Origin: Escherichia phage 172-1
Reading direction: 5' to 3' (one strand)
DNA: 64,000 bases
Sequence record: NC_028903.1
Made by a program: the position numbers and the translations under genes. Every line of letters starts with the position of its first letter. Positions within the stretch are counted from its first letter, which is position 1. The notes beneath the pieces are model-generated. The model did no database searches and was not told the origin of the DNA. It worked only from the letters and a program-made list of their open reading frames with translations. This document shows, one piece after another, positions 1-64,000 of this stretch.

Positions 1-42
1 CTCCCTTCTTTTATTTAAGCTATCAACCGAGGGAGAGAATAG

Positions 43-2286
43 ATGGCTAAGCAAAAATATAGTGAAGAGGTGTTGGACGAGTTACGTGTTGACCTTCAAC
101 GTCGTTTTAATTACGCTCAAGGCTACGTAGACACAGCTGTTAAGGGCTATGCTCGTGAAGCTTGGGAATATTTCTATGGTAACTTACCTGCACCAGTAAC
201 TGCTGGCAGCTCTAGTTGGGTAGATCGTACTGTTTGGGAATCTGTTAACGGTACACTGCAAGATATTATTAACGTATTCTGTTCTGGTGATGAAGCAGTT
301 ACTTTTGTAGCTGACAACCAACAGGACTCTGATGCTGCTGATGTAGCAACTAAATTAGTTAACCAAATTCTTCTGCGTGATAATCCGGGATACAATATTA
401 TCTCCTCTGCTGCACAAGAATGTCTGGTTACTCGTAACTCTTTTATCAAATACTATTGGGATGAGCACACTTCTACTCAAACTGAAGAAGCTGAAGGTGT
501 ACCACCGGAAGCATTGGCTGCATATGTTCAGGGATTAGAAGCTGGTGGACTCAAGAATCTGGAAATCTTCACTGAAGAAAACGAAGATGGTACAGTTGAT
601 GTTAAAGTTACTTACGAACAAACTGTTAAACGTGTGAAAGTTGAATATGTTCCTTCAGAGCAAATCTTTGTTGATGAACATGCTACCTCTTTTGCAGATG
701 CACAATACTTCTGTCATCGTGTACGTCGTTCTAAAGAAGATCTGGTTGCTATGGGCTTCCCTAAAGATGAGATTGAAGCATTCAACGACTGGACAGACAC
801 GATGGATACCACTCAATCTACAGTTGCTTGGTCTCGTACTGACTGGCGTCAGGACATTGATGCTGACATTGGTACAGATACTGAAGATATCGCTACTATG
901 GTTTGGGTTTATGAGCACTACATCCGTACTGGTGTTCTAGATAAGAATAAAGAATCTAAACTCTATCAGGTTATTCAAGCTGGTGAGCATATCCTTCACA
1001 CTGAAGAAGTAACTCACATTCCGTTTGTAACCTTCTGTCCGTATCCGATTCCGGGTTCCTTCTACGGTCAATCAGTCTATGACATTACGAAAGATATTCA
1101 GGATTTACGTACCGCGTTAGTTCGTGGTTATATTGATAACGTCAACAATGCTAACTATGGTCGATACAAAGCTCTTGTTGGTGCATACGATCGTCGCTCT
1201 CTGCTTGATAACCGTCCCGGTGGAGTGGTTGAAATGGAACGTCAGGACGCTATTGATCTGTTCCCATACCATAACCTACCTCAAGGTATTGACGGCCTCC
1301 TAGGCATGTCTGAGGAGCTTAAAGAGACACGTACCGGTGTAACTAAACTTGGCATGGGTATCAACCCTGATGTGTTTAAGAATGATAACGCTTATGCAAC
1401 CGTAGGATTGATGATGAATGCTGCACAGAACCGTCTCCGTATGGTATGTCGTAACATTGCTCACAATGGTATGGTTGAATTGATGCGTGGTATTTACAGC
1501 CTTATCAGAGAAAACGGTGAAGTTCCTATTGAGGTACAAACCCCTCGTGGTATGGTTCAGGTTAACCCGAAACAATTACCAGCTCGTCATAATCTTCAAG
1601 TTGTTGTAGCCATCTCTCCTAATGAGAAAGCAGAACGTGCACAGAAACTGATTAGCTTGAAACAGCTGATTGCAGCAGATGCACAGTTAGCACCTCTCTT
1701 CGGTTTGGAGCAAGACCGTTACATGACTGCACAGATCTTTGAGTTGATGGGTATTAAGGACACTCATAAATACTTACTGCCTCTGGAACAGTATCAGCCT
1801 CCTGAGCCGTCTCCGATGGAAATCCTCCAGCTTGAGATGACTAAAGCACAGGTTGAGAACGTACAGGCTTCTTCTCAGAAGATGATTGCTGATGCATTCG
1901 ACCAGCGTGAACGTACTACATTCGAACAGCAGAAAGCTGCGGATGAATTAAGTCTGCGTCAGGAAGAGTTGCAGTTCAAGCAAGAAAATGCAGCAGATGC
2001 TATGACTCTGGAAAACCGTAAAGAAGATAACAATGCAACTCTGGAACAAGCTAAGCACAAGTTAGCTCTTATGCAACAGCAGGTCCGTCAGTATGAGTCT
2101 GTACTGAAAGAATTGCAGATGGTTATGGAACATCAGGTTGACCAAGAGAAGATTGTTCAGCAAACTCGTGTTCAGGATAAAACTTTGGAACTCCAGAAGA
2201 AAGAAGCAAATGTAACTAAGAAAGAGCAACAAGCTTCTCTCAAAGATTCACGGATTCCAGGCAAACGTCTTGGAAGTAAAAAGTAA
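43..2286 (+). CDS. portal protein (putative)
   Basis: 747-aa ORF opening the + strand morphogenesis block, directly upstream of acidic scaffold and capsid genes; charged coiled-coil C-terminal tail; call by position and size. Confidence 0.55.
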   Translation: MAKQKYSEEVLDELRVDLQRRFNYAQGYVDTAVKGYAREAWEYFYGNLPAPVTAGSSSWVDRTVWESVNGTLQDIINVFCSGDEAVTFVADNQQDSDAADVATKLVNQILLRDNPGYNIISSAAQECLVTRNSFIKYYWDEHTSTQTEEAEGVPPEALAAYVQGLEAGGLKNLEIFTEENEDGTVDVKVTYEQTVKRVKVEYVPSEQIFVDEHATSFADAQYFCHRVRRSKEDLVAMGFPKDEIEAFNDWTDTMDTTQSTVAWSRTDWRQDIDADIGTDTEDIATMVWVYEHYIRTGVLDKNKESKLYQVIQAGEHILHTEEVTHIPFVTFCPYPIPGSFYGQSVYDITKDIQDLRTALVRGYIDNVNNANYGRYKALVGAYDRRSLLDNRPGGVVEMERQDAIDLFPYHNLPQGIDGLLGMSEELKETRTGVTKLGMGINPDVFKNDNAYATVGLMMNAAQNRLRMVCRNIAHNGMVELMRGIYSLIRENGEVPIEVQTPRGMVQVNPKQLPARHNLQVVVAISPNEKAERAQKLISLKQLIAADAQLAPLFGLEQDRYMTAQIFELMGIKDTHKYLLPLEQYQPPEPSPMEILQLEMTKAQVENVQASSQKMIADAFDQRERTTFEQQKAADELSLRQEELQFKQENAADAMTLENRKEDNNATLEQAKHKLALMQQQVRQYESVLKELQMVMEHQVDQEKIVQQTRVQDKTLELQKKEANVTKKEQQASLKDSRIPGKRLGSKK

Positions 2287-2295
2287 GGACGTCGA

Positions 2296-2532
2296 ATGAA
2301 CATTAGGCATCAATTCAATAAAGAGCACGCCGCCGCTTTGGCGGCTCTCAATCTTAACGGCAGTCTTGACGCAGCATTAGAGGCATTGAAAGAAAGACTC
2401 ATGACAGAGATAGTTCAAACTGAACCTCATGAGAATAAGAAACGCGAAGATTGTTATCAAAAGTATAAAATGGTGGGTAGCTTAAAAGAGGTCATAAAAG
2501 CTGCTATCAATAGTGCAGGAGATGTTTCATAA
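2296..2532 (+). CDS. hypothetical small protein
   Basis: 78-aa ORF between portal and scaffold genes, same strand, tight spacing. Confidence 0.4.
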   Translation: MNIRHQFNKEHAAALAALNLNGSLDAALEALKERLMTEIVQTEPHENKKREDCYQKYKMVGSLKEVIKAAINSAGDVS

Positions 2533-3617
2533 TGCCACAAGATAATTATATTGACCCGAACGATTTTAAATCTTTCCTCCAACTGGATGACCTGAAAGGC
2601 TCTTTTAAAGAAGAGCTTGGTCGATTAGAATCTGAACAAGAACCAGAAGTGGACATTGACGACGAGTTCCCGGAAGATACCGGTGACAACTTCGACTTTG
2701 ATACCGACCTTCTCGGTGAAAGCGATGAGCTTAAGTTCGAAGATGAAGATGGTTGGGAAGATCATGATGAGGAAGGCGAAGTCGAAGAAGATGGGGATGA
2801 CTCTGACGAAGGTGATGAAAACACTGAAGCAGAAGAGGAAGACTCAAGCGATGCAGGATATGAAGATGATTCTGCTGACGGTGATGGTGAAGTCTTTGAT
2901 GTAGACTACGAAACCGTTATCACCCTTCCTGATGGACGTGAGATGACTATTGAAGAACTCTCCAATGGCTATCTTACTGGTGCTGACATGACTGAACGAG
3001 AATCAACTCTTCAGCGTCACATGGAAGCATTTGAGGAACGTGTAGTAGGTTTGAAGGATGTATTAGAATTAGCGTCTTTAGAAGCAGACCGAGTAATTGA
3101 AGATTACAACGGATTTGATTGGGACAAGCTTGCAGTAGAAGATCCTCAAGCATATGTTGAAAACAAACGTTTCCTAGAGAAGTACACAGCTCGTCGTAAC
3201 CAGCTTGAACAGGCTCAGATGCGTGTTAAGCAGGAAGCAGCAGCTAAAGAACAGGAAGCTTTCCAAGCCAAAAGTGTTGAGTGCGTTAATATTCTGAAAC
3301 GTGAGATTCCAAATTGGGATGAAAACTTATATCAAAACTTAATGCAATATGCAATTGACTTAGGTGCTACTGAAGAAGAAGTATTGAAGGAAAACCGTCC
3401 GTCTATTTTCCTAGCTCTCCATAAAGCATACCAATTTGATAAAGGTAAGCAGCAGGTGATGGCTAAGATTAAACGTCCCGGTGCTCCACGCAAGGTTGTG
3501 AAGTCTGATGCTGCAAAGTCTCGTACTTCCAATAAGCCAGACAACGCTAAGGTTGCCAAGGCATTCGCAGAGGGTCGCGTTAGTCACGAAGACGCATTCA
3601 AATTCCTCGTAGATTAA
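2532..3617 (+). CDS. scaffolding protein (putative)
   Basis: 361 aa, extremely Asp/Glu-rich N-terminal half, helical C-terminus, located between portal and capsid. Confidence 0.55.
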   Translation: MPQDNYIDPNDFKSFLQLDDLKGSFKEELGRLESEQEPEVDIDDEFPEDTGDNFDFDTDLLGESDELKFEDEDGWEDHDEEGEVEEDGDDSDEGDENTEAEEEDSSDAGYEDDSADGDGEVFDVDYETVITLPDGREMTIEELSNGYLTGADMTERESTLQRHMEAFEERVVGLKDVLELASLEADRVIEDYNGFDWDKLAVEDPQAYVENKRFLEKYTARRNQLEQAQMRVKQEAAAKEQEAFQAKSVECVNILKREIPNWDENLYQNLMQYAIDLGATEEEVLKENRPSIFLALHKAYQFDKGKQQVMAKIKRPGAPRKVVKSDAAKSRTSNKPDNAKVAKAFAEGRVSHEDAFKFLVD

Positions 3618-3658
3618 TCGACAAATTAATTATTTAATAGTATAGGAGCTAACATAAC

Positions 3659-4720
3659 ATGGCTAATCCAACTTTATTTGTATCGTATGACCAGAATGGT
3701 AAAAAACTTTCTTTTGCTAACTGGATTTCTGTTCTGTCCCCTCAGGATACTCCGTTCGTATCTATGACCGGTAAAGAGTCTATCAACCAGACTATCTTTA
3801 GCTGGCAGACCGATGCACTGGCAAGCGTTGATGGTAATAACGCACACGTCGAAGGCTCTCGTGCTGAAGACGGCGAAATGAAACCGACTGTTATCAAGTC
3901 TAACGTTACTCAGATTCTGCGTAAGGTTGTTCGTGTTTCTGACACTGCTAACACCACCGCTAACTACGGTCGTGGTCGTGAACTGATGTATCAGCTGGAG
4001 AAGAAAGGTAAAGAGATCAAGCGTGACCTCGAGAAAATCCTTCTGTCCGGTCAGGCTCGTACCGACGTTCTGGCTGACCAGTATCTGACTAACTCCGCAG
4101 CTGATCCGACTCAGATTGGTAAGAACGACACCCATGCAGCTCGTAAGACTGGTGCATTCCAGTTCCTGTGTGCTCACGGCGGTCTGACTGGTGGCGTTGT
4201 TGACAAAACCAAGAATGGTCCTGCTGACCCAGATACCGGTGCTGTAACTGTTAAAGTTGCACAGAACACTTCTAACCCGGCTACTAACATCGGTTTTGAT
4301 GAAGCAGATATCTTTGATATGACTCTGCAACTTTACACCGCTGGTTCTGAAGCAGATATCATCATGATTAACCCGGCTCATGCTAAGATCTTCGCTGGTC
4401 TGCAAGAAAACACTCAGGGTTCACGTAAGCGTATCTTTGAGAACACCAAGCAGTTCATCTACGAAGTTAACAGCATCACTGACCCGCTGGGCCAGAGCTA
4501 CAAAATCATCGTTAACCGTTGGATGCCTACCGATGCAGTTTACTTCTTCCGTAGCGCTGACTGGACCCAGATGGTTCTGCGTGCTCCGAAACGTACCGAA
4601 CTGGCAAAAGATGGTTCTTACGAAAAATGGATGATTGAGATGGAAGTTGGTCTGCGTCACCGCAACCCGTATGCTTCCGGTGTTCTGTTCACTGCTGCGG
4701 GAAAGGCAGTGGCGGCGTAA
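3659..4720 (+). CDS. major capsid protein
   Basis: 353-aa ORF after scaffold gene with RBS aggag upstream; size and position typical of HK97-fold capsid; followed by Ig-domain frame. Confidence 0.65.
   Translation: MANPTLFVSYDQNGKKLSFANWISVLSPQDTPFVSMTGKESINQTIFSWQTDALASVDGNNAHVEGSRAEDGEMKPTVIKSNVTQILRKVVRVSDTANTTANYGRGRELMYQLEKKGKEIKRDLEKILLSGQARTDVLADQYLTNSAADPTQIGKNDTHAARKTGAFQFLCAHGGLTGGVVDKTKNGPADPDTGAVTVKVAQNTSNPATNIGFDEADIFDMTLQLYTAGSEADIIMINPAHAKIFAGLQENTQGSRKRIFENTKQFIYEVNSITDPLGQSYKIIVNRWMPTDAVYFFRSADWTQMVLRAPKRTELAKDGSYEKWMIEMEVGLRHRNPYASGVLFTAAGKAVAA
4699..4705 (+). other. putative -1 programmed ribosomal frameshift slippery heptamer G_GGA_AAG
   Basis: GGGAAAG in capsid 0-frame (codons gga aag), 13 nt before capsid stop; -1 frame open from 4639 to 5247. 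Confidence 0.5.
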
Positions 4721-5247
4721 CAGTAGATACCATAACTGTTAGTCCTTCGTCGGTTGCAAGCCTTCCGACGGGGGCTACTCAGCAGTTTACAGCTACAGCA
4801 CAAATGAGTGATAGCTCCACATCAACAACTGGATTTGTTTGGTCCGTTGAGGGTGGTGGGGCTATTTCTGTTTCTGGACTGTACACTGCACCGAGTGCGT
4901 CGCAAGAAACCCCGATCACAGTGAAAGCTACTAAAGGTGGTAAATCCGGTACATCTACAATCTCAGCTATTGCTGACCCTGAACCTACAATTGTAAGTCG
5001 TGGTCCTATTGCTGGTAAAGTCGGTGGTTCTACTACTGCCTTCTCTACAATGTTTACTGTAACCAATTCTGCTGGTAGTGATTATGATTTTGTTGTAACC
5101 CCTACTGAAGCAGGTGCTGTCAGTGCAGCTGGTCTTTTGACTCTTGCTGATGCTGCTACTGGTACAGTCTCTGTTGCAGCTACACACAAGACTAAACCTC
5201 TTGTAACAGCCACTTGTGAATTCACAGGTGTTACCCCCAAAGCCTAA
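4699..5247 (+). CDS. capsid C-terminal extension with Ig-like (Big_2) domains, predicted -1 frameshift product
   Basis: -1 frame after slip reads GKGSGGVTVDTITVSPSSVASLPTGATQQFTATA..., a Gly linker plus Big_2-type motif that starts upstream of the ATG at 4804 of the listed ORF 4804..5247; no SD before that ATG. Confidence 0.5.
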   Translation, partial: GKGSGGVTVDTITVSPSSVASLPTGATQQFTATAQMSDSSTSTTGFVWSVEGGGAISVSGLYTAPSASQETPITVKATKGGKSGTSTISAIADPEPTIVSRGPIAGKVGGSTTAFSTMFTVTNSAGSDYDFVVTPTEAGAVSAAGLLTLADAATGTVSVAATHKTKPLVTATCEFTGVTPKA

Positions 5248-5253
5248 AACTAA

Positions 5254-5282
5254 AGCTGCCTTCGGGTGGCTTTTCTTGTTTT
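5254..5282 (+). terminator. rho-independent terminator (UUCG tetraloop hairpin + T-run)
   Basis: agctgcc-ttcg-ggtggct followed by ttttcttgtttt. Confidence 0.6.
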
Positions 5283-5304
5283 AAGACCTATACAAGCTAG
5301 TGTG

Positions 5305-5313
5305 TAATGTATA
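5305..5313 (+). promoter_or_regulatory. TAATGTATA promoter-like motif
   Basis: exact 9-mer 33 nt upstream of ATG 5347; same 9-mer recurs at 22172, 31700 and in reverse at 31628. Confidence 0.35.
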
Positions 5314-5346
5314 TTCTTTGTCTACATATAACAAGGAGGACAACCT

Positions 5347-6099
5347 ATGGCGATGCCAGAAGTGCAAAACCCGATTAACACGTATGGCTGGCTTAAGAAA
5401 GCTGTTGCCTTGTGGGCCGATCGAGACGATGATGAATTTGTTAATCAAATTCCAAACTTTATTAACTTTGCAGAGAAAGAGATTTATCGTAACTTACGTA
5501 TCCCTCCTCTGGAAAAAGAAGTGTATTTAGATATTAAAGATGGAGTAGCTTACATTCCTCCTGATTACTTAGAAGCTCAGTGGATGATGAGAGCCAAAGA
5601 TGGTACAATCTTCCAAGTAACGTCTCCTGAAGAGATTAGCTATCGTAGACAGCATGGAACAATTAACCCATCTCATTGGAATAACCAACCTGTTAACTTT
5701 GCTCGTTTCGGTAGTCGTTTCATTTTCTATCCTAGCATCGAAGCAGATACTCCTGTTTATCCTGATGATGGAAGCCCTTTGATTCCAGCAGAAAACTCAG
5801 TAATTCTCAGTTATTATGCAGACCCACCGGAATTCCATGAAGATACAGACACTAGTGCTATCCTTACTATTGCACCAGAACTTCTTCTATATTTCACTCT
5901 ACGTCATGCTTGCTTGTTTGTTCAAGATGATAATGGAGTTCAGAAATGGTCTGCATTAGGAAAAGCTATCCTTGATGAAATGGTAGAGCAGAATAAGAAA
6001 CAAGAGTACTCAGGTTCACCTATCGCAATTCCGAATAACATGACTCGGCTTCAGAGCAGCTTGCCTGACATTTATGGTATTCGTACTTCTCGTGTATAA
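5347..6099 (+). CDS. virion structural protein (adaptor or tail tubular candidate)
   Basis: 250-aa ORF with strong RBS aaggagga, positioned between capsid and tail fiber genes. Confidence 0.4.
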   Translation: MAMPEVQNPINTYGWLKKAVALWADRDDDEFVNQIPNFINFAEKEIYRNLRIPPLEKEVYLDIKDGVAYIPPDYLEAQWMMRAKDGTIFQVTSPEEISYRRQHGTINPSHWNNQPVNFARFGSRFIFYPSIEADTPVYPDDGSPLIPAENSVILSYYADPPEFHEDTDTSAILTIAPELLLYFTLRHACLFVQDDNGVQKWSALGKAILDEMVEQNKKQEYSGSPIAIPNNMTRLQSSLPDIYGIRTSRV

Positions 6100-6108
6100 G
6101 GAGATAAT

Positions 6109-8667
6109 ATGATCGTTTATAATAACCAAGCACCTGATGCAGTGAATAACGTTGGGCAGTTTGGTGCTACTGAAGGCTCTATCGGAGCTTACAAGCAAGC
6201 AGCAGAATACGCAGCTGACTCCAAATATTGGGCACTGCTAGCGGAATCTAAGTTTGGTACAATTGATGACTTGATCGCTGAAGTAGAACGTCTGTATCAA
6301 CAAGGTGTTCTGATGAAGCAGGATATTGAAGATCTTAAACAAGATTTTAAAGATCAAGATGCTCGTCTTATGACCTTGATTGCCCAGACTAACGCAGCTG
6401 TTTCTGATGCGAATAACGCTGTTGCTTTAATCAATCAGAAACTTATTGAAGTCCAGAATCAGCTTGACGTTCTGTTAGGAATGTCCGTTGATGTAACCAC
6501 ACTTCCTCCGGGAACTCCGGCTACTGGTTCTTTTAATCCTAACACTGGTGTAATCTCTCTAGGTATCCCAGAAGGCGAACCCGGAAAGGATGGTTCTGTT
6601 AAGGATTTAGACACAGCTCCTACTGGTGTTCCAGAGCTAGGTGATTTAGGTTTCTATGTTGACAAAGATGACAATACCGTCCACAAAACTACTCTAGATA
6701 ACATTGCTAACTTAATCCCATCTGTTCGTTCTGTCTCTATTAACGGCGGTCCAGCTCTTGATGGAGAGGTTGCTCTAACACTTAACAAAGAGACGGTAGG
6801 TTTAGGAAATGTTCTGAACGTCGCTCAGTACAGTCGTCAAGAGATTAATGACAAATTTGACAAGACTACCAAGACATACCAATCAAAAGCAGAAGCTGAT
6901 GCTGATGCTCAGTATCGTCAAGTAGGTGAGAAAGTTTTAGTTTGGGAAGCTACTAAGTATGAATTCTATACTGTTGCTGCTAACAAAACACTGACTCCTG
7001 TTAAAACTGAAGGTAGAATTCTTACCGTTAACTCTCGCTCTCCAGACTCAAGCGGTAATATCGATATCACGATTCCAACAGGTAACCCGTCTTTGTATCT
7101 TGGTGAAATGGTAATGTTCCCTTACGACCCATCTAAGAATATCTCCTACCCAGGAGTTCTTCCTGCTGATGGTCGTCTGGTATCAAAAGAATCTGCTCTC
7201 GACTTAGGCCCATCTCTTGTCAGTGGTCAGCTTCCTGTAGTCTCTGAAACTGAATGGCAAGCAGGGTCTAAACAATATTTCTCATGGGGTAAGCTAGCAG
7301 ATGGGATTACTGATGCGGATTCTACTAATTTCATCAATATTCGACTTCCTGATTGGACTGGAGGGGAGGCAATAAGAGCACCAGATTCTGATAAAGATTC
7401 TCAATACAATGGGTCTGTACAGGCTCAGAAACCTTATGTTGTCACGGTAAATAACCAAGCTCCTGATGAGATTACAGGGAACGTAACCCTCTCCAGATCT
7501 ATCTTGGGAGCAGCTTCTTCTGGTGCAAACTCTGATATAACATCCCTGACAGGACTCACTACAGCTCTCTCTATCGCTCAAGGTGGTACAGGAGGGAAAA
7601 CTCCATCTGAAGCTAGGGCAAACCTAAATCTTGAAAGATTTCAACAAGACAACTCGCAGACTTTGATATATTCTCCTGATTATGCCCGTCGTGTTTATGT
7701 TGACAACACTGGTGGTTCTTGGGGGTGCCAGAACGTAACAGATGGCGGTTTTATTGCTCTTGGTATTCCTCAAGGGGGTACAGGAGCTAAGGATGCTGCT
7801 GGTGCACGAAGTAATCTCGGTTTGGGTTCAGTGTCCACACTAAACAATATACCCGTAGCTAATGGAGGTACTGGAGCAACTACTGCTGCTGGTGCTCGTT
7901 CCAACTTAGGTCTTGGGAGTGTTTCTACTCTGGATAATGTACCTATTGCTAATGGTGGGACAGGGGCAGCTGATGCTGCTGGTGCAAGGTTTAATATTGG
8001 AGCACTAAGTAGCACCCCAGCAAATACAGGTGTTGGTGGTACTGGTAATCGCGTCCAACATGCATCCGGGAATGGCCTGTTTACTTTAGACATGTTTAAC
8101 TGCTACTGGTATATGCAGCCAGAGGATACTAACTTCTGGGTTGCCCACAGTGTATCATATGCAGGATCTGGTGGCGAAGCCTCTGGATACGGTCGTATAA
8201 CTTACGCAATAAAGATTGCAGATGGAACAACAAAATATGTCCATTGTCTTACAAACAAAAATACTATTACCGATGTAAGCGGTTTTATCAAAGCGGCATC
8301 TCCGGTAGTTAATATTTACGCCAACGGTCGATATGAGACGAACGATGAATCTGAGGGGGTCAATGTCATTCGGCAAGGTGTCGGTGAGTATTTGATTACC
8401 GGTTGCCTAGGCTTAAACGCAGATGCAAAATGGGGAGGTATCGACGGCGGCTTTGAAATCCCTATTGACCGCAACAAACAGCCTAGGGTTTGGCTTGATT
8501 ATGAGGTTAAAGAAGATGGTTCTATTTTAGTCAAGACCTATCACAGAACCCATTCAACATCCCCAGTTTTTGCTAGAAACGAGTTGGAAGGTTTTTCTGA
8601 CGGTGACCCAATCGATATCCCTGCCGATGCTTTCGTATCAGTTCGTGTTGAAATGCCTTCTAATTAA
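6109..8667 (+). CDS. tail fiber protein
   Basis: 852 aa; tandem fiber-type repeats GGTGA..AAGARSNLGLGSVSTL(N/D)N(I/V)P(V/I)ANGGTGA in the central region. Confidence 0.6.
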   Translation: MIVYNNQAPDAVNNVGQFGATEGSIGAYKQAAEYAADSKYWALLAESKFGTIDDLIAEVERLYQQGVLMKQDIEDLKQDFKDQDARLMTLIAQTNAAVSDANNAVALINQKLIEVQNQLDVLLGMSVDVTTLPPGTPATGSFNPNTGVISLGIPEGEPGKDGSVKDLDTAPTGVPELGDLGFYVDKDDNTVHKTTLDNIANLIPSVRSVSINGGPALDGEVALTLNKETVGLGNVLNVAQYSRQEINDKFDKTTKTYQSKAEADADAQYRQVGEKVLVWEATKYEFYTVAANKTLTPVKTEGRILTVNSRSPDSSGNIDITIPTGNPSLYLGEMVMFPYDPSKNISYPGVLPADGRLVSKESALDLGPSLVSGQLPVVSETEWQAGSKQYFSWGKLADGITDADSTNFINIRLPDWTGGEAIRAPDSDKDSQYNGSVQAQKPYVVTVNNQAPDEITGNVTLSRSILGAASSGANSDITSLTGLTTALSIAQGGTGGKTPSEARANLNLERFQQDNSQTLIYSPDYARRVYVDNTGGSWGCQNVTDGGFIALGIPQGGTGAKDAAGARSNLGLGSVSTLNNIPVANGGTGATTAAGARSNLGLGSVSTLDNVPIANGGTGAADAAGARFNIGALSSTPANTGVGGTGNRVQHASGNGLFTLDMFNCYWYMQPEDTNFWVAHSVSYAGSGGEASGYGRITYAIKIADGTTKYVHCLTNKNTITDVSGFIKAASPVVNIYANGRYETNDESEGVNVIRQGVGEYLITGCLGLNADAKWGGIDGGFEIPIDRNKQPRVWLDYEVKEDGSILVKTYHRTHSTSPVFARNELEGFSDGDPIDIPADAFVSVRVEMPSN

Positions 8668-8676
8668 TTTAACAAC

Positions 8677-8695
8677 GCTCCCTTCGGGGAGCTTT
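8677..8695 (+). terminator. UUCG-tetraloop hairpin, weak terminator
   Basis: gctccc-ttcg-gggagc followed by ttt only. Confidence 0.3.
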
Positions 8696-8707
8696 AAGGA
8701 GATTTAA

Positions 8708-10915
8708 ATGGCTAGAGAATTAATGCCCAAATCTGGCATAATGATGCCTCATGTAGTTGTGACTAGAGATGCGGCAGTTGTTGGTGTTTCTACAGTAGAT
8801 GGTCAGGCAGGAGCTGTGAATCTGACTGATAAATACTTACAGAAGACAGACGCAGCTGCTACATATCAAACTAAAGTGGAAGGAGCATCTAAAGATTTTG
8901 TACTGGATTCGATTCAACCTATTATGTCTGGTGCCCTATTCAGGGAAGATCCTTGGGTTGTTAACGACACTCCTTTCCGTTCTACTGGCGCTAACGGTGT
9001 AGAGTCAGTTGATATGATGAAGGTTACTTCTGATAACTCAATCAAGATTGGTAGCTATGCCTCTTCAGTTCAAGGGGTAGAGATTCATTCTGCCGGACGT
9101 CTTCAAGTAGTAGACCAGAACGACTCTGGAGTAGAAACTAAATATCCAGTTTATTCTAAACGTTATCGCCCAGAGATTGAGGATTTGCCTTTTGCTGCAA
9201 TTGGTTCTTATGTCAAAGATTCTAAGGGTCGTACTGTTGGGGTTACTCGTACAGGGATTAACTCTGATATCAAACAACTCACACAGAAGGTTACTTTCTC
9301 TCAACCTGTAACTGTTCCTGATGCAGTTGGAGATTATGATGCAGTTACTTTGAGGCAGCTTCGTAATAGCGGTGGTGGTTCTGGTGGTCCTACAATGAGT
9401 GGCATTTCTAACTTTGGGGTTGGGGATTTTCATTTACGTGATAGTCGTGCTTTCATCCCAGCTTTTGAGGTGGTGTCTGATGGTCAGCTTTTAAACCGCG
9501 CTGACTATCCAGATCTGTGGGCTTACGCTCAGCTCTTATCCCCTATTTCTGACGAGGTTTGGAAATCCTCAATGTACAACAGAGGTAAGTACTCTACTGG
9601 CGACGGTTCTACTACTTTCCGCGTCCCTGACCGAAATGGTGTGCAGAGAAATGGTGTTAATGGCTTTACTGGTGAAGACTCTCTCGGTGCCTTATATGGT
9701 AGAGGTGATGGTGGAGGGTCTTCTAGCAATGGCCTCGTTTTTGATTCAGCAGCGCCTAATATCACTGGTTTTATTAGAACAGCTACAAATGCTTCTGTTT
9801 TCGAGTCTGGGTTAAATGGAACATCTGGTGTTTTTTATGGAGAAGAGTTTCAGAGGTATGCAAACATACAGCCAACAGAGGGGGCGACAAGCTCCTACCC
9901 AAGAACTGTCCAGTTTAATGCATCTAGGAGTAGCCCTATCTATGGACGCTCTGATGGTGAAATCATGGGTCGTAACTTTGTTGGTGTTTGGACTATTCGT
10001 GCTCATGGTGGCTTTACTGCTGCTAACACTTCTTGGTCTGTTATTAATAGTGATGCTTCAGAACAACCTTCAGGTACTCCTATTACTGGTGGATTGGTTT
10101 CTTCTAAGTATGTAGTTGGAGGTGTGGATAAGTATCGGTCTTCTATCCAGTTGATAGGGTCTAATGAAGTTGATTTATCAACTAGAATTACGACTATAAA
10201 TGATAGATATTCCATCGGGGCTGCAACTTGGGATTTTAAGTTAGATGGTAAACTTGTGTTCAACAAGAGTCTGAATCCTATGGGAACAGGGAATTCTCCT
10301 GGAAACACCTATTTAACTCTAGCTAATACTTGGATGAGTTCTTCATACGCTGGATATGTAGGGCTTGTTGGTGGTGGGGTTGGGGTTTCTAACGGAGGTT
10401 GGAGAAACTTCATTTCTTTAGGCGCTCTAATCTACCCGAACAGTGCTCACCCAACTGCTGTTATTTCTCAGGTTTATGACTATGACCTTCCTACAGGAAA
10501 TCAACCTAATGGAGATATTGTCAGAAACACCTCTTTCAATGCGGAGAGCTATGATATCACTTTCGGGAACAACAGTGGGACTACTAATTACATCTTCAGT
10601 AAATCTCCAGTCTCTGACGAGCGTCTAAAACATAGCATCAAAGAGGAGGGGACAGCCACAGCTCTTTCTAACCTAAACAAGATGGAGTATAAAACCTTTA
10701 TCTATAATTATGATGAGAAAGCAACTGTAAGGCGTGGGTTTATTGCCCAGCAACTTGAAGCTATTGACCCTCAATATGTTAGGAAGTATAAAACCTTCAA
10801 AGGTACTGATACCCTAGCTTTAGATGAGAATGTGTTGCTTTTAGATGCAATTGCTGCTATCCAAGAGCTTTCTAAAAAGGTTGAGGCTTTAGAAGCAAAA
10901 CTAGCAGAGAAGTAA
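8708..10915 (+). CDS. tail spike or fiber with C-terminal intramolecular chaperone (peptidase S74-like) domain
   Basis: 735 aa; C-terminal ~100 aa begins VSDERLKHSIKEEG and ends in a coiled coil, matching the autoproteolytic chaperone domain of endosialidase-type spikes. Confidence 0.6.
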   Translation: MARELMPKSGIMMPHVVVTRDAAVVGVSTVDGQAGAVNLTDKYLQKTDAAATYQTKVEGASKDFVLDSIQPIMSGALFREDPWVVNDTPFRSTGANGVESVDMMKVTSDNSIKIGSYASSVQGVEIHSAGRLQVVDQNDSGVETKYPVYSKRYRPEIEDLPFAAIGSYVKDSKGRTVGVTRTGINSDIKQLTQKVTFSQPVTVPDAVGDYDAVTLRQLRNSGGGSGGPTMSGISNFGVGDFHLRDSRAFIPAFEVVSDGQLLNRADYPDLWAYAQLLSPISDEVWKSSMYNRGKYSTGDGSTTFRVPDRNGVQRNGVNGFTGEDSLGALYGRGDGGGSSSNGLVFDSAAPNITGFIRTATNASVFESGLNGTSGVFYGEEFQRYANIQPTEGATSSYPRTVQFNASRSSPIYGRSDGEIMGRNFVGVWTIRAHGGFTAANTSWSVINSDASEQPSGTPITGGLVSSKYVVGGVDKYRSSIQLIGSNEVDLSTRITTINDRYSIGAATWDFKLDGKLVFNKSLNPMGTGNSPGNTYLTLANTWMSSSYAGYVGLVGGGVGVSNGGWRNFISLGALIYPNSAHPTAVISQVYDYDLPTGNQPNGDIVRNTSFNAESYDITFGNNSGTTNYIFSKSPVSDERLKHSIKEEGTATALSNLNKMEYKTFIYNYDEKATVRRGFIAQQLEAIDPQYVRKYKTFKGTDTLALDENVLLLDAIAAIQELSKKVEALEAKLAEK

Positions 10916-10919
10916 GATA

Positions 10920-10937
10920 AGCCCCTTCGGGGGCTTT
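10920..10937 (+). terminator. UUCG-tetraloop hairpin, weak terminator
   Basis: agcccc-ttcg-ggggct then tt. Confidence 0.35.
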
Positions 10938-10986
10938 AGTAGTGAGTACCCTTAGTAAGTAATGAAACTAATATATCCCAAGAGGT

Positions 10987-10995
10987 TAATATATA
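10987..10995 (+). promoter_or_regulatory. TAATATATA promoter-like motif (1 mismatch to TAATGTATA)
   Basis: 12 nt upstream of the ATG at 11008, ahead of the lysis genes. Confidence 0.25.
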
Positions 10996-11007
10996 GGAGA
11001 CAATCAA

Positions 11008-11226
11008 ATGAAAATGATGAAACAGGCTGCATACGGTTTAATCTGTTTAGGTGCAGGTGTTGTGGTGTCAACCGCAGTTCCTGTAAGCGCAGTTCATCCA
11101 TTAGTAACTGTCCCTGCTCCAGTAGAGAAGCTTAGCTCTCAATGTAAGCAGAGAACAATTCAAAATAACCTAGTTGTTATTTGTCCTGATGCTGAATCTA
11201 ACGCTCTGAGAAAGATACTACCTTAA
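11008..11226 (+). CDS. small membrane or secreted protein, holin candidate
   Basis: 72 aa with one N-terminal hydrophobic segment AAYGLICLGAGVVVSTAVPVSAV, directly upstream of endolysin. Confidence 0.3.
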   Translation: MKMMKQAAYGLICLGAGVVVSTAVPVSAVHPLVTVPAPVEKLSSQCKQRTIQNNLVVICPDAESNALRKILP

Positions 11227-11254
11227 TTTAAAGGGACTACAAAGGAGGTTAGAA

Positions 11255-11746
11255 ATGGATAACGCCGCATTGCCACCTGTACAACTAAACTTAAGCCCAG
11301 CTGGAATGGAATTCATCATGAAGCATGAGGGTATGAGAACCAAAGCTTATAAAGATTCCGCAGGTATCTGGACGATATGTGTAGGGGCTACGCGCGATAT
11401 GAATGGTTATCCGGTTAGACAAGGATTAACGTATTCTATAGAGGATTGTCTAGCTCTGCTAGATAGAGACACACAAGACTCTGTTCGTGCTACTCAGAAG
11501 AACATAAAGGTTCCTTTACTAGTTCACGAGTTTGATGCACTCACTTCTTTCAACTTCAATGTTGGCAGTGGTGCTTTGAGAACATCTAAGTTAAGGAAGG
11601 TTATCAATGGAGAAGTGAAAGGGGATGTTTATTCCGAATTTCTTCGTTGGGATAAAATAACGGTCAGGGGAGAAAAGCAGAGAAGTCAGGGTCTTCATAA
11701 CAGAAGGGTTGCAGAAGCTGATCTTTACACTGAAGGTAAATATTAA
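11255..11746 (+). CDS. endolysin, GH24 (T4-type) lysozyme
   Basis: MEFIMKHEGMRTKAYKDSAGIWTICVGAT... matches the E/D/T catalytic region and fold signature of phage lysozymes. Confidence 0.75.
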   Translation: MDNAALPPVQLNLSPAGMEFIMKHEGMRTKAYKDSAGIWTICVGATRDMNGYPVRQGLTYSIEDCLALLDRDTQDSVRATQKNIKVPLLVHEFDALTSFNFNVGSGALRTSKLRKVINGEVKGDVYSEFLRWDKITVRGEKQRSQGLHNRRVAEADLYTEGKY

Positions 11747-11758
11747 TGGAGGTGCCTT

Positions 11759-12562
11759 TTGGCTATCGAAACTAATGCGGTAGTTATTACCGACTTAAAC
11801 CCACTCTATCCTAGAGACAGGGATTACATCTACGAAGGGGCGGCTCAAATCCGCCTCATTAAACAAACACTACAGAATACATTCCCCAATGTTACAGAAC
11901 CAGTTGATATAGATTCTGATACCTTTAAGATTATGTCAGAGAAGCTCAAGTTTACTGGCGATGCAATGGATGTTGGTGGTCTGATGATTAAGAACGTCAC
12001 TCCGGGGACTGGTGACAAAGATGTTGTTACTAAGGGTCAGATGGAAGCGTTCATGAAGAACTGGATGGAGAATAAACTCTATCGAATTGGCTCTTACTAT
12101 ATCACTGAAGAAGATATTAACCCCGGTGATTCTATCTCCTTAGGGTTTGGCTCTTGGGCTAAAGTGACTGGTGTTATCATGGGTACTGGTGTTGTAAACC
12201 CTGATGGCTCTGTTCCTAATGCTCAGAGAGTTGAGTTCCAAGCAGGTGGCACAGGTGGTCGTGTCTTCAATACTATTCGTACAGAGAACGTACCTTTGAT
12301 GACAGTTAATGGCTCTAGCTTCTCCTTATCCAGCAACACCCATAGTCACAACATGGTGTTTGGTCGTGGGGATGCTAGTGGTCATAACAGCTCACCTAAC
12401 TGGTATAGTCCGGGTGGTGGTTACAGTCAGAGAACAGAGAATGATACACACTCTCATACAATCTCTGGTAGTGTAAGTCTTGGTCGTGATGATATCTCTC
12501 GTCAACCTATTAACACTTTGCCACCATTCAGAGCGGCTCACATTTGGAGACGTATTAGCTAA
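11759..12562 (+). CDS. virion or tail-associated protein, hypothetical
   Basis: 267-aa ORF in the structural block, no recognised motif. Confidence 0.4.
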   Translation: MAIETNAVVITDLNPLYPRDRDYIYEGAAQIRLIKQTLQNTFPNVTEPVDIDSDTFKIMSEKLKFTGDAMDVGGLMIKNVTPGTGDKDVVTKGQMEAFMKNWMENKLYRIGSYYITEEDINPGDSISLGFGSWAKVTGVIMGTGVVNPDGSVPNAQRVEFQAGGTGGRVFNTIRTENVPLMTVNGSSFSLSSNTHSHNMVFGRGDASGHNSSPNWYSPGGGYSQRTENDTHSHTISGSVSLGRDDISRQPINTLPPFRAAHIWRRIS

Positions 12563-12571
12563 GGAGGAATT

Positions 12572-15500
12572 ATGGCGCTGTATCCAATAAAGTCACTAGG
12601 TGCTGTAGGCGTTATCGCTGATCAAGCTCCGACAGACTTAGCTCCTAATGCTTTCACTAATGCTATAAATGCTCGATTTGTTGAGCAGAGAGTATTTAAG
12701 ACGGGGGGCAATGCCCCTCTTTCTTATGTAGACGAAGATAAGGACTTAACCCCTCTGTCTTTCGTGTCTATGCCTTTCGATTATTATAGCGCAGGTAATA
12801 GCTTTCTTGTTGTAGGTACGGATAAGAAGTTATATAAACTGACAGATGAAAGCTTGACTGACATTAGCCGTAAGGTTGCTACAGTCACTAAAAAGGCTTC
12901 TGCCTCAATTAAGATTTATCCAGTTGTTTCTCAAATCGTTCCTAAAGAATCAACCATCTCAATGAACTTCAATCAGACTAAGAATCTAGAAGTTTCTCTT
13001 CTTCCTGCTGATGCTAACAATACCGATCTTGTTTGGGAGGTTAGTAATTCAACCTATGGGAGTATTACAGTAGACCCTGATGATTCTAAACTTGCTACTC
13101 TAACATCTTTTGAGAGAGAGGGTAATCTTGTAGTAACCATCTCTACTGCTGATGATTCTGTAGTGGCTCAGATTGCTGTGAACATTATAGATGGTGATTC
13201 AGGCATCTTCTTGAGTCAAGATACTGTTACTATCCGTAAAGGAGGGACTACCACTCTTACGGCTGTTACTGGTAAAACCCCTGTAACTTGGTCCAGCAGC
13301 AATGCTTCTATTGTATCCGTAACCCCTAACGCTAATTCCCTAACTGCTGTTATTGCTGCTAATGGTGAGGGCAATGTAACAATCACTGCTGATAATGGAA
13401 CGAAGACTGCTTCTTGTGAGGTTGTTTCCATTCCTCAGATTGACAGTATCACTTTAAGCCAGTCAGATGTGATAGTTAGTAGAGGTTCTCAATACATCTT
13501 AACTGCTACCCTTTCTCCTGCTAACGCCCCTAATCAAAACATTACTTGGACTTCTTCTAATCCAAATATTGCAACAGTATCAGGGACCAGCACACAAGGG
13601 ACGATCAATGCTTTACTTGCAGGCTTTACTGAGATTACGGCTACCACTGAAGAAGGTAACAGGGTTGCTGTCTGTACTGTACGTGTAGATTTAGCTGGTA
13701 GGACAATGAGAACAAGTGCTATGGCATTTGCTGCTCCTGTATCAGAGCCAATTGGATCACAAGAGGAAGAAGTAGTAACTCCACCTGAAAGTGAAGAGAC
13801 GGTTTATTTTGCTGAGCCTACGTCTGGTATTGACACATCTGGTATGTACGAAGGTAACAGCTTCTACGACTATTCTAACGTAAACGATATTGAAGGTTTT
13901 GCAAGAGCTTCTTTGTTCGCAACTCCTTTGTCATCCGTAACCTTAGATGTTGTCAGCGCTTCTCTCGATGTTGGTGAAGAGATTGTTATCACAGCTACAG
14001 CTTCTCCAGAAGGTGAGTATTCCTATCAGTGGTCTGTTGATAAGACTGGTTATGTTTCTACAACTTCAGTTACTGGTAAATCTATCAAACTGGTTGCTCT
14101 TCGTAAAGGAGAGGTTAACGTAACATGTACTGTCAGTCAGATGACTCAGAAGGATTACGATGCTTTTGATGACTATCCTTGGTATCACGCTGTTATCTCT
14201 AACTGTGCAGTTGCTACAACCCACTATGAAACTCCTCAGGTAAAAGAATTCGAATCAGAATACTTTGTAGACCTTCCGGGATGGGGTGAGCAAACAGTTG
14301 TTGATAACGATGGAAACCCTTCAGTCAAGAAGTTTAACTGGAAATGTGAGAGAGTAAGATCTTTTAACAACCGTCTTTTTGCTCTGAATATGAGAGAGGC
14401 TAATGCTTCTGGTGTTACCACTAACTACCCGCTTCGTCTTCGTTGGTCTAACTTTGCCAATGAGAACAAAGCTCCTACACTGTGGGATGACTTTGCCTAT
14501 GATCGAGTTGTGTCTTCGGACTTAGCTTCTAATATCGTAGGACAGACTCAGGCTTTGGAGAATGGGTATGCTGGTTACATTGACCTAGCGGACTCTAATG
14601 GTAGCTTGATTGATATTCTTCCTCTTAAAGATTACTTGTTCGTTTATACAGAGTTTGAAACGTATATTGGTTCTCCGACTAATAACACATACCAACCTCT
14701 GATGTTCAAGAAACTCTTTAATGACTCTGGTATCCTTGCTCCTGAGTGTGTGGTTGAAGTAGAAGGTAGCCACTTCGTAGTTACTCAGAACGATGTAATC
14801 CTACACAATGGTGCAACCAAGAAGTCAATTGCATCTAACCGTGTTAAGAACATGCTGATTAATGAGGTGTGTCTGGTTAACCCTCTAGCAACTCGAGTAC
14901 ACTTGCATCAGGATAAGAAAGAAGTTTGGGTTCTCTATGTAGGTCCGGGAGAGCCGAAAGAAAGCTTCGCTTGCACTAAAGCTGCTGTATGGAACTACGA
15001 GTTTGATACTTGGTCTTTCCGTACTATCCCTTATGCTCAGTGTATCGGTCTGGTTGATCCTCCTGTTCTAGAGAGAGGTCCAATCTGGTCTGACTTCCAA
15101 GAGATCACTTGGGATGACCCATCTATCAAAGAACTCGTTTGGAGAAAGGATGCAACAAACTTTAGACAGAGGGTTACGATAGTAGGTTCGTTCTTGAGGG
15201 GATTCTACCAAGTGGATGTAGGTGCTCTTGATTATTTCTATGACAGGTTAAATGATGTTGTTATAGAGAAGCCTCTGGAGATGAGGTTGGAGAGAACTGG
15301 TCTAGATTTTGATAATGTGACAAATGAGTGGAATCAGAAGCATATTAACAGATTCCGTCCTCAGACAACCGGCTCAGGCACTTATACCTTTGAAGCTGGA
15401 GGTAGTCAATTCTCAAATGAATATGGACACCCACACACATCTAAGACTTATACAATCGGTGTTGACAGGCATGTCTCGGTGAGACTGAACCATCCATACC

Positions 15501-15589
15501 TTTTCTATAATGTTATAGATAATGATGTTAACAGTAATGCTGCTATCAATGGGTTAACGATAGAGTTTGCTGTTGGCGGACGGAGATAA
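12572..15589 (+). CDS. large virion protein with multiple Big_2 Ig-like domains
   Basis: 1005 aa; repeated Ig-like segments (VTIRKGGTTTLTAVTG..., ITLSQSDVIVSRGSQYILTATLSPANAPNQNITWTSSN...). Confidence 0.55.
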   Translation: MALYPIKSLGAVGVIADQAPTDLAPNAFTNAINARFVEQRVFKTGGNAPLSYVDEDKDLTPLSFVSMPFDYYSAGNSFLVVGTDKKLYKLTDESLTDISRKVATVTKKASASIKIYPVVSQIVPKESTISMNFNQTKNLEVSLLPADANNTDLVWEVSNSTYGSITVDPDDSKLATLTSFEREGNLVVTISTADDSVVAQIAVNIIDGDSGIFLSQDTVTIRKGGTTTLTAVTGKTPVTWSSSNASIVSVTPNANSLTAVIAANGEGNVTITADNGTKTASCEVVSIPQIDSITLSQSDVIVSRGSQYILTATLSPANAPNQNITWTSSNPNIATVSGTSTQGTINALLAGFTEITATTEEGNRVAVCTVRVDLAGRTMRTSAMAFAAPVSEPIGSQEEEVVTPPESEETVYFAEPTSGIDTSGMYEGNSFYDYSNVNDIEGFARASLFATPLSSVTLDVVSASLDVGEEIVITATASPEGEYSYQWSVDKTGYVSTTSVTGKSIKLVALRKGEVNVTCTVSQMTQKDYDAFDDYPWYHAVISNCAVATTHYETPQVKEFESEYFVDLPGWGEQTVVDNDGNPSVKKFNWKCERVRSFNNRLFALNMREANASGVTTNYPLRLRWSNFANENKAPTLWDDFAYDRVVSSDLASNIVGQTQALENGYAGYIDLADSNGSLIDILPLKDYLFVYTEFETYIGSPTNNTYQPLMFKKLFNDSGILAPECVVEVEGSHFVVTQNDVILHNGATKKSIASNRVKNMLINEVCLVNPLATRVHLHQDKKEVWVLYVGPGEPKESFACTKAAVWNYEFDTWSFRTIPYAQCIGLVDPPVLERGPIWSDFQEITWDDPSIKELVWRKDATNFRQRVTIVGSFLRGFYQVDVGALDYFYDRLNDVVIEKPLEMRLERTGLDFDNVTNEWNQKHINRFRPQTTGSGTYTFEAGGSQFSNEYGHPHTSKTYTIGVDRHVSVRLNHPYLFYNVIDNDVNSNAAINGLTIEFAVGGRR

Positions 15590-15595
15590 CAACAA

Positions 15596-15620
15596 GGGGC
15601 TTCGTGCCCCTTTTATTGTT
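15596..15620 (+). terminator. rho-independent terminator
   Basis: ggggc-ttcg-tgcccc followed by ttttattgtt. Confidence 0.6.
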
Positions 15621-15632
15621 TTGGAGGAACTT

Positions 15633-16601
15633 ATGGGTGCAGGTGGTTTTCGTAAGAACACTGGTCGTAATAACACCACACTCCCGTACAACGTTGGGTT
15701 TCTCAATAATGTACAGGACACAGAAACATATAACGTAGCCGTATATGACGAGCTACAGAAAGTCAGTACAGCTACTAACCAAATGTTCCAAGCTATTGAT
15801 GAGATTCACGATGAGATTGATGTTCGTATCAAAGCTCTTCATGCGATGAATCTACAATTTGATGAGCTTGAGAACAGAATTACCACAGAGATTGAAACAG
15901 CTATCGCAGATATTATAACACAGATGGGGAATCTCTCCACTGAAGATATTTGGGATAATTCTGTTCAACCTCCTGTAAAATTAGAAAGCACTGTATCTGG
16001 CTTTAAGACAAGTATTGAAGGTAACACAACTAAGATTCAAACGGTAGAAGGGATTGTTAACGACCAAGGTCAAGAGATTGCTTTAGTTCAGACAGAGATT
16101 CAAAATATCAATGGAAGCCTCTCTCAGTATATGAAGCTTTCTGAGTATGAAGCTACTTGGGGTGTTAACTCTACGGTCAACGGAAGATACGCTGGGGTCA
16201 AGTTAACTAACAACGGAACAAACAGTCAATTCCAAGTAACAGCTAACAAGTTTATTGTTGGTGATGGCAGCTCTGGTAATACCCCTTTTGTATTTGAAGG
16301 CGGAAGAGCTAGGATGGAATTCGCTGACATAAAGAACGTCAACATCACAACAGCTCAGATTGCCAACGCTAGAATTCAATGGGCACAGATTGATAACGTA
16401 TCTATCTCCAATGCTCAAATTCAGAACTTATCAGCGGATAAAATCACTGCTGGTTCTATGTGGGGTTCTAACTGGAGACTTACTGTTGGGGGTGACTTTG
16501 TTATGGGTGGCACAGGTGGTTCTCAGTTGTGGATGAATGGTAATAGAATAGATTTTTATGATGGGAGTGGAACTCTTCGCATAAGAATAGGGAGTTGGTA
16601 A
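15633..16601 (+). CDS. virion protein, hypothetical
   Basis: listed ORF 15567..16601 trimmed to the ATG at 15633, which has RBS ggagg and lies after the terminator. Confidence 0.45.
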   Translation: MGAGGFRKNTGRNNTTLPYNVGFLNNVQDTETYNVAVYDELQKVSTATNQMFQAIDEIHDEIDVRIKALHAMNLQFDELENRITTEIETAIADIITQMGNLSTEDIWDNSVQPPVKLESTVSGFKTSIEGNTTKIQTVEGIVNDQGQEIALVQTEIQNINGSLSQYMKLSEYEATWGVNSTVNGRYAGVKLTNNGTNSQFQVTANKFIVGDGSSGNTPFVFEGGRARMEFADIKNVNITTAQIANARIQWAQIDNVSISNAQIQNLSADKITAGSMWGSNWRLTVGGDFVMGGTGGSQLWMNGNRIDFYDGSGTLRIRIGSW

Positions 16602-16602
16602 T

Positions 16603-17637
16603 ATGGCGTATGGAATATGGACAAGACCGGTCGGTCCGGGGCCAGCAGCACCTGCTGATATTTACATTGACAGTGGTAGCACATTCCCTCAGTTAAGAAA
16701 CAGGGTCAGTGGTAATTTTTCTTTTAATGGTAACACATGTGATCTACCTATAAGCGGTTGGGATGGAAGTGGTCAGATAGTTGTAGTCCCAACAGGGTCT
16801 GTTGTTTGGGAGAGATACATACCTCCTAATGTAACATCTGATGTGTATTGGCTAACGGATATATCTGTTATTAATAACTCAACCTTCAGAGTTACTATGG
16901 ATTATAATGTAAACGGTTGGGTATTTGATATGGCTTTTAATGTATATCAAATATGGCCTAGAGCTAACAGGAACTATGGAATCACATTCTCCAACTCTGC
17001 TGACTATTTCTCAATCTCTGATTCTGGAGTTGTTGGTCAATGTATTTGGGCTTGGGAGGGTGACATAAATGGTGCTCTTCAAATACCAGATATTGGTGGT
17101 TTTGATATGAGCCGAGCAACTGTCTACGCGAATTGGAGTAACGGCGGAGCAGGTCTGCTATACAACCCATCCAATAGGGTTGTTTATGTGTACCAGAACA
17201 GGTCTCATGATAATGGTAACACAAACCAAACAGGGTACATTGGTGGTGTTAGGATTGCCGTCTTCTGTGATGGTTCGGGAGTACCAACCCACAATGGAGG
17301 TTTAAATATCTTTTCTCCAAATGGGTCTCAGTGTGTTTTTTCTACATATAGAACCCCTTTTAGTGTTGAGGGGTTTATGCCTATGAGTGGTGGTAACACA
17401 TCTTTGGCCTATCCAATGATACCTCTATCTTATGGTGCTGGAGCAATAAGAGGTAAGGCTAGTGGTTGGTATTTTCAACACACAAGATCTCACATGATGA
17501 ATGGCTCTTCTTTTGGTACAGGTTTCGGAAGGATGATTTACTCTTGGAGTAGTCAATATGATTTAGGAGGGGGTGGTGCCCTCGGGTTAAGTATTCCAAT
17601 ATTAGATGCTAGAAAGATATTCAGGAGTATACAATAA
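16603..17637 (+). CDS. virion protein, hypothetical
   Basis: 344-aa ORF, start overlaps the previous stop. Confidence 0.4.
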   Translation: MAYGIWTRPVGPGPAAPADIYIDSGSTFPQLRNRVSGNFSFNGNTCDLPISGWDGSGQIVVVPTGSVVWERYIPPNVTSDVYWLTDISVINNSTFRVTMDYNVNGWVFDMAFNVYQIWPRANRNYGITFSNSADYFSISDSGVVGQCIWAWEGDINGALQIPDIGGFDMSRATVYANWSNGGAGLLYNPSNRVVYVYQNRSHDNGNTNQTGYIGGVRIAVFCDGSGVPTHNGGLNIFSPNGSQCVFSTYRTPFSVEGFMPMSGGNTSLAYPMIPLSYGAGAIRGKASGWYFQHTRSHMMNGSSFGTGFGRMIYSWSSQYDLGGGGALGLSIPILDARKIFRSIQ

Positions 17638-17646
17638 GGAGATATT

Positions 17647-18429
17647 ATGGCAATTAGAATGGGTATCGAAGAACTAGACCCAATGGTACAGCAAGCTTCA
17701 AAGAAGTATGGGATTCCTGCTGCTTTGATTCATGCTGTAATCCAAAGAGAGTCTAGTGGACGTCCTAAAGTAGCCTCTGGAACTGGTCCTGTAGGTCTAA
17801 TGCAGATCAGTAAAGGGTTGGCTAAAGACTATGGATACAAACTAGAAGATAGACTGGACCCAGCAAAGAATATTGACATGGGTGCTCGTTATATCAGAGA
17901 TAACTTAAAAGCTTTTAATGGTGATGTTAAGAAAGCAATGGTTGGTTACTCTGAAGGGACAGGGGGTGCTAGGCAGATGTTTGCTGGTAAGAAAGGGTTT
18001 ACCCCTCAGGCTCTAGACTCAATGAACAATAAACATTTTCTTCCTTTTTACGGTGATGCAGCTTCTCAGATTGCTAACCCAATTGGGGCTTTACAAGCTG
18101 TTCAACCAGCCAATCAGTTTAATCCTGACCTGTTAGATAGAGAGAAGGCTGCACAAGCTCCCACTCAGGCAGAGATTGCTGCTTCTAAGACGGGTGCTTT
18201 AGGTGGTAATCCGGTAGAGTTTTACTCTGATGAAGTACAGGAGGGTGAAGACCAGAAGCCTCAACAGAACTTTGGTAATGCAGTATTAGGAGTAGCTGCT
18301 ATGCTTGCTGGTAAACCTCCTACTTCTCAAACAGTTCAGAGGGCAAGTGCACCTCATGCAGCAGGTTCTCAGTACAGTCCACAAACACAAGCAGTGCTTA
18401 GACGTTTGGCTAGCATTGGTGTTAAGTAA
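17647..18429 (+). CDS. lytic transglycosylase (SLT domain) virion protein
   Basis: ALIHAVIQRESSGRPKVASGTGPVGLMQISKGLAKDYGY matches the SLT catalytic region (ES...GLMQ). Confidence 0.65.
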   Translation: MAIRMGIEELDPMVQQASKKYGIPAALIHAVIQRESSGRPKVASGTGPVGLMQISKGLAKDYGYKLEDRLDPAKNIDMGARYIRDNLKAFNGDVKKAMVGYSEGTGGARQMFAGKKGFTPQALDSMNNKHFLPFYGDAASQIANPIGALQAVQPANQFNPDLLDREKAAQAPTQAEIAASKTGALGGNPVEFYSDEVQEGEDQKPQQNFGNAVLGVAAMLAGKPPTSQTVQRASAPHAAGSQYSPQTQAVLRRLASIGVK

Positions 18430-18448
18430 TAGTCATTAAGGAGGACTT

Positions 18449-19501
18449 ATGTCTTTATTTGGAAAATCAGCTTCTAGCAAAACCACAGTGGCTCCTTCCT
18501 CTCAGGTTGATGCCCTGCTGAAGCAGATTGTTGCTAATGCTCAGAATATGCAGAACAACGATCAGGGATTTATTTCCCAACAGCTGGCTGGGTTTAATGG
18601 CAACCAACAAGGTGCTCTGAATAACTTAGCAGCTTCTACAACTCAAAAACAATTGGCTGATATGTACACACCTCGTACACAGCAAGGTTTGGACCAACTG
18701 AACTCTCTTGCCAAACAGTATCAGAATATTGTTAATGGTGGCGGTTTAACTGCTGATGGTGTTAACAACTTTAGTAAAGGATTAAATAGCTCAGCTCTTT
18801 CTCAGGCTACTAGCAAAGCAGCTTCTAATGTTTCTCTTGGCAATGGCTCTGATTCAGGCTCTCTCCGTAGGGCTGCGGCTCAAGGGGCGGCTTTGAATGG
18901 TGCTAATACAAATCTATCTCGTACCATCAATGGTAAGAACATGGGAATCAGTGCTCTTCAACAAGACCAGAACTTCCAGAGAGGTTTGCTTGGTGCTCAG
19001 TCTGGTTTAGCTGGACAGAATCTCAATCTTGGTGCTCAAGGTGTTCAGTCAACTCAGCAAGCTATCCAGAATCAACTTATGGCTGGTAATCTACAACAGC
19101 AACAAGCTCAAGCTCAAGCAGATATCAATTGGCAAAACGCTATTGGTTCTCAGCAGTATGGATGGAATCAGCTTAACAACCAGCTTAATGTATTAAACAG
19201 TGTAAGCCCGATGGCTGGATACACAATTAAGAATGCTGCTCCGGGAGTTAATACTGGACAACAGCTCCTAGGTGCTGGTATCACTGGCTTGGGTATTGCA
19301 GGTCGTTTGGGTGCTTTCTCTCCTAACCAACAGACCCAGAATGCTTGGAGTTCCTATAACAACTCAGGTGGGCAGTCTGGTATGGCTGGTCCTATGATTG
19401 GAGGTTCTAATCTTTCTCAACAGAAAGGTCAGTCTAACTGGTTATCCACAACGGGTAATAATATCTTAGGCGGCGTCTTAGGGGCATTCGGAGCAAACTA
19501 A
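18449..19501 (+). CDS. Gln/Asn/Gly-rich low-complexity virion protein
   Basis: 350 aa; paralogous to the next ORF (shared MxLFG..SKTT N-terminus and GFN.NQ..ALNNLA motif). Confidence 0.5.
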   Translation: MSLFGKSASSKTTVAPSSQVDALLKQIVANAQNMQNNDQGFISQQLAGFNGNQQGALNNLAASTTQKQLADMYTPRTQQGLDQLNSLAKQYQNIVNGGGLTADGVNNFSKGLNSSALSQATSKAASNVSLGNGSDSGSLRRAAAQGAALNGANTNLSRTINGKNMGISALQQDQNFQRGLLGAQSGLAGQNLNLGAQGVQSTQQAIQNQLMAGNLQQQQAQAQADINWQNAIGSQQYGWNQLNNQLNVLNSVSPMAGYTIKNAAPGVNTGQQLLGAGITGLGIAGRLGAFSPNQQTQNAWSSYNNSGGQSGMAGPMIGGSNLSQQKGQSNWLSTTGNNILGGVLGAFGAN

Positions 19502-19513
19502 AGGAGATTTAAT

Positions 19514-20482
19514 ATGGCACTTTTCGGAGGCGGGGGTAGTAAGACTACTTCTCAAATGATTCGCCCTGAATACATCCAACAGTATATTGACCAGCTTAAT
19601 CAACAGATTGGTAATACTAGTTCAGGGGATTATGTTTATCGTGACAATGTAGGATTCAATAACAACCAGACAGAAGCTCTTAACAACTTAGCACAATCTG
19701 GTGCCCTAGGGACTCTCTCACAGCAATACATGGATGCAGCAGGTCAAGGGTTGGGTTATCTAGATAATGCCTATAAAGGCTATCAGAGCCTCTCTGGACA
19801 AGGTGGGATTACTGGGGAACAGATTGGTGCTCTTGCTGGTCAACTGTATGATGACGATGCTGTTCAGGCAGCTATTACAGCTAATAATGAACAAGTTCAG
19901 CAGAACCTAGCACGCAACGCTCTTCCTCAGCTAGCTCAGCAGTATGCTGGTCAGCAGGGTTCAGGTGCTCGTATGGCTAAATCTTTTGCTCAAGGTGATG
20001 CTCTGAATCAGATGCAAAGCCAAGCAACAGATATTACTAACAGTGCTTATAACTCGGCTATCAACCAAGCTGAAAGCATTCTCTCTGGTAATAGACAGAA
20101 TCAGGCAGCTGCTCTCTCAGGTCTTTCTACTATTGGTTCTAACCTTTCCAATTTAGGTCAACAAGGTGCTGATCTATCTCAACAACAAATATTAAACCAA
20201 TGGAAGGCTGGGTTGCAGCAACAACAGCAACAACAGAATGAATATGATAATGCCTACCAGAATGCTCAGAACGCAGCTAATTGGGGATGGCAAGATATCA
20301 ACAACCAACTCGGTGCAGCAGGTGTACTTAACGGCGCTCTCGGACAAACTACAACTACTAAAACATCTGGTGGGGGTGGTGGCTTCTTAGGTGGAGCTAT
20401 GAGTGGTGCAGCAGCTGGCTCTTCTTTTGGTCCTTGGGGTGCCTTGGCTGGAGGGGTGATTGGCGGGATGGCTAGTTCTTAA
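19514..20482 (+). CDS. Gln/Asn/Gly-rich low-complexity virion protein (paralog)
   Basis: 322 aa; paralog of 18449..19501. Confidence 0.5.
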   Translation: MALFGGGGSKTTSQMIRPEYIQQYIDQLNQQIGNTSSGDYVYRDNVGFNNNQTEALNNLAQSGALGTLSQQYMDAAGQGLGYLDNAYKGYQSLSGQGGITGEQIGALAGQLYDDDAVQAAITANNEQVQQNLARNALPQLAQQYAGQQGSGARMAKSFAQGDALNQMQSQATDITNSAYNSAINQAESILSGNRQNQAAALSGLSTIGSNLSNLGQQGADLSQQQILNQWKAGLQQQQQQQNEYDNAYQNAQNAANWGWQDINNQLGAAGVLNGALGQTTTTKTSGGGGGFLGGAMSGAAAGSSFGPWGALAGGVIGGMASS

Positions 20483-20495
20483 TTAGGAGATAAAT

Positions 20496-22151
20496 ATGCA
20501 ACAGACAACTTACGCTCAGGTCAGAAGTCGTGACCCGAGAAATACTTTCTATGGTGTTAATCCGGGAGCGGCTTCGGCCTCTCCTTATATGGCTAGACCT
20601 ACTCAGACAGCGGATGTTTCTATGTACCAGCGTCCTGCTGTACCTTCATCTCTCGCAGGTCTTGTCTCTCAGGCAGAAGAAGATCAGAATGCTATGGTGA
20701 ATCCGGGATTCCAGCAACGTCTTATGGAACAACAGAATCAAGGAACCCCAACAAGTCTTCAGGGTATTGACATTGGAGCACCAGCCCCTGTAGCAGCTAA
20801 TCCTAATTTATCTACTGATCAAGGTTTGCAGGATGCTGGACTTATGCCTAGTGACCCTCTTCCGGTGACACCTCCTGCCAAGCCACTAGAAACTGGTCCT
20901 ATGGAGTTTACTCCTTCTCAGGTTGAACAAGCACAAGGTGTTGTTAATACTCTTGCTCAAGGACAAGACACCGGTGACGGAATGGCTGCTGCTACTCGTA
21001 CTAAAGATCAAGAGCGTGTTAACAATGATATCTTGCAAGTTGCAAAAGCTAAAGATCCTTCAGAAGCTTGGAAGAAGTTACAGAAAGAACCTTTCTATCA
21101 GAACTCTAGTTTCTATACAGGTTTAATGGGTGTAGGTCTTTCTATCATGTCAGGTAAATCTCCTATCGAAGCATTCCAGATTGGTCAGGGGATGGCTAAT
21201 CAAGATGAGACTAAAAAGCAACTGGAAGCTAACCGTGATGCTCTGATTGAACAAGGTTTCTCTCAAGACTCAATTGCAGCTGCTATAGCTCAGGGTGATC
21301 CTTCTCTTCTGAAGATGAAAGCTAAAGACCCTCTTCAACAGGAAGCTCTGTATGCTGCTCGTGAAGAACGTCAGAATGCTGAATGGGATAGACGTCAACA
21401 GATTCAAGAGCAGTCTATGCGTGAACGTGCTGAGGAAACTCGTCGTGCTGCTGAAAAGAGAACTGACATGAACTTTGAACGTCAGAAAGAGTTGATTGGT
21501 TATCGTGATAAAGTTAAGGCTGAACGTGCTGAACAAGTTGCTCAGAGTTTTAACTTCCCCACGAAAGAAATTCGTAACGCTCAGAATACAGCTGAAGGTA
21601 CAATTGCTAAGCAGTGGGCAGAGAAAGGTGGCCTGTTTAACCAGTCTAACAAAGACTTGGATTTGGCTGATAAAGCTGTTAAGGACAAGGATTACCAGAC
21701 GGCCCGTTCTGCTTACATGCAGGCTATCATGAACTCCGCAAGGGCTGAAATCGGCTCTACTCGTTCTCTTACTGAAGAAGACTTGGGACATTTTGCAGAA
21801 GACCCATCAATCTTTATCCGTGTAGGTAACAAGTTCGCTCTGAAGTCTGGGTGGCGTCCTACTGATTCTGCTCTTGCTTATGCTCGTAAACAGGCTAACG
21901 TCGGTCATACCTCTGCTATGAAAGGTGTTGCTGATGCTAAGAGAGATACTATCAACGCTTATGTTGGTTCTGGTATGGATAAGAAGAGAGCTACTGCATT
22001 GGTTAACCGTGCAATTCCTTCTGGCGGTTTCTATGACCCTCTCGGTGTTTTCTCTGATGAAGCAGAAGATTATGTTGGTGGTGCAGCAACCAACCCTAAA
22101 CTGAACGGTGCTTTATCAGCTGTCGAAGACACTAGCTGGTTCACGCAATAA
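20496..22151 (+). CDS. internal virion protein, hypothetical
   Basis: 551-aa ORF in the late block. Confidence 0.45.
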   Translation: MQQTTYAQVRSRDPRNTFYGVNPGAASASPYMARPTQTADVSMYQRPAVPSSLAGLVSQAEEDQNAMVNPGFQQRLMEQQNQGTPTSLQGIDIGAPAPVAANPNLSTDQGLQDAGLMPSDPLPVTPPAKPLETGPMEFTPSQVEQAQGVVNTLAQGQDTGDGMAAATRTKDQERVNNDILQVAKAKDPSEAWKKLQKEPFYQNSSFYTGLMGVGLSIMSGKSPIEAFQIGQGMANQDETKKQLEANRDALIEQGFSQDSIAAAIAQGDPSLLKMKAKDPLQQEALYAAREERQNAEWDRRQQIQEQSMRERAEETRRAAEKRTDMNFERQKELIGYRDKVKAERAEQVAQSFNFPTKEIRNAQNTAEGTIAKQWAEKGGLFNQSNKDLDLADKAVKDKDYQTARSAYMQAIMNSARAEIGSTRSLTEEDLGHFAEDPSIFIRVGNKFALKSGWRPTDSALAYARKQANVGHTSAMKGVADAKRDTINAYVGSGMDKKRATALVNRAIPSGGFYDPLGVFSDEAEDYVGGAATNPKLNGALSAVEDTSWFTQ

Positions 22152-22171
22152 GACCTAAGTCCTGCCTTCTA

Positions 22172-22180
22172 TAATGTATA
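22172..22180 (+). promoter_or_regulatory. TAATGTATA promoter-like motif
   Basis: exact 9-mer 38 nt upstream of ATG 22219. Confidence 0.35.
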
Positions 22181-22218
22181 TAGGGGGTAGGACATTTTTA
22201 TTTATAAAAGGAGACGTT

Positions 22219-25200
22219 ATGGCTAACATTAAACCGTGGGAAGAAGCTTCCAAAGCTCCTGCGTATCTGAATGCCTCTCCGGAGCAGCAAGCTCAAATGA
22301 GAGAACAATATAAGGCAGCAGGTGGCTCTATTCCTGAGGAACAGCCAGTAGCACAACCACAACAAGAAGAACGTGGTGTTATAGGTGAGTTTGCTCAAGG
22401 TGTGTCAAATGCTCTTCAATCTGGTGGTGCAAATATTGCAGCTAGTGCTGCTAAAGGTATTGGTGGTTTAGTTGAGATTGGTGAGAATCTAGCTGGAGCA
22501 CAAACTAGTTATGGAAAGCGTATCCAAGAGAACTCTCAGAACCTTCTGAAAGAACGTATGGATAAGATTGAGGATGGGATTGGTAAAACTGCTGGGCAAT
22601 ATGCTGGCGTTGTTGGTGATATTGGTTTGACTGTTGCTAACCCATTAGCTGCCGCTGCTATCATTGCAGGTCGTGAGACAGGTCGTGCATATGCAGACCA
22701 AACTCCTGAAGAGGGAGAAGATAAGTCTGTTCTGGATGCCGCTCTAGTTGGTGGTGCTAACTATGCAGCTCAGAGAATCCTTCCGGGTGCTGTTGGTACA
22801 GCTGAGTCTACACTTGGTCGTATTGGTCAGAACGTTGCTAGTAACGCAGTGGCTGGTGCTAAAGGTGGTGCTCTTGTAGGTGCTGCTGAAGCTCAGAACA
22901 AACATGGTGATGACACAACCTTTGCTAATGTCTTAGAAGGTGCTATTGAAGAAGGCGCTATGGGTGCTGCATTCGGTGGTGCAGTTGGTGGTGTTCATGG
23001 TTTGATTAGTCGTCCAGATTCTACTGTCTTCAAGAATACTCCAGAGTATGCGAAGACTGATATTGCTGCTGATGATGAACTGATTCGTAGTGCTAAGAAT
23101 GTTGATGAACTGAAAGAAGCTTATTCTAAAGCTGAAACTGCTAACGCTGCTTCCGCTCTTAATCTTCTGGATGAGAATGGATTCCGTATTACTGATGCTG
23201 TTGCTGTAGACTCTCCTGCTGCTCAGCGTATTCTTAATACAGACCAAGCTCGTGCTGAGAAAGCTGCTTCTGCTCAGAAAGAGCATTCTAACATTCCAGG
23301 ACTCAATCCTTTGGCTTCTCCTGCTAAGGTTCGTGGTAAAGCATTCGCTGATAATGAGCACAATCAGAAGCAAGCTGTCGCTATGAAAGATGCAATGGCT
23401 GACTACACCAAGGATAACACGAAAGCTCTTACAGATGTTCTAGATAACCTAGACCGTGAATTAACTTCTCTTAGAGCATCTGGACACTTCACCGGTAGTC
23501 CACTTGACGTTAAGAATCGCACACAAGCTGACCGTGATTTCATTGATGCTTACAAGACTTTCTACAACGAGGCGAATCGATTCAAAGCTCGTGATGGTGA
23601 AGACTTTAATAACTTTGTAGAGAAAGCTGCTGAGCTACAGAAGATGGCTGATAACGTTTCTCCAGAGATGAAGAAAGCTATTGGCGGGTTGAAGAAACTG
23701 AAAGGTATGCCTGAAGGTTTTAATCCCATTCAAGATGCCTACACTCTGAACAATACAGCTAAATTCATGAGCAACCAAGACCGTGGTTGGACTTCCCTGA
23801 CTGATGATGGCTTCCGTGAGACTTCTTCTCCTAGTCTGGTTATGAACACCCTTGGTGCTGCTAAGTATGCTATAAACCGCTTCTCTTCTCAGCGTGCTCG
23901 CTCTCAACGTGTTAAGCAACAAGAGGCTAACAGTGAAGCTATCCGCTCTCTGGCTCGTGGTGATTTGGAAGTTGCTCGTGCTAAATCTACTGCTGATGAA
24001 GCTCGTGCTAAAATGGAAGAAGAACCAGTTGTTGATGACATTAAATTCAAGACGCAAAATGACGTAGAAACCGAACCGGTTCGGGAGCCTTCTTCTAGTA
24101 CTGTGACGGAAGAAAATCTTCCTTCTTCTGCTCCTCAAGAATCTCCTCTTACAGCTCGTGATTTAGTTGCGCAAAGACGTGCTATCCGTCAGGCTGAACA
24201 GCGTCGTGCTGAAGAAGAGGCAGCTGCTGCTCAAGAAGCTCCGGTTGAACAGGCTCCACAGGCTGAACCACTCCCTGCTCGTAATCCTTTAGAGGAACGT
24301 CGTGCAATGGAACAGCAACGTGCTCAAGAAGAGGCCGCACAGGCTCCAGAACCAACCGTAGAGGAACCAACAGCCAAAGCTGAGCCATTACCTGCTCGTG
24401 CTCCTAAAGCTCCTGAGGAAGCTGTACAGGACGTTAAACCGGAAAGCGGTATAGAGTACCTAGCTGCTATGTCAAGTACTGCTCGTCAAGTTGCTAGAGA
24501 TCGTGCAACACGTTTTGCTAAATCCTTATACTCTAAGGCTGCTAAGGCTAAAGCTACTGCTGAAAACTTCTTAGCTTACAAAGGCGACCCTTTGGAGTTG
24601 ATGCGTCGTATTCGTCGGGAAGATAATGCTATCAACACTGAACGTCATGAAGAGATGGCTCGTAATCAGTTAGCTTCTCAGCAAGGTATTGCTACTGCTA
24701 AGAACAACACTGTACGAACTAATTTTGCTGAATGGGTTAAGGAACGTGGTCTGCCAGAAGACATTGCTACTAAGGCATTACGTGCTGAAGAGAAAGGTTT
24801 AGGTGGGAACGTGACTAACTTAGATAGTCTGAAACGTCGTGCTGAGAGATTGTATCAGAAGCAGCGTGAGGATGAGTTTGATAGGCTGTACCAAGAAGCT
24901 CTGGAAGAGAACAAAGCTTTCGATAAGAAGGATGCTCCTAAATTGGTTGACCAGAAGAAAGAGCTTCAGTCTGAGATTGATACTTTGATTGATTCAGAAC
25001 CTTTACGTCCTGCTCAGAAAGATGCTATGCGCAAGCTGATGAATGATTATGTAGATGGGAAGTTTAAATCTTCAGAGAAGGCTGGTAGAGAAGAGGCTTT
25101 GGAAGTTGGTCAGATGAAGGATGTTTGGGATGGGTTTATTAACACCTATAACAGAGAAGTGAATGCCTTCAACAAAGCTAACAAGAACTCTCAATACGAA

Positions 25201-26640
25201 GCTGCTGCTAAACACTTGCAGGCTCGTGAAGAACGTCTTGCTACTCTGAGAAATAAAGCTCAGGCTCGTTCAGATGCTAAAGCTGCTGTTGAAAATGAAC
25301 GTAAAACTCTAGAGGCTATTGCAGCTCAGAAGAGTGAGATTGAGAAGATGATGGAAGGTTTACCTAAGCCTGTTCGTGAAGCTCAGGAATCTCGTACATT
25401 GAAACAGTTGGCTGCTCACCATGATAAGAACTCTCCAGTTCCTCCAGAGAAGTTCCGTAGTTACATTGAACGTATCCATAACGCCGAGTCAGATTACCTT
25501 GACCGTCAGCGTCGTTTAACTGATGCAGAGGAAGATGCTCGTCAGGCTAAGTGGAATAAGATGTATGAGCAAGCGGAAGAGATGGACCGTAAATTTGATA
25601 TAGACAAAAGAGTTAAACGCAGTGAAGAGCTTAAAGCGGCTCAGAAGCGTGAGAATGATCTCATGGCAGTACAACGTCAACGTGACGACATTCATCGTCG
25701 CCTGATGCATACTTTGGAAGATAAAGGCATATCTAAAGAGGATGCTGAAGCATTTGCTGGTTCCTACATGGATAACCGTTATGCACTTCTTGATAAGCCT
25801 ATGACTCCTACTGAACATCAGAATGCTCGTTCTCGTATCGAAGCTGATGTTGAGAAGTTTGCTAAGAAGTACGAATCAATGACCCCTATCGAGAAAGAGA
25901 TTGTTAAGATTACTGGAGATACTGAAGGTAAGCTTGATAACTTGGATGCGGATACTAGGAAGGCTGTTGAGGAGGCTCAGAAGGTTGACTCTGATATTAA
26001 GAAACTGCAAGAGGAAGAGTTGGAGATGGAGAAGATTCGTTCTGCTCTGCCTGACGATGAAAAATCTCAAGCAAATTCTGATATCTTGGAAAGTATTAAA
26101 CAGCAGGAAGAAGTCTTTGCTGATAAAGTAGAGAAAGCTTTCTTGAGTGGGAAGAGCTTGGATGAGTTGGCTAGTGTGGCTGAAGTTTTAGACAGGGTTC
26201 ATGGTGCAGACAAGGCTGGTAACAACCGTCGCTTTGTACGTGCATTGCAGACTGCTGCTGAAAACAAGAAGAAGTATGGTGATAATCCGGTAGCTTGGTT
26301 TAGTGCTGATGATTATTCTGCTATTGCTAAACTTGGTGCTTCTTCCGCAGGTGGTAACAAATCTAGAGCACTGGAGAAGATCTTTGGTTCTACAGCTGAA
26401 CAAGCTAAGAGTAAGTTGCTTGGTAGGGATGATGTAGCGAAGATGAGACGTGTAATTGAAGAGAACCCTGATGTTAAGATTCCTTCTTACAAGACAACGA
26501 ATCGTACTGAGTACTTGCAGTTCTTGGAGAAGTTTAATGACGAAGGGAAGCCGAAGATTAAACGTGGCTCATTGTCAGAGAAGCTTGAACGCAGTAAGCG
26601 TCAATCGAGACTCCGTGTAAGAGTTCGACCTAAGGAGTGA
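22219..26640 (+). CDS. large internal virion (ejection or core) protein
   Basis: listed ORF trimmed to the ATG at 22219 with RBS aaaggaga; 1473 aa, Ala/Glu/Lys-rich coiled-coil with internal repeats. Confidence 0.55.
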   Translation: MANIKPWEEASKAPAYLNASPEQQAQMREQYKAAGGSIPEEQPVAQPQQEERGVIGEFAQGVSNALQSGGANIAASAAKGIGGLVEIGENLAGAQTSYGKRIQENSQNLLKERMDKIEDGIGKTAGQYAGVVGDIGLTVANPLAAAAIIAGRETGRAYADQTPEEGEDKSVLDAALVGGANYAAQRILPGAVGTAESTLGRIGQNVASNAVAGAKGGALVGAAEAQNKHGDDTTFANVLEGAIEEGAMGAAFGGAVGGVHGLISRPDSTVFKNTPEYAKTDIAADDELIRSAKNVDELKEAYSKAETANAASALNLLDENGFRITDAVAVDSPAAQRILNTDQARAEKAASAQKEHSNIPGLNPLASPAKVRGKAFADNEHNQKQAVAMKDAMADYTKDNTKALTDVLDNLDRELTSLRASGHFTGSPLDVKNRTQADRDFIDAYKTFYNEANRFKARDGEDFNNFVEKAAELQKMADNVSPEMKKAIGGLKKLKGMPEGFNPIQDAYTLNNTAKFMSNQDRGWTSLTDDGFRETSSPSLVMNTLGAAKYAINRFSSQRARSQRVKQQEANSEAIRSLARGDLEVARAKSTADEARAKMEEEPVVDDIKFKTQNDVETEPVREPSSSTVTEENLPSSAPQESPLTARDLVAQRRAIRQAEQRRAEEEAAAAQEAPVEQAPQAEPLPARNPLEERRAMEQQRAQEEAAQAPEPTVEEPTAKAEPLPARAPKAPEEAVQDVKPESGIEYLAAMSSTARQVARDRATRFAKSLYSKAAKAKATAENFLAYKGDPLELMRRIRREDNAINTERHEEMARNQLASQQGIATAKNNTVRTNFAEWVKERGLPEDIATKALRAEEKGLGGNVTNLDSLKRRAERLYQKQREDEFDRLYQEALEENKAFDKKDAPKLVDQKKELQSEIDTLIDSEPLRPAQKDAMRKLMNDYVDGKFKSSEKAGREEALEVGQMKDVWDGFINTYNREVNAFNKANKNSQYEAAAKHLQAREERLATLRNKAQARSDAKAAVENERKTLEAIAAQKSEIEKMMEGLPKPVREAQESRTLKQLAAHHDKNSPVPPEKFRSYIERIHNAESDYLDRQRRLTDAEEDARQAKWNKMYEQAEEMDRKFDIDKRVKRSEELKAAQKRENDLMAVQRQRDDIHRRLMHTLEDKGISKEDAEAFAGSYMDNRYALLDKPMTPTEHQNARSRIEADVEKFAKKYESMTPIEKEIVKITGDTEGKLDNLDADTRKAVEEAQKVDSDIKKLQEEELEMEKIRSALPDDEKSQANSDILESIKQQEEVFADKVEKAFLSGKSLDELASVAEVLDRVHGADKAGNNRRFVRALQTAAENKKKYGDNPVAWFSADDYSAIAKLGASSAGGNKSRALEKIFGSTAEQAKSKLLGRDDVAKMRRVIEENPDVKIPSYKTTNRTEYLQFLEKFNDEGKPKIKRGSLSEKLERSKRQSRLRVRVRPKE

Positions 26641-26649
26641 TAAAAGAAA

Positions 26650-26683
26650 AGCCCCAACCGAAAGGAAGGGGCTTTATTTATTT
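26650..26683. terminator. bidirectional rho-independent terminator at the convergence point
   Basis: hairpin agcccc...ggggct flanked by A-run on one side and T-run on the other; ends both convergent blocks. Confidence 0.6.
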
Positions 26684-26919
26684 CTAGATTTTCTTGTAAG
26701 TGATAGTTCCTTCTTTAACAGCTTTATCATAAGCCGCTTTGAACTTTTTCATCATATCAATTTTGCTCTGTTTTATCTTTTCAAAAACCATCAAATTCGT
26801 CATACATCCCAATTCTCTTCAGAAGTCTGGATGTTCATCTTCAAAGCATCCTGAGATGCCTCCGTAGAACCAATCTGATTTACTGCCAAGGATAACAACT
26901 TCTTCATTCATATACCCTC

Positions 26920-27081
26920 CTAGATTGTGTTTATAAAATTAGTAAGTTTCTCTTCGCTTTCATCAAAAGCTTTTCCAGCTGCTTCCATCTCCCAAGTCTC
27001 GGCATTGTCAATAAAGCTCTGAGCTTCTAATAGATCGTGGATTAAGTCGAAGAGTTTATTTTTATCTGCTTGTGTGATCAT
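26920..27081 (-). CDS. small ORF (53 aa), hypothetical
   Basis: ATG with aggaa RBS; reads MITQADKNKLFDLIHDLLEAQSF...; not in the ORF track (under 60 aa). Confidence 0.3.
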   Translation of the reverse strand: MITQADKNKLFDLIHDLLEAQSFIDNAETWEMEAAGKAFDESEEKLTNFINTI

Positions 27082-27089
27082 GTCAGTTC

Positions 27090-27317
27090 CTAGATTAAAT
27101 CGTAATACTGAATAATGTCAGAGAGTTTGAACTCTCGAATCTCATCTTTCTCTATATCTATCGCTGTCATAATCCAACAAGGTTTGCCACCGTTATGAAA
27201 ACGGGAGCTAGCAACGGAGGTTCGGAGTGGAATAACGGACCGGTCAGCAACCTCGCCTCTCCAATTGCGATAGCGAAAGCGAAGCACTTGTTGCGTAGAT
27301 TTTTGATCATCACTCAT
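27090..27317 (-). CDS. hypothetical protein
   Basis: listed ORF trimmed to the internal Met (MSDDQK...) just downstream of the HNH gene stop. Confidence 0.35.
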   Translation of the reverse strand: MSDDQKSTQQVLRFRYRNWRGEVADRSVIPLRTSVASSRFHNGGKPCWIMTAIDIEKDEIREFKLSDIIQYYDLI

Positions 27318-27762
27318 TTCCTTTTTTGAATTGTTTTCTTGCATCATTCTCTTCTTTTGTTTTAATCTTATGACAAGGGTCTTTACATAGAACCTGAAAA
27401 CCCTCTTTCTCACACAGAGCACGAGAGATGATTTCATCCCAAGTTGCTTCATGGTCAAGAGGAACTATAGGCTCTATGTGGTCAATAGCCATATCCTTTA
27501 CAGGGTGGTCAGAACCACACATGGCACACTTAAAGTGCATTGCCAGTCTGCCTGTCTTTGGATTAATCTTCTGCTCTGTCTTGGCGTCTGCTAGTGCATC
27601 GAACATGGGCTTCCACTTTCTAGTCAGAGAACGAATCCCTGACTTGATGAAAGAATTATAACGAGCTTCAGTCCACATGCCGGAGCATCTAGTTTTCTCA
27701 GACTTCGCCATAATCAGCTTCTTCCCATACGCGCTTACCCACTCGATGTGATACTTTTTCAC
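27310..27762 (-). mobile_element. HNH endonuclease
   Basis: motifs AIDHIEPIV and VLCKDPCHKIK (HNH with Cys/His zinc ligands). Confidence 0.6.
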
Positions 27763-27890
27763 GCTTTTCTTTAATATAGCGACTTCCTAATTCATGGCTA
27801 TACTTAATGCGCTGCTCCTTACGAGATTCACGATTGGAGGAGTTTTCATCATATGAACGATAATCAAATTTACCCATTATAATATCCTTA

Positions 27891-28709
27891 TTACCAAGAT
27901 TTGTCTAACCATGTCCAGTCGAACAGGTCTTCCGGAGTCTGACCAACAAAGAGCAGCCGAGCATTCTCAAGCATCTTCTCTTCATCTTCAGTATCGAACT
28001 TCTTATAATACTCCATTCGTACTATATGATACATGGTCCATTTGTCTGTAACACCAGCCAACAACTTAGCTGCTGCTTTCTTCCCTACTCCTTGGCGTCG
28101 AAGCTGAAGCTTACCGCCCCACATAACTTCTTTACGTTCTCCACATCCGGGGATATTATCTGTTCCATCTCCAATCAACATCTGATAGAAGAAGTTTTGC
28201 CATGAAACTAAATCAGATACATAGTGAGGAGGAACTTCTTTCTGCCTTTCTCCACAAGCCCAACGGTAGTGCCATCCGGGAGTTATCAACAAATCTTTGT
28301 CTCTAGTACAGATGATAGTGTTCTTATCTCTACGTTGCCTTTCAGCTAGTGCATCATCAGCCTCTCTCCCAAATACATCTATGTATTCATATTTACCTTT
28401 AATATAATCACCAACATTTTGCCAGTGAAAAGGTCTTTCTCCGGGAGGTCTATTTGCCTTGTAGTCTTGCTGCTTAGCAACATCGAAACGGAAGTTACCA
28501 CCTTCGCTGAAGTAGAACACAACCTTACTGCAACCTGAGCGAGCAATGATAGTATCTATCTTGTACTGAAGTCGTTCAATCATGAAATTGTAATCAACTG
28601 GAACACGTCCTGTGTCAAGGAAAGGATGCTCCTGAGTAAGAGCACCCACTTCATATCGAAGAACGTCAGCATCCACTATAGCTACTTCAGGGAGCTTAAC
28701 GTCTTCCAT
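27891..28709 (-). CDS. 5'-3' exonuclease / flap endonuclease
   Basis: LIGDGTDNIPGCG matches the Pol I 5'-nuclease / FEN signature (GDxxDNIPG). Confidence 0.65.
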   Translation of the reverse strand: MEDVKLPEVAIVDADVLRYEVGALTQEHPFLDTGRVPVDYNFMIERLQYKIDTIIARSGCSKVVFYFSEGGNFRFDVAKQQDYKANRPPGERPFHWQNVGDYIKGKYEYIDVFGREADDALAERQRRDKNTIICTRDKDLLITPGWHYRWACGERQKEVPPHYVSDLVSWQNFFYQMLIGDGTDNIPGCGERKEVMWGGKLQLRRQGVGKKAAAKLLAGVTDKWTMYHIVRMEYYKKFDTEDEEKMLENARLLFVGQTPEDLFDWTWLDKSW

Positions 28710-28710
28710 A

Positions 28711-29234
28711 TTATTCTCCTAACAGCTTACGAATTTCATTGCGGAAATTATCATACTCTTCAGGGTATTCAAACCCACATTCGAGAAGAGCGTAGTGAAC
28801 AACCTTCAACAAATCCTGAGCCTTATTCTTATCCTTGTGTCGATAAGCATATTTGATCATGTTGGTTTGTTGGAAGTTCAACTGAGGGTTTGCATGGTAA
28901 AACTCAACAGGCTGAATTATCTTATTATTGGGATTGTAGTGAGAACCTCCCACCATAGATGCTAGTGCTGGATTGCCTTGAGATGCCATTTCTAATTGCT
29001 CCGTGTGGTCATGTGAGTAGTCTACTAAAGAAGCCTTGTTACCAGTCACTTTAGGTAAAATTGCTCTAGCTATTTCTATGTACTTACCGCCATCAACATT
29101 AATTTGAAACTCCACAAGTTCATCCTGTAGTTCATACCCTGATAAACTTGATAGCCCCTCTAGCTCATCTCTGAGAAAATCTAAAAGTTTGCTTTTAATT
29201 GCAAGAGCTTTCTTTAAAGATATCATCCCTTCAC

Positions 29235-29244
<10 letters not shown>
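28711..29244 (-). CDS. DUF3310-like protein
   Basis: HYNPNNKIIQPVEFYHANPQLNFQQTNMIKYAYRHKDKNKAQDLLKVVHYA resembles the DUF3310 signature. Confidence 0.4.
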
Positions 29245-30528
<1,284 letters not shown>

Positions 30529-30776
30529 AATGCATCTCTTTATAAACGGTTTCCGTGTTCTTCTTCCAGCTAGATAAACCGGTAAGAACTCTCTGAGCAA
30601 CTTCATCGGCTGCCTTACTTCTTTCAATCTCTAACTCTTGTTGATGTTTCTCTTTGTCTAGATTACTACTGTCTGTTTGGTACTCATTAAACTTCATACC
30701 ACCAAAGAATACAAGAGCTGAGAAAACGATAAACCCTAAGTTATCACTTAATGTGTTTTGCATGTTGTCTCCAACG

Positions 30777-30799
30777 AAAAAAGCCACCCGAAGGTGGCT
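30777..30799 (-). terminator. rho-independent terminator (minus strand)
   Basis: agccacc-uucg-ggtggct + UUUUU on the minus strand, just after the SSB gene. Confidence 0.5.
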
Positions 30800-30821
30800 A
30801 AGCTATAACAAGGAGAGTTAC

Positions 30822-31568
30822 TTAGAATGGGCTATCGTTGTCGTCTTCATAAGTAGAAGCAGGTTCTTTATCAATCGTAGGGATTGAAGGAGTAGCTTCT
30901 TTCTGTTCTGTTTCAGAAGCACGAGTAATTTCACGACCAGCCAGAGGCATGTTCTTAGCGTCATTAGCTTGAGTAAGCAGGTTGCGCTGGAACGGGAACA
31001 TCAGTTGATAGGATGCTACGTTCTCATCGGTTTCTGCATACGGTTCGAAGAATACCAGAGGACTGCGAGCTTCACCAACTGCTGCACGATATTTGGTTGG
31101 GATTGGAGAAATGGTTTTGATGGAGTTTTTAACTTCACCAGCTTTATTAGTGTAAGAGTTAACCAGAATGTTAACAGGCTGACCTAACAGCACATCCTTA
31201 AACCAAGACAGATCACCTTTCAGTGCTTGAATGCTTGGGTCAATCATCTTGCAGAGATCAAGGATACCAGAGTTCTTAGCTCGTGGGTTTACATCATAGC
31301 TCTTGAACTGGCAAGCAGGACGTGGTTCTAATGCCTTACCATCGGAATCTTTACCAGTAGCATCAACACCAATCAGCTCGAAAGCCAAATCCATACGGAA
31401 AGCTGGATTCTTAGGAGTTACTGCTTTGGTCTTCGGGTCAATCCAAGGGTCACGATTGTGAACACCCAAACCTACTACACGAACAATACGTGCTTCGTAC
31501 TCACCATCAGGGATGACGTCGTAGTTGGATTTACGGGAAGAAGTTGCGATAGTTGGAATCATAGACAT
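30822..31568 (-). CDS. single-stranded DNA-binding protein
   Basis: 248 aa ending in acidic tail EDDNDSPF (compare SSB C-terminal DDDIPF). Confidence 0.55.
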   Translation of the reverse strand: MSMIPTIATSSRKSNYDVIPDGEYEARIVRVVGLGVHNRDPWIDPKTKAVTPKNPAFRMDLAFELIGVDATGKDSDGKALEPRPACQFKSYDVNPRAKNSGILDLCKMIDPSIQALKGDLSWFKDVLLGQPVNILVNSYTNKAGEVKNSIKTISPIPTKYRAAVGEARSPLVFFEPYAETDENVASYQLMFPFQRNLLTQANDAKNMPLAGREITRASETEQKEATPSIPTIDKEPASTYEDDNDSPF

Positions 31569-31984
31569 ATTTTAATTTCCTTATTTAATTTGAAAGATTG
31601 TTGCTCTCTTTGAGCGGTTATGTATAGTATACATTACGCTTATACCGATAAGAGTACTATATAATATAAGTATCTTTGGTAGTAGATATAACACACTAGT
31701 AATGTATATATTGTATAGCTGATAAAGTTATTGCAGGCTTGTATATTGGGCAATTCACAGAATCCCTTGCAAGTACCGAAGGGCAGGAGCCACCTGCGAG
31801 ATAAAAATAGAGAATTAAGGAATCCTTGATTTAGGTTGTAGGGACTCCTAGGGACTTTGATTCTCTATTTAAAAGAATATTAATTACTTACTACCTAAAT
31901 AATTAACTAACTTACTTAAACCAAATTCAAGAATGATAGATAAAAAGATTATTCCTAAGAAAGCTAAGAAGTAAAGTATATAAG
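31569..31984. promoter_or_regulatory. AT-rich noncoding regulatory region (promoters, possible origin)
   Basis: about 416 bp without ORFs; TAATGTATA in both orientations (31628-31636 reverse, 31700-31708 forward); 11-bp inverted repeat AAATAGAGAAT/ATTCTCTATTT (31805-31815 / 31860-31870); direct repeat TAGGGACT x2 (31839-31856). Confidence 0.4.
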
Positions 31985-32114
31985 TTACCATTCAAGTAAA
32001 CCTTTAAAGTTAGATTGTTCTACTATCCTCTGATAACGAAGATTAGAATCAGCTTGTTTCTTTAACATCTCATTATATTTATCTCTGATAGAGTCTTTAT
32101 AAACTACAGGTTCT

Positions 32115-32615
32115 TTAAATAACGAGATCTTCTTTTCTTCTTTCATCGAAAACCTTCCTAATCTCTTGCAGAGAAACAGCTTTATAATCAATTTGCTCCA
32201 TTGATGTACAGAAATATCTCCAATCATCAATTACATGGTTATGTGTATGAGCATAAATATTAAACTTCCCTCTCATTTCATCAGAGTGAATAGGGATATG
32301 AGTTACCCAAAACTCTTTATATTTAAAATCACCAGAGATTCTACGAAAGACTTTCATCATATCAGGGAGAAGTTCTAACCTATCATGATTCCCTAAGACC
32401 AGATGCTTCTCTCCTTTTACTTCAGCGATAATATCAAGGGCATACTTTTCAAATACCCAATCACCAGTAAAAAAGATTTTATCACGTTTGGTTACGTGGT
32501 CAAAAGCAGCTAGAATTGCTTTGTCATGTTCTTCGATGTTTTTAAATTGCTTACGAAAACTACAGATGTTTCGATGACCTAAGTGACCATCTCCTGCAAA
32601 ATAAACTTCAGCCAT
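32115..32615 (-). CDS. metallophosphoesterase (calcineurin-like phosphatase)
   Basis: GDGHLGH ... GNHD ... THIP ... HTHNH metal-binding motifs. Confidence 0.65.
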   Translation of the reverse strand: MAEVYFAGDGHLGHRNICSFRKQFKNIEEHDKAILAAFDHVTKRDKIFFTGDWVFEKYALDIIAEVKGEKHLVLGNHDRLELLPDMMKVFRRISGDFKYKEFWVTHIPIHSDEMRGKFNIYAHTHNHVIDDWRYFCTSMEQIDYKAVSLQEIRKVFDERRKEDLVI

Positions 32616-32624
32616 AAAGACCTC

Positions 32625-33107
32625 TTAGATAGTTAATTTGTGATCTTCCTCCGCTCTGTTTCTAACAGAGACGGCTTCCTCTAGGGTTGAGAAAGTTCCT
32701 AGGTATTTAGTTTTACCCTTAATGTGGATATTGGCTATGTACTTCCCTCTTGAATTGAGGTATACACCCTTAGCCCCTGATGTGTTGTTAGAGTTCAAAC
32801 CCTTGTTCCAAGAATTATTCTCGTTGTTAACTTCTCTAAGGTTGCCTATGGAATCATTGGAAGGGTTTCGATCAATGTGATCTATTTGATCTTTAGGTAA
32901 AACGCCATTAGCAAAATACCAAATGATGTGGTATCTGTAAATGGATCTTCCTTTCACTCGGATAAGTACTCTTCCATCCTTTTTTGAAGTTCCTGCCTCA
33001 TCGCCCCGCCTGCATTTTGTTCCGTTGTGAATTCTCCAGAACACTTTTCCAGATGATAAATCACAAACAAAGAACTCATCCAGAAGATCTTCTATCATAT
33101 CATGCAA
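32625..33107 (-). mobile_element. HNH-AP2 homing endonuclease
   Basis: IDHIDRNPSNDSIGNLREV (HNH) plus AP2-like DNA-binding segment GKYIANIHIKGKTKYLGTFSTLEEA. Confidence 0.6.
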
Positions 33108-33295
33108 CCATCACATACGAAATCCCCGCTCAGAGATTCTTGTAACAAACGACTTTGTTCATCGGAGACTAATTGATTAACAACTTTCTGTAACTCCAGC
33201 AGTTGATCAAAATCTATATATCCCCCTTCTTCAAGGACATTGGTTTCAATTCCCCATAAAGGTGATGGCATGTTTCCACTTGCTTTAAAAATCAT
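33095..33295 (-). CDS. hypothetical small protein
   Basis: 66-aa ORF with RBS taaggag. Confidence 0.3.
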   Translation of the reverse strand: MIFKASGNMPSPLWGIETNVLEEGGYIDFDQLLELQKVVNQLVSDEQSRLLQESLSGDFVCDGCMI

Positions 33296-33304
33296 TATAT
33301 CTCC

Positions 33305-33448
33305 TTAGCTCCAAGATTTAGCTTTTACTTCAACGTAGGTTTTAACCTCACCTTTCAGTACTTCCTGAGAAGCATTTGCACTTTCTTCAGAGGTGTGCAC
33401 AACGGTGATCTCTTTCTTTCCAATCTTATAAGTGTGAACCCAAATCAT
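33305..33448 (-). CDS. small ORF (47 aa), hypothetical
   Basis: ATGA overlap with the upstream small ORF; not in ORF track. Confidence 0.25.
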   Translation of the reverse strand: MIWVHTYKIGKKEITVVHTSEESANASQEVLKGEVKTYVEVKAKSWS

Positions 33449-33612
33449 TCCTCTTCCTCGTATTCCCAATTTCTTTCATAATATCCAGAGTTGTAGTTTA
33501 GGGCGCATTTCTCAGCCTCTTCTATGTCATCGGTATTTAGGATATTAACCCATCCACCAACTTCATCAAAACCTTCATCTACTTCATTAAACCATACACT
33601 GTACTTTTTCAT
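33445..33612 (-). CDS. small ORF (55 aa), acidic C-terminus
   Basis: ATG overlaps the stop of 33609..34001 (ATGA coupling); reads MKKYSVWFNEVDEGF...; not in ORF track. Confidence 0.3.
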   Translation of the reverse strand: MKKYSVWFNEVDEGFDEVGGWVNILNTDDIEEAEKCALNYNSGYYERNWEYEEEE

Positions 33613-34001
33613 CGAATCACCAGAGGCTCTTCAGAGTACACAGGAGCGGCTATTTCTACAGGAGGTGCTGCCCTAAGGTCGTTGAGTCTTACGCCCTTCA
33701 GCATCCCATCTAGGTGGTCCTTTTTGGGGATTCCAACAGGGAAGTCGTCAATCCAGATATCTACAAAGAAACCTAGTTGTCGACATACATCATCCTTCTG
33801 GACACCATTGCAAAAGATGATAGGAATTTGCAAACACTCTGCATCAATCTTAATGTCGTGATTATCATATCCATTAGGCTCTGCAAAGCGATAAGTTACA
33901 AAACGTACATCATAACCCTTCGCTTGCATTAATGTCACCACAGAGCGCCACAGCTCCTTATCTGAGGTGTAAGTATCATCATAATCTAAACCAATATTCA
34001 T
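33609..34001 (-). CDS. hypothetical protein
   Basis: 130-aa ORF; N-terminal IGLDYDDTY is weakly HAD-like. Confidence 0.4.
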   Translation of the reverse strand: MNIGLDYDDTYTSDKELWRSVVTLMQAKGYDVRFVTYRFAEPNGYDNHDIKIDAECLQIPIIFCNGVQKDDVCRQLGFFVDIWIDDFPVGIPKKDHLDGMLKGVRLNDLRAAPPVEIAAPVYSEEPLVIR

Positions 34002-34234
34002 TTCTAAATCCTTTAGACAAGAAAAGCCGCCCTAAGGCAGCTTCTTATTTAACTATTCACTTTAGCTTCAAGAGTTTCATTTTCAATACTCAAGTCAATC
34101 ACTACACCAGTAAGCTCAACAACTGCTTGGCGAAGGGCATCTTTACCCATAGAGTGTACTTGAGATAAGAAGAAAGCTTTACCTTCTTCAGTGGACAGGG
34201 TTTCTTTTAATTCAGAAGCAGTCATTGATATTCC

Positions 34235-34429
34235 TTATGTTATGTTATAAATTCGCATGATTGTACCGCCATTGGCTTCAATAGCAGCAACCATTTGGTT
34301 TCGTTCTTCATCCGTGTAAACTAACACACTTCTAAACTCACCCGTTGCATCAGTATAAAGGATGTTGTATTTCGGAGGTGGCTTACGGTAGATACCTTCC
34401 ATCATTCTTTCTCCTCTCGTTCTTTCCAC
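34235..34429 (-). CDS. hypothetical small protein
   Basis: 64-aa ORF in the minus block. Confidence 0.3.
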   Translation of the reverse strand: MERTRGERMMEGIYRKPPPKYNILYTDATGEFRSVLVYTDEERNQMVAAIEANGGTIMRIYNIT

Positions 34430-34585
34430 AGTTCAGCAAGTTCTAAATAAAACTCAGCTTCATCAGGACGTCCTTGTTCATTACAGATGGCGCTCTGACG
34501 ATAACACCAATCCGATGGCATCTCTTCCACTTCAATCTCCTTGTTACGAACCAATCAATAAGAATAGTTCATTCGTCTTATTTAT

Positions 34586-34777
34586 TCACTCTACCAACGC
34601 AGGCACTTCTATCCTTTTAACTGTGAATGTCTTGTTTGGAAACTTTCGAACTAACTCTGCTGCTTTGGTTATTGCTAAGTTCTCTGTCTCAAAGATACAC
34701 AGTTGACCATTTAATGCTACAAGAGTGGAGCCACCACTGAAGATGGCCCAAGATTCATAATAACCTTTAACACTCAT
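34586..34777 (-). CDS. hypothetical small protein
   Basis: 63-aa ORF immediately upstream of the polymerase gene. Confidence 0.3.
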   Translation of the reverse strand: MSVKGYYESWAIFSGGSTLVALNGQLCIFETENLAITKAAELVRKFPNKTFTVKRIEVPALVE

Positions 34778-34785
34778 AATTTACC

Positions 34786-36630
34786 TTAGTGCGTATGCAT
34801 CCAGTTGAGTCCAATCTGACAATCAGATGCCAGAGGACATTCCATGTTCAAATACTCACCAGCCTTCTTAACACAAAGCTCGGTGTGCTCTTTGAGTTTC
34901 TGTACATCATTACGATTAACTGAGAACTGGCCCTCATCATGCATATCAATTACCTTAGCACAACGAACTCCATCCTTCTCAATCCACTTGTTAAGGAACA
35001 TCATAGCATATTTCATAACAACAGCACCAGCACATTGCAGGAGAGTGTTAAGTGCTTTATGAACCATAACCTTACCAGTGGCATCTCGTCTCATTGTAAT
35101 CTTACGACCATCAACACCAATCAAGTACCCTTGAGCTGCTTTCTCTGTCATACGATCAATGAGGATTGCAATACATGGGTTCTCTGCCAAGAAACGTGCT
35201 CGCATCACTGAACCTTCATCAGCCCCACCACCTACAATTGAACCAAGCTTAGCATCACCAGCACCATAGTTGAATGCGTAGATAAACGTCTTAGCGTTGT
35301 CACGAGTAGGAAGACCAGCAAGTCTCTGGTTGTGGGAGTGGATATCACCTTCAAGGAGAATATCACGATACATAATAGCAGAAGCTAAACCACGTTCTGC
35401 CAGAGCTTTCTTAGCTGGATTATTCTCTTCTATTGCTTCAGCAAGCATATCCCTACACTCTTTAATGAGGTAGTGTGCGAGCATACGCAATTCTAATCCA
35501 GAACCATCATACCCTAAGAATACTTCTTTACCAGCGGGTATGTAATATTTGTAAGCACCTACAGGTTTGTCTTTCTTCCCCGGCTTACCTTTCTCATAAA
35601 TTACGTTAGTACCTTTTCGTATATAACAACCATCAGGAACAACGTTAGTAATAACGAAAGGACGAGAGTGATCATCATCTGAGTTATAGTCAGACTCAAA
35701 CAAACCGCGACACTCATGACCAAACAAACCACGGGAGGGAATATTAACCACGATACGATGTTTGAATCGAAAAGTCGGAGTAGCGCAGCTGTTAGCTTCT
35801 GCCGAAAGTTTACCATCTTCGCGTTCCTTTGCTATAAGTCCACTGATAAGACCTAGCCTGTGAGCCGCTACAACGCGTCTCTTAAGCAAACTTCCGACAC
35901 TCCCTAGCTCACCCCCTAACCCTTCTTCAAGAGTCTCCTCGAGGTTTGTAGGAGCTGTAGGCCACTTGTTTGAGGTAGCTAGTGCTATCTTAATCTCATC
36001 AAAAGTGATAGGTCTACGTCGGTTAGGATTTAAACCTAAACCAAAAACATAAGCCTTCATGTAGTTCTTAGTTTTAAACCTAAAGTGCTTCTCTAAGAAC
36101 TTTCTGATATCAGCGTCAACCATCTCGGCTGTCTGCTTCTGTTTAGAATTACCTCGCATCCAAGCTGAATACCATGCTTGGTATGTTCCATACTTTCGCA
36201 TATCTTTCTTGATTTCAAAAGTATTCCAAGGTTTCTTTGATACGTTAAACTCTGGAGGAAGAAAACCCTCATCCATAAGGGCTTCTTTAACTCGTGCATC
36301 TTTCGATGGGTCAAAGTCCACGTATTCAACACAGGTGAATGCTCCACCAATGTCCTCTCTCTTAAGTCCAACTCTATCACAATAGGCTTGAGGCCACTTC
36401 TGTAAAGCTCCAGACTTCTTAAATGGCTTCATATAAGTAGAGCCATCTAATCTCATCTTAGGTAAGAGAGGAATTAATTCTTTGTCAATATTAACAATAA
36501 TCTCTTTAAGGAGGTGAACATACCACCGAGCATTTCTTTGGTTGAAACTCACTCCGTGCTTCGCTTGCTTAGAGATTATATCAGCGACAGTCATCTCTGT
36601 CAAAAATGGGAGAGCGTCCGGGTTGCTCAC
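34786..36630 (-). CDS. DNA polymerase, family A polymerase domain
   Basis: motif A GYDGSGLELRMLAHY, motif B RDNAKTFIYAFNYGAGDAKLG, motif C VIDMHDEG; no exonuclease motifs in this ORF. Confidence 0.8.
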   Translation of the reverse strand: MSNPDALPFLTEMTVADIISKQAKHGVSFNQRNARWYVHLLKEIIVNIDKELIPLLPKMRLDGSTYMKPFKKSGALQKWPQAYCDRVGLKREDIGGAFTCVEYVDFDPSKDARVKEALMDEGFLPPEFNVSKKPWNTFEIKKDMRKYGTYQAWYSAWMRGNSKQKQTAEMVDADIRKFLEKHFRFKTKNYMKAYVFGLGLNPNRRRPITFDEIKIALATSNKWPTAPTNLEETLEEGLGGELGSVGSLLKRRVVAAHRLGLISGLIAKEREDGKLSAEANSCATPTFRFKHRIVVNIPSRGLFGHECRGLFESDYNSDDDHSRPFVITNVVPDGCYIRKGTNVIYEKGKPGKKDKPVGAYKYYIPAGKEVFLGYDGSGLELRMLAHYLIKECRDMLAEAIEENNPAKKALAERGLASAIMYRDILLEGDIHSHNQRLAGLPTRDNAKTFIYAFNYGAGDAKLGSIVGGGADEGSVMRARFLAENPCIAILIDRMTEKAAQGYLIGVDGRKITMRRDATGKVMVHKALNTLLQCAGAVVMKYAMMFLNKWIEKDGVRCAKVIDMHDEGQFSVNRNDVQKLKEHTELCVKKAGEYLNMECPLASDCQIGLNWMHTH

Positions 36631-36646
36631 TTTATACTCCTTTAAA

Positions 36647-37069
36647 TTATTGGTAAATCAAATCCGTAAATGCTTGATTGTCTTCTATCACATCTAACAC
36701 GGTAGCTTCATAACTGTAAGCCCTAACCGCCCCGTTAACAACTATCCGAGGAGTAGGTGGAGGTGGTGCATGGTTAGCCCTAGCTTCACGAGGTTGCTCT
36801 CGTACTAAATGAGCCACAACCCTTTGGTTAGCGACTTCTTCTCTTTCTCGAATAGCTCTCTGAATGTAAGCTAACTTCATACCCCAAACTTCTTCAAACT
36901 CTTGAGGGTGTTTATCGCTGATAACTACATACTGACGTTCAGGAATACCAGAGCGAATCTCTGACAAAAGCTCATGGAACAAATCAAGTTCATGTTCAGT
37001 GAGATTCATTTCGATATCATCCCACTTGAGAACTAGGAATCTGTTTTGGTGTCTAGCTGGTAATGGCAT
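36647..37069 (-). CDS. hypothetical protein
   Basis: 140-aa ORF upstream of the polymerase gene. Confidence 0.4.
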   Translation of the reverse strand: MPLPARHQNRFLVLKWDDIEMNLTEHELDLFHELLSEIRSGIPERQYVVISDKHPQEFEEVWGMKLAYIQRAIREREEVANQRVVAHLVREQPREARANHAPPPPTPRIVVNGAVRAYSYEATVLDVIEDNQAFTDLIYQ

Positions 37070-37232
37070 TCTACTCCACCTCTACTCTAACGTAAGTTCT
37101 CTCGCCAACATCATCTTTCCAGACCCATGCCTTGGCATCTTCTTCAGACTTAAAAGCTTTCACAACGCTGTATCCACCTTCCCATTCATCACCGAACCAG
37201 CGCTGTCCTACGTAAACATATTCTTTCATTAT

Positions 37233-37508
37233 TTAACCTTTTGGGAATGGCATTAAAGATTCCATAGCAGATTTAATTTCGCTATTGATTCGAGCATCTC
37301 GATAAGAGATAAACTTACCTTTGCTATCTCGTAACATCACATGGGTTCTAGCTGTTACGTGGGGAAGTAATGTAATACTAGTTGGGATAGTGTCAATCCC
37401 TACAGAAAATTTGTCAATAGTCTTGCTTTCACTTAACAGATAAGACCAAGTTTGCTTCGGATGGTTAGGGTATGTGTCTCGAATTTGAACCATAGCTAAC
37501 TTATTCAT
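37233..37508 (-). CDS. small protein, paralog pair member
   Basis: shares ..TART.V.LR...GKFISY.......LxPFPKG with 37510..37761. Confidence 0.45.
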   Translation of the reverse strand: MNKLAMVQIRDTYPNHPKQTWSYLLSESKTIDKFSVGIDTIPTSITLLPHVTARTHVMLRDSKGKFISYRDARINSEIKSAMESLMPFPKG

Positions 37509-37509
37509 A

Positions 37510-37761
37510 TTAAACTCCTTTAGGGAATGGGATGAGGTTTTCTACTGCAACACGGAACTCTTTCTCTACGTTTTTATTCTTATAAGAAATGAATTTACCA
37601 TCAGCCCCACGGAGGATTACGTTAGTACGAGCTGTTTTTGGGTTATGACCAATCTGGTTTGCAATAATATTAGCAATGCCGTGGTTATTGGTAAATTTCC
37701 ATTTAACCATACGATTGTTAGACATTACATCAATGATATTTACAGATTTTACAATAGACAT
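37510..37761 (-). CDS. small protein, paralog pair member
   Basis: paralog of 37233..37508. Confidence 0.45.
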   Translation of the reverse strand: MSIVKSVNIIDVMSNNRMVKWKFTNNHGIANIIANQIGHNPKTARTNVILRGADGKFISYKNKNVEKEFRVAVENLIPFPKGV

Positions 37762-37795
37762 ATTTATTACCTAAGAAGTTTAATTTGGTTTATAT

Positions 37796-37824
37796 AAAAG
37801 AAAAGGCCACCCATTTGGGTAGCC
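37796..37824 (-). terminator. rho-independent terminator (minus strand)
   Basis: ggctaccc-aaau-gggtggcc + UUUUCUUUU on the minus strand. Confidence 0.5.
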
Positions 37825-37829
37825 TCATA

Positions 37830-38153
37830 TTACGATGAGCTTAAAGCTCCTTTTCGCTTAGCAGCACCAGCTGCTTTTCCAGCTCGATTACCACTTTTGC
37901 CGCCGTTTGAACGGTTTGAGCTGACTGATTCAACACGTAAGTTGCTTGACGCATTAGAGCCTCCAGACTTGACAGCTCGTTTGTGTCCAACATCTTTACC
38001 TCTGACAGCAGCTTTTCCATCGCGCTTTTCAACGATGCGACGTGCACGGTGGCGCTGAGCATCTCCGCTCTTGCTCCCAACGCCTGTCTCACCACGGGCA
38101 ATTGCGGTACGTCTTTCTTGTGCATAATCTCTCTTTCCTACATGATCTGCCAT
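37830..38153 (-). CDS. basic low-complexity protein
   Basis: strong RBS aaggag; T-rich third codon positions like other genes here; Lys/Arg/Gly/Ser-rich. Confidence 0.4.
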   Translation of the reverse strand: MADHVGKRDYAQERRTAIARGETGVGSKSGDAQRHRARRIVEKRDGKAAVRGKDVGHKRAVKSGGSNASSNLRVESVSSNRSNGGKSGNRAGKAAGAAKRKGALSSS

Positions 38154-38209
38154 TTAAAACTCCTTAATATATCAGTGTACACTAAGGAGTATACATTATA
38201 AGTTGCTGT

Positions 38210-38947
38210 TTAAGCTTTCTTTTCCATTGCTTTAACAATAGCTTTACAGAAACCAGAACGAACAATGTCATCTGATTCGCCGTCTACAATCTCAGCGAAC
38301 TCATACAGATCATGTTCATCAATAAAGTTAGTAGCCCAAGTAAGACCACTCTCACGACCACGCATATCATGCTGGTTAGTGTCACCCATGCAGAACAATT
38401 GAGAGGTTTCTCCCAATCGAGTCATGATTGAGAAGGCTTCATCTTTAGTGGTGTTCTGGAACTCATCTACGATAACAATAGCATCGTTGAAAGAACGACC
38501 ACGGAGATACTCCAGAGGTACGAACTCAATATTACTGTTACCGAGCTGGCATTCATAGAACCCTTTACCATATCGCTGAGTAATAACATCAATGATAGGC
38601 ATCAAATATGGTTCAAACTTCTCACGCATCCCTCCCGGAAGCAACCCAAGAGAATTACCCATGCCGACCGAAGGGCGACTCAGGATAATCTTCTGAATCT
38701 TACCACTCTTCAGTGCATCGATAACCGTGGAAGTGATTACAAAGGTCTTACCACAGCCCGCAGGAGCGTCTGTGAACACAACTTGTTTAGTCTTGATAGC
38801 ATTGAGCAGTTCAGACTGGAACTGGTTCTGAGGGACTACAGGCTTTGCTAAAACCACCTCTTCAAACTCGCGCTTACCCTTACGAGTGACAAGTACTTCC
38901 CGACGAAGGTCTTTCCGTGATTCTTTCCGTGATTGACGACGACTCAT
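38210..38947 (-). CDS. phoH: PhoH-like ATPase
   Basis: DAPAGCGKTFV Walker A and conserved PhoH core (ILSRPSVGMG..LGLLPGG, IVIVDEFQNTT). Confidence 0.7.
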   Translation of the reverse strand: MSRRQSRKESRKDLRREVLVTRKGKREFEEVVLAKPVVPQNQFQSELLNAIKTKQVVFTDAPAGCGKTFVITSTVIDALKSGKIQKIILSRPSVGMGNSLGLLPGGMREKFEPYLMPIIDVITQRYGKGFYECQLGNSNIEFVPLEYLRGRSFNDAIVIVDEFQNTTKDEAFSIMTRLGETSQLFCMGDTNQHDMRGRESGLTWATNFIDEHDLYEFAEIVDGESDDIVRSGFCKAIVKAMEKKA

Positions 38948-39156
38948 TTACGCTCTCCAATTTCTTCGTAATGACATTCAGTAGTTAAACAATCTTTACA
39001 GATTGCTGTATAAACCCTGACGTTAGTAAATCGTTTGTTCTTCCCTTTGGTTGGAGAGCCTTTGGCAAGCTCTCTGATAACCTTGTTACTTAAATGAAGG
39101 TTTGTCCCTTCACATCTAGAGCACTTCACCACAATGTCCATTCGGTAAGAGACCAC
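38944..39156 (-). CDS. zinc-ribbon small protein
   Basis: CSRCEG ... CKDCLTTEC Cys pairs. Confidence 0.35.
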   Translation of the reverse strand: MVSYRMDIVVKCSRCEGTNLHLSNKVIRELAKGSPTKGKNKRFTNVRVYTAICKDCLTTECHYEEIGERK

Positions 39157-39326
39157 AGAGAGTCACCTATGTGGGCATTGTCATTCCTGATGAGGTCTTT
39201 GATTTTATCAACATCAGTTAAGTGAGTCACATTCAAAATATCCTCAACATCTGGGGCATATTTAAATATGGCAACAATACTGTTGTGATCTTCAGCATAT
39301 CTTTCTAGAACATAAACTACGCTCAT
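39126..39326 (-). CDS. hypothetical small protein
   Basis: 66-aa ORF. Confidence 0.3.
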   Translation of the reverse strand: MSVVYVLERYAEDHNSIVAIFKYAPDVEDILNVTHLTDVDKIKDLIRNDNAHIGDSLWSLTEWTLW

Positions 39327-39646
39327 GCGAAGTTAACCTCTTTATGAAGTCTGTAAACAGCTGTCGCCATACAAGCAACAGCTTCGTTATGTGGGAGATG
39401 CATCCCTGTAGAACCATCCCAATCTTTGAACTCATTGTCAAAGACTCCGGTAGGCTCTGGATACAAGGCTTGCAACTCAACCAAATCGTTAGCAACTTGT
39501 TGCCATTTATCATCAGACCAGATAGGGTCATCCAACCAGTAATACAAATAGGAATGGATGATCAATTGCCTTCTGTGCCGATTGATTACTTCAGCGGGAC
39601 TTATCTCACTTCCATTTGAAGTCCTAAATGTATTACTGTCAATCAT
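39323..39646 (-). CDS. hypothetical protein
   Basis: 107-aa ORF. Confidence 0.35.
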   Translation of the reverse strand: MIDSNTFRTSNGSEISPAEVINRHRRQLIIHSYLYYWLDDPIWSDDKWQQVANDLVELQALYPEPTGVFDNEFKDWDGSTGMHLPHNEAVACMATAVYRLHKEVNFA

Positions 39647-39891
39647 TTCACAACCTTAAATTTGAATGTTGTTGGGTGATAATAATGCAACCTGTTAATG
39701 GTGTGCTTTGTTTCAAGATATATCCTACAAGAGTGACACATCACATGATTCAGACCAGTTACAGGATTAGGTTTAAAGTTGGCGATAGGCTTCTCTTTCT
39801 TACAGAAGCTACAGACTTTCTTTTCCATCTTTTCTCCAGTGGTCAACGAACTGCTGAAACACTTTACGGTCAAATGTGAAATTACGAGCAA
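39643..39891 (-). CDS. zinc-finger small protein
   Basis: CSFCKK ... CHSCR motif; true start may be the internal Met. Confidence 0.35.
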   Translation of the reverse strand: MLVISHLTVKCFSSSLTTGEKMEKKVCSFCKKEKPIANFKPNPVTGLNHVMCHSCRIYLETKHTINRLHYYHPTTFKFKVVK

Positions 39892-40042
39892 TTCCGCATT
39901 CTCTAAAAGTGGCAGGCATATAATCTACATCACCTTCAGATGTATGACCATAGACTTGAATAAGTTTCTTAATCTTATCCTTCTCTCTTCGAGGAAGCAT
40001 TCTAAATGCCTCCTGAATATCTGTAATATGTTTTATCTTCAT
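39809..40042 (-). CDS. hypothetical small protein
   Basis: 77-aa ORF. Confidence 0.3.
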   Translation of the reverse strand: MKIKHITDIQEAFRMLPRREKDKIKKLIQVYGHTSEGDVDYMPATFRECGIARNFTFDRKVFQQFVDHWRKDGKESL

Positions 40043-40188
40043 CAGAAATTCCTGCTAATCCTCTGAGTTGTGGGAACAGCAATATTCACATACTCCACAA
40101 CAAGGGCAAATTTCTACACTTGGGTCATATGCATCATCAACTGTCATCCCACACTTGGTGCAGAACACATCATCATCTTCTTCCAATA

Positions 40189-40845
40189 TTAATTCTCCAA
40201 AGTTTTCTTCAGAGCTGCCCACGAGATTGGGTAGAGTTTAGCCATCTCTTCATCCAGAGATTGAGCAAACACTCGAACTTCATACTGAGCATGGGAGGAT
40301 AGTCGCTGACGACACAACTCAAACCAGCCATACAAAGAACCAGTCCACACCCACTCAGTGATCATTCCCTGAGGAAGAACAAATCGGGCTTGTTCTGGTG
40401 CAACGAACTCAATCAACTTGTCATATGCTGCTAGAGAAGCTTCATATGCATCGTTAATCAACATTAATGCTTCAGCTCGCTCTCCATTGATGAGTTGAAC
40501 CCCTGAACCTGCATGGAGGTCCGAAGGTCTCGCAAAAATCTCTTTAGGGATGAAGACTTCAACTGCTCCGTCTTTATACCTCCGGGACATTTCGTTCCAC
40601 GAAAACCCAATTTGGTGCTTGCCCAACTGTCTCGCAATTGCGATAGGTGCTTTGCATCGGAAACTGACTTGTGGGTGTCGGAATGGAGTAACATGCTTCT
40701 CTCTTGCGAGGAAGTTGATGAGACGTTCATCACGTTCATTTAAATCACCTTCACGGGTTACGCCAAAGGAAACTCGAGCTGCGTTTACTACGCTACGATC
40801 ACTTCCCATAGCTTCGATTAATGTTGCTTGTAATTGTTCATTCAT
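40189..40845 (-). CDS. thyX: flavin-dependent thymidylate synthase
   Basis: AARVSFG ... HVTPFRHPQVSF ... ARQLGKHQIGFSWNEMSRRY resembles the ThyX signature region (RHR-x7-S..SxRY). Confidence 0.7.
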   Translation of the reverse strand: MNEQLQATLIEAMGSDRSVVNAARVSFGVTREGDLNERDERLINFLAREKHVTPFRHPQVSFRCKAPIAIARQLGKHQIGFSWNEMSRRYKDGAVEVFIPKEIFARPSDLHAGSGVQLINGERAEALMLINDAYEASLAAYDKLIEFVAPEQARFVLPQGMITEWVWTGSLYGWFELCRQRLSSHAQYEVRVFAQSLDEEMAKLYPISWAALKKTLEN

Positions 40846-40860
40846 CCGTGAATTTCCTTA

Positions 40861-41070
40861 TTAATATTCTTTTACATAATAAACCACTAAGGTTCCCATC
40901 TCTGACAATGTTGATTTATGTAAGCTTACTTTACTATAAATCTTTGGGGCCATCTTAAGAGCCTTCTTAAAACGGCGAGCATCTTTACGAGTAGCAAAGT
41001 GCTCTGTAACAGGTATAGCCGGGTCTTGGTAGAGGTAATATACCACCGTCCAATATTTTTTCATAATCAA
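40861..41070 (-). CDS. small protein, paralog family B
   Basis: MKK.W.V ... TRK.ARRFKK ... VYY pattern shared with 42925, 43134, 43343. Confidence 0.4.
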   Translation of the reverse strand: MIMKKYWTVVYYLYQDPAIPVTEHFATRKDARRFKKALKMAPKIYSKVSLHKSTLSEMGTLVVYYVKEY

Positions 41071-41393
41071 ACACCTAGGGCAGTAGTTAAGAATGCTTTC
41101 AGGTTTGCTTCGGTCTGCATACCAGAGAGACTATAGTGTGCACCACTATTACGGTCAGGTACAACGAAAGCAGGGATGCTTCTTACACCATACTTAACAG
41201 CTTGTTCACGACCATCACCTTCAAGGATGTTAATCTCTTCTACTTCTACATCGAACTCCTTAACAACCTTCTCAAAGGTAGGAGCCATTGCTTTACATGG
41301 AGCACACTGATCACTATAAAACTTAATCACTTTAGACATTCTATTCCTTGTTAATAAACAGGTTGATATGACGTTGGGTAGCAGGAACAACAA
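41067..41393 (-). CDS. thioredoxin-like protein
   Basis: CAPC active-site motif in a 108-aa thioredoxin-sized ORF. Confidence 0.6.
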   Translation of the reverse strand: MLFLLPNVISTCLLTRNRMSKVIKFYSDQCAPCKAMAPTFEKVVKEFDVEVEEINILEGDGREQAVKYGVRSIPAFVVPDRNSGAHYSLSGMQTEANLKAFLTTALGV

Positions 41394-41529
41394 TAAAAGA
41401 TTTATACTGACCTTTTGCTAAGTCATGAGCAATCTTCTTTGTCTGACCAAGACCCATCACACAGCCACTAACAATAATGGCGTGTGCTTGCAACTCTTCA
41501 GGGAGTTTTAGTTTCATTCTTCAGGTTCC

Positions 41530-41715
41530 TTACAGCATAGCAAGAATGATAATAAGAGGTAATGTTATAGCGAAATTAATAAGAACAGCGCTGCCTAGCT
41601 TGATAGCTTTAACATCCTCTTCTGATGGGTTTTCTTTAATTGCTAAATTTCGAGCTTTATATATAACAGTACCAATTATTAACGACCACACGGCCCACAC
41701 AATCAGTGAAATCAT
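41530..41715 (-). CDS. small two-TM membrane protein
   Basis: 61 aa, two hydrophobic helices; paralog of the adjacent unlisted ORF. Confidence 0.4.
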   Translation of the reverse strand: MISLIVWAVWSLIIGTVIYKARNLAIKENPSEEDVKAIKLGSAVLINFAITLPLIIILAML

Positions 41716-41724
41716 ATCAAACCC

Positions 41725-41904
41725 TTATGCAGTCAGGAGGTGAAGCAGGAATGGGATAACAACAGCTACGACAACCATGATGGTTGATGCTGTTTGAATC
41801 TCACCTTTCTTGTCAGGAGTTTCTTCAATAAGCTTGCCAGAAGCCCAATAGATACCACCACCAATAAAGACAGCCCAAATACCCCATACGATTGCTGATA
41901 ACAT
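41725..41904 (-). CDS. small two-TM membrane protein (paralog, unlisted)
   Basis: 59-aa ORF MLSAIVWGIWAVFIGGGIYWASGKLIEETPDKKGEIQTASTIMVVVAVVIPFLLHLLTA, similar to 41530..41715. Confidence 0.3.
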   Translation of the reverse strand: MLSAIVWGIWAVFIGGGIYWASGKLIEETPDKKGEIQTASTIMVVVAVVIPFLLHLLTA

Positions 41905-41965
41905 ATATCTATATCCTTATAAATAAGTTCGCCCCACCTCGGGTTAGGAGACAGGGCGGAGGTTT

Positions 41966-42565
41966 TTAGTAAGACACATCGCCACTTGAGTGGGACATGT
42001 TGCTCTTGACGAAGTAGCAATACTTGCCAAGACCTTCATTAATTTCTTGAAGCATACTCTGATCAACTGGATAAGTGGCTAAATCACCATCAAACTCATC
42101 CATCTTCTCAATAATACACATCAAGGTCATGCACATATCAGAGAGCATACCGTCCATATCTAGGTCAGCATTACCCTCTGAGAACCAAGCATGGGAGAGA
42201 TAATTGGCTGCTGTGGCGTCCACTTTAACACAGTGGTAACGCATACGTTCAGCAATACGATCTCCTACTTGTCGTGCGTAATCTTCCAGCTCATCAAACA
42301 TACCATGAACACCCTGAAATCCTGCACCAGAGACGTTCCAATGGTAGTTTTTAGCTTTGATATGCAAGAGTTCCATGTTAGCTTGTAAGCAGCTCAGGAT
42401 GTGTTCTAGGCTGTTTCCACTAATCATACCCTGCATTGTTTCAAGGCGAGAGATTGAAAGCTCGGACCGGTCTAACATATTGTATTCGACACGACCAATA
42501 TCAGGTAAATCAAAGACATTCTTATGCATTTGGGTTATCTCCATCAAGTTCAACTGAATTAGCAA
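41966..42565 (-). CDS. Dps-like ferritin-fold protein
   Basis: NYHWNVSGAGFQGVHGMFDELEDYARQVGDRIAERM matches the Dps ferroxidase-site region. Confidence 0.6.
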   Translation of the reverse strand: MLIQLNLMEITQMHKNVFDLPDIGRVEYNMLDRSELSISRLETMQGMISGNSLEHILSCLQANMELLHIKAKNYHWNVSGAGFQGVHGMFDELEDYARQVGDRIAERMRYHCVKVDATAANYLSHAWFSEGNADLDMDGMLSDMCMTLMCIIEKMDEFDGDLATYPVDQSMLQEINEGLGKYCYFVKSNMSHSSGDVSY

Positions 42566-42851
42566 CGTTACGTTCGATGTTTGCCATCACTTGCTGCGTT
42601 ATGACAATACAGTTCTGTGGGTCTACTGACTTAGAACGCCCCATTTCAGGGTCATACACCTTAACTCGCTTAGCAGTTGAACCTGTAACCTGAAGAACCT
42701 TCAACAGATATCCCTGATTACCAATAGACCAAGCAACAACATCACGATTCTTGATAAAGCGACCAAGCATATCACGATGATAAAACTGTTGCATCACCTT
42801 GGATTTTGTAATCTCTTCAGTGGGCGGGGCCACTTTACTCAAATCTAACAT
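42522..42851 (-). CDS. hypothetical protein
   Basis: 109-aa ORF; AAATGTATA motif about 41 nt upstream (42892-42900, reverse). Confidence 0.35.
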   Translation of the reverse strand: MLDLSKVAPPTEEITKSKVMQQFYHRDMLGRFIKNRDVVAWSIGNQGYLLKVLQVTGSTAKRVKVYDPEMGRSKSVDPQNCIVITQQVMANIERNVANSVELDGDNPNA

Positions 42852-42924
42852 AACTCTCTCCTGTAAAAATACAAATTCTTATTGTACTCTATATACATTT
42901 GAGAGTTACCATATCTACTACCAA

Positions 42925-43134
42925 TCAGTAGTAAACATTCCGAGATAGCATACAAGTACTTTCTGAGAATTCAACCCAACGGTGTATGCTAACATGCTCA
43001 ACCGTACCGACCAGAGCTTTCATATTCTTTTTAGCAATACGAGCCTCTTTGCGAGTGTTAAACAGTTTGATATTATCTTTTCCCAAGTGTTGCTCGTGAT
43101 TCCAAACAACACGAATAGCCCACATCTTTTTCAT
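42925..43134 (-). CDS. small protein, paralog family B
   Basis: tandem paralog (..TRKEARIAKKNMK ... VYY). Confidence 0.45.
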   Translation of the reverse strand: MKKMWAIRVVWNHEQHLGKDNIKLFNTRKEARIAKKNMKALVGTVEHVSIHRWVEFSESTCMLSRNVYY

Positions 43135-43343
43135 CAGTAGTGTACCTTTCCGCTGATATAAACACGACCAGAGGAATACTCTCTGGCCTTATGAATACTG
43201 ATGCTCTTGATCATATCTATATTAAACATGGACTTTTTAAAATCTCGAGCTTGTTGGCGAGTAGGTAGTGCAGTCATAGTCATACCGCCTGATGCCCACT
43301 TAATCTTTGCTAACCAAAACTGTCTCATAGTGATTGGTCTCAT
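43134..43343 (-). CDS. small protein, paralog family B
   Basis: tandem paralog (..TRQQARDFKKSM ... VHY). Confidence 0.45.
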   Translation of the reverse strand: MRPITMRQFWLAKIKWASGGMTMTALPTRQQARDFKKSMFNIDMIKSISIHKAREYSSGRVYISGKVHY

Positions 43344-43540
43344 TAATAATAAACCTTGCTGTTGGCAAAAAGAGCACCTTCGTTATTCACAATAGCTTTT
43401 CCTATTGTAACCTTATTGAGTCTAAAAGTAGACTTGTATTGGTTTTTGACCCTACGGGCGTGTTCTCGAGTATTAACAAAATCTACAGCTACTAACTCTC
43501 CAGTCGTGTTATCATGTACACGAACAATCCACTTTTTCAT
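43343..43540 (-). CDS. small protein, paralog family B
   Basis: tandem paralog (..TREHARRVKNQYK ... VYY). Confidence 0.45.
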   Translation of the reverse strand: MKKWIVRVHDNTTGELVAVDFVNTREHARRVKNQYKSTFRLNKVTIGKAIVNNEGALFANSKVYY

Positions 43541-43743
43541 TTTACTAAACCCTTCATAAAGTTATAAAGATCATTAGAGGCTTTACCCCATTCAAGGTGC
43601 TTCTTATCCATATAGCTCTTACATGCTTCTTTACTACTTTCGACGCATATATCAAATTGATGACATGCTCGACCAAATGTCATAGCTTTTAATTGAACCT
43701 CGGTAGTCAAACCTTTCAGTTCTTGGAACTCTTCTTCAGTCAT
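43537..43743 (-). CDS. hypothetical small protein
   Basis: 68-aa ORF. Confidence 0.35.
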   Translation of the reverse strand: MTEEEFQELKGLTTEVQLKAMTFGRACHQFDICVESSKEACKSYMDKKHLEWGKASNDLYNFMKGLVK

Positions 43744-44277
43744 TTACACACCCTTAGATGCAACAACACCTTCAGAGTTATTATAACGACCCTTCACTGC
43801 ATAGGAATGTTCCCCTGCATGAGAGTGCTCAAACATCACCATCTGACCAACACGCATACCAGCACGAACTCGTAAGCTATGATGCTTGGTTACGTTGTGG
43901 AATTCAAACGTCAGCTTACTGCTATTAAATCCAGCATCAGCCCATCCAGCATGTAGGTGGTTCAAACCACAACGAGCCATAGATGAACGAAGAACAAACA
44001 GGCTTGAGATATTATCTGGAAGATTAAACTCCTCCATGGAGTGAGCCAAGAAGAACTGACCCGGAGTGATAACCAAACCCTCTTCAGGAATCTTTACTTC
44101 CTTCCACTGAAGATTTTCTTTCGCATCAATATCAACGATGCCATCAGCCTGTTCTTCAACAAGGATAGTATCACCAATACGGATATCCACACTAGCAGCG
44201 TTAACATACTTATGCTCCGCATCCAGATAGCCATTGTCAATTACATCGTGCAGTTCAACACTTCCTAGTAAACTCAT
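43744..44277 (-). CDS. dCTP deaminase / dUTPase-family protein
   Basis: VDIRIGD ... ITPGQFFLAHSMEEFNLP ... LRSSMARCGLNH ... FEFHN ... GMRVGQMVMFEH parallels E. coli Dcd. Confidence 0.7.
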   Translation of the reverse strand: MSLLGSVELHDVIDNGYLDAEHKYVNAASVDIRIGDTILVEEQADGIVDIDAKENLQWKEVKIPEEGLVITPGQFFLAHSMEEFNLPDNISSLFVLRSSMARCGLNHLHAGWADAGFNSSKLTFEFHNVTKHHSLRVRAGMRVGQMVMFEHSHAGEHSYAVKGRYNNSEGVVASKGV

Positions 44278-44286
44278 TCTTATTCC

Positions 44287-45699
44287 TTAGTTATTTGTTT
44301 CCATGTCAAAAGAGATTCCACGACCCGCTTCATCGGCAAACCGAACTGTACGGGTTTGAGGCTGCAATACTTCAGGGTTATCAGCAACAAAGCGATCAGC
44401 GAGACTGCGGCTGACGGTCTCAGCTAATTCACCATGAGAAGGGATATTAAGATCGGCGAGATTATCAACCACATCTTGGGCCACGTCTTCATCAGTCCAT
44501 ACAGCCCTAACAGGTGCGTTGAAACTCTGACCAGAGAACTGGTGACGGCTAACAGTCAAACCATTTGATTGACCATTAGAACGTCTAGACAACCACTGCT
44601 CAAATGAATCGCCAGTAACACCAAGAGCTTCTTCAAAAGATGTTCTACGAGTAGAGCTTAGATTTCGTGCTTCGTTTGCTCGACGTCTTGCAGGGGCTAC
44701 AAACACCCCTTCAACTGCATTGTGCCGATTAGGTTCATCTTCTCGACCAAGGAGATCTCCTCCTGTATTAGTTGTTAAGTTTGTCAACCCTTCAGACCAA
44801 TATGCACGAATCTGGCTAGAGCCATGAACACTTGACATTAACTGAATCTCTTCGTAAGGTATTCCAAAGAATAGACTCATGTCTCGGTTAACACAGTATT
44901 GAGCACTTGTTGTATCCTCAATAAGAGAAACCTGACCTAATCCATTAACCAGATGACTAACTGGCTGAGGTGTAGGAAGGTATCGAGTTTGGGCCATATA
45001 TTGATATGCAACAGATGGAGCTGAGAATCTTAACACTTGTGAATTAGGCCACTTTTTGTGAACGTATCTGATTTCACGACTAGAAACAACCACAGGGCAA
45101 GGAGCGGTCATAGCTAAATATCCATGAGGAGTCATGAATAGGTTGTCAAGAGTCATCGCACCACGGCACATCATAGGAAAATTATCCAATACCTCTTCAA
45201 TAGAAGTAGGATAATTAAACATGAATTGAATGCGGGTTCCATTCCACTGAAACTCAATAATATCAGTGAATGTTAATTGAGAACCCCCAGCATATGATTC
45301 GTTTGTAGCTTCAGCAAGAAGGGATGCATACTCGATATCTTGTGATTCAAGCCACTCTTTCACATTGCTTTCAATCTCTCGTCCAAGAGCTTGCCAATGA
45401 TCAACTGTAGTGAAAGTATTTTGAGTCCCTGGCGTCTGTCCTCTGACAACGAAGATATCAATATCGTGAGGTGCTATGTTATTAAGCACGGCATCACGAA
45501 CAGCCCCACCAGTAATGATAGGGCAAATGCCGTCTGGAATCAAGTTGTTGTTAATCAACTGTTCAATGAAGTGACGACCAACAGTGATATCAGGTTGTTG
45601 AGCAACCTTATCTTCAATTCGGTTAATCGGGATAACAATCATTTTACATTTTCCAATATAATGAAGGTGGGTCGTAAGGGTCAAATCCCGTGAGTTCAC
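44287..45699 (-). CDS. nucleotidyltransferase, CCA-adding enzyme / poly(A) polymerase-like head domain
   Basis: [23 protein letters not shown] matches the class II NTase signature GGxVRD...DxD. Confidence 0.55.
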
Positions 45700-46198
45700 A
45701 CAAGTATTTATAAACCTTAACGGTTAAGTTAACGTCCTGTTCACAGTAAGTAAACATATCTTCAGTGAAAGCATCCCATGCTTCCTCTTGCTCACCGTAG
45801 TCTCCTTTAAGTTCCTCTAAGAACTCACCCCATTGCTTCAAACCATGACCTCTTGGGCCATGTCTAGGGTCACCTTTCGGATACTCAGGACTGTCACCAA
45901 TACGGTCAGGTTTAAGATATCGACTAAGACACAAGGTGTCGAAGACGTTAAAACGATAGTCGATCAGATTGGGATACATCTTCTTCAGAGCACAAAGGTC
46001 GAAGTCAATAATATTATGACCTACGAGCACATCAGCTTCTGTAAGTTTACGAATCCCATCTTCAATTTGGTGAGGCCGATAGCCCCACCTTTCACCAGTT
46101 TCAACATCGAAGATGTAAATACACCACACTTTAGTTATGTCATCGTACAGTGCATTACTCTCGATATCAAATGCAAACACTTTCTTTTTCTTTACCAC
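45644..46198 (-). CDS. 3'-5' exonuclease (DEDDy, DNA polymerase proofreading-like)
   Basis: Exo I FAFDIES, Exo II HNIIDFD, Exo III YCEQD. Confidence 0.65.
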
Positions 46199-47982
46199 GG
46201 TGAAGCTCCATCTGCTTGATTGACGAGAGAAGCTGCATCCTCTCCGTTAGTCAAAACGAATGGATTATCTTCATCAACTTCAAAGTCTTCCCTTTCTACA
46301 AGTCTACCGGTTTCGCTGATATACTTAGTATAACAGACACCCGTCTGACCATAGTTACGTTCTTTCAGTAATCGAATGACTGAGAGGTTCTTAGCTAAGC
46401 CGTCAGCTTGCTTATCACGCTCAAAGCCAATGATACACTGACACCAACGCATAAGAGAACGAGAGCCAGTGAACTGTACTTCACGTACCTGTCCACCTTC
46501 TTCGTGAGGAGCACCACCTGCCGGAGCATTAAGGTGAGATAGCACGAAAGCGGTAAAGTCTAATTCTTTACACATACCAGCAAGCTCGGAAGCAATCTTA
46601 CTGATTTCAGTGTTAATCTCTGAAGGTGTTAAATGAGATACCAGAGCGGTAATGTTATCAAGAATGATGAACTTACACTGGTTTTCAACTACCCAGAAAC
46701 GGATACACTGTTTAATATCTTCCCATTCGTTCTGCCCAAAGTTGTCATACAAGAAGAATTTGTCTGCATAACGAAGTGCTTCATTACGCAAATCCTCCTC
46801 GTCATATTCAACATCGGGTCGGTGGAAAGGAATTGATGCTGACTTACCAGCGATGTTCTTAACAGACATGCCTACCTTCTCTTCCAAGAAGAAGCCACCC
46901 CCATTAAAGCCATGCTCTAAGCACAGATGAGCAACCAGTTCGTGAGCAATTAGTGTTTTACCACTACCTACACCACCACCGATGGCTACTACCTCTCCCC
47001 ATCGAATACCGAAGGTCATCTCATTAAGAGTTTTCCACGGATATGGAATACCCCACTCCGCTTTCTTCAGAGCATCATCAAGGCAATCAAAGATTGTTAC
47101 AGCACCAGCAGGAGATTCCCGCTTTGCTGAATACTTGAGAATGTTGAATAACTCTTGACCACGACCAGACAGAAGCATGTCATTCGCATCCTTAATCTCT
47201 TTCTCCACACCGTTGTATGGGAAAGTTCCTTTAGGAATACGAGCAAACTTGACATGAGGGAATAAAGAACGACCTTTTGTTAAAGCTATCTCACCTGCAT
47301 CGTCATTGTCCATGCAGAGCACAACCTCCTCAAAACCATTTACGAAGTCTCGATTACGAGACAACACAGAAGAGATTGAACCTGCACCGAACGGTAAAGA
47401 AACACATGCTGGCTTAATATTTGTTGCATTTGTAAAAGCTGTAAGGACATGGAAACCAGACATACAAGATAGCGGGTCTTCAAAAATAAACAGCTTCTTG
47501 TTGTACACATCTCCACGTTGAGCTTGTGCCATACCAAATAAGTCTGCTTCTTTCACACTGCCAACGTAATAAAACTTCTTACTATCTAGCAGCTTAACCT
47601 CGTAACCAACAATGTTTCCATCACGTTCACGAGGAAAGAAGTAGCTGTCTGGAGTCTGACCATCAGTCTGACTTAGACCAATGCGACACTCAAAACGCTC
47701 TGATACAGCTTTAGGGATTAAACGTCGAGTAAGTTCACCCTGAGGAAGCTCTAAGCAATCATCTAAGACTTCTCTCAATTCTTCAGGGGATAACTCTTTC
47801 TTCTCGTTTGGAGTGGGTGTAGTGCCCTTTTCGAACACTTCGTAATTCCCACAACGGTTACAACTTCCCCACTCCTCACCTGTCTCTTCGTTACGGAAGA
47901 GAATCATGTGGTTGTGGGTTTTATCACGACCATGAGAGATACATTCCTTACAACCTGTGTCTCCCAAAATGATCTTTGACAT
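46192..47982 (-). CDS. DNA primase-helicase
   Basis: N-terminal Cys4 zinc ribbon (CKEC...CNRC), central primase region, C-terminal Walker [10 protein letters not shown] helicase. Confidence 0.8.
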
Positions 47983-48008
47983 GCTCTTCCTCCTTGGAAT
48001 CCTTGAGC

Positions 48009-48212
48009 TTAGTAGAACGAACGAATTTCATCCCACACTTGTTCCTGTTCTTTCCTATAAAAAGAAAGTTGGGTCTTGAACATCTCCACTGATGATTCAA
48101 AGTTTTTAGATTGTGCAGCTTCAACGAAACGTTCATGTCGGTTGATTTTGCACCGTAGCATTAAATACTTGGCTTCAAGTCTCCGAAGAGCCTGTCTTTT
48201 CTCAAGATTCAC
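48009..48212 (-). CDS. hypothetical small protein
   Basis: 67-aa ORF ending 27 nt upstream of the primase start. Confidence 0.3.
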   Translation of the reverse strand: MNLEKRQALRRLEAKYLMLRCKINRHERFVEAAQSKNFESSVEMFKTQLSFYRKEQEQVWDEIRSFY

Positions 48213-48621
48213 TTTTCAGATACTCTGACCAGTCGCCAGATTCAACCAGAACGTCTTGTTCTTCGTCAATGTGATAAATCCAAGCGATAACAGTTTCACC
48301 TGAGTCCAGCTTAACGGCAATCTGGGTGCGTTGATAGAAGCTATCTTCAGGGCTACGTTTGTTGTAACCTTCCAGTCGGTCATATGGACCTTCCAGACCT
48401 GCTTTGTCAGTAGCAAACACTTCTACACGAACAGGCTTATTGTTATTGCTGTGTGCGAGAGAGATGCTTGGGAAGTAGGAACCACCATAACGGAACAGAT
48501 CGAAGTTGTCTTCAGTCCAACCTTCACCGATTGACTTAGCACCAGCTCGGTCATTAACTAAATAGTTAGCTTGACCACGACGAAGAGAACCATAAGTTGC
48601 TACGTAAATTACTTCTGACAT
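48202..48621 (-). CDS. gamma-glutamyl cyclotransferase-like (GGCT/AIG2 family) protein
   Basis: YVATYGSLRRGQANY matches the GGCT-fold YGSL motif. Confidence 0.5.
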   Translation of the reverse strand: MSEVIYVATYGSLRRGQANYLVNDRAGAKSIGEGWTEDNFDLFRYGGSYFPSISLAHSNNNKPVRVEVFATDKAGLEGPYDRLEGYNKRSPEDSFYQRTQIAVKLDSGETVIAWIYHIDEEQDVLVESGDWSEYLKSES

Positions 48622-48690
48622 TATCTATACCTTTGTTGGTTTGTTTAGTTTATCCGAACTAGCCTCCTCTTTCGAAGAGGCTAAAGCAGA

Positions 48691-48876
48691 TTACTCTGTA
48701 ATAAAGATTTTGATTACACCGCAGATTACTTCATCATTAAAAGAAGCAACAACTTCTTTATCCTGACAGAACTCTATCTTATTGTTATAAGAGTTGAAGT
48801 AATCAGCGTCAATATCCATTGCTCGCATTTCGCCAGCTGCATTGGTATCTTTAAACAGAACTTTATATTTATTCAT
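48691..48876 (-). CDS. hypothetical small protein
   Basis: 61-aa ORF. Confidence 0.3.
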   Translation of the reverse strand: MNKYKVLFKDTNAAGEMRAMDIDADYFNSYNNKIEFCQDKEVVASFNDEVICGVIKIFITE

Positions 48877-49121
48877 AGATAAGTTACTCCCTTGTCTTGT
48901 TGTGCTTCAGTGATGATACGTTCTACGCATTCCATAGAGTATTTATCACCACGTTTTAGGAAAGTCACAATTGCGGAGAACTGATTACCAATCATTCGCT
49001 GATTAGTAATACCCCACTCCTCACACAAATTACGCAACTCTTTACGAGAGCCTACAATAAGAGGCTCTTTTTGTTCCATCATTCCATTTTGTACTAGATC
49101 TTCCAATGAAAACATATCCAT
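48873..49121 (-). CDS. hypothetical small protein
   Basis: 82-aa ORF. Confidence 0.3.
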   Translation of the reverse strand: MDMFSLEDLVQNGMMEQKEPLIVGSRKELRNLCEEWGITNQRMIGNQFSAIVTFLKRGDKYSMECVERIITEAQQDKGVTYL

Positions 49122-49127
49122 ATATCC

Positions 49128-50324
49128 TTAGTAGTTTACAACAGTGCCATCATTCAGGGTAAGGCTATTAATCTGCAACACACGACCAAGCTGACGATCA
49201 CTAATTGGTGCGTTCCATCCAGAGCGGTAGAAGTTACGACCACAGAAGAACAAGATCACATTACTTGCTACAGTCGAACCGTTTTCAGGATGCTTGATGT
49301 TAGCGATATAATAGCCACGACGTAGATTACGACGGGTTACCGGGTTGATCTCTAACCCTTGTTCTTCAACTTGCATTGTTTCAGGAACAGGCTCCGAAGA
49401 CTCTTCAGCAACTGGCTCAGCTGACAATGCGAAGTTCTCGTCATCTGCTGATTCAGCAAATTCTTCTTCCACTTCTTCAACAGGCAGTTCGTAAGCAACG
49501 CGGTAGTCAGGATCAACACCAGAGAAGCTCTTAACAAACTCAACAATATTATGAGTGTAAGTTTCTAGAGTTGTTCCAGTCAGGCCCGGAGCTGTATTAA
49601 CTTCCAGAACCCAAGCGTTAGTACCTTTGCTAATCAGGTCAACAGCACCGAAGTTCAAACCCAGAGCAGATACAGCTTTGTGAGCTTGAATCAGAACTTG
49701 ATCAGGAGGCGCTTCAGTGAAGGAGTTAGAATAAACCCAACCAGTGTGATGGTTACGAATATCTTCACGATATGTTGACAGATCGCGATAACCGTTACGA
49801 CGAATCTTCTTCTGAACGTAAGTGATAACGCCTTCGAACACATGAACACGCCATTCACGACGTGGGCCTTGAATACCTTTGGTATATAGAGGGGCACGGG
49901 AAATACCTTCCGTCGGAAGACGAACAATAATACCTTCACCGGAGTGCCCATTTAGGATTCCACGCTCATAAACAATTTCGTTCTGGTTCCAATCTGAAGC
50001 CACACTCTGACTTACGGTATACTCTACAGTAGATACTCCAGCAGCTTCCAAAGTTTGAAAAGCTGTAACCTTATTAGCTGCTCGGTTCAATGCCACTACA
50101 GAGTTCAATACAGTTGCCCCACCAAAGAAAGAATCGTTGTATCGACGGTTTCCGTAGTTGACAACAATATCACCAACCCGAGAACGATAACGAGAACCCT
50201 CTGATACCAGAGACATTACGTTAGCGTTTAAGCGGAGTTCCTGAATCTTAGTGTTAATTGCAGAAGTAAGTTCACGAACTGAATCAGAAGGGCCATAAGG
50301 AAGAACACGGATACGAGTAGTCAT
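49128..50324 (-). CDS. ATP-grasp ligase (RimK-like) with acidic linker and C-terminal domain
   Basis: GAVDLISKGTNAWVLEVNTAPGL matches the ATP-grasp C-terminal motif (GVD..x..VLEVNxxPG). Confidence 0.6.
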   Translation of the reverse strand: MTTRIRVLPYGPSDSVRELTSAINTKIQELRLNANVMSLVSEGSRYRSRVGDIVVNYGNRRYNDSFFGGATVLNSVVALNRAANKVTAFQTLEAAGVSTVEYTVSQSVASDWNQNEIVYERGILNGHSGEGIIVRLPTEGISRAPLYTKGIQGPRREWRVHVFEGVITYVQKKIRRNGYRDLSTYREDIRNHHTGWVYSNSFTEAPPDQVLIQAHKAVSALGLNFGAVDLISKGTNAWVLEVNTAPGLTGTTLETYTHNIVEFVKSFSGVDPDYRVAYELPVEEVEEEFAESADDENFALSAEPVAEESSEPVPETMQVEEQGLEINPVTRRNLRRGYYIANIKHPENGSTVASNVILFFCGRNFYRSGWNAPISDRQLGRVLQINSLTLNDGTVVNY

Positions 50325-50326
50325 TG

Positions 50327-50551
50327 TTAGATACCTTTAAGTTTAAGAATTTCGTTACGAGTTTTTTGAATCTGAGCTTCAATTTCGAAGTAGTCGTTGA
50401 ACGCATCGTTCTCTACTTCATCGGATGGTGCATCAATCAGACCGAAAGCGAACGGATACAGCTTTCGCTGCTCCGTTACTAATTCGATATGAACTCCTAT
50501 GTAATACTGTAGGAGAGTGATCTTCGGTTTCTTAGGAACCAGATTTGACAT
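50327..50551 (-). CDS. hypothetical small protein
   Basis: 74-aa ORF. Confidence 0.3.
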   Translation of the reverse strand: MSNLVPKKPKITLLQYYIGVHIELVTEQRKLYPFAFGLIDAPSDEVENDAFNDYFEIEAQIQKTRNEILKLKGI

Positions 50552-50765
50552 GAGGTTCTACCTTAATGCCTTTGATTTTTACATAATCAGCAAGTACGTT
50601 ATTGATCACCGTTGGGAAAGGAACCTCAACCTGTGTCTCAAGTACTTGACCAATACCAGCTTGCATCCACTTCTGGATTGCACGAAGGTTGTCACATCCT
50701 GTGCTCGTCATCGGGATACGTCGAGTAGTTACAACGTTATCCAGCATCATCTTACGAATTTCCAT
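50532..50765 (-). CDS. hypothetical small protein
   Basis: 77-aa ORF. Confidence 0.3.
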   Translation of the reverse strand: MEIRKMMLDNVVTTRRIPMTSTGCDNLRAIQKWMQAGIGQVLETQVEVPFPTVINNVLADYVKIKGIKVEPHVKSGS

Positions 50766-50767
50766 AC

Positions 50768-52799
50768 TTAACCTCTATTCAATGAACATTTAGGAGAATT
50801 ACAATAAACTTGATTCATAGAACCAAGCGTACAACTTTCAGCATCGCGCCACGGAATCTGCTTAAAACACTCTGAGCAGTAGCCGAGGGTTGACCACATG
50901 GCTTTGGTGAAGTCAGTGCTTCGGTTTCCGTCGAAGCTGACAACAGTTTTGCGGAGAGCTGTTCGTGATTCAGGAAACACACCTGCTTTCTCAGCAGGTT
51001 CCTCCTTTTTTGGCTTAGTTGAGATTGCAAAAACACTGTTGCTACGTTTCTCAACATAAGCATCAACAACATCCTCCAGAGTGATGCCTGTCTGTTTCGC
51101 TGAGGAAGGTAATACAGTCATACGACCAATCATATCTTCAGTTACACGTAAAGCAAATTCAGGACGGCGGGCGTTTGTTGTATCTGTTGCTTTAATCCAG
51201 ACATAACCATCTTTGATTGTAGCATTAGATACTTTCTTCTTTACATCTACAGCGCAGACTTTACAGATATCTTCACCACGAAGACGACTAAGCTCTTCAT
51301 CGAACTCATTCTCCGTTTTAACTTCACCACAGATTTCACAAACACCAATAGGAGTTTCCTCCTCTTCTTCATCTTTAGGTTTAGTCAAACCTTCCAGACA
51401 TTCAGGGTGCCAGTAGCACTGATATGCGAAGACTGCTTTAGGTGCATCCTTCCAATCAATGTGTTTGTCACAACCACCACAATCACCATGAGAGTGTGCT
51501 TCCCAGAATTTACGAGTGATAGTAACGCCATTCTTATTGACGAAACTATCATTCATGTCAAAAGGGATATCATCATCGAAGTCAGCAGTAGTAGACTCAG
51601 GCTCCTTTTTCTCCAGAGATGGGTCAACAAAACGACCTGCTGTGATTACTAAACGAACCATAGCATTAACTTCGGAGATGCAGGATACTGTCCCACGGTA
51701 AACGATTTTAGGGTCTTTCAGGGCATCCTGATAAGCCTTAATGTCTACGTTATGAACATCGCCTTCAATATACTCTTGAGACTTCTCATCGTAGATATAA
51801 CCAATCATCTTACCACGAGAAGGAACAGCACCAGCTGTTGCATAAGGAACAAACTCATGTGGTGTGATTTCCACAGTCATGTCGCGGCGAATGTCAATGT
51901 TTCGATCGCTTGCGATTTTGTTTTGACTTACCACTGCGTTTCTTCGACGAACGTCTGCCGCTGTCACTCCCGGCTTCGTGTCGTAAGGATTGCTTGTACT
52001 GCTTTTTGAGGAACTTTGATAATTGCTTTGGCTGTAGTTGTTCGAGTAGTAATTGCCCCAACGATTGATTACCGTAAAAACCGGAAGCTCGTGGGCGACC
52101 TCTTCAACTAGAGTCATACTGTTGTTTGACATATCAAAGATATATTCTGTACCAACTTTACATTCAAAGTGCTCATCAATTCGGTTTTTGTGAGACTTAG
52201 AACGCTTCAGAATCCACATCAACATGTCTTCTTCAGAAGCACCAAACCAATCTCTGTTACAACGTGCGAGATGGAAAGGACGCTCTTCATTACGGATGAT
52301 ATGAAGGCGGTTATCAGAAGCATCATGCCAGATTAAGGTGAAAGCACCATCCAGCTTTTGAATAGTCTCTGCTGCACCAATAGTGTTAATAGAGTGGCAG
52401 ATGTTCTCACTGTCTACCTCGAAGTTTTTGCTGTCAGGTAACAGATCTTGGTCCATCAAGGTTCCATTATGAACCAGCGTGATGTTACCATGTTGGAAAG
52501 GATGGGCGTTCTTGGCGTTAACTGCACCTTTCGTTGCATGACGGCTGTGACCAACAATCCATGAAGGTGCTACAGTGTAAGCTGTTTCACCAGTGGTGTG
52601 CTTCTTGTACTCATCTTGAAGGATGAATGCGAAAGAAAGGAAGAGCTTCTTTATAAGTGAAGACTTCCTTAGTGCTCTTACGCTGACCAAAGATACCAGA
52701 GGAATGTTGCCCTCGGAATACTCCAGCATAAAAGAGTTGGTTAAATACGTCTAAATCAGTGCTTGACAGATTACCGCCAGCTAATACGATGCCACAAAT
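50768..52799 (-). CDS. class II (Ntn) glutamine amidotransferase domain protein with Cys-rich C-terminal domain; frame-disrupted with apparent AUU start
   Basis: listed ORF 50768..52729 has GHSRHATKG..NAHPF..LVHNGTL (GATase II) but lacks Cys1; the upstream frame encodes (M)CGIVLAGGNLSSTDLDVFNQLFYAGVFRGQHSSGIFGQ starting at ATT 52799 with SD aggtgg 8 nt upstream; the frames differ by +1. Confidence 0.5.
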
Positions 52800-52878
52800 T
52801 TTCTAATCCACCTGAAGGGTAAACCCTTTCATCTAATTAACCTTTAAATTGTGCCCCTTTTTCAGAGGCACCCATTGA

Positions 52879-53982
52879 TTACAGCGCTTGCTCTAACTGA
52901 TTTTCCAGATGATCTGGAATGTACCTTGTGATATTGCTATCACTGTGACCTGACTCACGCAGTAAGTCAAAGATAGCACGGATACGTTGTTCTGGAGCGT
53001 GTCTTACTTGAGACAGGTCAGTTGTACGAAGCATAACCAGAATCTCTTGGTACAAGTTGTTAGCATTCCCTCGGACATACCCAAGGAATCCGTAGAAGTC
53101 TGACATATAACGTAAGTCAACAAGAACATCTCCGTTGGAGTTGGTTCGACGTAAACGAATACGACCAGACTGCTCTACTTCATGAGAACGGCAATACAAA
53201 ACATCACGGGCCATACAATACCCTGAATGCAAATCCGACTCGTCCAGATTGTAATCCAGAGGAAGGTAAGGAAGCATTGGGGCAAATCGTACAGTATTTA
53301 AATGCTCAATAAACTGATCATTGCTCATCTCTGCGTTATCTAAAGCCAGCTTCTTCAACATCAAGAAGCGGTTAACCAGATTGAGAAGTTGACCACGTTT
53401 CCACTTAGGCTCGCTGATACGGAACTCAATTGAACCGTATTGGGCAAGTGGCAGAAGATTCAGGGATGTATACTTATCCCATGAACGAACCAGACGGTTG
53501 AAGAACTCTTCATCGTCGTAGTTAAATGCGTCAGAGGCATTCATTACTTGTGCTTGTACCACTGCGAAAGCAGGGCAGAAGTTGCTACGGTAACGATGAT
53601 AGCCTGAACACTTGAACAACATCTTTTCATAGAAGGTCCAAGCGAGAATGGTTTTCTTGAGGATATTACTATCAGCATCCCTCATATCCATATGAACGTG
53701 AGTAGAGCAACGCCAAGTCCCCTCGGCGTGCGATTCAGCTACTGCTTCACTCAGGTTGTTGATAGCGTCTAACAACTCCTGTCCGTTGTAAGGTCGTGAA
53801 CATACCATTTCACAACCATTACGCAGGGAACCATCCTCTGTACAATCCCACATATCTGCTTCGATATGATCGGAACCTTCGAGTTCAAGTTCAATACCGA
53901 CACCGCACTGAAGTGCAATTGAACTATGCGCCTCAGTTAAACGACCTTCTCGATATCCAAAAGTTTGCGCTACAGTTGTCAT
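52879..53982 (-). CDS. carboxylate-amine (COOH-NH2) ligase-like, amidoligase family
   Basis: GVGIELELEGSD and STHVHMDM motifs resembling the glutamine-synthetase/GCS2-type amidoligase metal-binding pattern. Confidence 0.45.
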   Translation of the reverse strand: MTTVAQTFGYREGRLTEAHSSIALQCGVGIELELEGSDHIEADMWDCTEDGSLRNGCEMVCSRPYNGQELLDAINNLSEAVAESHAEGTWRCSTHVHMDMRDADSNILKKTILAWTFYEKMLFKCSGYHRYRSNFCPAFAVVQAQVMNASDAFNYDDEEFFNRLVRSWDKYTSLNLLPLAQYGSIEFRISEPKWKRGQLLNLVNRFLMLKKLALDNAEMSNDQFIEHLNTVRFAPMLPYLPLDYNLDESDLHSGYCMARDVLYCRSHEVEQSGRIRLRRTNSNGDVLVDLRYMSDFYGFLGYVRGNANNLYQEILVMLRTTDLSQVRHAPEQRIRAIFDLLRESGHSDSNITRYIPDHLENQLEQAL

Positions 53983-54596
53983 AACGAATCCACCAACGTA
54001 ATATTGTAATTGCTAAGGTTTTCAGAAATGTGATGAAAGTGTTCCAGAAGTCGCATCGGTTGCTGACCGTAAGAGTCACGAGGCGCTTCCAGATCTACTT
54101 GCCCTACCAGTGCACCTTTATAGTGCACCTTACCATCAGTAGGGTTGATGTAAATGTAACGAGTGACCAATCCATCAAACTCAGGATTGAACAAACTGTA
54201 AACCATCTCCCCAGAGATAGAACGACCAATCCCAGGAGCATTTCGAATCTTGTTACCCATCAAACCCTTCGCTCTCTGACGAACAGGGTTAATATGAGTC
54301 CAGCTTACAGTGTTACCGTTATGGAACAGATAACCAACATCAGGTGATTCAAGAATCAAGGTTGGGTCGAACACTGGAATGTTCATCGTAGTGTTTCGAA
54401 GATTCCCTTGCTCGTTCTTGTACCATTGCTCTACAACAAAGTACAGAGCCTGTTCTGCTTCGTGAGAGAAGTCATCACTGCGGAAGTTACCGCTCTGCTC
54501 AACACCGATCACAAAACACGGAAGGTTGATATTACCTGCTCGTTTAGCAATCCATGTACCATTATAGTAATGAGAAAAATCAGCTACTAAGCTCAC
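53979..54596 (-). CDS. hypothetical protein (ligase cluster member)
   Basis: 205-aa ORF translationally coupled to both neighbours. Confidence 0.4.
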   Translation of the reverse strand: MSLVADFSHYYNGTWIAKRAGNINLPCFVIGVEQSGNFRSDDFSHEAEQALYFVVEQWYKNEQGNLRNTTMNIPVFDPTLILESPDVGYLFHNGNTVSWTHINPVRQRAKGLMGNKIRNAPGIGRSISGEMVYSLFNPEFDGLVTRYIYINPTDGKVHYKGALVGQVDLEAPRDSYGQQPMRLLEHFHHISENLSNYNITLVDSL

Positions 54597-54605
54597 GATA
54601 ACCTC

Positions 54606-55412
54606 TTATGCTACCTGAAGGAGTTTGATCTGCTGGTCCGCTTCTTTAACATTGTTGCCGTTAATGATTTCATGAAGCTTCTCAATCGGAAGGCGAGAGT
54701 GCAATGCCATCAGAGTGGACATATCACACTGCTGAACAACTTTGTCAACCTGATCGTAAACAAACTTACGGTTTTCACGATCACTAATCCAGAAGTTAGA
54801 CAGTGAACGATACTCAATACCATAATCTTTATAACGGATTGCAGACGCTTTACCGTAGAGTTCTTTACGGCGAGTATCTTTATCCATAATAACTGCTGGG
54901 AGGGACAGGAAGTAGTCACACAGCACACCCAGCATCATTTGAGTTTGCAGGGTGATATCCAAAGCACCAACTACGCCAAGATGTACGTGACCACCGGCAG
55001 TACGAAGCCCCTTGTTCTGAGAAGTCGGGGATGGATTCTTCTGACCAGTGAAAGCGTTGAAATCAGGAGTACATCCGAAGATGAACGCTGATTCATTGAA
55101 AGTCTTCATCTCTTCTTCAGTGAAGATGTGAGAGCTAACACCCGGAGCTGTTTCCATGTCCAGTTTGTTCAGGACATTGTTGGTGAGATCGATACCACGT
55201 TGCATGTTATCGTTAAACGCGTCAAAGCCGCTCTGTGGGTCGATATCAAACTCAGCCAGTACGTTGTCCTCTTGAAGACGAACATCCTTAGCCAGAGTGA
55301 TCTTATCATCCTTAGAACAGCCTAACAGACCAGCCACAGAAGTGATGATGCCATTGCTGGTACGAACAAACATTTCAGGATCAGAGCCGATAAGGAATTT
55401 GCGCTTAGTCAT
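54606..55412 (-). CDS. GCS2/YbdK-like carboxylate-amine ligase-like protein
   Basis: LIGSDPEMFV and GGHVHLGV resemble YbdK motifs (GIELEM, GQHVHVG). Confidence 0.4.
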   Translation of the reverse strand: MTKRKFLIGSDPEMFVRTSNGIITSVAGLLGCSKDDKITLAKDVRLQEDNVLAEFDIDPQSGFDAFNDNMQRGIDLTNNVLNKLDMETAPGVSSHIFTEEEMKTFNESAFIFGCTPDFNAFTGQKNPSPTSQNKGLRTAGGHVHLGVVGALDITLQTQMMLGVLCDYFLSLPAVIMDKDTRRKELYGKASAIRYKDYGIEYRSLSNFWISDRENRKFVYDQVDKVVQQCDMSTLMALHSRLPIEKLHEIINGNNVKEADQQIKLLQVA

Positions 55413-56376
55413 TGTAATACTCCACTAGTTCAGAAAAGAGAGATGAGATTGTGTTACCAACTTCTTCAGTAGTAAGGCCAGAGCTTGGGCCAGTACGCTG
55501 AATTAGTCGGGCTGTAAAGTTTTGTACTGTAATGTTTTCCAACTTATTGTCTATTGCTTCACGTTTGTGACCATGGCAGTTGGACCAGAGTTGTAACCAC
55601 TCTGACATTGTTTGGTACTCGTCCGGGTCTTGATCTTTAGCTTGAGCAAAAGCAGTCAGAGCCTCTAGGTCGTGGTTTCGAACATAACCGTTGTGGTTTC
55701 TACCTTCACCAAACATACCTTGCACCCACACCTGATCTGTATACTCATCAGAGTCTACAACCAAAGGTAAGAATGCTGCTGCTGACATATCACCATTAAT
55801 GGCAACAGATGTACTTTCACTTGAGCTGTTAGCTCTTCCTCGTTGAGACCACCCACCGAAGAAGTCACGACCCAACCCAGCTAACACTAGAGCGATGCCG
55901 ATGCGTTTACGCTTCAGCCACTCTTCCCTGTCTTCAATTCCTTCTGCTAGGAAATCCATTCCACGATACTGCCCTTCCAGAATACTACGGAAAAGCATAA
56001 GTCCTGTGAAGATTTGATCTGCTGGATGCTCACGGAGGTTGACAGCTACACTATTCGCTGAAGTGATTGTAAATACATCACGATAGCAAGACATAGAGTT
56101 CATAATGTCTGCTGTTTCAACCAAGTTCCTTTCAATATAAGATGTAGTCTGACCATGAAAAGAGTGAGTCCAGTAATTCAACATCTCCAATTGCAAGTTG
56201 ATATCACGGTTGAAGCGTCTATAACGCCCATCTTCAGTGATAACTTCACCATTAATATCATTTACACACTGGCCTTGCATGTAGTTGTGGATACCGAAGC
56301 ACCCACGACCTAAGAACTTCTGTTCCCCTAAATCCTGTTGAAGATTCAGAGGTACGATCGTTGTGGAGATTGACAT
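55405..56376 (-). CDS. hypothetical protein (ligase cluster member)
   Basis: 323-aa ORF overlapping its neighbour's start. Confidence 0.4.
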   Translation of the reverse strand: MSISTTIVPLNLQQDLGEQKFLGRGCFGIHNYMQGQCVNDINGEVITEDGRYRRFNRDINLQLEMLNYWTHSFHGQTTSYIERNLVETADIMNSMSCYRDVFTITSANSVAVNLREHPADQIFTGLMLFRSILEGQYRGMDFLAEGIEDREEWLKRKRIGIALVLAGLGRDFFGGWSQRGRANSSSESTSVAINGDMSAAAFLPLVVDSDEYTDQVWVQGMFGEGRNHNGYVRNHDLEALTAFAQAKDQDPDEYQTMSEWLQLWSNCHGHKREAIDNKLENITVQNFTARLIQRTGPSSGLTTEEVGNTISSLFSELVEYYND

Positions 56377-56386
56377 AACTAACCTT

Positions 56387-57580
56387 TTATTTTCCTAAAA
56401 ATAATCCGCTCATAATACCATCCCACTCAGAGGATGGAATCACTGAATACACTGAACTTTGGTCCATAGTTCCACTACTAAATCGCTGAACAATGTTATA
56501 AATGTTGAACAGATCTTTAGTCTCAGCACGGATGCCGTAGATTAGACTATTAGCTGTTCTCTCATCTTTAGATACGCGACGGGTAAAGTTAATCAGAAGG
56601 TTGTCACATTTCAGGATTTCTGATTCATTCTCTACTAAATCAGGGTGCATCACCGGCAAGAACATCGAGTTATTAACTCGTAATTCTGCTGTTTCATCAT
56701 TCTCATAATGAATCCACTTAAAGTCTTCATCACGGAAGTGACCACACCCATCCCTATACGACTGTTGACGCCAAGGTACTTGGAATGCTTCAGCATACTT
56801 ATCAGCCATGCCTACTGTAAACAGCGACGCTGGGAAAATACAGGCATCCCAATCATTACCAACCAGAGTTGCTTTTGTTTCACCCAAGAGGTTAGTGTAA
56901 GTGCTAACCATTCGTGAGTAAACGTAAGCCTGAAGAATTGTCCAGCCTTCAACCAACCATTTATGAAGGAAGGTTTCAACTTGACTCTCTTCATCATCAC
57001 AATAGAAGGTTCGATCTAACATTAAATAGAACAGACAACGATCAGCAGGAACATTCTCAGTTGCTACACCCATAAAACCTTTTTCGTGCCAGCGTAAACA
57101 GGAGGGACGATCTTTGTCCACAAATGCTTCCATAGCTTCCAGTACAGCACGAGGTGAGGTTTGATACTCAGGGTTTTTATCATTCCAGTGCTCAATGTTA
57201 TTTTTAAGCTCGCCTTCGTGATCAATTGCACCCCAACCTAAATCTGCGGATACAGGTTTTTCATCACGCCATCGTCTAAAACCTAACATCTTCATGTGAG
57301 TTCCTGAGTTCCAGATATGTTTGATTTTACACATATCCATCTCTCGGCTTAGCAGGAATTCTTCCCCATCAGCACTACGAACGTTAGCTTCTTCATGCCA
57401 CACTCGAACGTGCATATTCCACCCATGAGTTGCCTCATACATGTTAGGGTCGAAGTATTCATCTTCGTAATCATCTTCATCAACGCCACCATTATAGTTG
57501 CGAAGCTGAAGGAACCCATAACAAGGAGGGTGGACCGTTAAAACATTACCTTCAGTATCTTCTAATGTTACTGGAAACAT
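56387..57580 (-). CDS. hypothetical protein (ligase cluster member)
   Basis: 397-aa ORF, first gene of the cluster in transcription order. Confidence 0.4.
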   Translation of the reverse strand: MFPVTLEDTEGNVLTVHPPCYGFLQLRNYNGGVDEDDYEDEYFDPNMYEATHGWNMHVRVWHEEANVRSADGEEFLLSREMDMCKIKHIWNSGTHMKMLGFRRWRDEKPVSADLGWGAIDHEGELKNNIEHWNDKNPEYQTSPRAVLEAMEAFVDKDRPSCLRWHEKGFMGVATENVPADRCLFYLMLDRTFYCDDEESQVETFLHKWLVEGWTILQAYVYSRMVSTYTNLLGETKATLVGNDWDACIFPASLFTVGMADKYAEAFQVPWRQQSYRDGCGHFRDEDFKWIHYENDETAELRVNNSMFLPVMHPDLVENESEILKCDNLLINFTRRVSKDERTANSLIYGIRAETKDLFNIYNIVQRFSSGTMDQSSVYSVIPSSEWDGIMSGLFLGK

Positions 57581-57591
57581 TATACCAACCT

Positions 57592-57954
57592 CTATTGGTT
57601 TTTAATCAACTCAATCGACTTACGGATATAAAGAATATCTCGGAAGTTTCGATAGTTGTTCATAAATTGGTGCTTCTGGAAAGTAGCTTCTTCCAGAGCT
57701 TTCTTTGCTTCTGCGTAGTTTTTACGGGCAAGATGTACAACCCGCTCTGGTAACACATTTGCACGACGGATGATATACTTGTGAGCTTTCATGTTGCTTT
57801 GCTCACGAGTAATCTTACCTTTAGCAACTTTGATACCATTTGCAATCCAAGCAAGTTCTTGCTCAAGCTCATCGTTGGACATTCCACCGAGATTTGATGC
57901 AACCTTGTTCAGAGTTTCAATATTAACGTTGCCCTTAATGGGACGTGTATTCAT
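57592..57954 (-). CDS. hypothetical protein
   Basis: 120-aa ORF. Confidence 0.35.
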   Translation of the reverse strand: MNTRPIKGNVNIETLNKVASNLGGMSNDELEQELAWIANGIKVAKGKITREQSNMKAHKYIIRRANVLPERVVHLARKNYAEAKKALEEATFQKHQFMNNYRNFRDILYIRKSIELIKNQ

Positions 57955-57956
57955 AC

Positions 57957-58109
57957 TTACTCCTGTTGTTTACACTCGTCAATAACCCACTGATAAGTGG
58001 ATTGCCCAGAAAAGAAACACTGAATAAATCCAGATGTTCTCTGCGTTACCAGTGCTAGTGCACAAATCACTACCGCTGCTGCTAGCAGTTTTAAATCTAA
58101 TTTAGACAT
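57957..58109 (-). CDS. small hydrophobic protein (50 aa, unlisted)
   Basis: ATG with RBS gagagg; MSKLDLKLLAAAVVICALALVTQ... has a signal/TM-like segment. Confidence 0.3.
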   Translation of the reverse strand: MSKLDLKLLAAAVVICALALVTQRTSGFIQCFFSGQSTYQWVIDECKQQE

Positions 58110-58128
58110 ATTTCCTCTCATTGAATTT

Positions 58129-58153
58129 AAAAAAGGACTCTCCGAAAAGAGTC
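58129..58153 (-). terminator. rho-independent terminator (minus strand)
   Basis: gacucu-uuucgg-agaguc + UUUUUU on the minus strand. Confidence 0.45.
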
Positions 58154-58335
58154 AAGCTTTAAATCCAAAAAGATATTACCCAATATCTGTGGATAACCTG
58201 CTCTTAAAATATCTATCCGACGGATGTTTGAGGATTATTCCTCGCCCTAGCATCGGCCCCATACGGGAAATATATTAAGATTAGGTTAGTTGAGTTAGAA
58301 TAACTCACATAGCCCTCCGAAGAAGGCTATAAATG

Positions 58336-58800
58336 TCACTCTATCTTAACTGAAGGGCAGTATTTCTCTTTCTTGCTGCGATACATCACAACAATCCAGT
58401 TTGAATCACGACGTTGCTTTTTAAGTCGTTTCTTTTCAGCACGAACTTCATATGTACTGTTTCGACGATCTCGGAGTTTGTCACGCACCTTAGATAAAAG
58501 CCACGTTGCGCCAATTATGAAACCGACTAGGCTTCCAGCAGCACCTAAACCAACCATAGGAGCAGCAAACCAAGTCCACCATACAAACGTACCTGCTGTA
58601 TCATGTCCTAGCAGTACACCACCAATAAGGCTTAACGCTGCATATACCATAGCGGATAGCACTATTAATATGGCAAAGTTTTGCACTGTTCGCCAGAAGT
58701 ATTCACAGAAGTTAGTCATGTTGTCCCAATGATAATTAGGGAGGCTTGACATGGCTTTGTTGAATTTGTGCAACCAGCCGTTCTTGTTAACCTTGATCAT
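58336..58800 (-). CDS. integral membrane protein (about 3 TM)
   Basis: hydrophobic helices FAILIVLSAMVYAALSLIGGVLLG, WWTWFAAPMVGLGAAGSLVGFIIGATWLL; basic C-terminus. Confidence 0.45.
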   Translation of the reverse strand: MIKVNKNGWLHKFNKAMSSLPNYHWDNMTNFCEYFWRTVQNFAILIVLSAMVYAALSLIGGVLLGHDTAGTFVWWTWFAAPMVGLGAAGSLVGFIIGATWLLSKVRDKLRDRRNSTYEVRAEKKRLKKQRRDSNWIVVMYRSKKEKYCPSVKIE

Positions 58801-59033
58801 TACTCACCTTTCTTGGCACGATCTTTGGCAGTTTTGCCAGTGCGGATACGATGGGAAACGTTAACCAGAGTGCCACCATCAATTACGGTAACGCTCTTGT
58901 TTTTAGCCAGATCAAACACAGTCTTCTCTGTGCCACCCAAGCGAATTTGCTTAGGCTCGCTGAAGGTTTGGGTTGATTTGGATTGGAACTGGAACGGTTG
59001 ACGGATTGCATCGATTGCGCTTACTTTAGACAT
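58800..59033 (-). CDS. hypothetical small protein
   Basis: 77-aa ORF. Confidence 0.35.
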   Translation of the reverse strand: MSKVSAIDAIRQPFQFQSKSTQTFSEPKQIRLGGTEKTVFDLAKNKSVTVIDGGTLVNVSHRIRTGKTAKDRAKKGE

Positions 59034-59264
59034 AGGGGAAATTCCTTAAAAAGTTATGGCTGCGTAGAGGGAATTCCCTACGCAAATTGGGCCGCCCACA
59101 GAGAGGCGTCATAGTACTAAAAGGAGGAGAGAAGAGGGCTTATTTAGCTACCTTTTTCTGTCCATTTACGAACCAGATAATTGAACCATCAGGCTGTCGT
59201 TGACCGAAGCCTTTCTGGTTAATCATATCGTCATAAGAATATGCTTTACGTCTCATTTATTTTC

Positions 59265-59507
59265 CTATGGAGTTAAGATAATTTCAGCCTTACTAAACTT
59301 CTCACCAACTTCAAGAGTATCAGCAACAGGACGGGGCACACCTGTACCCAAACAAACAGCCCTTCGATACCCTCCAGTCACAGGCATCATCAAATAGATG
59401 ATCTGATTATCATCTTCTTTTAAAGTGAAGATATCAGCGATCGATAGATCTTTAACAAAGAGTTTCTTTTCTTCTTCATGATGAACTTTGATATGTATTG
59501 TGCTCAT
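59265..59507 (-). CDS. small protein, paralog family A (divergent member)
   Basis: tandem array position and size; weaker motif match. Confidence 0.4.
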   Translation of the reverse strand: MSTIHIKVHHEEEKKLFVKDLSIADIFTLKEDDNQIIYLMMPVTGGYRRAVCLGTGVPRPVADTLEVGEKFSKAEIILTP

Positions 59508-59509
59508 AC

Positions 59510-59755
59510 CTACTCCTGAACAACTGACATACGAATCATTTCAACCTGTTCGTCAGCACCTTTAACACACAGCACACCTGTTAATAGATTCACTACAGGA
59601 ATCCAACCACTGGCTATACGGATGTTACCAGAGGCATTTTCAACCCTCATATAATACTGAGGGGAGGCACTTCCGTGCTGAATCACGAAAGGGTTTCCGG
59701 GAATGATTGTTTCCAATCGTACAGTATTATCCTTTTTCTTTGGGATGATTTTCAT
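59510..59755 (-). CDS. small protein, paralog family A
   Basis: VRLETIIPGNPF ... GNIRIASGWIPVV. Confidence 0.45.
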   Translation of the reverse strand: MKIIPKKKDNTVRLETIIPGNPFVIQHGSASPQYYMRVENASGNIRIASGWIPVVNLLTGVLCVKGADEQVEMIRMSVVQE

Positions 59756-60003
59756 TATGTGTTATCCACCAAAAGTTCTGCTGACACAGGAACAACTTGG
59801 CACCAGCTAGACGGTGCTGTTACGTTACCATCAGATAGACGGAGAGTGAGTACTCGATCAGAGTTAACGGTTACATTAGGACTTTCAGATACAATCCCTT
59901 TGACGTAGAGAGTATCACTCTCAGGGAATTTAAACACTGCTCCGCTGGGAAGCGCGTTGAGATCAACCTTGGTCACTTCTTCTTTCTTGTGAGTAATCTT
60001 CAT
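59755..60003 (-). CDS. small protein, paralog family A
   Basis: VDLNALPSGAVF ... GNVTAPSSWCQVVPV. Confidence 0.45.
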   Translation of the reverse strand: MKITHKKEEVTKVDLNALPSGAVFKFPESDTLYVKGIVSESPNVTVNSDRVLTLRLSDGNVTAPSSWCQVVPVSAELLVDNT

Positions 60004-60251
60004 TTAGAACCCTTAATAACGTTAGCTTCAACTTGGACAGGGATCACTTTGGTTGTTCTTAACGGACAACGTATCTTACCATTTGCTATATCAACAACAA
60101 CCATACGATCTGAGCTGACTTTTAAATACTCAGAGTAACTAGGTTCCGCAAGAATCATCACGTTATCATGAAGAGATCCCATCCGGAAAGTCTCTCCCGG
60201 TCTGATGTTCTGTAATTGGACCTGAAGAGGGTTTGGCATATTTACTTTCAT
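60000..60251 (-). CDS. small protein, paralog family A
   Basis: VQLQNIRPGETF ... GKIRCPLRTTKVIPV. Confidence 0.45.
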   Translation of the reverse strand: MKVNMPNPLQVQLQNIRPGETFRMGSLHDNVMILAEPSYSEYLKVSSDRMVVVDIANGKIRCPLRTTKVIPVQVEANVIKGSK

Positions 60252-60259
60252 ATTGATTC

Positions 60260-60571
60260 CTATTTAAGTTTGAGGCTAATGTTAAGGTGCATACATGCCC
60301 TGTTCTGTACAGCAGCATAGCTTCTACCGAGCATGTCAGCCATTCTCTGAATAGACATGAACCCAGCATTACGGATAAGGAACTGGTCTTCTTCTTTAGA
60401 CCACTTGACTCGGATTGCAGCTCTTGATATACCAAACTTAGTACAAGCTGTATTAACTGCATTCTCCGTTACATTCATAATCTGAGCAACCTCTTGAACA
60501 GAGTACTCTTTGATTAATCTCCGAAGATTTTCAATCTGCATCGGAGTCCATATAGTTCTTCGAGCTTTCAT
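60260..60571 (-). CDS. HTH DNA-binding protein (putative transcriptional regulator)
   Basis: two HTH-like segments YSVQEVAQIMNVTENAVNTA and SIQRMADMLGRSYAAVQNRA. Confidence 0.45.
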   Translation of the reverse strand: MKARRTIWTPMQIENLRRLIKEYSVQEVAQIMNVTENAVNTACTKFGISRAAIRVKWSKEEDQFLIRNAGFMSIQRMADMLGRSYAAVQNRACMHLNISLKLK

Positions 60572-60862
60572 ACATCCTCCAATTAAACATTTATATAAGA
60601 CTTGCTTAGATAAAGATTCAATAAAATAGGGGGAGGGGACGAATCCTCCCTTATCCTATTAATTAAGTTTGCATGTAAGATCTAACAATCGGTTGCCTTT
60701 GTAGGAATAAGCGTTATGCCAATCCAGCACTAAACTCCCGCCCCCTTAGTGGGCTGGGTTATTAAAGGGTAACGCCCTTATGGGCTAGTTACATGAATGT
60801 TAGTTTGATAGGAGATCTGAAGTCCTATCTCAAAGGACTCTCGTAAGAATCCTTCACGATAG

Positions 60863-61054
60863 TCACCCTTTATAGGTGGTACAGATTAATGTTGCATGTC
60901 TTTGGTTATACAGTTCGAAGTAACGAGGCTTGCTCCAGTCTCTGTCTCTGGTAAATGATTGAAGGATGAAGTGTCTGTCACATCCAAGCCACTCAGAAAC
61001 ATCCATCGCTAGACGTATAGGAGAACCTCTGAACTCTCTTCGCTCCATAGCCAC
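60863..61054 (-). CDS. hypothetical small protein
   Basis: 63-aa ORF. Confidence 0.25.
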   Translation of the reverse strand: MAMERREFRGSPIRLAMDVSEWLGCDRHFILQSFTRDRDWSKPRYFELYNQRHATLICTTYKG

Positions 61055-61386
61055 CCCTTAATATTACTTATTCATCTCTCGTCGGCTATCTCTCCAAGCC
61101 AACCAAGTGTAGGTTTTCAGCTCTTCAAAATCTTCTGGAGAGAATAGGTATTCTTTGAAGGTATCACCAAACCATTTTAAAAACTCTTCAGTCATAAAAC
61201 CTCTTAACAAGATTGATCACAAGGCTGATCTCCACATGTTTTACAGATCACTGGTGAATAACTACAGGCAGGATATACTGACACGCCATCAAACGTTTCA
61301 CACCCACAGTCAGGGCATTCTCCATTAGAAGTCATGTCATCGTCGTCATCCACTTCACCGCCACCATAACAGCTCATATGAACCCC

Positions 61387-61608
61387 TTAATAAACTAAAC
61401 CTATAGCCTTTGCGTCAGGCTGAGGGACTACTTTTGCATTAGGGCGATAGCCATCTACTGAGCCATTCCAAAGATTGACACAGGTAATATACCCATCGTT
61501 CAAGTAGTCTGTTTTAATCCAGAAGTGTTTATCATGACCAAAAATACTTCCGTTTGGCAGCGTGGACAGTTCAACAGTTTTAAGAGATTGTTTAGAATCT
61601 AATTTCAT
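61387..61608 (-). CDS. small protein, paralog family A
   Basis: VELSTLPNGSIF ... GSVDGYRPNAKVVP. Confidence 0.4.
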   Translation of the reverse strand: MKLDSKQSLKTVELSTLPNGSIFGHDKHFWIKTDYLNDGYITCVNLWNGSVDGYRPNAKVVPQPDAKAIGLVY

Positions 61609-61617
61609 ATAAGTTCC

Positions 61618-61815
61618 TTAATACACCAAGCCATGTAAGAGAAACACTCTCTTAGTTAACTCTGCTTTAGCTCTGTAATAAGCCTTAGAACCTAACAGGC
61701 GGCGTTTAACAAAGAACTTAATGTCATTGCTAACATCTTGTATTAAACGCTCCTGTACAGCTTCTGAGGAGCTATTAATCGAATCAATTAACACCTTTGT
61801 AGATGTATAATTCAT
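61618..61815 (-). CDS. hypothetical small protein
   Basis: listed ORF trimmed to the Met at 61815 with RBS taaggag. Confidence 0.35.
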   Translation of the reverse strand: MNYTSTKVLIDSINSSSEAVQERLIQDVSNDIKFFVKRRLLGSKAYYRAKAELTKRVFLLHGLVY

Positions 61816-61816
61816 A

Positions 61817-62116
61817 TCACCACTCCTTACCGGTTGTAGTCGTAGAGCCACCACACCACAACGCTGTGTCAATCACAACATTGTCTGGCGTAGACTTCTC
61901 TTCATTGATAGAAGGATTAGCATTAGAGCAGGTTGCTCCATTCCAGCGCATATCAATCTCACCAGAAGGAACCTTCTCACCTTTATGCCAGCGAGATACA
62001 CAAATACCATCCACTGCTACTGCACACCATCCATCAGGACGGCTCTGTACGCAGCCTGTAAGGGCCACACAGACAAGGAAGATACAGATTAAGGATATTA
62101 CACCACCCCAACTCAT
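61817..62116 (-). CDS. Cys-rich lipoprotein, superinfection-exclusion candidate
   Basis: signal peptide with lipobox LTGC (MSWGGVISLICIFLVCVALTGC); small mature domain with several Cys. Confidence 0.5.
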   Translation of the reverse strand: MSWGGVISLICIFLVCVALTGCVQSRPDGWCAVAVDGICVSRWHKGEKVPSGEIDMRWNGATCSNANPSINEEKSTPDNVVIDTALWCGGSTTTTGKEW

Positions 62117-62135
62117 AACAACCTCTCATTCAATT

Positions 62136-62212
62136 TGGCGCACCGTGGAGGATTCTAACCTCCAACCAATTTCTTAGAAGGAAACTGCTCTATACAATTG
62201 AGCTAACGGCGC
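62136..62212 (-). tRNA. tRNA-Arg (anticodon UCU)
   Basis: hand-folded cloverleaf: acceptor GCGCCGU/ACGGUGC, D stem GCUC/GAGC, anticodon stem GUUUC/GAAAU with loop CUUCUAA, T stem GGAGG/CCUCC with loop UUAGAAU, discriminator G and encoded CCA. Confidence 0.65.
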
Positions 62213-62220
62213 AGAATTAT

Positions 62221-62529
62221 TTATAAGGAGAAAGACTTCTTACAATCCTTCTCTTCAAAAGTGTAGTAGCCTGTTGTATCAGGGAAGTAGGCATACTTTG
62301 TTTCTTTGCCATCAATAACCATGACACGATTACCAGAAGTTGTTTCTACAAACAGAAGCCCATCTCTTACCATACCATGAGATTCTTTGATACCAGTTAA
62401 GCTATGCTCTTTAAGAGTGCATTGCTGAACACTCTGATACTTAACTCCAATCTCTGCACTATTAACAGAGATGATACCAATGGTTGTCATTAGTAGTAAG
62501 GTTGAGATGATAAAATGCTTTTGTTTCAC
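62221..62529 (-). CDS. secreted (periplasmic) protein
   Basis: N-terminal signal peptide MKQKHFIISTLLLMTTIGIISVNSA. Confidence 0.45.
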   Translation of the reverse strand: MKQKHFIISTLLLMTTIGIISVNSAEIGVKYQSVQQCTLKEHSLTGIKESHGMVRDGLLFVETTSGNRVMVIDGKETKYAYFPDTTGYYTFEEKDCKKSFSL

Positions 62530-62547
62530 ATTAACCTCTGAATTTGT

Positions 62548-62757
62548 TTAACTGAAGATACGCAAGGCCACATCATGACCTATATGACCGGGAACTTTAT
62601 GCTGCTCTATTTTCAAACAGCGTTTACAGATACGAGATACACGAGATTCTTTTCTCTCGACTGGAGTGTCTTTAGCGTGAGTGATTTGAAGATTCTCAGT
62701 GATCACCCACTCATGTTTACACTCAGAATCTTCGGGCTTTTTCTTACGGAAGAACAT
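62548..62757 (-). CDS. zinc-ribbon small protein
   Basis: C..H ... CKRC pattern in a 69-aa ORF. Confidence 0.35.
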   Translation of the reverse strand: MFFRKKKPEDSECKHEWVITENLQITHAKDTPVERKESRVSRICKRCLKIEQHKVPGHIGHDVALRIFS

Positions 62758-63051
62758 AACACCCCTTAGATTACATCACGATGACTGACTTCACCACACA
62801 CCTTACACTGGATAATGTAACGTGTGCCCTTGTCATTGTTTCCATCTGAATCTGTATAGACCAGAGGGCGAGTATTAATAATCTTCCAATCATGACAATG
62901 AAAGACACGCTTTAGCCACTTGAACATAGTTAACCTCAACTATTTACCGAAGATTCCATGCATACACATACTGAATACAATACCAAAGCAAAAACATGCA
63001 GCAGCGAATCTAATCAAGTCCCATCCAGTACACACTTCATTCATATTAACC

Positions 63052-63303
63052 TCAAGCACAAGCAGGGAGAGTAATGATTTTATACTTGCCATCAAACTCG
63101 CTAAATAAACCCAAGAATGTAGGACTGTAAGTACCAGTACAAACAAACTCATCAAACAGTTCGTTATAACTAGGCTTAATTTTCCAAGCCCATACATAAC
63201 CCATCTTGTCAATTGCAATGTAACGAGTGTTCAGAGGAACAGTCATCATCACATCATCAACTTCGATCACTTTAGTTATTGGTGCAGCTTGGAAGTTTTT
63301 CAT
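63052..63303 (-). CDS. hypothetical small protein
   Basis: listed ORF trimmed to MKNFQAAP with RBS aggagag; ATGA overlap with the upstream gene. Confidence 0.4.
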   Translation of the reverse strand: MKNFQAAPITKVIEVDDVMMTVPLNTRYIAIDKMGYVWAWKIKPSYNELFDEFVCTGTYSPTFLGLFSEFDGKYKIITLPACA

Positions 63304-63524
63304 CCTACTCTCCTGACGTTTAGGGTAGCTTGATAAAATTTGACAGGACAACTTCTGTCAAACGTAAATCTTGTTTCAGGGTTATTTATACAGATAGCAT
63401 GTCTGTGCATAACCTTCATATATAAAGGAGGTTTTGTATCCCCATCTATCTCTAGAGAGAACACATCACCATTACGTAGACTACCAAAAGTATTATCTCT
63501 AGGCTCAGAGCGGATGATAATCAT
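63300..63524 (-). CDS. hypothetical small protein (possible family A relative)
   Basis: 74 aa; FGSLRNGDVFSLE is loosely like the family A motif. Confidence 0.35.
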   Translation of the reverse strand: MIIIRSEPRDNTFGSLRNGDVFSLEIDGDTKPPLYMKVMHRHAICINNPETRFTFDRSCPVKFYQATLNVRRVG

Positions 63525-63697
63525 ACTTTACCTTTAATAAAAATGTCATTACCACAGACACAGCATGAACGAACAACAGTAGCGCCACGCTGAACGATAC
63601 GAACCTCTTCCTTAACCAGATTAACACGAGCACCACAGCAAGGGGAGTTAACATAAGAGTAACCAGCTTGTGTATTCTTGATTGTTTGCTTAGACAT
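63521..63697 (-). CDS. small Cys-rich zinc-ribbon protein (58 aa, unlisted)
   Basis: ATG with RBS aggaag; MSKQTIKNTQAGYSYVNSPCCGARVN...SCCVCGND; ATGA overlap with the downstream gene. Confidence 0.3.
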   Translation of the reverse strand: MSKQTIKNTQAGYSYVNSPCCGARVNLVKEEVRIVQRGATVVRSCCVCGNDIFIKGKV

Positions 63698-63740
63698 TTG
63701 AGCTTCCTATTGTTAGTTTAAGTAAGAGCTATCCCTTAAT

Positions 63741-63785
63741 TAAAACAACAAAGGCCACCCGATTGGGCAGCCTTTTATTTATTTC
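63741..63785. terminator. bidirectional hairpin terminator
   Basis: ggccaccc-gatt-gggcagcc flanked by A-run and T-run. Confidence 0.4.
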
Positions 63786-63988
63786 TGTTTTAAACCAAGC
63801 AGACGGTTTTGTAAAAACTCATCTTCTGCGTTATAAAGGAATGCGAACATTAATTCCTTAGCCATATCTCTTGAGCAATTAAGACACTTAGAGATTTGCG
63901 TTAGTTGCATGTTGCGATCAGTGTGTTCCATCAAGGCAATGCGAATGATCTCTCGCATACCTATTACATGGGTTGTTTTAACCGGCAT
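63779..63988 (-). CDS. hypothetical small protein, possible DNA-binding
   Basis: 69-aa ORF followed by the terminator. Confidence 0.35.
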   Translation of the reverse strand: MPVKTTHVIGMREIIRIALMEHTDRNMQLTQISKCLNCSRDMAKELMFAFLYNAEDEFLQNRLLGLKQK

Positions 63989-64000
63989 AGGTCCAATTAC

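What the first reader, a model, noticed from the sequence alone, without database searches (positions are those of the whole stretch)
31569..31984. About 416-bp AT-rich noncoding region with promoter-like motifs in both orientations and inverted and direct repeats
This is the largest gap in the minus-strand block. It holds TAATGTATA on both strands (31628-31636 reverse, facing the SSB gene; 31700-31708 forward, which would produce antisense or a noncoding RNA), an 11-bp perfect inverted repeat AAATAGAGAAT/ATTCTCTATTT (31805-31815 and 31860-31870) and a direct repeat TAGGGACT x2 at 10-bp spacing (31839-31856). Its position beside the SSB gene and the repeat architecture fit a replication origin and/or a regulatory switch.
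Basis: seen in the sequence. Interest (0 to 1): 0.55.

Follow-up and report, generated by a model that had tools for sequence, protein, structure and literature searches.

The report
Unannotated phage non-coding RNA gene
The gap upstream of gene 40 of this phiEco32-like coliphage holds one known phage promoter and, pointing the other way, an apparently unreported promoter for the phage's own sigma factor. That second promoter appears to drive a highly conserved, structured non-coding RNA of about 156 nt whose role is unknown.

Summary
The window is a Kuravirus (phiEco32-like podophage). The minus-strand TAATGTATA (31628-31636) is the published gp36-sigma middle promoter P40. The plus-strand TAATGTATA (31700-31708) is not among the six published gp36 promoters. 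It carries the same -35 box (TTGGTAGTAGATA, 31676-31688) at the same 12-nt spacing as promoter P68. Both boxes are conserved, and the spacer varies in sequence but not length, in about 30 distinct relatives. No conserved ORF follows it. The predicted transcript (+1 about 31715, to about 31873) starts with a hairpin that shows compensatory changes. A replaceable middle module follows, in two non-homologous versions. The 3' domain (P3-P4, 31779-31873) is almost invariant and is the most conserved stretch in 1.8 kb. Conservation stops at the P4 base, followed by 77-85% AT in at least four unrelated flank types. There is no match in Rfam, E. coli genomes, plasmids or other phage groups. Best reading: an unannotated middle-phase non-coding RNA gene. 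A transcription-primed replication origin remains a live rival. Expression is not shown.

The parts
31569..31621 (-). 5' untranslated leader of gene 40 (the putative SSB gene), running from the predicted P40 start at 31621. It contains an invariant small hairpin (GCUC-AAAGA-GAGC, + coordinates 31603-31615) and the Shine-Dalgarno sequence AAGGAAA.
   Evidence: Sequence. Invariant in 14 phages. Fold energy -5.2 kcal/mol. The start position is inferred from the published rule that the TSS lies 6-8 nt downstream of the element.
31628..31636 (-). -10-type element TAATGTATA of the known gp36-dependent middle promoter P40 of phiEco32 (SU10: 'between CDS37 and CDS38').
   Evidence: Exact motif. The sequence is identical to the SU10 Table S2 entry 'aagcgtaatgtatactatacataaccgctcaaagagagcaa'. 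P40 is listed among the six gp36 promoters.
31676..31688 (+). -35 box TTGGTAGTAGATA of the new plus-strand promoter. It is identical to the -35 region of P68 (window 42924-42912, minus strand).
   Evidence: These are the only two exact copies in the window. Both lie 12 nt from AATGTATA. The gp36 C-terminal domain contacts -37G and -34A in the P68 cryo-EM structure (PMC12276001). TGGTAG is kept in all variants.
31700..31708 (+). -10-type element TAATGTATA of the new plus-strand gp36-type promoter. The predicted transcription start is A31715.
   Evidence: Exact motif. Invariant in 14 phages while the spacer sequence varies at constant length. Not in the published promoter lists.
31715..31731 (+). 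P1, a hairpin at the 5' end of the predicted RNA (AUAGCU-GAUAA-AGUUAU).
   Evidence: 97.8% of cells are paired and 2 of 5 pairs show compensatory changes (U-A to G-C; C-G, A-U and U-A). G-C alternates with G.U, and the G.U form is a valid pair only on the + strand. Covariation score is 0.261 against 0.122+/-0.022 in shuffles (0 of 500 reach it), and slid controls give 0.02 or less.
31736..31777 (+). P2, a replaceable middle module. This window has type A (41-42 nt). In 12 phage records a non-homologous 68-nt type B replaces it between the same flanks (UUGCA ... GAAGGGCAGGAG).
   Evidence: Alignments. Type B is found in 12 records. Both versions can close on their own ends, but the thermodynamic support is weak (z -0.95 and -1.23). 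One compensatory pair within type B (U-A in MN05, C-G in ECBP2).
31783..31797 (+). P3, the hairpin GCAGG-AGMCA-CCUGC. The stem is invariant and the only variable base (C or A) is in the loop.
   Evidence: -7.9 kcal/mol. No covariation is available. An alternative long-range pairing UUGCAGG/CCUGCGA is also possible.
31805..31870 (+). P4, a long 3' hairpin domain. The upper part contains the two TAGGGACT copies (31839-31846, 31849-31856) and the palindrome CCUAGG.
   Evidence: Energy is -23.5 kcal/mol (z -3.06) as + RNA and -18.2 as - RNA. Three G.U pairs, and one A-to-G change that keeps a G.U pair (phage XT18), are valid only on the + strand. Mean pairwise identity is 0.94-0.99, the highest in 1.8 kb.
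31715..31873 (+). The predicted conserved non-coding RNA: about 156-159 nt here and 180-184 nt in type B phages. Conservation ends at the base of P4.
   Evidence: MFE is -46.4 kcal/mol (z -2.58) for the + strand and -35.3 (z -1.57) for the - strand. No conserved ORF on either strand. GC skew is +0.19 on +. No Rfam match.
31874..31984 (.). Extremely AT-rich right flank (21.6% GC). In this window it overlaps the small ORF 31884-31991 (-) (phi32_41). In other phages it is replaced by unrelated but equally AT-rich sequence.
   Evidence: The 60 nt after P4 are 77-85% AT in at least 4 non-homologous flank types. The 99th percentile of 60-nt windows in this phage is 71.7%. Composition.

Best explanation
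The region holds two back-to-back promoters for the phage sigma factor gp36.

The leftward one is the known middle promoter P40, which drives gene 40 (the putative SSB gene) and the genes beyond it.

The rightward one (-35 box 31676-31688, -10 element 31700-31708, predicted start A31715) does not appear among the six published gp36 promoters in the papers I could read. It is of the P68 class and drives no protein gene. It makes a non-coding RNA whose first 156 nt or so (31715 to about 31873) are the functional unit. That unit consists of:
- a 5'-terminal hairpin (P1);
- an exchangeable middle module (P2);

Inferred mechanism: host RNA polymerase carrying gp36, helped by gp79, fires this promoter in the middle phase. 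There is no intrinsic terminator, so the 3' end is probably made by cleavage in the unstructured AU-rich flank and trimming back to the base of P4. The 5' and 3' hairpins would make the RNA stable. The RNA would then act as an RNA, through its invariant 3' domain binding a conserved partner (protein or nucleic acid) that is not yet identified.

Shown: motif identity with P68, the conservation pattern, covariation in P1, and the absence of coding potential or any known family.

Inferred: that the promoter is active, where the RNA ends, that it is stable, and that it acts in trans.

My confidence that this is a real non-coding transcription unit is about 0.7-0.75. My confidence in the trans-acting mechanism specifically is about 0.4. 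The single confidence value given with this entry (0.6) is for the statement as a whole.
For: 1. Promoter. AATGTATA occurs 7 times in 64 kb against 2.2 expected. Five of the sites are P13, P26, P40, P58 and P68. One lies inside an ORF. The seventh is this one. It shares 13 of 13 nt of the P68 -35 box at identical spacing, and this box includes the -37G and -34A read by gp36 in the cryo-EM structure. Both boxes are conserved while the 12-nt spacer varies in sequence but not in length across Kuravirus, Suseptimavirus and Nieuwekanaalvirus and metagenomic contigs.

2. RNA-level selection. P1 starts at +1 and shows compensatory changes that beat both shuffle and slide controls. G.U pairs in P1 and P4 fit only the + strand. 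The + strand folds better than the - strand.

3. Conservation. Identity is 0.94-0.99 at 31781-31860, against 0.72-0.96 in gene 40 and 0.36-0.57 to the right. Conservation ends at the P4 base, next to at least 4 unrelated flanks.

4. The P2 swap changes the promoter-to-P4 distance by 26 bp. That is hard to reconcile with phased DNA sites and easy to reconcile with a modular RNA.

5. Not coding. The longest ORF changes strand, frame and length among variants.

6. The element is a portable unit. In ES17-type phages an ORF is inserted between P40 and the RNA promoter, and the unit is kept intact.

7. The element is present in 97 of about 100 related phage records.
Against: - No transcript data were available. 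Promoter activity, the RNA ends and RNA stability are all inferred.
- P2, P3 and P4 have almost no informative variation, so their structure rests on energy predictions. The P2 modules are not significantly stable (z -0.95 and -1.23), and type B folds better as minus-sense RNA (z -2.28).
- There is no intrinsic terminator on the + strand.
- No partner or target was found. Complementarity to the rest of the phage is at chance level, and there is no similarity to E. coli.
- Near-total invariance of 95 nt is more than RNA structure alone usually imposes. It could reflect DNA-level or two-strand constraints, or homogenisation by recombination.
- Pavlova et al. 2012 (PMC3275717), the primary transcription paper, could not be read. 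An earlier mention of this promoter cannot be fully excluded, although three later papers from or citing that work count only six promoters.
Confidence: 0.6

Rival explanations
1. Transcription-activated replication origin. The orphan gp36 promoter makes a primer or R-loop transcript that enters the AT-rich tract to its right, which acts as a DNA unwinding element. The phage DNA polymerase extends it there. Together with the divergent P40, this could start bidirectional replication near the middle of the genome. It would be analogous to the T7 primary origin (phi1.1A/B plus an AT-rich region), the T7 orphan promoters phiOL/phiOR, and T4 oriF/oriG (middle-mode promoter plus unwinding element).
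For: - The phage-specific promoter has no gene behind it.
- The 60 nt after P4 are 77-85% AT in at least 4 unrelated flank types, above the 99th percentile for this phage. Composition is conserved, not sequence.
- The promoter is of the P68 class, so it should fire in the middle phase, when the replication genes are expressed.
- It sits inside the replication-gene block, at 36.6-37.0 kb of 77.5 kb in phiEco32.
- The transcribed strand is G-rich (skew +0.19), which favours RNA-DNA hybrids (established knowledge for ColE1 and mitochondrial origins).
Against: - A simple primer would not need an invariant 95-nt folded domain or a covarying 5' hairpin.
- The AT-rich tract begins about 160 nt from the start site.
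- GC skew only follows gene orientation and has no inflection here.
- Forks leaving this site would meet most transcription head-on: late genes on + to the left, and middle and early genes on - to the right.
- Only two short repeats are present, and their spacing differs (10 or 9) between phages.
- In this window the AT-rich tract is largely the coding sequence of a small annotated ORF.
Confidence: 0.2
2. Cis-acting transcriptional insulator or antisense unit. The rightward promoter fires head-on into read-through transcription coming from P58. The P4 sequence, read on the minus strand, may act as a weak terminator (hairpin followed by UUUUUAU). Pairing of the + RNA with read-through transcripts could trigger RNase III cleavage. 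Either way, expression of gene 40 would depend on P40 alone. This resembles lambda OOP RNA.
For: - The new promoter points against every neighbouring gene and is convergent with P58 transcription.
- The minus-sense P4 hairpin (-18.2 kcal/mol, z -3.7) is followed by UUUUUAU.
- Any read-through transcript would be perfectly complementary to the RNA over about 159 nt.
Against: - Complementarity in cis is automatic, so this model does not explain the sequence invariance or the covarying 5' hairpin.
- The gene lying antisense to the downstream part of the transcript differs among phages (phi32_41, a phosphoesterase, gp40.1), so there is no conserved antisense target.
- The terminator scan found nothing on either strand. 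The stem is AT-rich with a 38-nt interior.
- In ES17-type phages an ORF with no promoter of its own lies downstream of the element on the minus strand, so read-through must occur.
Confidence: 0.1
3. DNA-level regulatory switch. The inverted repeat and the two TAGGGACT copies are operator sites for a phage DNA-binding protein that controls P40 and/or the plus-strand promoter.
For: The repeats are real and conserved. Two 8-bp direct repeats one helical turn apart would lie on the same face of the DNA.
Against: - The repeats lie 125-155 bp downstream of the plus-strand start and more than 180 bp upstream of P40.
- Their distance to both promoters changes by 26 bp between type A and type B phages.
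- The repeat spacing changes from 10 to 9 and both units lose a G in one lineage. The RNA fold absorbs this by a register shift.
- Alone, neither repeat exceeds chance.
Confidence: 0.05
4. No function of its own. The plus-strand motif is a chance or relic promoter, and the conservation reflects recent common descent or recombination 'linker' sequence between gene modules.
For: - One other exact TAATGTATA (16938) sits inside an ORF and may be chance.
- Mosaic junctions coincide with the edges of the conserved blocks.
Against: - A 13-nt -35 box identical to P68 at identical spacing is not expected by chance.
- The boxes are conserved while the spacer varies.
- The element is more conserved than the adjacent coding sequence.
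- There are compensatory changes in P1.
Confidence: 0.03

Closest known systems
phiEco32 middle promoter P68 (gp36 sigma, gp79-activated; Pavlova et al. 2012; cryo-EM open complex in PMC12276001)
   Same: The -35 box TTGGTAGTAGATA is identical. The -10 element AATGTATA is the same and lies at the same 12-nt spacing. The -37G and -34A contact bases are kept. The transcript also starts with a small hairpin.
   Different: It points the opposite way to all middle genes and has no ORF behind it. It is absent from the published lists of six promoters. Its activity has not been tested.
T7 primary origin (promoters phi1.1A/phi1.1B plus an AT-rich region), T7 orphan promoters phiOL/phiOR, and T4 oriF/oriG (middle-mode promoter plus DNA unwinding element). 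These are cited from established knowledge.
   Same: A phage-specific promoter that serves no gene, probably active in the middle phase, followed by a very AT-rich tract whose composition rather than sequence is conserved.
   Different: Here about 160 nt of invariant, folded RNA lie between the promoter and the AT-rich tract. There is no replication data. The orientation is unfavourable relative to transcription.
Lambda OOP RNA (77-nt antisense RNA from its own promoter between cII and O; once proposed as a replication primer)
   Same: A short RNA from its own promoter, transcribed against the flow of a long operon, next to replication genes.
   Different: OOP uses sigma-70, ends at an intrinsic terminator and overlaps a fixed target (the cII 3' end). 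This RNA has no terminator and no conserved overlapping gene, and its sequence is far more constrained.
phi29 pRNA (Rfam RF00044) and the T4 stable RNAs C and D (species 1 and 2)
   Same: Phage-encoded structured RNAs of 120-180 nt from their own promoters. phi29, like Kuravirus, is a prolate-headed podophage.
   Different: No sequence or structure match (no Rfam match at E up to 10 in this stretch). Kuraviruses package with a terminase, so there is no reason to expect a packaging RNA.

Membership tests
gp36 (phiEco32 sigma)-dependent promoters | -10-type element tAATGTAtA | tested here: met
   Exact TAATGTATA at 31700-31708 (+). There are 6 exact copies in the window against 0.56 expected.
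gp36 (phiEco32 sigma)-dependent promoters | -35 region read by the gp36 C-terminal domain (-37G, -34A), as in P68 | tested here: met
   TTGGTAGTAGATA at 31676-31688 is identical to P68 and at the same spacing. TGGTAG is kept in all variants.
gp36 (phiEco32 sigma)-dependent promoters | Boxes conserved among relatives, spacer free to vary at fixed length | tested here: met
   At least five different 12-nt spacer sequences, all of the same length, in about 30 distinct variants.
gp36 (phiEco32 sigma)-dependent promoters | Transcript 5' end 6-8 nt downstream of the element in vivo, and transcription by core+gp36 in vitro | not testable with these tools
   This needs primer extension, 5'-end sequencing or in vitro transcription.
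Any Rfam 15 RNA family (including phi29 pRNA, 6S, Y RNA-like, ribozymes, riboswitches, CRISPR repeats) | Covariance-model score at or near the gathering threshold | tested here: not met
   The only match overlapping the element is CRISPR-DR47 at 16.5 bits (gathering 39), E = 8.1, on the minus strand at 31855-31891. There is nothing for type B phages.
Intrinsic (Rho-independent) terminator | G+C-rich hairpin with a short loop, followed directly by a U-tract | tested here: not met
   The scan found 0 sites on either strand. On the + strand, P4 is followed by UUUAAAAG. On the - strand UUUUUAU follows, but the stem is AT-rich with a 38-nt interior.
Transcription-activated phage origin (T7 primary origin or T4 oriF/oriG type) | Phage-specific promoter followed by an AT-rich unwinding region | tested here: met
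   Orphan promoter. The 60 nt after P4 are 77-85% AT, above the 99th percentile, in at least 4 flank types. The tract starts about 160 nt from +1.
Transcription-activated phage origin (T7 primary origin or T4 oriF/oriG type) | Replication actually initiates here | not testable with these tools
   This needs marker-frequency sequencing or 2D gels. GC skew is uninformative because it tracks gene orientation.
Iteron-type origin | Array of several (usually 3 or more) phased direct repeats for an initiator protein | tested here: not met
   There are only two 8-bp copies. Spacing is 10 in some phages and 9 in others. No tandem array is present.
Cis-antisense RNA (lambda OOP type) | Overlaps a conserved target gene on the opposite strand | tested here: not met
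   The conserved RNA body overlaps no gene. The downstream gene differs among phages.
Small protein gene | A reading frame conserved among relatives | tested here: not met
   The longest ORF is 21-57 aa and changes strand, frame and start among variants.

The most novel reading that the evidence does not exclude
A new family of phage-encoded structured RNA, confined to the Gordonclarkvirinae. It would be made from a dedicated promoter for the phage sigma factor. It would carry an exchangeable specificity module (P2 type A or B) on an invariant scaffold (P3-P4), and would act in trans on a host or phage factor. Possible roles are a decoy or guide contributing to host takeover, or to the unusually broad resistance of these phages to defence systems. 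An equally novel alternative is a structured primer RNA that defines the first replication origin known in this phage group.
Probability: 0.3. Interest if true: 0.75.

Novelty: new member of a known kind. Interest (0 to 1): 0.55.

Why it matters
phiEco32 is the model system for sigma replacement by a phage: gp36 and gp79, with a cryo-EM structure published in 2025. Its transcription map is described as six gp36 promoters.

A seventh promoter, of the strongest (P68) class and driving no protein, would revise that map. It would also add a non-coding RNA to a phage group that is abundant, used in therapy cocktails, highly resistant to known defence systems and little studied at the molecular level (PMC11990801).

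The element is small and sharply bounded. It can be tested directly with existing reagents (purified core, gp36, gp79) and with existing RNA-seq data. It is either a new phage RNA with an unknown partner or the first handle on where these phages start replication.

Tried and rejected
- **Known RNA family.** Rfam scans in E-value mode of the window and of three type B loci gave nothing relevant. No tRNA or tmRNA lies here.
- **Host mimicry or host-derived sequence.** No blastn match in 5,426 E. coli genomes, even at E up to 10. None in plasmids. A 21-mer from P4 is absent from 185,579 GTDB genomes.
- **Wider distribution.** IMG/VR and metagenome pattern scans returned only Kuravirus-like contigs plus unrelated GC-rich chance hits. 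Three more distant relatives (gene 40 homologue 67-70% identical) lack the element upstream of that gene.
- **Trans targets inside the phage.** The longest Watson-Crick complementarity is 11 nt, with 9 hits against roughly 4-5 expected (my estimate). Duplex energies against 106 translation-initiation regions gave no outlier apart from a spurious ORF that overlaps the element itself, and gene 40 ranked 79th. No paralogue of the element exists in the window.
- **CsrA sponge.** The RNA has 4 GGA motifs against about 3 expected from composition (hand count). Dropped.
- **Small ORF.** Rejected.
- **GC skew as an origin signal.** It tracks gene orientation only.
- **Checking that gene 40 is an SSB.** No functional match in Pfam, PDB or PHROGs. 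The single-sequence AlphaFold model was unusable (pLDDT 36.6), so no fold search was run.
- **Primary literature.** Pavlova 2012 and Savalia 2008 are not held in the library.
- **Covariance model.** I did not build one, because only sequences already fetched could have been searched with it.

Full report
**What the window is.** The 1.9 kb around the finding matches 100 phage records at 80-99% identity, 91 of them Escherichia phages. These include NJ01, SU10 and phiEco32. The intergenic stretch alone matches 97 records. The fetched records are classified as Gordonclarkvirinae, in the genera Kuravirus, Suseptimavirus and Nieuwekanaalvirus. The flanking genes are phiEco32 gene 40 (30822-31568, minus strand) and the small ORF phi32_41 (31884-31991, minus strand).

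**Checking the observation.** The stretch has 30.3% GC against 42.3% for the window. It is the largest interval in the minus-strand block without a sizeable minus-strand ORF. TAATGTATA is strongly over-represented: 6 copies against 0.56 expected. The 11-bp inverted repeat and the 8-bp direct repeat are not significant in isolation. They are reached in 15 of 300 and 59 of 300 dinucleotide shuffles respectively. Conservation is what makes them meaningful.

**The minus-strand promoter is known.** phiEco32-like phages replace sigma-70 with their own sigma, gp36. Its promoters share tAATGTAtA 6-8 nt upstream of the start site (PMC8948821; PMC4281155). Six such promoters are published, in front of genes 6, 13, 26, 40, 58 and 68. 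The SU10 entry 'between CDS37 and CDS38' is letter for letter the reverse complement of 31600-31640. So 31628-31636 (-) is P40.

**The plus-strand promoter appears to be new and has full promoter anatomy.**
- AATGTATA occurs seven times in the window.
- Five copies are the homologues of P13, P26, P40, P58 and P68. One lies inside a 344-aa ORF. The seventh is 31701-31708 (+).
- Thirteen bases upstream of it, TTGGTAGTAGATA (31676-31688), occur only once more in the window. That copy lies in P68, at the same 12-nt distance from AATGTATA.
- In the 2025 cryo-EM structure of the gp36/gp79 open complex on P68, the gp36 C-terminal domain reads -37G and -34A. Mutating these abolishes transcription (PMC12276001). 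Counting from P68, those bases are the G and A of TTGGTAG, and both are present here. This places +1 at A31715.
- Across about 30 distinct sequences, both boxes are kept while the spacer takes at least five different sequences of constant length. One metagenomic contig has a G-to-A change at -11.
- None of the phage records I fetched annotates this promoter. None of the Kuravirus papers I read mentions it.

**What the promoter transcribes.** No reading frame is conserved. The longest ORF is 21-57 aa and changes strand, frame and start codon among variants. The sequence falls into blocks instead.

- *P1 (31715-31731)* is a hairpin that begins at the predicted +1. It exists in seven sequence versions. 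Two of its five pairs change on both sides (U-A to G-C; C-G, A-U and U-A). One alternates between G-C and G.U. 97.8% of cells are paired. The covariation score is 0.261 against 0.122+/-0.022 in shuffles, and 0.02 or less when the partners are slid. The G.U form would be an A.C mismatch on the minus strand.
- *P2 (31736-31777)* comes in two non-homologous versions between fixed flanks. Type A is 41-42 nt. Type B is 68 nt and occurs in 12 phage records. Both can close on their own ends, and type B has one compensatory pair, but their folding energies are not significant.
- *P3 (31783-31797)* is a 5-bp hairpin whose only variable base is in the loop.
- *P4 (31805-31870)* is a long hairpin. One phage (XT18) changes an A-U pair there to G.U. 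The two TAGGGACT copies sit in its upper part.
- In one lineage both TAGGGACT copies lose a G and the spacing falls from 10 to 9. The predicted fold absorbs this by a register shift, and all 18 type A sequences remain compatible.
- The whole RNA folds at -46.4 kcal/mol (z -2.58) as plus sense and -35.3 (z -1.57) as minus sense.

**Conservation profile.** In a 14-genome alignment, mean pairwise identity is 0.987 at 31781-31820 and 0.94 at 31821-31860. That is the highest in the 1.8 kb examined. Gene 40 scores 0.72-0.96 and the region to the right 0.36-0.57. Conservation stops at the base of P4. To its right, at least four unrelated sequences occur in different phages. All are 77-85% AT over the first 60 nt, beyond the 99th percentile (71.7%) of this phage. 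In ES17-type phages a small ORF is inserted between P40 and the RNA promoter, and the promoter-RNA unit is kept intact.

**Comparison with what is known.**
- Rfam 15 gives nothing above noise for either type.
- There is no similarity to E. coli genomes, plasmids or GTDB genomes.
- IMG/VR and metagenomes return only Kuravirus-like contigs.
- More distant relatives lack the element at this position.
- The papers I could read on phiEco32, SU10, SU7, YF01, 7-11 and the BASEL Gordonclarkvirinae do not mention an RNA gene or a rightward promoter here.
- The primary transcription paper (Pavlova 2012) was not available.

**Interpretation.** The best-supported reading is a self-contained non-coding transcription unit. 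It consists of a P68-class gp36 promoter, back to back with P40, producing an RNA whose conserved body runs from about 31715 to about 31873.
- There is no intrinsic terminator. I infer that the 3' end is made by cleavage in the unstructured AU-rich flank and trimming back to P4.
- I also infer that the terminal hairpins stabilise the RNA.
- The 26-bp change in promoter-to-P4 distance between types A and B argues against phased DNA sites and for a modular RNA.
- The near-invariance of P3-P4 suggests sequence-specific contact with a conserved partner. I could not identify one.

**Rivals.**
- *Transcription-primed origin.* This rival has real circumstantial support: an orphan phage promoter, an AT-rich tract conserved in composition only, middle-phase timing and a mid-genome position. 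It does not explain the invariant folded domain. It also implies head-on fork-transcription conflicts in both directions, and GC skew is uninformative.
- *Cis-antisense or insulator role.* This is possible, but it does not explain the sequence constraint. No overlapping gene is conserved. ES17-type phages need read-through across the element.
- *DNA operator switch, or a chance motif.* Both are unlikely, for the spacing and conservation reasons given above.

**Verdict.** The origin idea is unproven. The item is a new member of a known kind, namely an unannotated phage non-coding RNA with a new promoter of a known class. It is of moderate interest because it sits in a model transcription system and is cheaply testable. 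Expression and function remain to be shown.

Noticed in passing
window 5282-5290 and 22149-22157 (+): The two late-type gp36 promoters in the window (AATGTATA at 5306 and 22173) share an exact TAAGACCTA box 24 nt upstream. This upstream element differs from the TTGGTAGTAGATA box of P68 and the new promoter, and may distinguish late from middle promoters. A third exact copy at 35847 is not next to a promoter motif.
   Followed up: partly
window 16938-16946 (+): An exact TAATGTATA lies inside a 344-aa ORF (16603-17637, +). It could be a chance occurrence or an internal late promoter. It has no recognisable -35 box of either class.
   Followed up: partly
Its single-sequence AlphaFold model was unusable (pLDDT 36.6). 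Among the records fetched, only Ptacy1479 labels it ssDNA-binding. Its acidic C-terminal tail (...YEDDNDSPF) resembles SSB tails.
   Followed up: partly
L009 (phage ES17) 882-1025, minus strand: ES17-type phages carry an extra 47-aa ORF inserted between P40 and the RNA promoter. Its start codon overlaps the -35 box, which becomes ATGGTAG. The ORF has no promoter of its own, so transcription must read through the RNA element on the minus strand.
   Followed up: partly
L021, L022, L023 (IMG/VR contigs), about 60-160 nt upstream of the gene 40 homologue: More distant relatives (gene 40 homologue 67-70% identical) lack this RNA. In the same position they share another conserved block of about 100 nt (GGAAGCATCTAGCAAAGCTAGCATATCAAAGCTAAGCTAAGCTATATGCTTTATCC), which contains an inverted repeat AGCATAT/ATATGCT.
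   Followed up: no
window 32625-33107 (-): A 160-aa ORF whose sequence looks like an HNH/AP2-type homing endonuclease (not tested). Among the best hits it is present only in this window, NJ01 and YF01. In the other relatives the match stops at about 32633.
   Followed up: no
L006 (MN05) and L005 (ECBP2), type B middle module of the RNA: The 68-nt type B module folds better as minus-sense RNA (z -2.28, 13-pair stem with G.U pairs) than as plus-sense RNA (z -1.23). This is the opposite of P1 and P4, and I have no explanation for it.
   Followed up: partly
window 62136-62212 (-): A tRNA-Arg (anticodon TCT), the single tRNA typical of Kuravirus genomes.
   Followed up: no

Follow-up and report, generated by a model that had tools for sequence, protein, structure and literature searches.

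In the stretch of Escherichia phage 172-1 DNA analysed here (64,000 nucleotides of record NC_028903.1, referred to as the window), the polymerase domain and the predicted proofreading exonuclease domain of a T7-type family A DNA polymerase are encoded by two separate reading frames. The two proteins align end to end and without overlap on fused polymerases, and they are therefore two halves of one ancestral gene that was cut in the inter-domain linker. The favoured reading, to which a probability of roughly 0.7 was assigned, is that a T7-type replicative polymerase gene of family A was split in this linker long ago, and that the halves most likely re-associate non-covalently.

The phage is a Kuravirus (phiEco32-like) that is nearly identical to Escherichia phage NJ01 (97.9% nucleotide identity over 13 kb), and its polymerase protein is 99% identical to the counterpart in SGF2. 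The polymerase (phi32_53) and separate 3'-5' exonuclease of phiEco32 and other kuraviruses (NJ01, SU10, SGF2, YF01) are the same genes as those described here, and gene order and spacing in NJ01, SGF2, and SU10 match without any difference of substance. In the NJ01 annotation, both reading frames were left uncalled.

The exonuclease/polymerase split of the phiEco32 group is already known from the literature and the reference genome. A note in the phiEco32 RefSeq record states that the polymerase is without both exonuclease domains; a 2012 paper credited the observation to the phiEco32 description and listed the LUZ24 group as split too (PMC3517423), and the split was described in 2023 as common to the whole phiEco32-like group (PMC9965538). 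The same kind of fission was reported in T7-like cyanophages (Czernecki et al., NAR 2023, PMC10201439). The present addition is modest: in a tree without support values, all 93 exonuclease-less relatives of the polymerase form one clade, within which the exonuclease and polymerase genes are separated by as little as 8 nt or by more than 10 kb.

The exonuclease and polymerase reading frames

Coordinates of the features are collected in Table 1. A preliminary description of this DNA had placed the two reading frames at the same limits, and had reported the motifs FDIES, HNIIDFD, and YCEQD in the shorter one and family A motifs A, B, and C, with no Exo motifs, in the longer one. Both reading frames were recovered at these limits, on the minus strand, and the three quoted strings were present in the 184-aa translation.

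Table 1. Positions of the features in the window, with the analyses on which each assignment is based.
Feature	Position	Strand	Evidence
Putative FEN-like 5'-3' exonuclease, separate, comparable to T7 gene 6	27891..28709	-	Pfam 5_3_exonuc_N, E 6.5e-6, below gathering score
T7-type family A polymerase domain, 614 aa, without exonuclease domain	34786..36630	-	Pfam, PDB phmmer, AlphaFold2, Foldseek
Block between exonuclease and polymerase, 9,013 nt	36631..45643	-	Pfam; SGF2, NJ01, and SU10 annotations; paralogue BLAST
Second copy of the AATGTATA core	38190..38197	-	Motif search
Phage-encoded thioredoxin, CAPC active site, probable ATG start at 41339	41067..41339	-	Pfam Thioredoxin, 2e-13
AATGTATA core, gp36 (phage-sigma)-type middle/late promoter motif	42892..42899	-	Motif search
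Predicted stand-alone DEDDy 3'-5' proofreading-type exonuclease, 184 aa	45644..46198	-	Pfam PF01612, PDB phmmer, AlphaFold2/Foldseek
T7 gp4-type primase/helicase, directly upstream of the exonuclease, 7-nt overlap	46192..47982	-	Pfam DnaB_C and Toprim_2

The 184-aa protein was matched by Pfam family DNA_pol_A_exo1 (PF01612) at 35.5 bits (cut-off 23.6), and T7 gp5 residues 3-182 (E 1e-10) were its sole sequence matches in a phmmer search of the PDB at E of 1 or less. Homology to T7 gp5 extends over residues 3-193. The catalytic residues D11, E13, D67, Y151, and D155 correspond to T7 D5, E7, D65, Y170, and D174, and are located in Exo I (D11/E13), Exo II (N62...D67), and Exo III (Y151...D155, of the form YxxxD). 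None of the five varied among 50 stand-alone homologues, the most distant at 34% identity, which places the protein under selection as an enzyme. Its AlphaFold2 model (pLDDT 95) was compared using Foldseek, and the top 27 matches were T7 DNA polymerase, followed by the apicoplast Pol (apPOL) and DpoZ. In an exhaustive search, 82 of the best 150 matches were proteins of at least 560 aa that were matched at the N-terminus, and DNA_pol_A was present in all six of these long proteins that were checked. On motifs and model, the 184-aa protein is predicted to be an active DEDDy exonuclease of the PolA proofreading type.

An RNase T or oligoribonuclease (DEDDh) identity was contradicted by motif III, which is YxxxD and not HxxxxD; in addition, there was no Pfam RNase_T match at E<=0.01, and RNase T and Orn structures were absent from the top 50 structural matches. 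The earlier grouping of the protein with polymerase proofreading domains thus held in motif III, in structure, and in the homologue search. The gene begins with a GTG codon that overlaps the helicase stop (GTGGTAA), and GGAG is located 7 nt upstream.

For the 614-aa protein, the sole Pfam match was DNA_pol_A (PF00476) at residues 361-611 (80.9 bits, cut-off 34.3), and no family was matched in residues 1-370 even at E<=10. T7 gp5 residues 496-704 were matched in the PDB using phmmer (E 1e-32). The AlphaFold2 model (pLDDT 92.2, pTM 0.82) retrieved T7 DNA polymerase at Foldseek ranks 1-27, with E down to 5e-26, and no RNase H-like domain was seen at its N-terminus. Neither an HMM of the exonuclease nor PF01612 matched this protein, and its residue 12 was aligned to T7 gp5 E217 and to residue 173 of a fused 621-aa marine relative (P0169), just past the exonuclease domains of both; it is therefore a polymerase-domain-only member of the T7-like family A. 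No Exo motifs or exonuclease fold were found in it by Pfam, in the predicted structure, or in the alignments with T7 gp5 and the fused relative, and the separation of domains noted in the preliminary description stands. On T7 gp5 the boundaries are residues 3-193 for the exonuclease and a start equivalent to residue ~206-217 for the polymerase.

Motif A of the polymerase (D375/E380) corresponds to T7 D475/E480, motif B (R443/K447/Y451/Y455) to T7 R518/K522/Y526/Y530, with a Tyr at the ddNTP-discrimination position like T7 Y526, and motif C (H564-D565-E566) to T7 H653-D654-E655; these residues were invariant or at least 90% conserved among 69 homologues. The C-terminal residue, H614, is a His conserved with T7 gp5. 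Differences from T7 gp5, which is one 704-aa chain where two chains (184 and 614 aa) are present here, include a helical insertion of ~100 aa (polymerase residues ~130-243), two more insertions flanking motif A, and a loop at the place of the thioredoxin-binding loop of the thumb (T7 ~262-337) that is about half as long.

Common origin and distribution among relatives

Exonuclease residues 10-166 were aligned to residues 6-157 of the fused marine relative (37% identity, E 3e-32) and polymerase residues 12-614 to its residues 173-621. On T7 gp5, too, the two proteins were colinear and did not overlap, and every catalytic residue of either domain had its counterpart. A single genome thus contains an exonuclease-only and a polymerase-only reading frame that are colinear with a fused PolA, i.e., a split T7-like PolA.

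The exonuclease HMM detected an exonuclease domain in 12 of 125 polymerase homologues. In a neighbor-joining tree with T7 and ICP3 as outgroup, constructed without support values, the clade of exonuclease-less polymerases was sister to 10 fused marine ones. The order helicase, exonuclease, polymerase was kept across the relatives, with gaps between the last two of 8 nt, 1.4, 1.9, 3.2, 7.7, 9.0, and >10 kb, and was found in A24, DL54, JSF32, T7, and metagenomic contigs, equivalent to the gene 4 - gene 5 order of T7. The 8-nt gap was present in a basal-looking marine contig (L010). Phage records with the exonuclease at >=60% identity (96) and with the 5' region of the polymerase gene (97) were roughly equal in number.

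T7 gene 5 is fused and its product is thioredoxin-dependent; it provides the nearest solved structure for both halves, and it is located downstream of a gp4-type primase/helicase, the same genomic position as here. The 'DNA polymerase part I / part II' genes of LUZ24-like phages (Bruynoghevirus) fall in the same split clade and have the same helicase-exonuclease-gap-polymerase order, with a gap of 1.9 kb containing 7 small ORFs and a polymerase of 545 aa that is without most of the thumb insertion. The PolA of S-SBP1-like cyanopodoviruses is also cut in the linker; its thioredoxin-binding region is shortened, and the two parts were proposed to form a non-covalent complex (PMC10201439). Those genes, however, are adjacent and overlapping and arose from a recent 1-nt frameshift, whereas the genes described here are 9 kb apart and result from an old fission that is common to Kuravirus, Crifsvirus, Bruynoghevirus, and many metagenomic lineages. 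The fission of S-SBP1, a phage not represented in the tree, and the phiEco32-type one appear to be independent events.

It is scarcely credible that the halves are joined after expression, by a split intein or by trans-splicing of RNA, or that the split reflects an error of assembly or annotation or the decay of a pseudogene. Although split inteins and group I introns are known in phage polymerase genes, and one relative (L016) contains a group I intron within its polymerase gene, there are only ~18 residues beyond the final helix of the exonuclease and 11 ahead of the start of the polymerase domain, which leaves no room for intein fragments. There was no intein family among the Pfam matches of the reading frames, nor did any Rfam family, including that of group I introns, reach the gathering score in positions 30000-50000 of the window. 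Each reading frame is equipped with a separate Shine-Dalgarno sequence and start codon (for the polymerase, a GTG codon with AAGGAG 6 nt before it), the exonuclease has its own stop, and the arrangement recurs with intact catalytic residues in about 100 independently sequenced genomes. A 69-kDa polymerase product was identified by mass spectrometry in SU10 (PMC4281155), which counts against one joined chain of ~90 kDa.

Association of the two proteins

According to the favoured reading, the cut fell in the linker that joined the 3'-5' proofreading domain to the polymerase domain, and both halves have kept every catalytic residue and are made as independent proteins. The exonuclease gene stayed at its ancestral place beside the primase/helicase gene, and the cut site then gathered nucleotide-metabolism and small genes, in this lineage to a length of 9 kb. 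The two proteins would most likely bind via the ancestral inter-domain interface, and the resulting two-subunit proofreading polymerase would be part of the replisome, where it would act with the gp4-like primase/helicase and perhaps also with the phage thioredoxin. We infer a physical association of the two proteins, with proofreading taking place in the complex; a literature search did not find a biochemical study of a split PolA.

Polymerase and proofreading nuclease are also carried on separate polypeptides in E. coli Pol III (alpha and epsilon) and archaeal PolD (DP1/DP2), where epsilon is a DEDDh enzyme and DP1 a phosphoesterase. These belong to unrelated polymerase families, and the likeness is one of principle with no relation of membership. 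The analogy to two-subunit polymerases was also drawn for the cyanophage enzymes (PMC10201439).

It is rather unlikely that the exonuclease is free-standing and forms no stable complex with the polymerase, performing intermolecular proofreading after the polymerase dissociates or another task at DNA 3' ends (recombination, repair, or breakdown of host DNA). Such a role would be in keeping with the distance of 9 kb between the genes, which are possibly in different transcription classes, and with E. coli Pol I, whose isolated exonuclease and polymerase domains fold and act alone and whose Klenow fragment can proofread intermolecularly. The exonuclease gene overlaps that of the primase/helicase and not that of the polymerase, which suggests translational coupling to the helicase, but this adjacency is simply the ancestral T7 gene order. 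The clean linker cut leaves both sides of the ancestral interface whole, the exonuclease and polymerase co-occur throughout the clade, and the two genes of contig L010 are almost contiguous, all of which argue against independence. Also against it is the published AlphaFold2 model of the cyanophage split, which predicts a T7-like complex that superposes on an unsplit polymerase (PMC10201439).

Intervening genes and promoters

The distance from the exonuclease stop to the polymerase start is occupied by 26 mechanically called minus-strand ORFs, compared with 21 annotated CDS in SGF2 and 23 in SU10; the earlier estimate of about 20 genes over ~9 kb was fair. The dCTP deaminase, ThyX, thioredoxin, Dps/ferritin-like protein, and PhoH that had been named in this block were confirmed by Pfam, and the matches of these genes and of the two polymerase halves are far beyond chance. 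The block also contains a CCA-adding-like nucleotidyltransferase, a stand-alone LigA Ia domain, and many small ORFs, among which three pairs or families of local paralogues were identified by BLAST.

The nucleotidyltransferase gene (451 aa) begins 1 nt past the exonuclease stop, and its product matches the head domain of PolyA_pol weakly (E 0.0033, below cut-off). This juxtaposition, together with the inclusion of RNase D in PF01612, would suit an exonuclease that acts on RNA together with the nucleotidyltransferase, trimming tRNA 3' ends for repair in the manner of RNase D/T. Such a function is very improbable, as the nearest relatives in sequence and structure are exonuclease domains of T7-type polymerases and not RNase D/T, and as Crifsvirus A24, Bruynoghevirus DL54, and metagenomic relatives have the exonuclease without an adjoining nucleotidyltransferase.

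A search for the gp36-type promoter motif returned 7 matches versus 2.2 expected, a number reached in 0 of 100 shuffles. Both copies in Table 1 fall between the exonuclease (upstream) and the polymerase (downstream). The motif and its positions have been described for phiEco32 and SU10 (PMC4281155, PMC8948821), and in SU10 the exonuclease and helicase genes were assigned to an 'early' block (CDS 69-125) and the polymerase gene to a 'middle' block (CDS 25-68) (PMC4281155). The sources disagree on the class boundaries (cf. PMC8948821). The exonuclease and polymerase genes may be regulated differently, which would be in keeping with an exonuclease that acts independently or in non-stoichiometric amounts. 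A more specific proposal, considered unlikely, is that the exonuclease is a separately regulated free-standing proofreader expressed from upstream promoters with the primase/helicase, that the polymerase is raised later via phage-sigma promoters so that the exonuclease:polymerase ratio shifts during infection, and that nucleotide-metabolism genes have long been accumulating at the fission site, which grew from 8 nt to >10 kb across the clade. If so, replication fidelity or 3'-end processing would vary over infection with that ratio.

The phage thioredoxin may serve the polymerase as a processivity factor, as E. coli thioredoxin does for T7 gp5, a hypothesis that has been published for phage Privateer (PMC7881722). 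A separately encoded 5'-3' exonuclease, to which the FEN-like protein in Table 1 probably corresponds, has been described for the phiEco32 group (PMC9965538).

Domain content of the two ORFs

Both ORFs of the split polymerase, a 184-aa DEDDy 3'-5' exonuclease (exo) and a 614-aa family A polymerase (pol), are present at the coordinates of the preliminary description and lie on the minus strand, and the motifs FDIES, HNIIDFD and YCEQD were found in the exo translation. By sequence, the two ORFs correspond to the two halves of one T7-type polymerase. The sole Pfam match of pol was DNA_pol_A (residues 361-611; score 80.9 bits, cut-off 34.3), and exo matched DNA_pol_A_exo1 (35.5 bits against 23.6). 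When all PDB sequences were searched, T7 gp5 residues 3-182 were the only match to exo (E 1e-10), and pol matched T7 gp5 496-704 (E 1e-32), with weaker colinear segments back to T7 residue 295. In the fused 621-aa marine homologue P0169, residues 6-157 correspond to exo 10-166 (37% identity, E 3e-32) and residues 173-621 to pol 12-614. Alignment with T7 gp5 using MAFFT paired the exo catalytic residues D11/E13/D67/Y151/D155 with D5/E7/D65/Y170/D174; for pol, E12 was paired with E217, D375/E380 with D475/E480, R443/K447/Y451/Y455 with R518/K522/Y526/Y530, H564-D565-E566 with H653-D654-E655, and the terminal H614 with H704. Because the alignments of both proteins to P0169 and T7 gp5 are colinear, the cut is placed in the inter-domain linker, about 18 residues past the last exonuclease helix and 11 before the first polymerase-domain residue.

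Exo belongs to the proofreading-type DEDDy enzymes and is under selection: all five catalytic residues are invariant in a set of 50 stand-alone homologues, the most divergent at 34% identity. The top 27 PDB matches to its AlphaFold2 model (pLDDT 95) were T7 DNA polymerase, followed by apicoplast Pol and DpoZ PolA, and neither RNase T nor oligoribonuclease was among the top 50 structural matches. A tblastn search of 50,697 phage records matched 2,062, and of 60 rows taken from all parts of the ranking, almost every annotated one lay under a gene annotated as DNA polymerase. Searched exhaustively with HMMER, 1.84 billion representatives gave 2,604 matches; the best 150 of these included 82 proteins of at least 560 aa and 34 of at most 243 aa (counted from the match table). 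The long proteins among the best 150 carried the exo match at or near the N-terminus, and in all six long matches examined with Pfam it was followed by DNA_pol_A.

No exonuclease domain was detected in pol by Pfam, by an HMM built from stand-alone exonucleases or in the AlphaFold2 model (pLDDT 92.2, pTM 0.82). Pfam gave no match to residues 1-370, even with a threshold of E<=10, and the model begins with two long thumb-base helices and has no beta-alpha-beta RNase H-like sheet at its start; its structural ranks 1-27 in the PDB were all T7 DNA polymerase. A vestigial exonuclease in the N-terminal 360 aa was ruled out, as this region consists of the T7 thumb (T7 217-413) and a helical insertion. 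With pol lacking the domain and exo grouping with polymerase domains, neither of the two findings named in the preliminary description as contrary to its reading was made. Pol is longer than the T7 polymerase domain because of insertions: one of about 100 aa in the thumb region, missing from T7 gp5 and the fused marine relative, and two others on either side of motif A. Judged by length, LUZ24-like polymerases (545 aa) lack most of the thumb insertion, which may provide an extra docking surface. The loop equivalent to the thioredoxin-binding domain has, in pol, about half the T7 gp5 length.

Features of the exo-pol region and promoter motif copies in the window
Feature	Coordinates	Strand	Evidence or remark
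AATGTATA motif copies	5306, 16939, 22173, 31701	+	Motif search
AATGTATA motif copies	31628, 38190 (38190-38197), 42892 (42892-42899)	-	Motif search
FEN-type 5'-3' exonuclease, separate gene	27891..28709		Pfam
pol, 614 aa	34786..36630	-	
Mostly helical insertion of about 100 aa in thumb region, pol residues ~130-243	35902-36243	-	Confident model
Perfect sigma-70 consensus promoter	36575-36603	-	TTGACA-17 nt-TATAAT, extended -10 TG
Adjacent small-ORF paralogue pair	37233-37508 and 37510-37761	-	55% identity over 40 aa
107-aa ORF with only the NAD+-binding domain Ia of NAD-dependent DNA ligase	39323-39646	-	Pfam Nlig-Ia, E 2.7e-35
Non-adjacent small-ORF paralogue of 42925-43134	40861-41070	-	Sequence match
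Adjacent small-ORF paralogue pair	41530-41715 and 41725-41904	-	33%; hydrophobic, membrane-like
Adjacent small-ORF paralogue pair	42925-43134 and 43134-43343	-	Paralogue comparison
CCA-adding-like nucleotidyltransferase, 451 aa	44287-45642	-	ATG 1 nt past exo stop codon
exo, 184 aa	45644..46198	-	
DnaB_C/Toprim primase-helicase, directly upstream of exo	46192..47982	-	Pfam

Gap content and distribution of the split

The separation of about 9 kb in the preliminary description was measured as 9,013 nt from exo stop to pol start, and Pfam matches bear out the dCTP deaminase, ThyX, thioredoxin, ferritin/Dps-like protein and PhoH listed there between the two genes. In the window the gap holds 26 mechanically called ORFs; the annotations list 21 CDS for phage SGF2 and 23 for SU10. 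The ligase-domain ORF lacks adenylation and OB domains, and its counterpart in SGF2 and SU10 is annotated 'NAD-dependent DNA ligase'. The small-ORF paralogues are consistent with growth of the gap in place by local duplication. No Rfam family, group I intron included, reached its gathering score in 30000-50000, and on this basis structured RNAs such as a group I intron were rejected for the gap.

In the nucleotidyltransferase-like protein, similarity to a CCA-adding/poly(A) polymerase head domain is confined to the N-terminal ~140 aa (E 0.0033, short of the Pfam cut-off), and the C-terminal ~300 aa had no match. Its position next to exo would suit a role of the exonuclease in tRNA repair, which is unlikely, since the gene is found in Kuravirus, while phages A24 and DL54 and metagenomic relatives have exo without this neighbour.

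The order primase/helicase, exo, gap, pol is kept while gap size differs: 8 nt in marine contig L010, 1.4 kb in L009, 1.9 kb in Bruynoghevirus DL54, 3.2 kb in L008, 7.7 kb in Crifsvirus A24, 9.0 kb in the window and more than 10 kb in L011. T7, the ICP3-like JSF32 and marine contig L006 differ in having a single fused gene at the same position. The exo HMM found the domain in 12 of 125 polymerase homologues. In a neighbour-joining tree (hand-coded distance, 440 well-aligned columns), 93 exo-less polymerases formed one clade, with 10 fused marine sequences as sister and T7 and ICP3 as outgroup; as the tree carries no bootstrap or other support values, this is only suggestive of a single origin. 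These data are read most simply as a single old fission, after which genes accreted at the cut.

In a close relative, the 77-kb metagenomic Kuravirus-like contig L016, the pol gene is broken after about codon 451 by a group I intron (4354-4617; Rfam RF00028, 102 bits, E 2.6e-27). This accounts for P0065-P0068 and the other homologues that are 'polymerase' fragments of 437-463 aa. The pol gene of the window, unlike that of L016, is uninterrupted.

Annotation and prior record

Every gene beyond about 27 kb in the window is leftward, and the sign of the GC skew changes accordingly. The 13 kb around exo and pol share 97.9% nucleotide identity with NJ01 and 92-97% with dozens of other phiEco32-like coliphages (genus Kuravirus, subfamily Gordonclarkvirinae). 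Both ORFs are labelled 'DNA polymerase' in SGF2 and SU10, both are uncalled in the NJ01 record, and the phiEco32 RefSeq note for polymerase phi32_53 reads 'lacks 5'-3' and 3'-5' exonuclease domains'.

The split is real, was read correctly in the preliminary description and is already known. It is recorded for the phiEco32 and LUZ24 groups in PMC3517423 (2012), which cites the 2008 phiEco32 description. Exo/pol gene splitting in T7-like PolAs was presented as seen 'for the first time' in PMC10201439 (NAR 2023), which passes over earlier papers on phage genomes; the split already stood on record in the 2012 paper and the RefSeq note. Added here are the residue-level cut position, the absence of a vestigial exonuclease domain, a split clade of apparently single origin and the gradation of gap sizes within it, the last a small evolutionary addition. 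For the window the main value is correct annotation, with both ORFs assigned to one replicative polymerase. Split family A polymerases offer a natural test of whether the polymerase domain structurally requires the exonuclease domain, and they might supply biotechnology with naturally exo-minus polymerases. The split here raises no new question, because this structural question had earlier been posed in print for the phiEco32 group (2012, crediting the phiEco32 description; 2023) and cyanophages (2023).

Expression and probable reassociation of the two chains

Exo starts with GTG, preceded by GGAG at 7 nt, overlaps the helicase stop as GTGGTAA and ends in TAA; pol starts with GTG, preceded by AAGGAG at 6 nt. 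A -1 frameshift fusing helicase to exo was ruled out, there being no slippery heptamer before the TAA and exo having its own GGAG and GTG. A split intein was likewise rejected, as the junction leaves no room for its fragments. These translation signals, the lack of split-intein room and of an Rfam intron, and a 69-kDa SU10 polymerase product in mass spectrometry (PMC4281155) indicate that exo and pol stay separate chains.

The likeliest mechanism, with a probability of about 0.7, is that the two chains would reassociate non-covalently through the ancestral inter-domain interface. This reading is favoured because neither side of the interface is damaged by the cut, because exo and pol occur together throughout the clade (PMC9965538; exo in 96 phage records, pol in 97), and by analogy with cyanophage split PolA, for which an AlphaFold2 exo-pol complex superposes on the unsplit polymerase (PMC10201439). 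A literature search yielded no biochemical studies of split PolAs.

The main rival, rather improbable, has the exonuclease free-standing and active in trans or on different substrates; differential transcription would speak for it. The core of the phiEco32 gp36-dependent promoter motif, AATGTATA, occurs 7 times in the window against 2.2 expected, and two of the three minus-strand copies, those at 42892-42899 and 38190-38197, fall within short gaps that separate minus-strand ORFs, with exo upstream and pol downstream of both. The minus-strand positions fit the SU10 middle promoters (PMC4281155), and in SU10 CDS 69-125, including exo and helicase, are classed as 'early' and pol in the middle block (PMC4281155). 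However, the sources disagree on these block boundaries: the 7-11 paper (PMC8948821) names gp79, upstream of exo and helicase, as a middle gene product.

The sole perfect sigma-70 match in the 64-kb window lies within the initial 60 nt of the pol reading frame; none of 100 shuffles gave one. Since this promoter is downstream of the GTG start and Met13, a full-length polymerase could not be made from its transcript. The promoter sequence is the same in phiEco32 and SGF2, and the more distant 4E8 and ECBP2 retain only the TGATATAAT part, which also codes for the conserved residues A-D-I-I.

What the first reader, a model, noticed from the sequence alone, without database searches (positions are those of the whole stretch)
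40189..44277. Dps-like, thioredoxin, ThyX and dCTP deaminase genes clustered; a Dps homolog in a phage is unusual
ThyX (40189..40845), thioredoxin (41067..41393), a Dps-like protein (41966..42565) and dCTP deaminase (43744..44277) sit within 4 kb. ThyX plus Dcd give a dUMP-to-dTMP route; thioredoxin could serve as reductant or polymerase processivity factor as for T7. Dps (iron sequestration and DNA protection) is rarely phage-encoded and might protect replicating DNA from oxidative stress or manage iron.
Basis: partly seen in the sequence, partly recalled or inferred. Interest (0 to 1): 0.5.

Follow-up and report, generated by a model that had tools for sequence, protein, structure and literature searches.

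The report
Known Dps gene in phiEco32-like phage
The four genes are real and correctly named, but this is the already-annotated nucleotide-metabolism block of a phiEco32-like E. coli phage, whose Dps-type mini-ferritin has been on record since 2008 and has never been tested functionally.

Summary
The window is a Kuravirus (phiEco32-like E. coli podophage), 98% identical to phage NJ01 across this region. All four ORFs exist on the minus strand and all four family assignments hold: ThyX, a short thioredoxin (true start 41339, 90 aa, CAPC site), a Dps-family protein (true start 42529, 187 aa) and dCTP deaminase.

The finding's own refutation test fails to refute it. The Dps-like protein passes Pfam Ferritin, keeps every ferroxidase residue, and its AlphaFold model matches only Dps dodecamer subunits among the top 50 PDB hits.

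phiEco32 gp67 is annotated "member of the Dps family", and the SU10 and Privateer papers discuss the Dps and thioredoxin genes.

What I add:
- The cluster straddles the early/middle transcription boundary.
- Dps is translationally coupled to a conserved small protein (gp68) at the head of the middle operon.
- A conserved hairpin follows the Dps stop codon.
- The Dps tails are acidic, so the "DNA-binding" label is unsupported.
- Many GenBank records mislabel this gene "integrase".

Dps is rare in phages (135 of 50,697 records) but is a core gene of this lineage. Its most likely role is Fe2+/H2O2 detoxification during replication. A packaged-in-virion role is not excluded.

The parts
40189..40845 (-). 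ThyX, flavin-dependent thymidylate synthase (218 aa). The signature motif reads K-H-Q...S-R-R-Y where the canonical form is R-H-R...S-x-R-Y.
   Evidence: Pfam Thy1 8.8e-44 and TIGR02170 above its cutoff. Best PDB match is 6j61 at 6.7e-31. The KHQ variant occurs in every C3-phage ThyX checked and in 119 of the 120 best homologs.
40861..41070 (-). Small ORF (about 67-69 aa). It is one of four paralogs and sits between ThyX and Trx here and in NJ01, but not in phiEco32 or SU10.
   Evidence: Pairwise BLASTP E-values of 3e-4 to 5e-8 among the four copies. Annotations.
41067..41339 (-). Short thioredoxin (90 aa) with a CAPC active site and a conserved cis-Pro (SIPAF). It lacks the N-terminal beta1-alpha1 of E. 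coli TrxA.
   Evidence: Pfam Thioredoxin 2e-13. PDB thioredoxin matches of about 2e-9 that start at residue ~23 of the target. Start codon and RBS.
41341..41904 (-). Three small ORFs: a 58-aa ORF (41341-41517) and two paralogous membrane-like proteins (41530-41715 and 41725-41904). phiEco32 has only one of the membrane-like pair, gp66.
41930..41958 (-). G+C-rich hairpin (11 bp stem, 7 G-C pairs) starting 8 nt after the Dps stop codon. It is probably a partial terminator or an mRNA-stabilising structure.
   Evidence: Terminator scan. Folding energy -18.5 kcal/mol, z-score -2.5. The stem is identical in SU7 although the loop differs and the region is only about 79% identical.
41966..42529 (-). 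Dps-family mini-ferritin (187 aa, 21.2 kDa, pI 4.7). It has a four-helix core with a BC helix and a 44-aa N-terminal extension. Ferroxidase residues are H63, W64, H75, D79, D90 and E94.
   Evidence: dN/dS against SU7 is 0.02 for the core and 0.21 for the extension.
42522..42851 (-). gp68-like protein (109 aa, pI 8.8, function unknown). Its stop codon overlaps the Dps start by 8 nt, so the two are probably translationally coupled. It is a conserved partner of Dps in C3 podophages.
   Evidence: PHROG 10984 at 1.4e-64. Homologs lie directly upstream of Dps in Privateer and LAh_8, with E-values of 6e-18 and 1e-20. dN/dS 0.06. The model (pLDDT 64) is a small beta-barrel with only weak KOW/Tudor/PWWP-like matches.
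42892..42899 (-). AATGTATA, the core of the phage-sigma (gp36-type) promoter motif. It marks the first middle promoter and is followed by a strong RBS before gp68.
   Evidence: 7 copies in the window against 2.2 expected; none of 100 shuffles reached 7; every copy is co-oriented with the local genes. The SU10 paper places a middle promoter upstream of CDS68. Sequence.
42925..43743 (-). Three tandem paralogous small ORFs (42925-43134, 43134-43343, 43343-43540) and a 68-aa ORF (43537-43743, PHROG 2347). By homology to SU10 CDS69-72 these are the last early genes.
43744..44277 (-). dCTP deaminase (177 aa), an early gene. The Ser/Arg motif (RSSMARCGL) and the catalytic Glu (TFEFHN) align with solved enzymes.
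   Evidence: Pfam DCD 3.5e-34 and TIGR02274 107.7 bits against a cutoff of 92.8. PDB matches: 4xjc 6e-15, M. tuberculosis Dcd:dut 2qxx/2qlp at 7e-14 and 1.5e-12, E. coli Dcd 7e-8.

Best explanation
This is the conserved nucleotide-supply and redox block of a Kuravirus genome.

Dcd is transcribed early. It deaminates dCTP to dUTP, or directly to dUMP if it is the bifunctional type.

At the switch to middle transcription, a promoter upstream of gp68 drives gp68, Dps, thioredoxin and ThyX as the first middle genes. This occurs just as phage DNA replication begins. ThyX then converts dUMP to dTMP.

The Dps-like protein is a genuine Dps-family mini-ferritin. By inference it assembles into a dodecamer whose inter-subunit ferroxidase centres use H2O2 or O2 to oxidise Fe2+ and store it as a ferric core. 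That removes both Fenton reactants while large amounts of phage DNA and redox-sensitive enzymes are active. In the cell it probably does not bind DNA through the classical lysine-rich tail, because its tails are acidic.

The short thioredoxin is more likely a T7-style accessory of the T7-like phage DNA polymerase than a reductant for a phage reductase, because the phage has no such reductase.

Shown here: gene identities, fold, conservation of catalytic residues, purifying selection, operon position and synteny. Inferred: oligomeric state, ferroxidase activity, physiological role and the thioredoxin partner.

The confidence of 0.55 is for the whole statement. It is about 0.9 for the gene identities and Dps family membership, and about 0.45 for the physiological role.
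For: Identity of the phage and prior annotation.

Dps family membership:
- Pfam Ferritin above its cutoff and PHROG 3636 at 2.9e-55.
- phmmer matches to solved Dps proteins across residues 63-188.
- H-W-x10-H-x3-D-x10-D-x3-E is intact and invariant in 18 sequences down to 29% identity.
- The AF2 model (pLDDT 79.8) has the A-B-BC-C-D helix topology.
- All top 50 Foldseek PDB hits are Dps, for example 1jig with TM 0.89 and rmsd 1.1 A.
- Strong purifying selection, with core dN/dS of 0.02.

Timing: the middle promoter motif at 42892 and the published early/middle boundary at CDS68/69.

Link to nucleotide metabolism: Dps lies beside ThyX, Trx, Dcd or NrdD/NrdG in Privateer, 7-11, LAh_8 and L007.

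Plausible local source of reactive oxygen: ThyX has an NAD(P)H-oxidase side reaction with O2 (PMC3498832). That the product is H2O2 rests on my own knowledge.

Precedent: an oxidative-stress role was proposed for Dps in gut phages (PMC8008677).

Thioredoxin: no RNR is annotated in SU10. The polymerase is closest to T7 gp5 at 1e-32. Its residues 72-134 align with T7 gp5 293-362 at E 5e-5, overlapping the thioredoxin-binding domain.
Against: - No biochemical or genetic data exist for any phage Dps in the papers I could search.
- Across 78 other viral contigs carrying Dps relatives, Dps is almost never linked to ThyX, Trx or Dcd. The proposed ThyX-Dps functional link therefore rests on one lineage's synteny, which could simply reflect shared ancestry.
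- Privateer keeps Dps, yet its paper never mentions a thymidylate synthase.
- Dps was detected in CsCl-purified Privateer virions and in SU10 preparations. A purely intracellular role does not predict this.
- The host already has its own Dps, so the benefit of a phage copy is unexplained.
- The thioredoxin-binding-domain similarity is a single weak pairwise segment.
Confidence: 0.55

Rival explanations
1. The Dps-like protein is a virion component. It is packaged in the prolate head, possibly through its conserved N-terminal extension or through gp68. There it could stabilise or condense the packaged DNA, carry iron, or enter the cell with the genome to protect it. This would resemble ferritin-like cargo inside HK97-fold encapsulin shells.
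For: - Dps was detected by MS in CsCl-purified Privateer particles, alongside ten structural proteins.
- Dps was detected in SU10 preparations with 35.8% coverage and 6 peptides.
- The gene is conserved in all C3-morphotype podophages.
- BFVD holds Dps-fold viral proteins annotated 'Prohead protease', 333-763 aa long.
- In IMG/VR locus L047 a 743-aa Dps fusion lies directly after a portal gene, which is the protease/scaffold slot.
- The promoter upstream of gp68-Dps carries the same phage-sigma motif as the late promoters.
Against: - The SU10 MS sample also contained many clearly non-structural proteins, including DNA polymerase, PhoH, the sigma factor and ATP-grasp enzymes. It was therefore not clean.
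- The SU10 cryo-EM study names gp20-24 as head-internal ejection proteins and never mentions Dps, although only major gel bands were analysed.
- The gene lies in the replication module, not the structural module.
- Iron-loaded dodecamers might simply co-band with phage in CsCl (my inference).
- The fusion proteins belong to unrelated phages.
Confidence: 0.15
2. The protein acts mainly as a DNA-binding or DNA-compacting protein, as the database label 'DNA-binding protein' implies. It would coat replicating phage DNA or the host nucleoid. The basic gp68 beta-barrel could serve as the DNA adaptor that the acidic Dps lacks.
For: - Some Dps proteins do bind and condense DNA (established knowledge).
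- The extra N-terminal helix at residues 25-37 recalls the Lactococcus lactis Dps N-terminal helix, which is needed for DNA binding (my recollection).
- gp68 is basic (pI 8.8) and is always paired with Dps.
- gp68's weak fold matches include nucleic-acid-binding small barrels such as KOW, a PWWP bound to ssDNA, and the integrase C-terminal domain.
Against: - The phage Dps has pI 4.7. Its N-terminal extension has 4 basic against 7 acidic residues, and its C-tail is not basic. This is unlike the lysine-rich tail of E. coli Dps.
- The gp68 model is of low confidence (pLDDT 64), and no fold match reaches E 0.001.
- The ferroxidase site is under the strongest constraint. That points to catalysis as the selected function.
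Confidence: 0.1
3. The protein manages iron supply and does not act in protection. It would buffer or deliver iron for iron-dependent nucleotide enzymes, such as the host class Ia RNR di-iron site or the NrdG Fe-S activase in relatives. Alternatively it would withhold iron from host processes.
For: - In LAh_8, Dps lies between NrdG and an NrdR-like gene.
- In Privateer and L007, Dps is followed by a small NrdD-like ORF.
- Dps proteins store up to hundreds of iron atoms (established knowledge).
Against: Kuraviruses keep Dps but have no annotated RNR or other obvious iron enzyme. No iron-release partner is evident.
Confidence: 0.1
4. Dcd, the neighbouring 470-aa nucleotidyltransferase and the variant ThyX are not ordinary dTTP supply. 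They would be part of a pathway that alters the phage DNA bases, for example a high-dU or modified pyrimidine, which would explain the restriction resistance of Gordonclarkvirinae.
For: - The BASEL paper reports marked RM resistance. It speculates on dU-DNA arising from Dcd plus the nucleotidyltransferase.
- The ThyX signature R-H-R is K-H-Q throughout this phage subfamily.
Against: - A thymidylate synthase plus a dNMP kinase argues for normal dTTP synthesis and against replacing T with dU.
- ThyX scores above the equivalog cutoff, and its dUMP-binding Ser/Arg residues align.
- These phages are routinely sequenced by standard methods.
Confidence: 0.05

Closest known systems
phiEco32 gp67 / SU10 gp67 / NJ01_081 (Kuravirus 'DNA-binding protein, member of the Dps family')
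   Same: Orthologs at 96-98% amino-acid identity with the same neighbours and the same operon position. SU10 gp67 is the top BFVD hit at 98% identity.
   Different: Nothing of substance. The window and NJ01 carry a few extra small ORFs around it: one paralog between ThyX and Trx, and three small ORFs between Trx and Dps where phiEco32 has one.
Bacterial Dps dodecamers (M. smegmatis Dps2 2z90/4m35, B. anthracis Dlp-2 1jig, B. subtilis MrgA 2chp, E. coli Dps 1dps)
   Same: Four-helix bundle with a BC helix. The inter-subunit ferroxidase ligands H, H, D / D, E and the adjacent Trp are present. Target-normalised TM is 0.8-0.9.
   Different: - Only 19-27% identical.
- It forms a small separate subfamily: only 7 of 3468 representatives exceed 1e-30.
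- It has a 44-aa acidic N-terminal extension with a conserved S-x-x-R-L-E/D-x-M helix.
- It has no basic tail.
- It scores below the NCBIfam equivalog cutoff (34 against 114 bits).
Dps genes of other phages (Gratiaviridae and other gut phages, Lactobacillus phages LP65/Semele, Bacillus phage G gp346, Synechococcus phage S-SRM01)
   Same: Stand-alone ferritin/Dps-fold proteins encoded by phages. An oxidative-stress role has been proposed for them.
   Different: They are sequence-distant (15-27% identical). They lack the gp68 partner and the Dcd/Trx/ThyX neighbourhood. The gut-phage paper overlooked the Kuravirus examples.
T7 gp5 - E. coli thioredoxin processivity complex
   Same: The phage polymerase's closest solved relative is T7 gp5. 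A weak alignment covers part of the thioredoxin-binding domain and helix H1. The phage also has a thioredoxin-fold protein.
   Different: - Here the thioredoxin is phage-encoded and truncated (90 aa), with CAPC where E. coli TrxA has CGPC.
- The position matching E. coli TrxA Gly74 (residue number from my recollection) is Ser: SIP here against GIP in the aligned thioredoxin.
- The polymerase's exonuclease is a separate polypeptide.
- No binding has been shown.
Encapsulin nanocompartments with ferritin-like cargo
   Same: This applies only under the packaged-Dps reading: a ferritin-superfamily protein associated with an HK97-fold shell.
   Different: No targeting peptide has been identified. 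The shell is a DNA-filled phage head. Virion association is unproven. The comparison rests on my own knowledge, not on a test made here.

Membership tests
Dps (DNA-binding protein from starved cells) mini-ferritin family | Ferritin-like four-helix bundle with a short BC helix in the long crossover loop | tested here: met
   The AF2 model has helices at 41-65, 71-98, 107-112, 125-150 and 154-176. All top 50 Foldseek PDB hits are Dps, with TM up to 0.92. Pfam PF00210 scores 31 bits against a cutoff of 24.5.
Dps (DNA-binding protein from starved cells) mini-ferritin family | Inter-subunit ferroxidase ligands: H-x11-H-x3-D on helix A/B and D-x3-E on helix B, with the adjacent Trp | tested here: met
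   H63, W64, H75, D79, D90 and E94 (187-aa numbering) are present. They are invariant in 18 phage homologs down to 29% identity.
Dps (DNA-binding protein from starved cells) mini-ferritin family | Assembly into a hollow dodecamer with 23 symmetry | not testable with these tools
   Only a monomer could be modelled. No multimer prediction or experiment was available.
Dps (DNA-binding protein from starved cells) mini-ferritin family | Ferroxidase activity and iron-core formation | not testable with these tools
   This requires biochemistry. No published assay on any phage Dps was found.
Dps (DNA-binding protein from starved cells) mini-ferritin family | DNA binding through a lysine/arginine-rich N- or C-terminal tail. 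This is a feature of the DNA-binding subset and is not required for family membership. | tested here: not met
   Protein pI is 4.72. The N-terminal 44 residues have 4 K+R against 7 D+E. The C-tail is SNMSHSSGDVSY. The first 22 residues of E. coli Dps have pI 10.
ThyX (flavin-dependent thymidylate synthase) | Thy1/ThyX fold and profile match above the curated cutoffs | tested here: met
   PF02511 at 8.8e-44. TIGR02170 at 128.8 bits against a cutoff of 87.9. PDB ThyX matches down to 6.7e-31.
ThyX (flavin-dependent thymidylate synthase) | Signature motif R-H-R-x7-S-x-R-Y | tested here: inconclusive
   The motif reads K-H-Q-IGFSWNEM-S-R-R-Y. His, Ser and R-Y are kept, while both flanking Arg residues are replaced. 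The variant is fixed in 119 of 120 homologs, so it is selected and not decayed. Activity has not been tested.
dCTP deaminase (dUTPase superfamily) | Profile match above the cutoff, with the catalytic Ser/Arg motif and Glu | tested here: met
   TIGR02274 scores 107.7 bits against a cutoff of 92.8. RSSMARCGL and TFEFHN align with RSSVGRLGL and ITLELFN of 4xjc and with the M. tuberculosis enzyme.
Bifunctional dCTP deaminase:dUTPase (dUMP-forming) | Hydrolysis of the dUTP intermediate to dUMP | tested here: inconclusive
   - The best PDB matches are 4xjc (bifunctional by my recollection) and M. tuberculosis Dcd:dut, confirmed for 2QLP in PMC5519681.
- E. coli monofunctional Dcd scores lower.
- The M. 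jannaschii bifunctional enzyme also scores low.
- No diagnostic residue test was possible.
Thioredoxin | Thioredoxin fold with a CxxC active site and a cis-Pro loop | tested here: met
   PF00085 at 2e-13. The CAPC site and SIPAF loop align with CGPC and GIPT of solved thioredoxins. It is below the NCBIfam TrxA equivalog cutoff (49.8 against 96.8 bits) and lacks the first ~20 residues.
T7-type polymerase-thioredoxin processivity pair | A thioredoxin-binding insertion in the polymerase thumb that binds thioredoxin | tested here: inconclusive
   - Polymerase residues 72-134 align with T7 gp5 293-362 at 30% identity and E 5e-5, for the single pairwise comparison.
- T7 residues 269-302 lie in the TBD and helix H1 spans 339-348.
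- The N-terminal half of the TBD has no detectable match.
- Binding is untested.

The most novel reading that the evidence does not exclude
The Kuravirus Dps-like protein, together with its constant partner gp68, is loaded into the prolate capsid. It would be a ferritin-type cargo of an HK97-fold phage head, the phage counterpart of encapsulin iron compartments. It would either protect the densely packed genome or enter the cell with the DNA.

Three observations would then reflect one biology: MS detection in purified Privateer and SU10 particles, Dps-fold 'prohead protease' fusions in BFVD, and a Dps fusion in the post-portal slot of an uncultured phage.
Probability: 0.12. Interest if true: 0.7.

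Novelty: already known. Interest (0 to 1): 0.25.

Why it matters
The finding itself is a correct re-reading of published annotation, so it matters little on its own. Three residual points have some value.

1. No phage Dps has been characterised. This one is an abundant, strongly constrained core gene of a phage group now used in therapy and included in the BASEL collection. A knockout and a ferroxidase assay would therefore be cheap and informative.

2. Many GenBank records call this gene 'integrase'. That label can wrongly flag strictly lytic therapy candidates as temperate.

3. Repeated detection in purified virions, together with Dps fusions to head-assembly proteins in other phages, raises a testable question: do some phages carry a mini-ferritin inside the capsid?

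Tried and rejected
1. Natural knockout. Kuravirus myPSH1131 lacks Dps, Trx and gp68 across its whole record. However, the record has fragmented and duplicated essential genes (primase/helicase, PolA, PhoH, a terminase of 981 nt, a triplicated ATP-grasp gene). I judge it a faulty assembly and draw no conclusion about dispensability.

2. General ThyX-Dps co-occurrence. Among 80 IMG/VR Dps loci, only the two C3-podophage loci plus L078 and L080 carry ThyX within 10 kb. The proposed ThyX-H2O2 link therefore has no support outside this lineage.

3. gp68 function. The model has pLDDT 64 and no Foldseek hit reaches E 0.001. Pfam finds nothing. This gives only a fold hint.

4. Original phiEco32 papers (PMC2587145, PMC3275717). 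They are not held, so the transcription classes are cited second-hand from the SU10 paper.

5. Context of the Dps+DUF6321 fusion P0131. The only contig is 1.5 kb long.

6. Sigma-70 promoter scan. It found fewer hits than the shuffles did, and none upstream of gp68 at its threshold. The phage-sigma motif search was the informative one.

7. T4-type L/I-x-E protease sites in the Dps N-extension. None fits on inspection, so I make no claim.

Full report
**What the window is.** Megablast of 38000-47000 finds 98 phage records, the best being Escherichia phage NJ01 at 98.0% identity over 100% of the query. The others are Kuravirus and related Gordonclarkvirinae, including phiEco32 and SU10. The window is therefore a phiEco32-like E. 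coli podophage of the C3 (prolate-head) morphotype.

**Checking the observation.** All four ORFs exist on the minus strand at the stated coordinates, and all four family assignments hold.
- ThyX: Pfam Thy1 8.8e-44; TIGR02170 128.8 bits against a cutoff of 87.9.
- Thioredoxin: Pfam 2e-13.
- Dps-like: Pfam Ferritin 2.7e-7, at 31 bits against a 24.5 cutoff but covering only residues 67-120; PHROG 3636 2.9e-55 over the whole core.
- Dcd: Pfam DCD 3.5e-34; TIGR02274 107.7 bits against a cutoff of 92.8.

Two ORF starts are too long.
- Thioredoxin begins most plausibly at ATG 41339, behind AAGGAA, giving 90 aa.
- Dps begins at ATG 42529, giving 187 aa and 21.2 kDa.
- These starts agree with the phiEco32, NJ01 and SU10 annotations and with the 21.2 kDa listed for SU10 CDS67.
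- Homologs down to 52% identity keep a length of 185-195 aa.

It does not fail.
- phmmer against PDB sequences returns 59 hits at E<=1, nearly all Dps proteins. The best are M. smegmatis Dps2 entries at about 3e-9, aligned across residues 63-188.
- The Dps ferroxidase pattern H-W-x10-H-x3-D-x10-D-x3-E is intact.
- In 187-aa numbering, H63, W64, H75, D79, D90 and E94 are invariant in 14 close homologs and in 18 sequences that include Privateer, 7-11 and Aeromonas LAh_8 at 29-42% identity.
- An AlphaFold2 model (pLDDT 79.8) has the Dps topology: helices A 41-65, B 71-98, short BC 107-112, C 125-150 and D 154-176, plus an extra N-terminal helix at 25-37.
- All top 50 Foldseek PDB matches are Dps subunits, for example B. 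anthracis Dlp-2 with TM 0.89 and rmsd 1.1 A.
- Against the SU7 ortholog, dN/dS is 0.02 for the core and 0.21 for the N-terminal extension. Synonymous sites are near saturation, so the ratios are approximate.

An exhaustive profile search finds 3468 cluster representatives at E<=1e-3 but only 7 at E<=1e-30. The phage protein therefore belongs to a small, distinct branch of the Dps family.

**What it lacks.** The protein is acidic (pI 4.7). Its 44-residue N-terminal extension has 4 basic and 7 acidic residues, and its C-tail is not basic. The first 22 residues of E. coli Dps, by contrast, have pI 10. The database label 'DNA-binding protein' is thus inherited from the family name and has no support in the sequence. 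Many Dps proteins do not bind DNA, so this does not affect family membership.

**Is it new?** No.
- phiEco32 gp67 is annotated 'DNA-binding protein; member of the Dps family' (EU330206).
- NJ01_081 carries a DPS-domain note.
- The SU10 paper lists thioredoxin (CDS65), the DPS-domain protein (CDS67) and CDS68 among the genes shared by all five C3 phages then sequenced. It also detected Dps and Trx by mass spectrometry (PMC4281155).
- The Privateer paper detected Dps in CsCl-purified particles and proposed thioredoxin as a T7-like processivity factor (PMC7881722).
- Dps genes are also described in Lactobacillus phages and in the Gratiaviridae plus 36 other gut phages, with an oxidative-stress interpretation (PMC8008677).

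Rarity is real. tblastn finds 135 of 50,697 phage records, and at least 358 IMG/VR contigs encode a relative. BFVD holds 16 viral Dps-fold entries at E<=1e-3. I found no functional study of any phage Dps.

**Genomic and transcriptional context.**
- The SU10 paper, citing Pavlova 2012, sets early genes as CDS69-125 and middle genes as CDS25-68. It places a promoter upstream of CDS68 that carries the phage-sigma motif tAATGTATAtA.
- In the window, AATGTATA occurs 7 times against 2.2 expected, and none of 100 shuffles reached 7. Every copy is co-oriented with the local genes.
- The three minus-strand copies (42892, 38190, 31628) fit the three reported middle promoters.
- The finding's 4 kb therefore straddles a transcription boundary. 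Dcd and the small ORFs at 42925-43743 are early. gp68, Dps, Trx and ThyX are the first middle genes.
- gp68 (42522-42851) overlaps the Dps start by 8 nt and follows a strong RBS.
- The strongest hairpin of the region begins 8 nt after the Dps stop. Its stem is identical in SU7 although the loop differs and the region is only about 79% identical.

**Conserved partner.** Homologs of gp68 lie immediately upstream of Dps in Privateer and LAh_8 (BLASTP E 6e-18 and 1e-20), and next to Trx in 7-11 and in IMG/VR contig L007. In these distant phages Dps always lies in the nucleotide block: abutting ThyX in 7-11, between NrdG and an NrdR-like gene in LAh_8, and before a small NrdD-like ORF in Privateer. 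Among 80 IMG/VR Dps loci, gp68, Trx and Dcd accompany Dps only in the two C3-podophage loci, so the module is lineage-specific. gp68 is basic (pI 8.8) and under purifying selection (dN/dS 0.06). It models as a small five-stranded barrel at low confidence (pLDDT 64), with only weak KOW/Tudor/PWWP-like matches.

**The other three genes.**
- *RNR and dUTPase.* Kuraviruses have no annotated ribonucleotide reductase or dUTPase, but they do have a dNMP kinase.
- *Dcd.* Its catalytic Ser/Arg and Glu motifs align with solved enzymes. Its best PDB relatives are 4xjc and the M. tuberculosis enzyme. 2QLP is confirmed as the bifunctional Dcd:dut in PMC5519681; 4XJC as bifunctional is my recollection. Direct dUMP formation is therefore possible but unproven. 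Otherwise host Dut is required.
- *ThyX.* It carries K-H-Q in place of the signature R-H-R. This is shared by every C3-phage ThyX checked and by 119 of the 120 best homologs down to 54% identity. It is a fixed subfamily trait, not decay.
- *Thioredoxin.* It is a truncated form with a CAPC site and a conserved cis-Pro.
- *Polymerase.* Its closest solved relative is T7 gp5 at 1e-32. A second BLASTP segment aligns its residues 72-134 with T7 293-362 at E 5e-5. That overlaps the C-terminal part of the thioredoxin-binding domain and helix H1 (PMC9198812). The support for the processivity idea is modest.

**Most likely mechanism.** The most probable function is a dodecameric mini-ferritin made at the onset of replication. 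It would consume H2O2 or O2 to oxidise and sequester Fe2+, limiting Fenton damage to replicating DNA and to redox-sensitive enzymes. ThyX itself has an NAD(P)H-oxidase side reaction with O2 (PMC3498832). The fold, the ligands, the selection and the timing are shown here. The oligomeric state, the activity and the physiological benefit are inferred.

**The unresolved oddity.** Dps turns up in purified virion preparations of two distant relatives. The SU10 sample was clearly contaminated with non-structural proteins, and the later cryo-EM study examined only major bands. Even so, BFVD contains Dps-fold proteins annotated 'Prohead protease'. In IMG/VR locus L047, a 743-aa ORF with an N-terminal Dps domain lies directly after a portal gene. 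A capsid-associated role therefore cannot be dismissed. I give it roughly 0.12-0.15.

**Verdict.** The finding is ordinary and already annotated.

Noticed in passing
window 41966-42529 (-); GenBank records listed: The Dps ortholog is labelled 'integrase' in many Kuravirus records, for example IME267, ES17, EcoN5, DE5, YW01, KM01 and PE006. P0005, a 188-aa PF00210 protein, is named 'integrase [Escherichia phage IME267]'. This is a false lysogeny flag for strictly lytic phages that are used or proposed for therapy.
   Followed up: partly
window 40861-41070, 42925-43134, 43134-43343, 43343-43540 (-): Four paralogous 65-69 aa ORFs (pairwise BLASTP E 3e-4 to 5e-8) share a T-R-x-x-A-R-x-x-K-K core and a C-terminal Tyr. 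Three are in tandem at the end of the early region. One is inserted between ThyX and Trx here and in NJ01, where it is annotated 'putative ABC transporter', but not in phiEco32 or SU10.
   Followed up: partly
window 41530-41715 and 41725-41904 (-): Two paralogous small hydrophobic (membrane-like) proteins lie between Trx and Dps. phiEco32 and SU10 have only one (gp66).
   Followed up: no
window 37233-37508 and 37510-37761 (-): An adjacent paralogous pair of about 83-91 aa proteins with a shared C-terminal half (…GKFISY…PFPKG). Function unknown.
   Followed up: no
window 39323-39646 (-): A stand-alone 107-aa protein consisting only of the NAD+-dependent DNA ligase Ia domain (PF22745, 2.7e-35). 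Relatives annotate it as 'NAD-dependent DNA ligase', although the catalytic domains are absent.
   Followed up: no
window 40189-40845 (-), residues 76-78: The ThyX signature R-H-R is K-H-Q. The variant is fixed across this phage ThyX subfamily: every C3-phage ThyX checked and 119 of the 120 best homologs down to 54% identity. All solved ThyX structures matched here have R-H-R.
   Followed up: partly
window 44287-45699 (-): A 470-aa nucleotidyltransferase (PHROG 12715 at 5.9e-259; only a weak Pfam PolyA_pol head-domain hit at 0.0033) lies between Dcd and the polymerase exonuclease subunit. The BASEL paper links it and Dcd to a possible DNA modification that would explain restriction resistance. 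The co-located ThyX and dNMP kinase argue against simple dU-DNA.
   Followed up: no
L047 140-652 and 664-2895 (+); BFVD entries A0A6J7XDU5, A0A6J7WPK9, A0A6J7WIS1; P0131: Dps domains occur as fusions in head-assembly contexts in uncultured phages.
- A 743-aa Ferritin+DUF5824 ORF lies directly after a portal gene.
- BFVD holds Dps-fold proteins annotated 'Prohead protease'.
- P0131 is a 406-aa Dps+DUF6321 protein. DUF6321 also ends several unrelated PHROG families.
   Followed up: partly
window 5306, 16939, 22173, 31701 (+); 31628, 38190, 42892 (-): Seven copies of AATGTATA (2.2 expected), all oriented with the local transcription. They match the middle and late phage-sigma promoters reported for phiEco32 and SU10. 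Copies 31628 (-) and 31701 (+) are divergent and only about 70 nt apart.
   Followed up: partly
MG983840.1 (loci L089-L091): The myPSH1131 genome record lacks Dps, Trx and gp68. It also shows many truncated and duplicated essential genes, so it looks like a faulty assembly and not a natural deletion variant.
   Followed up: yes
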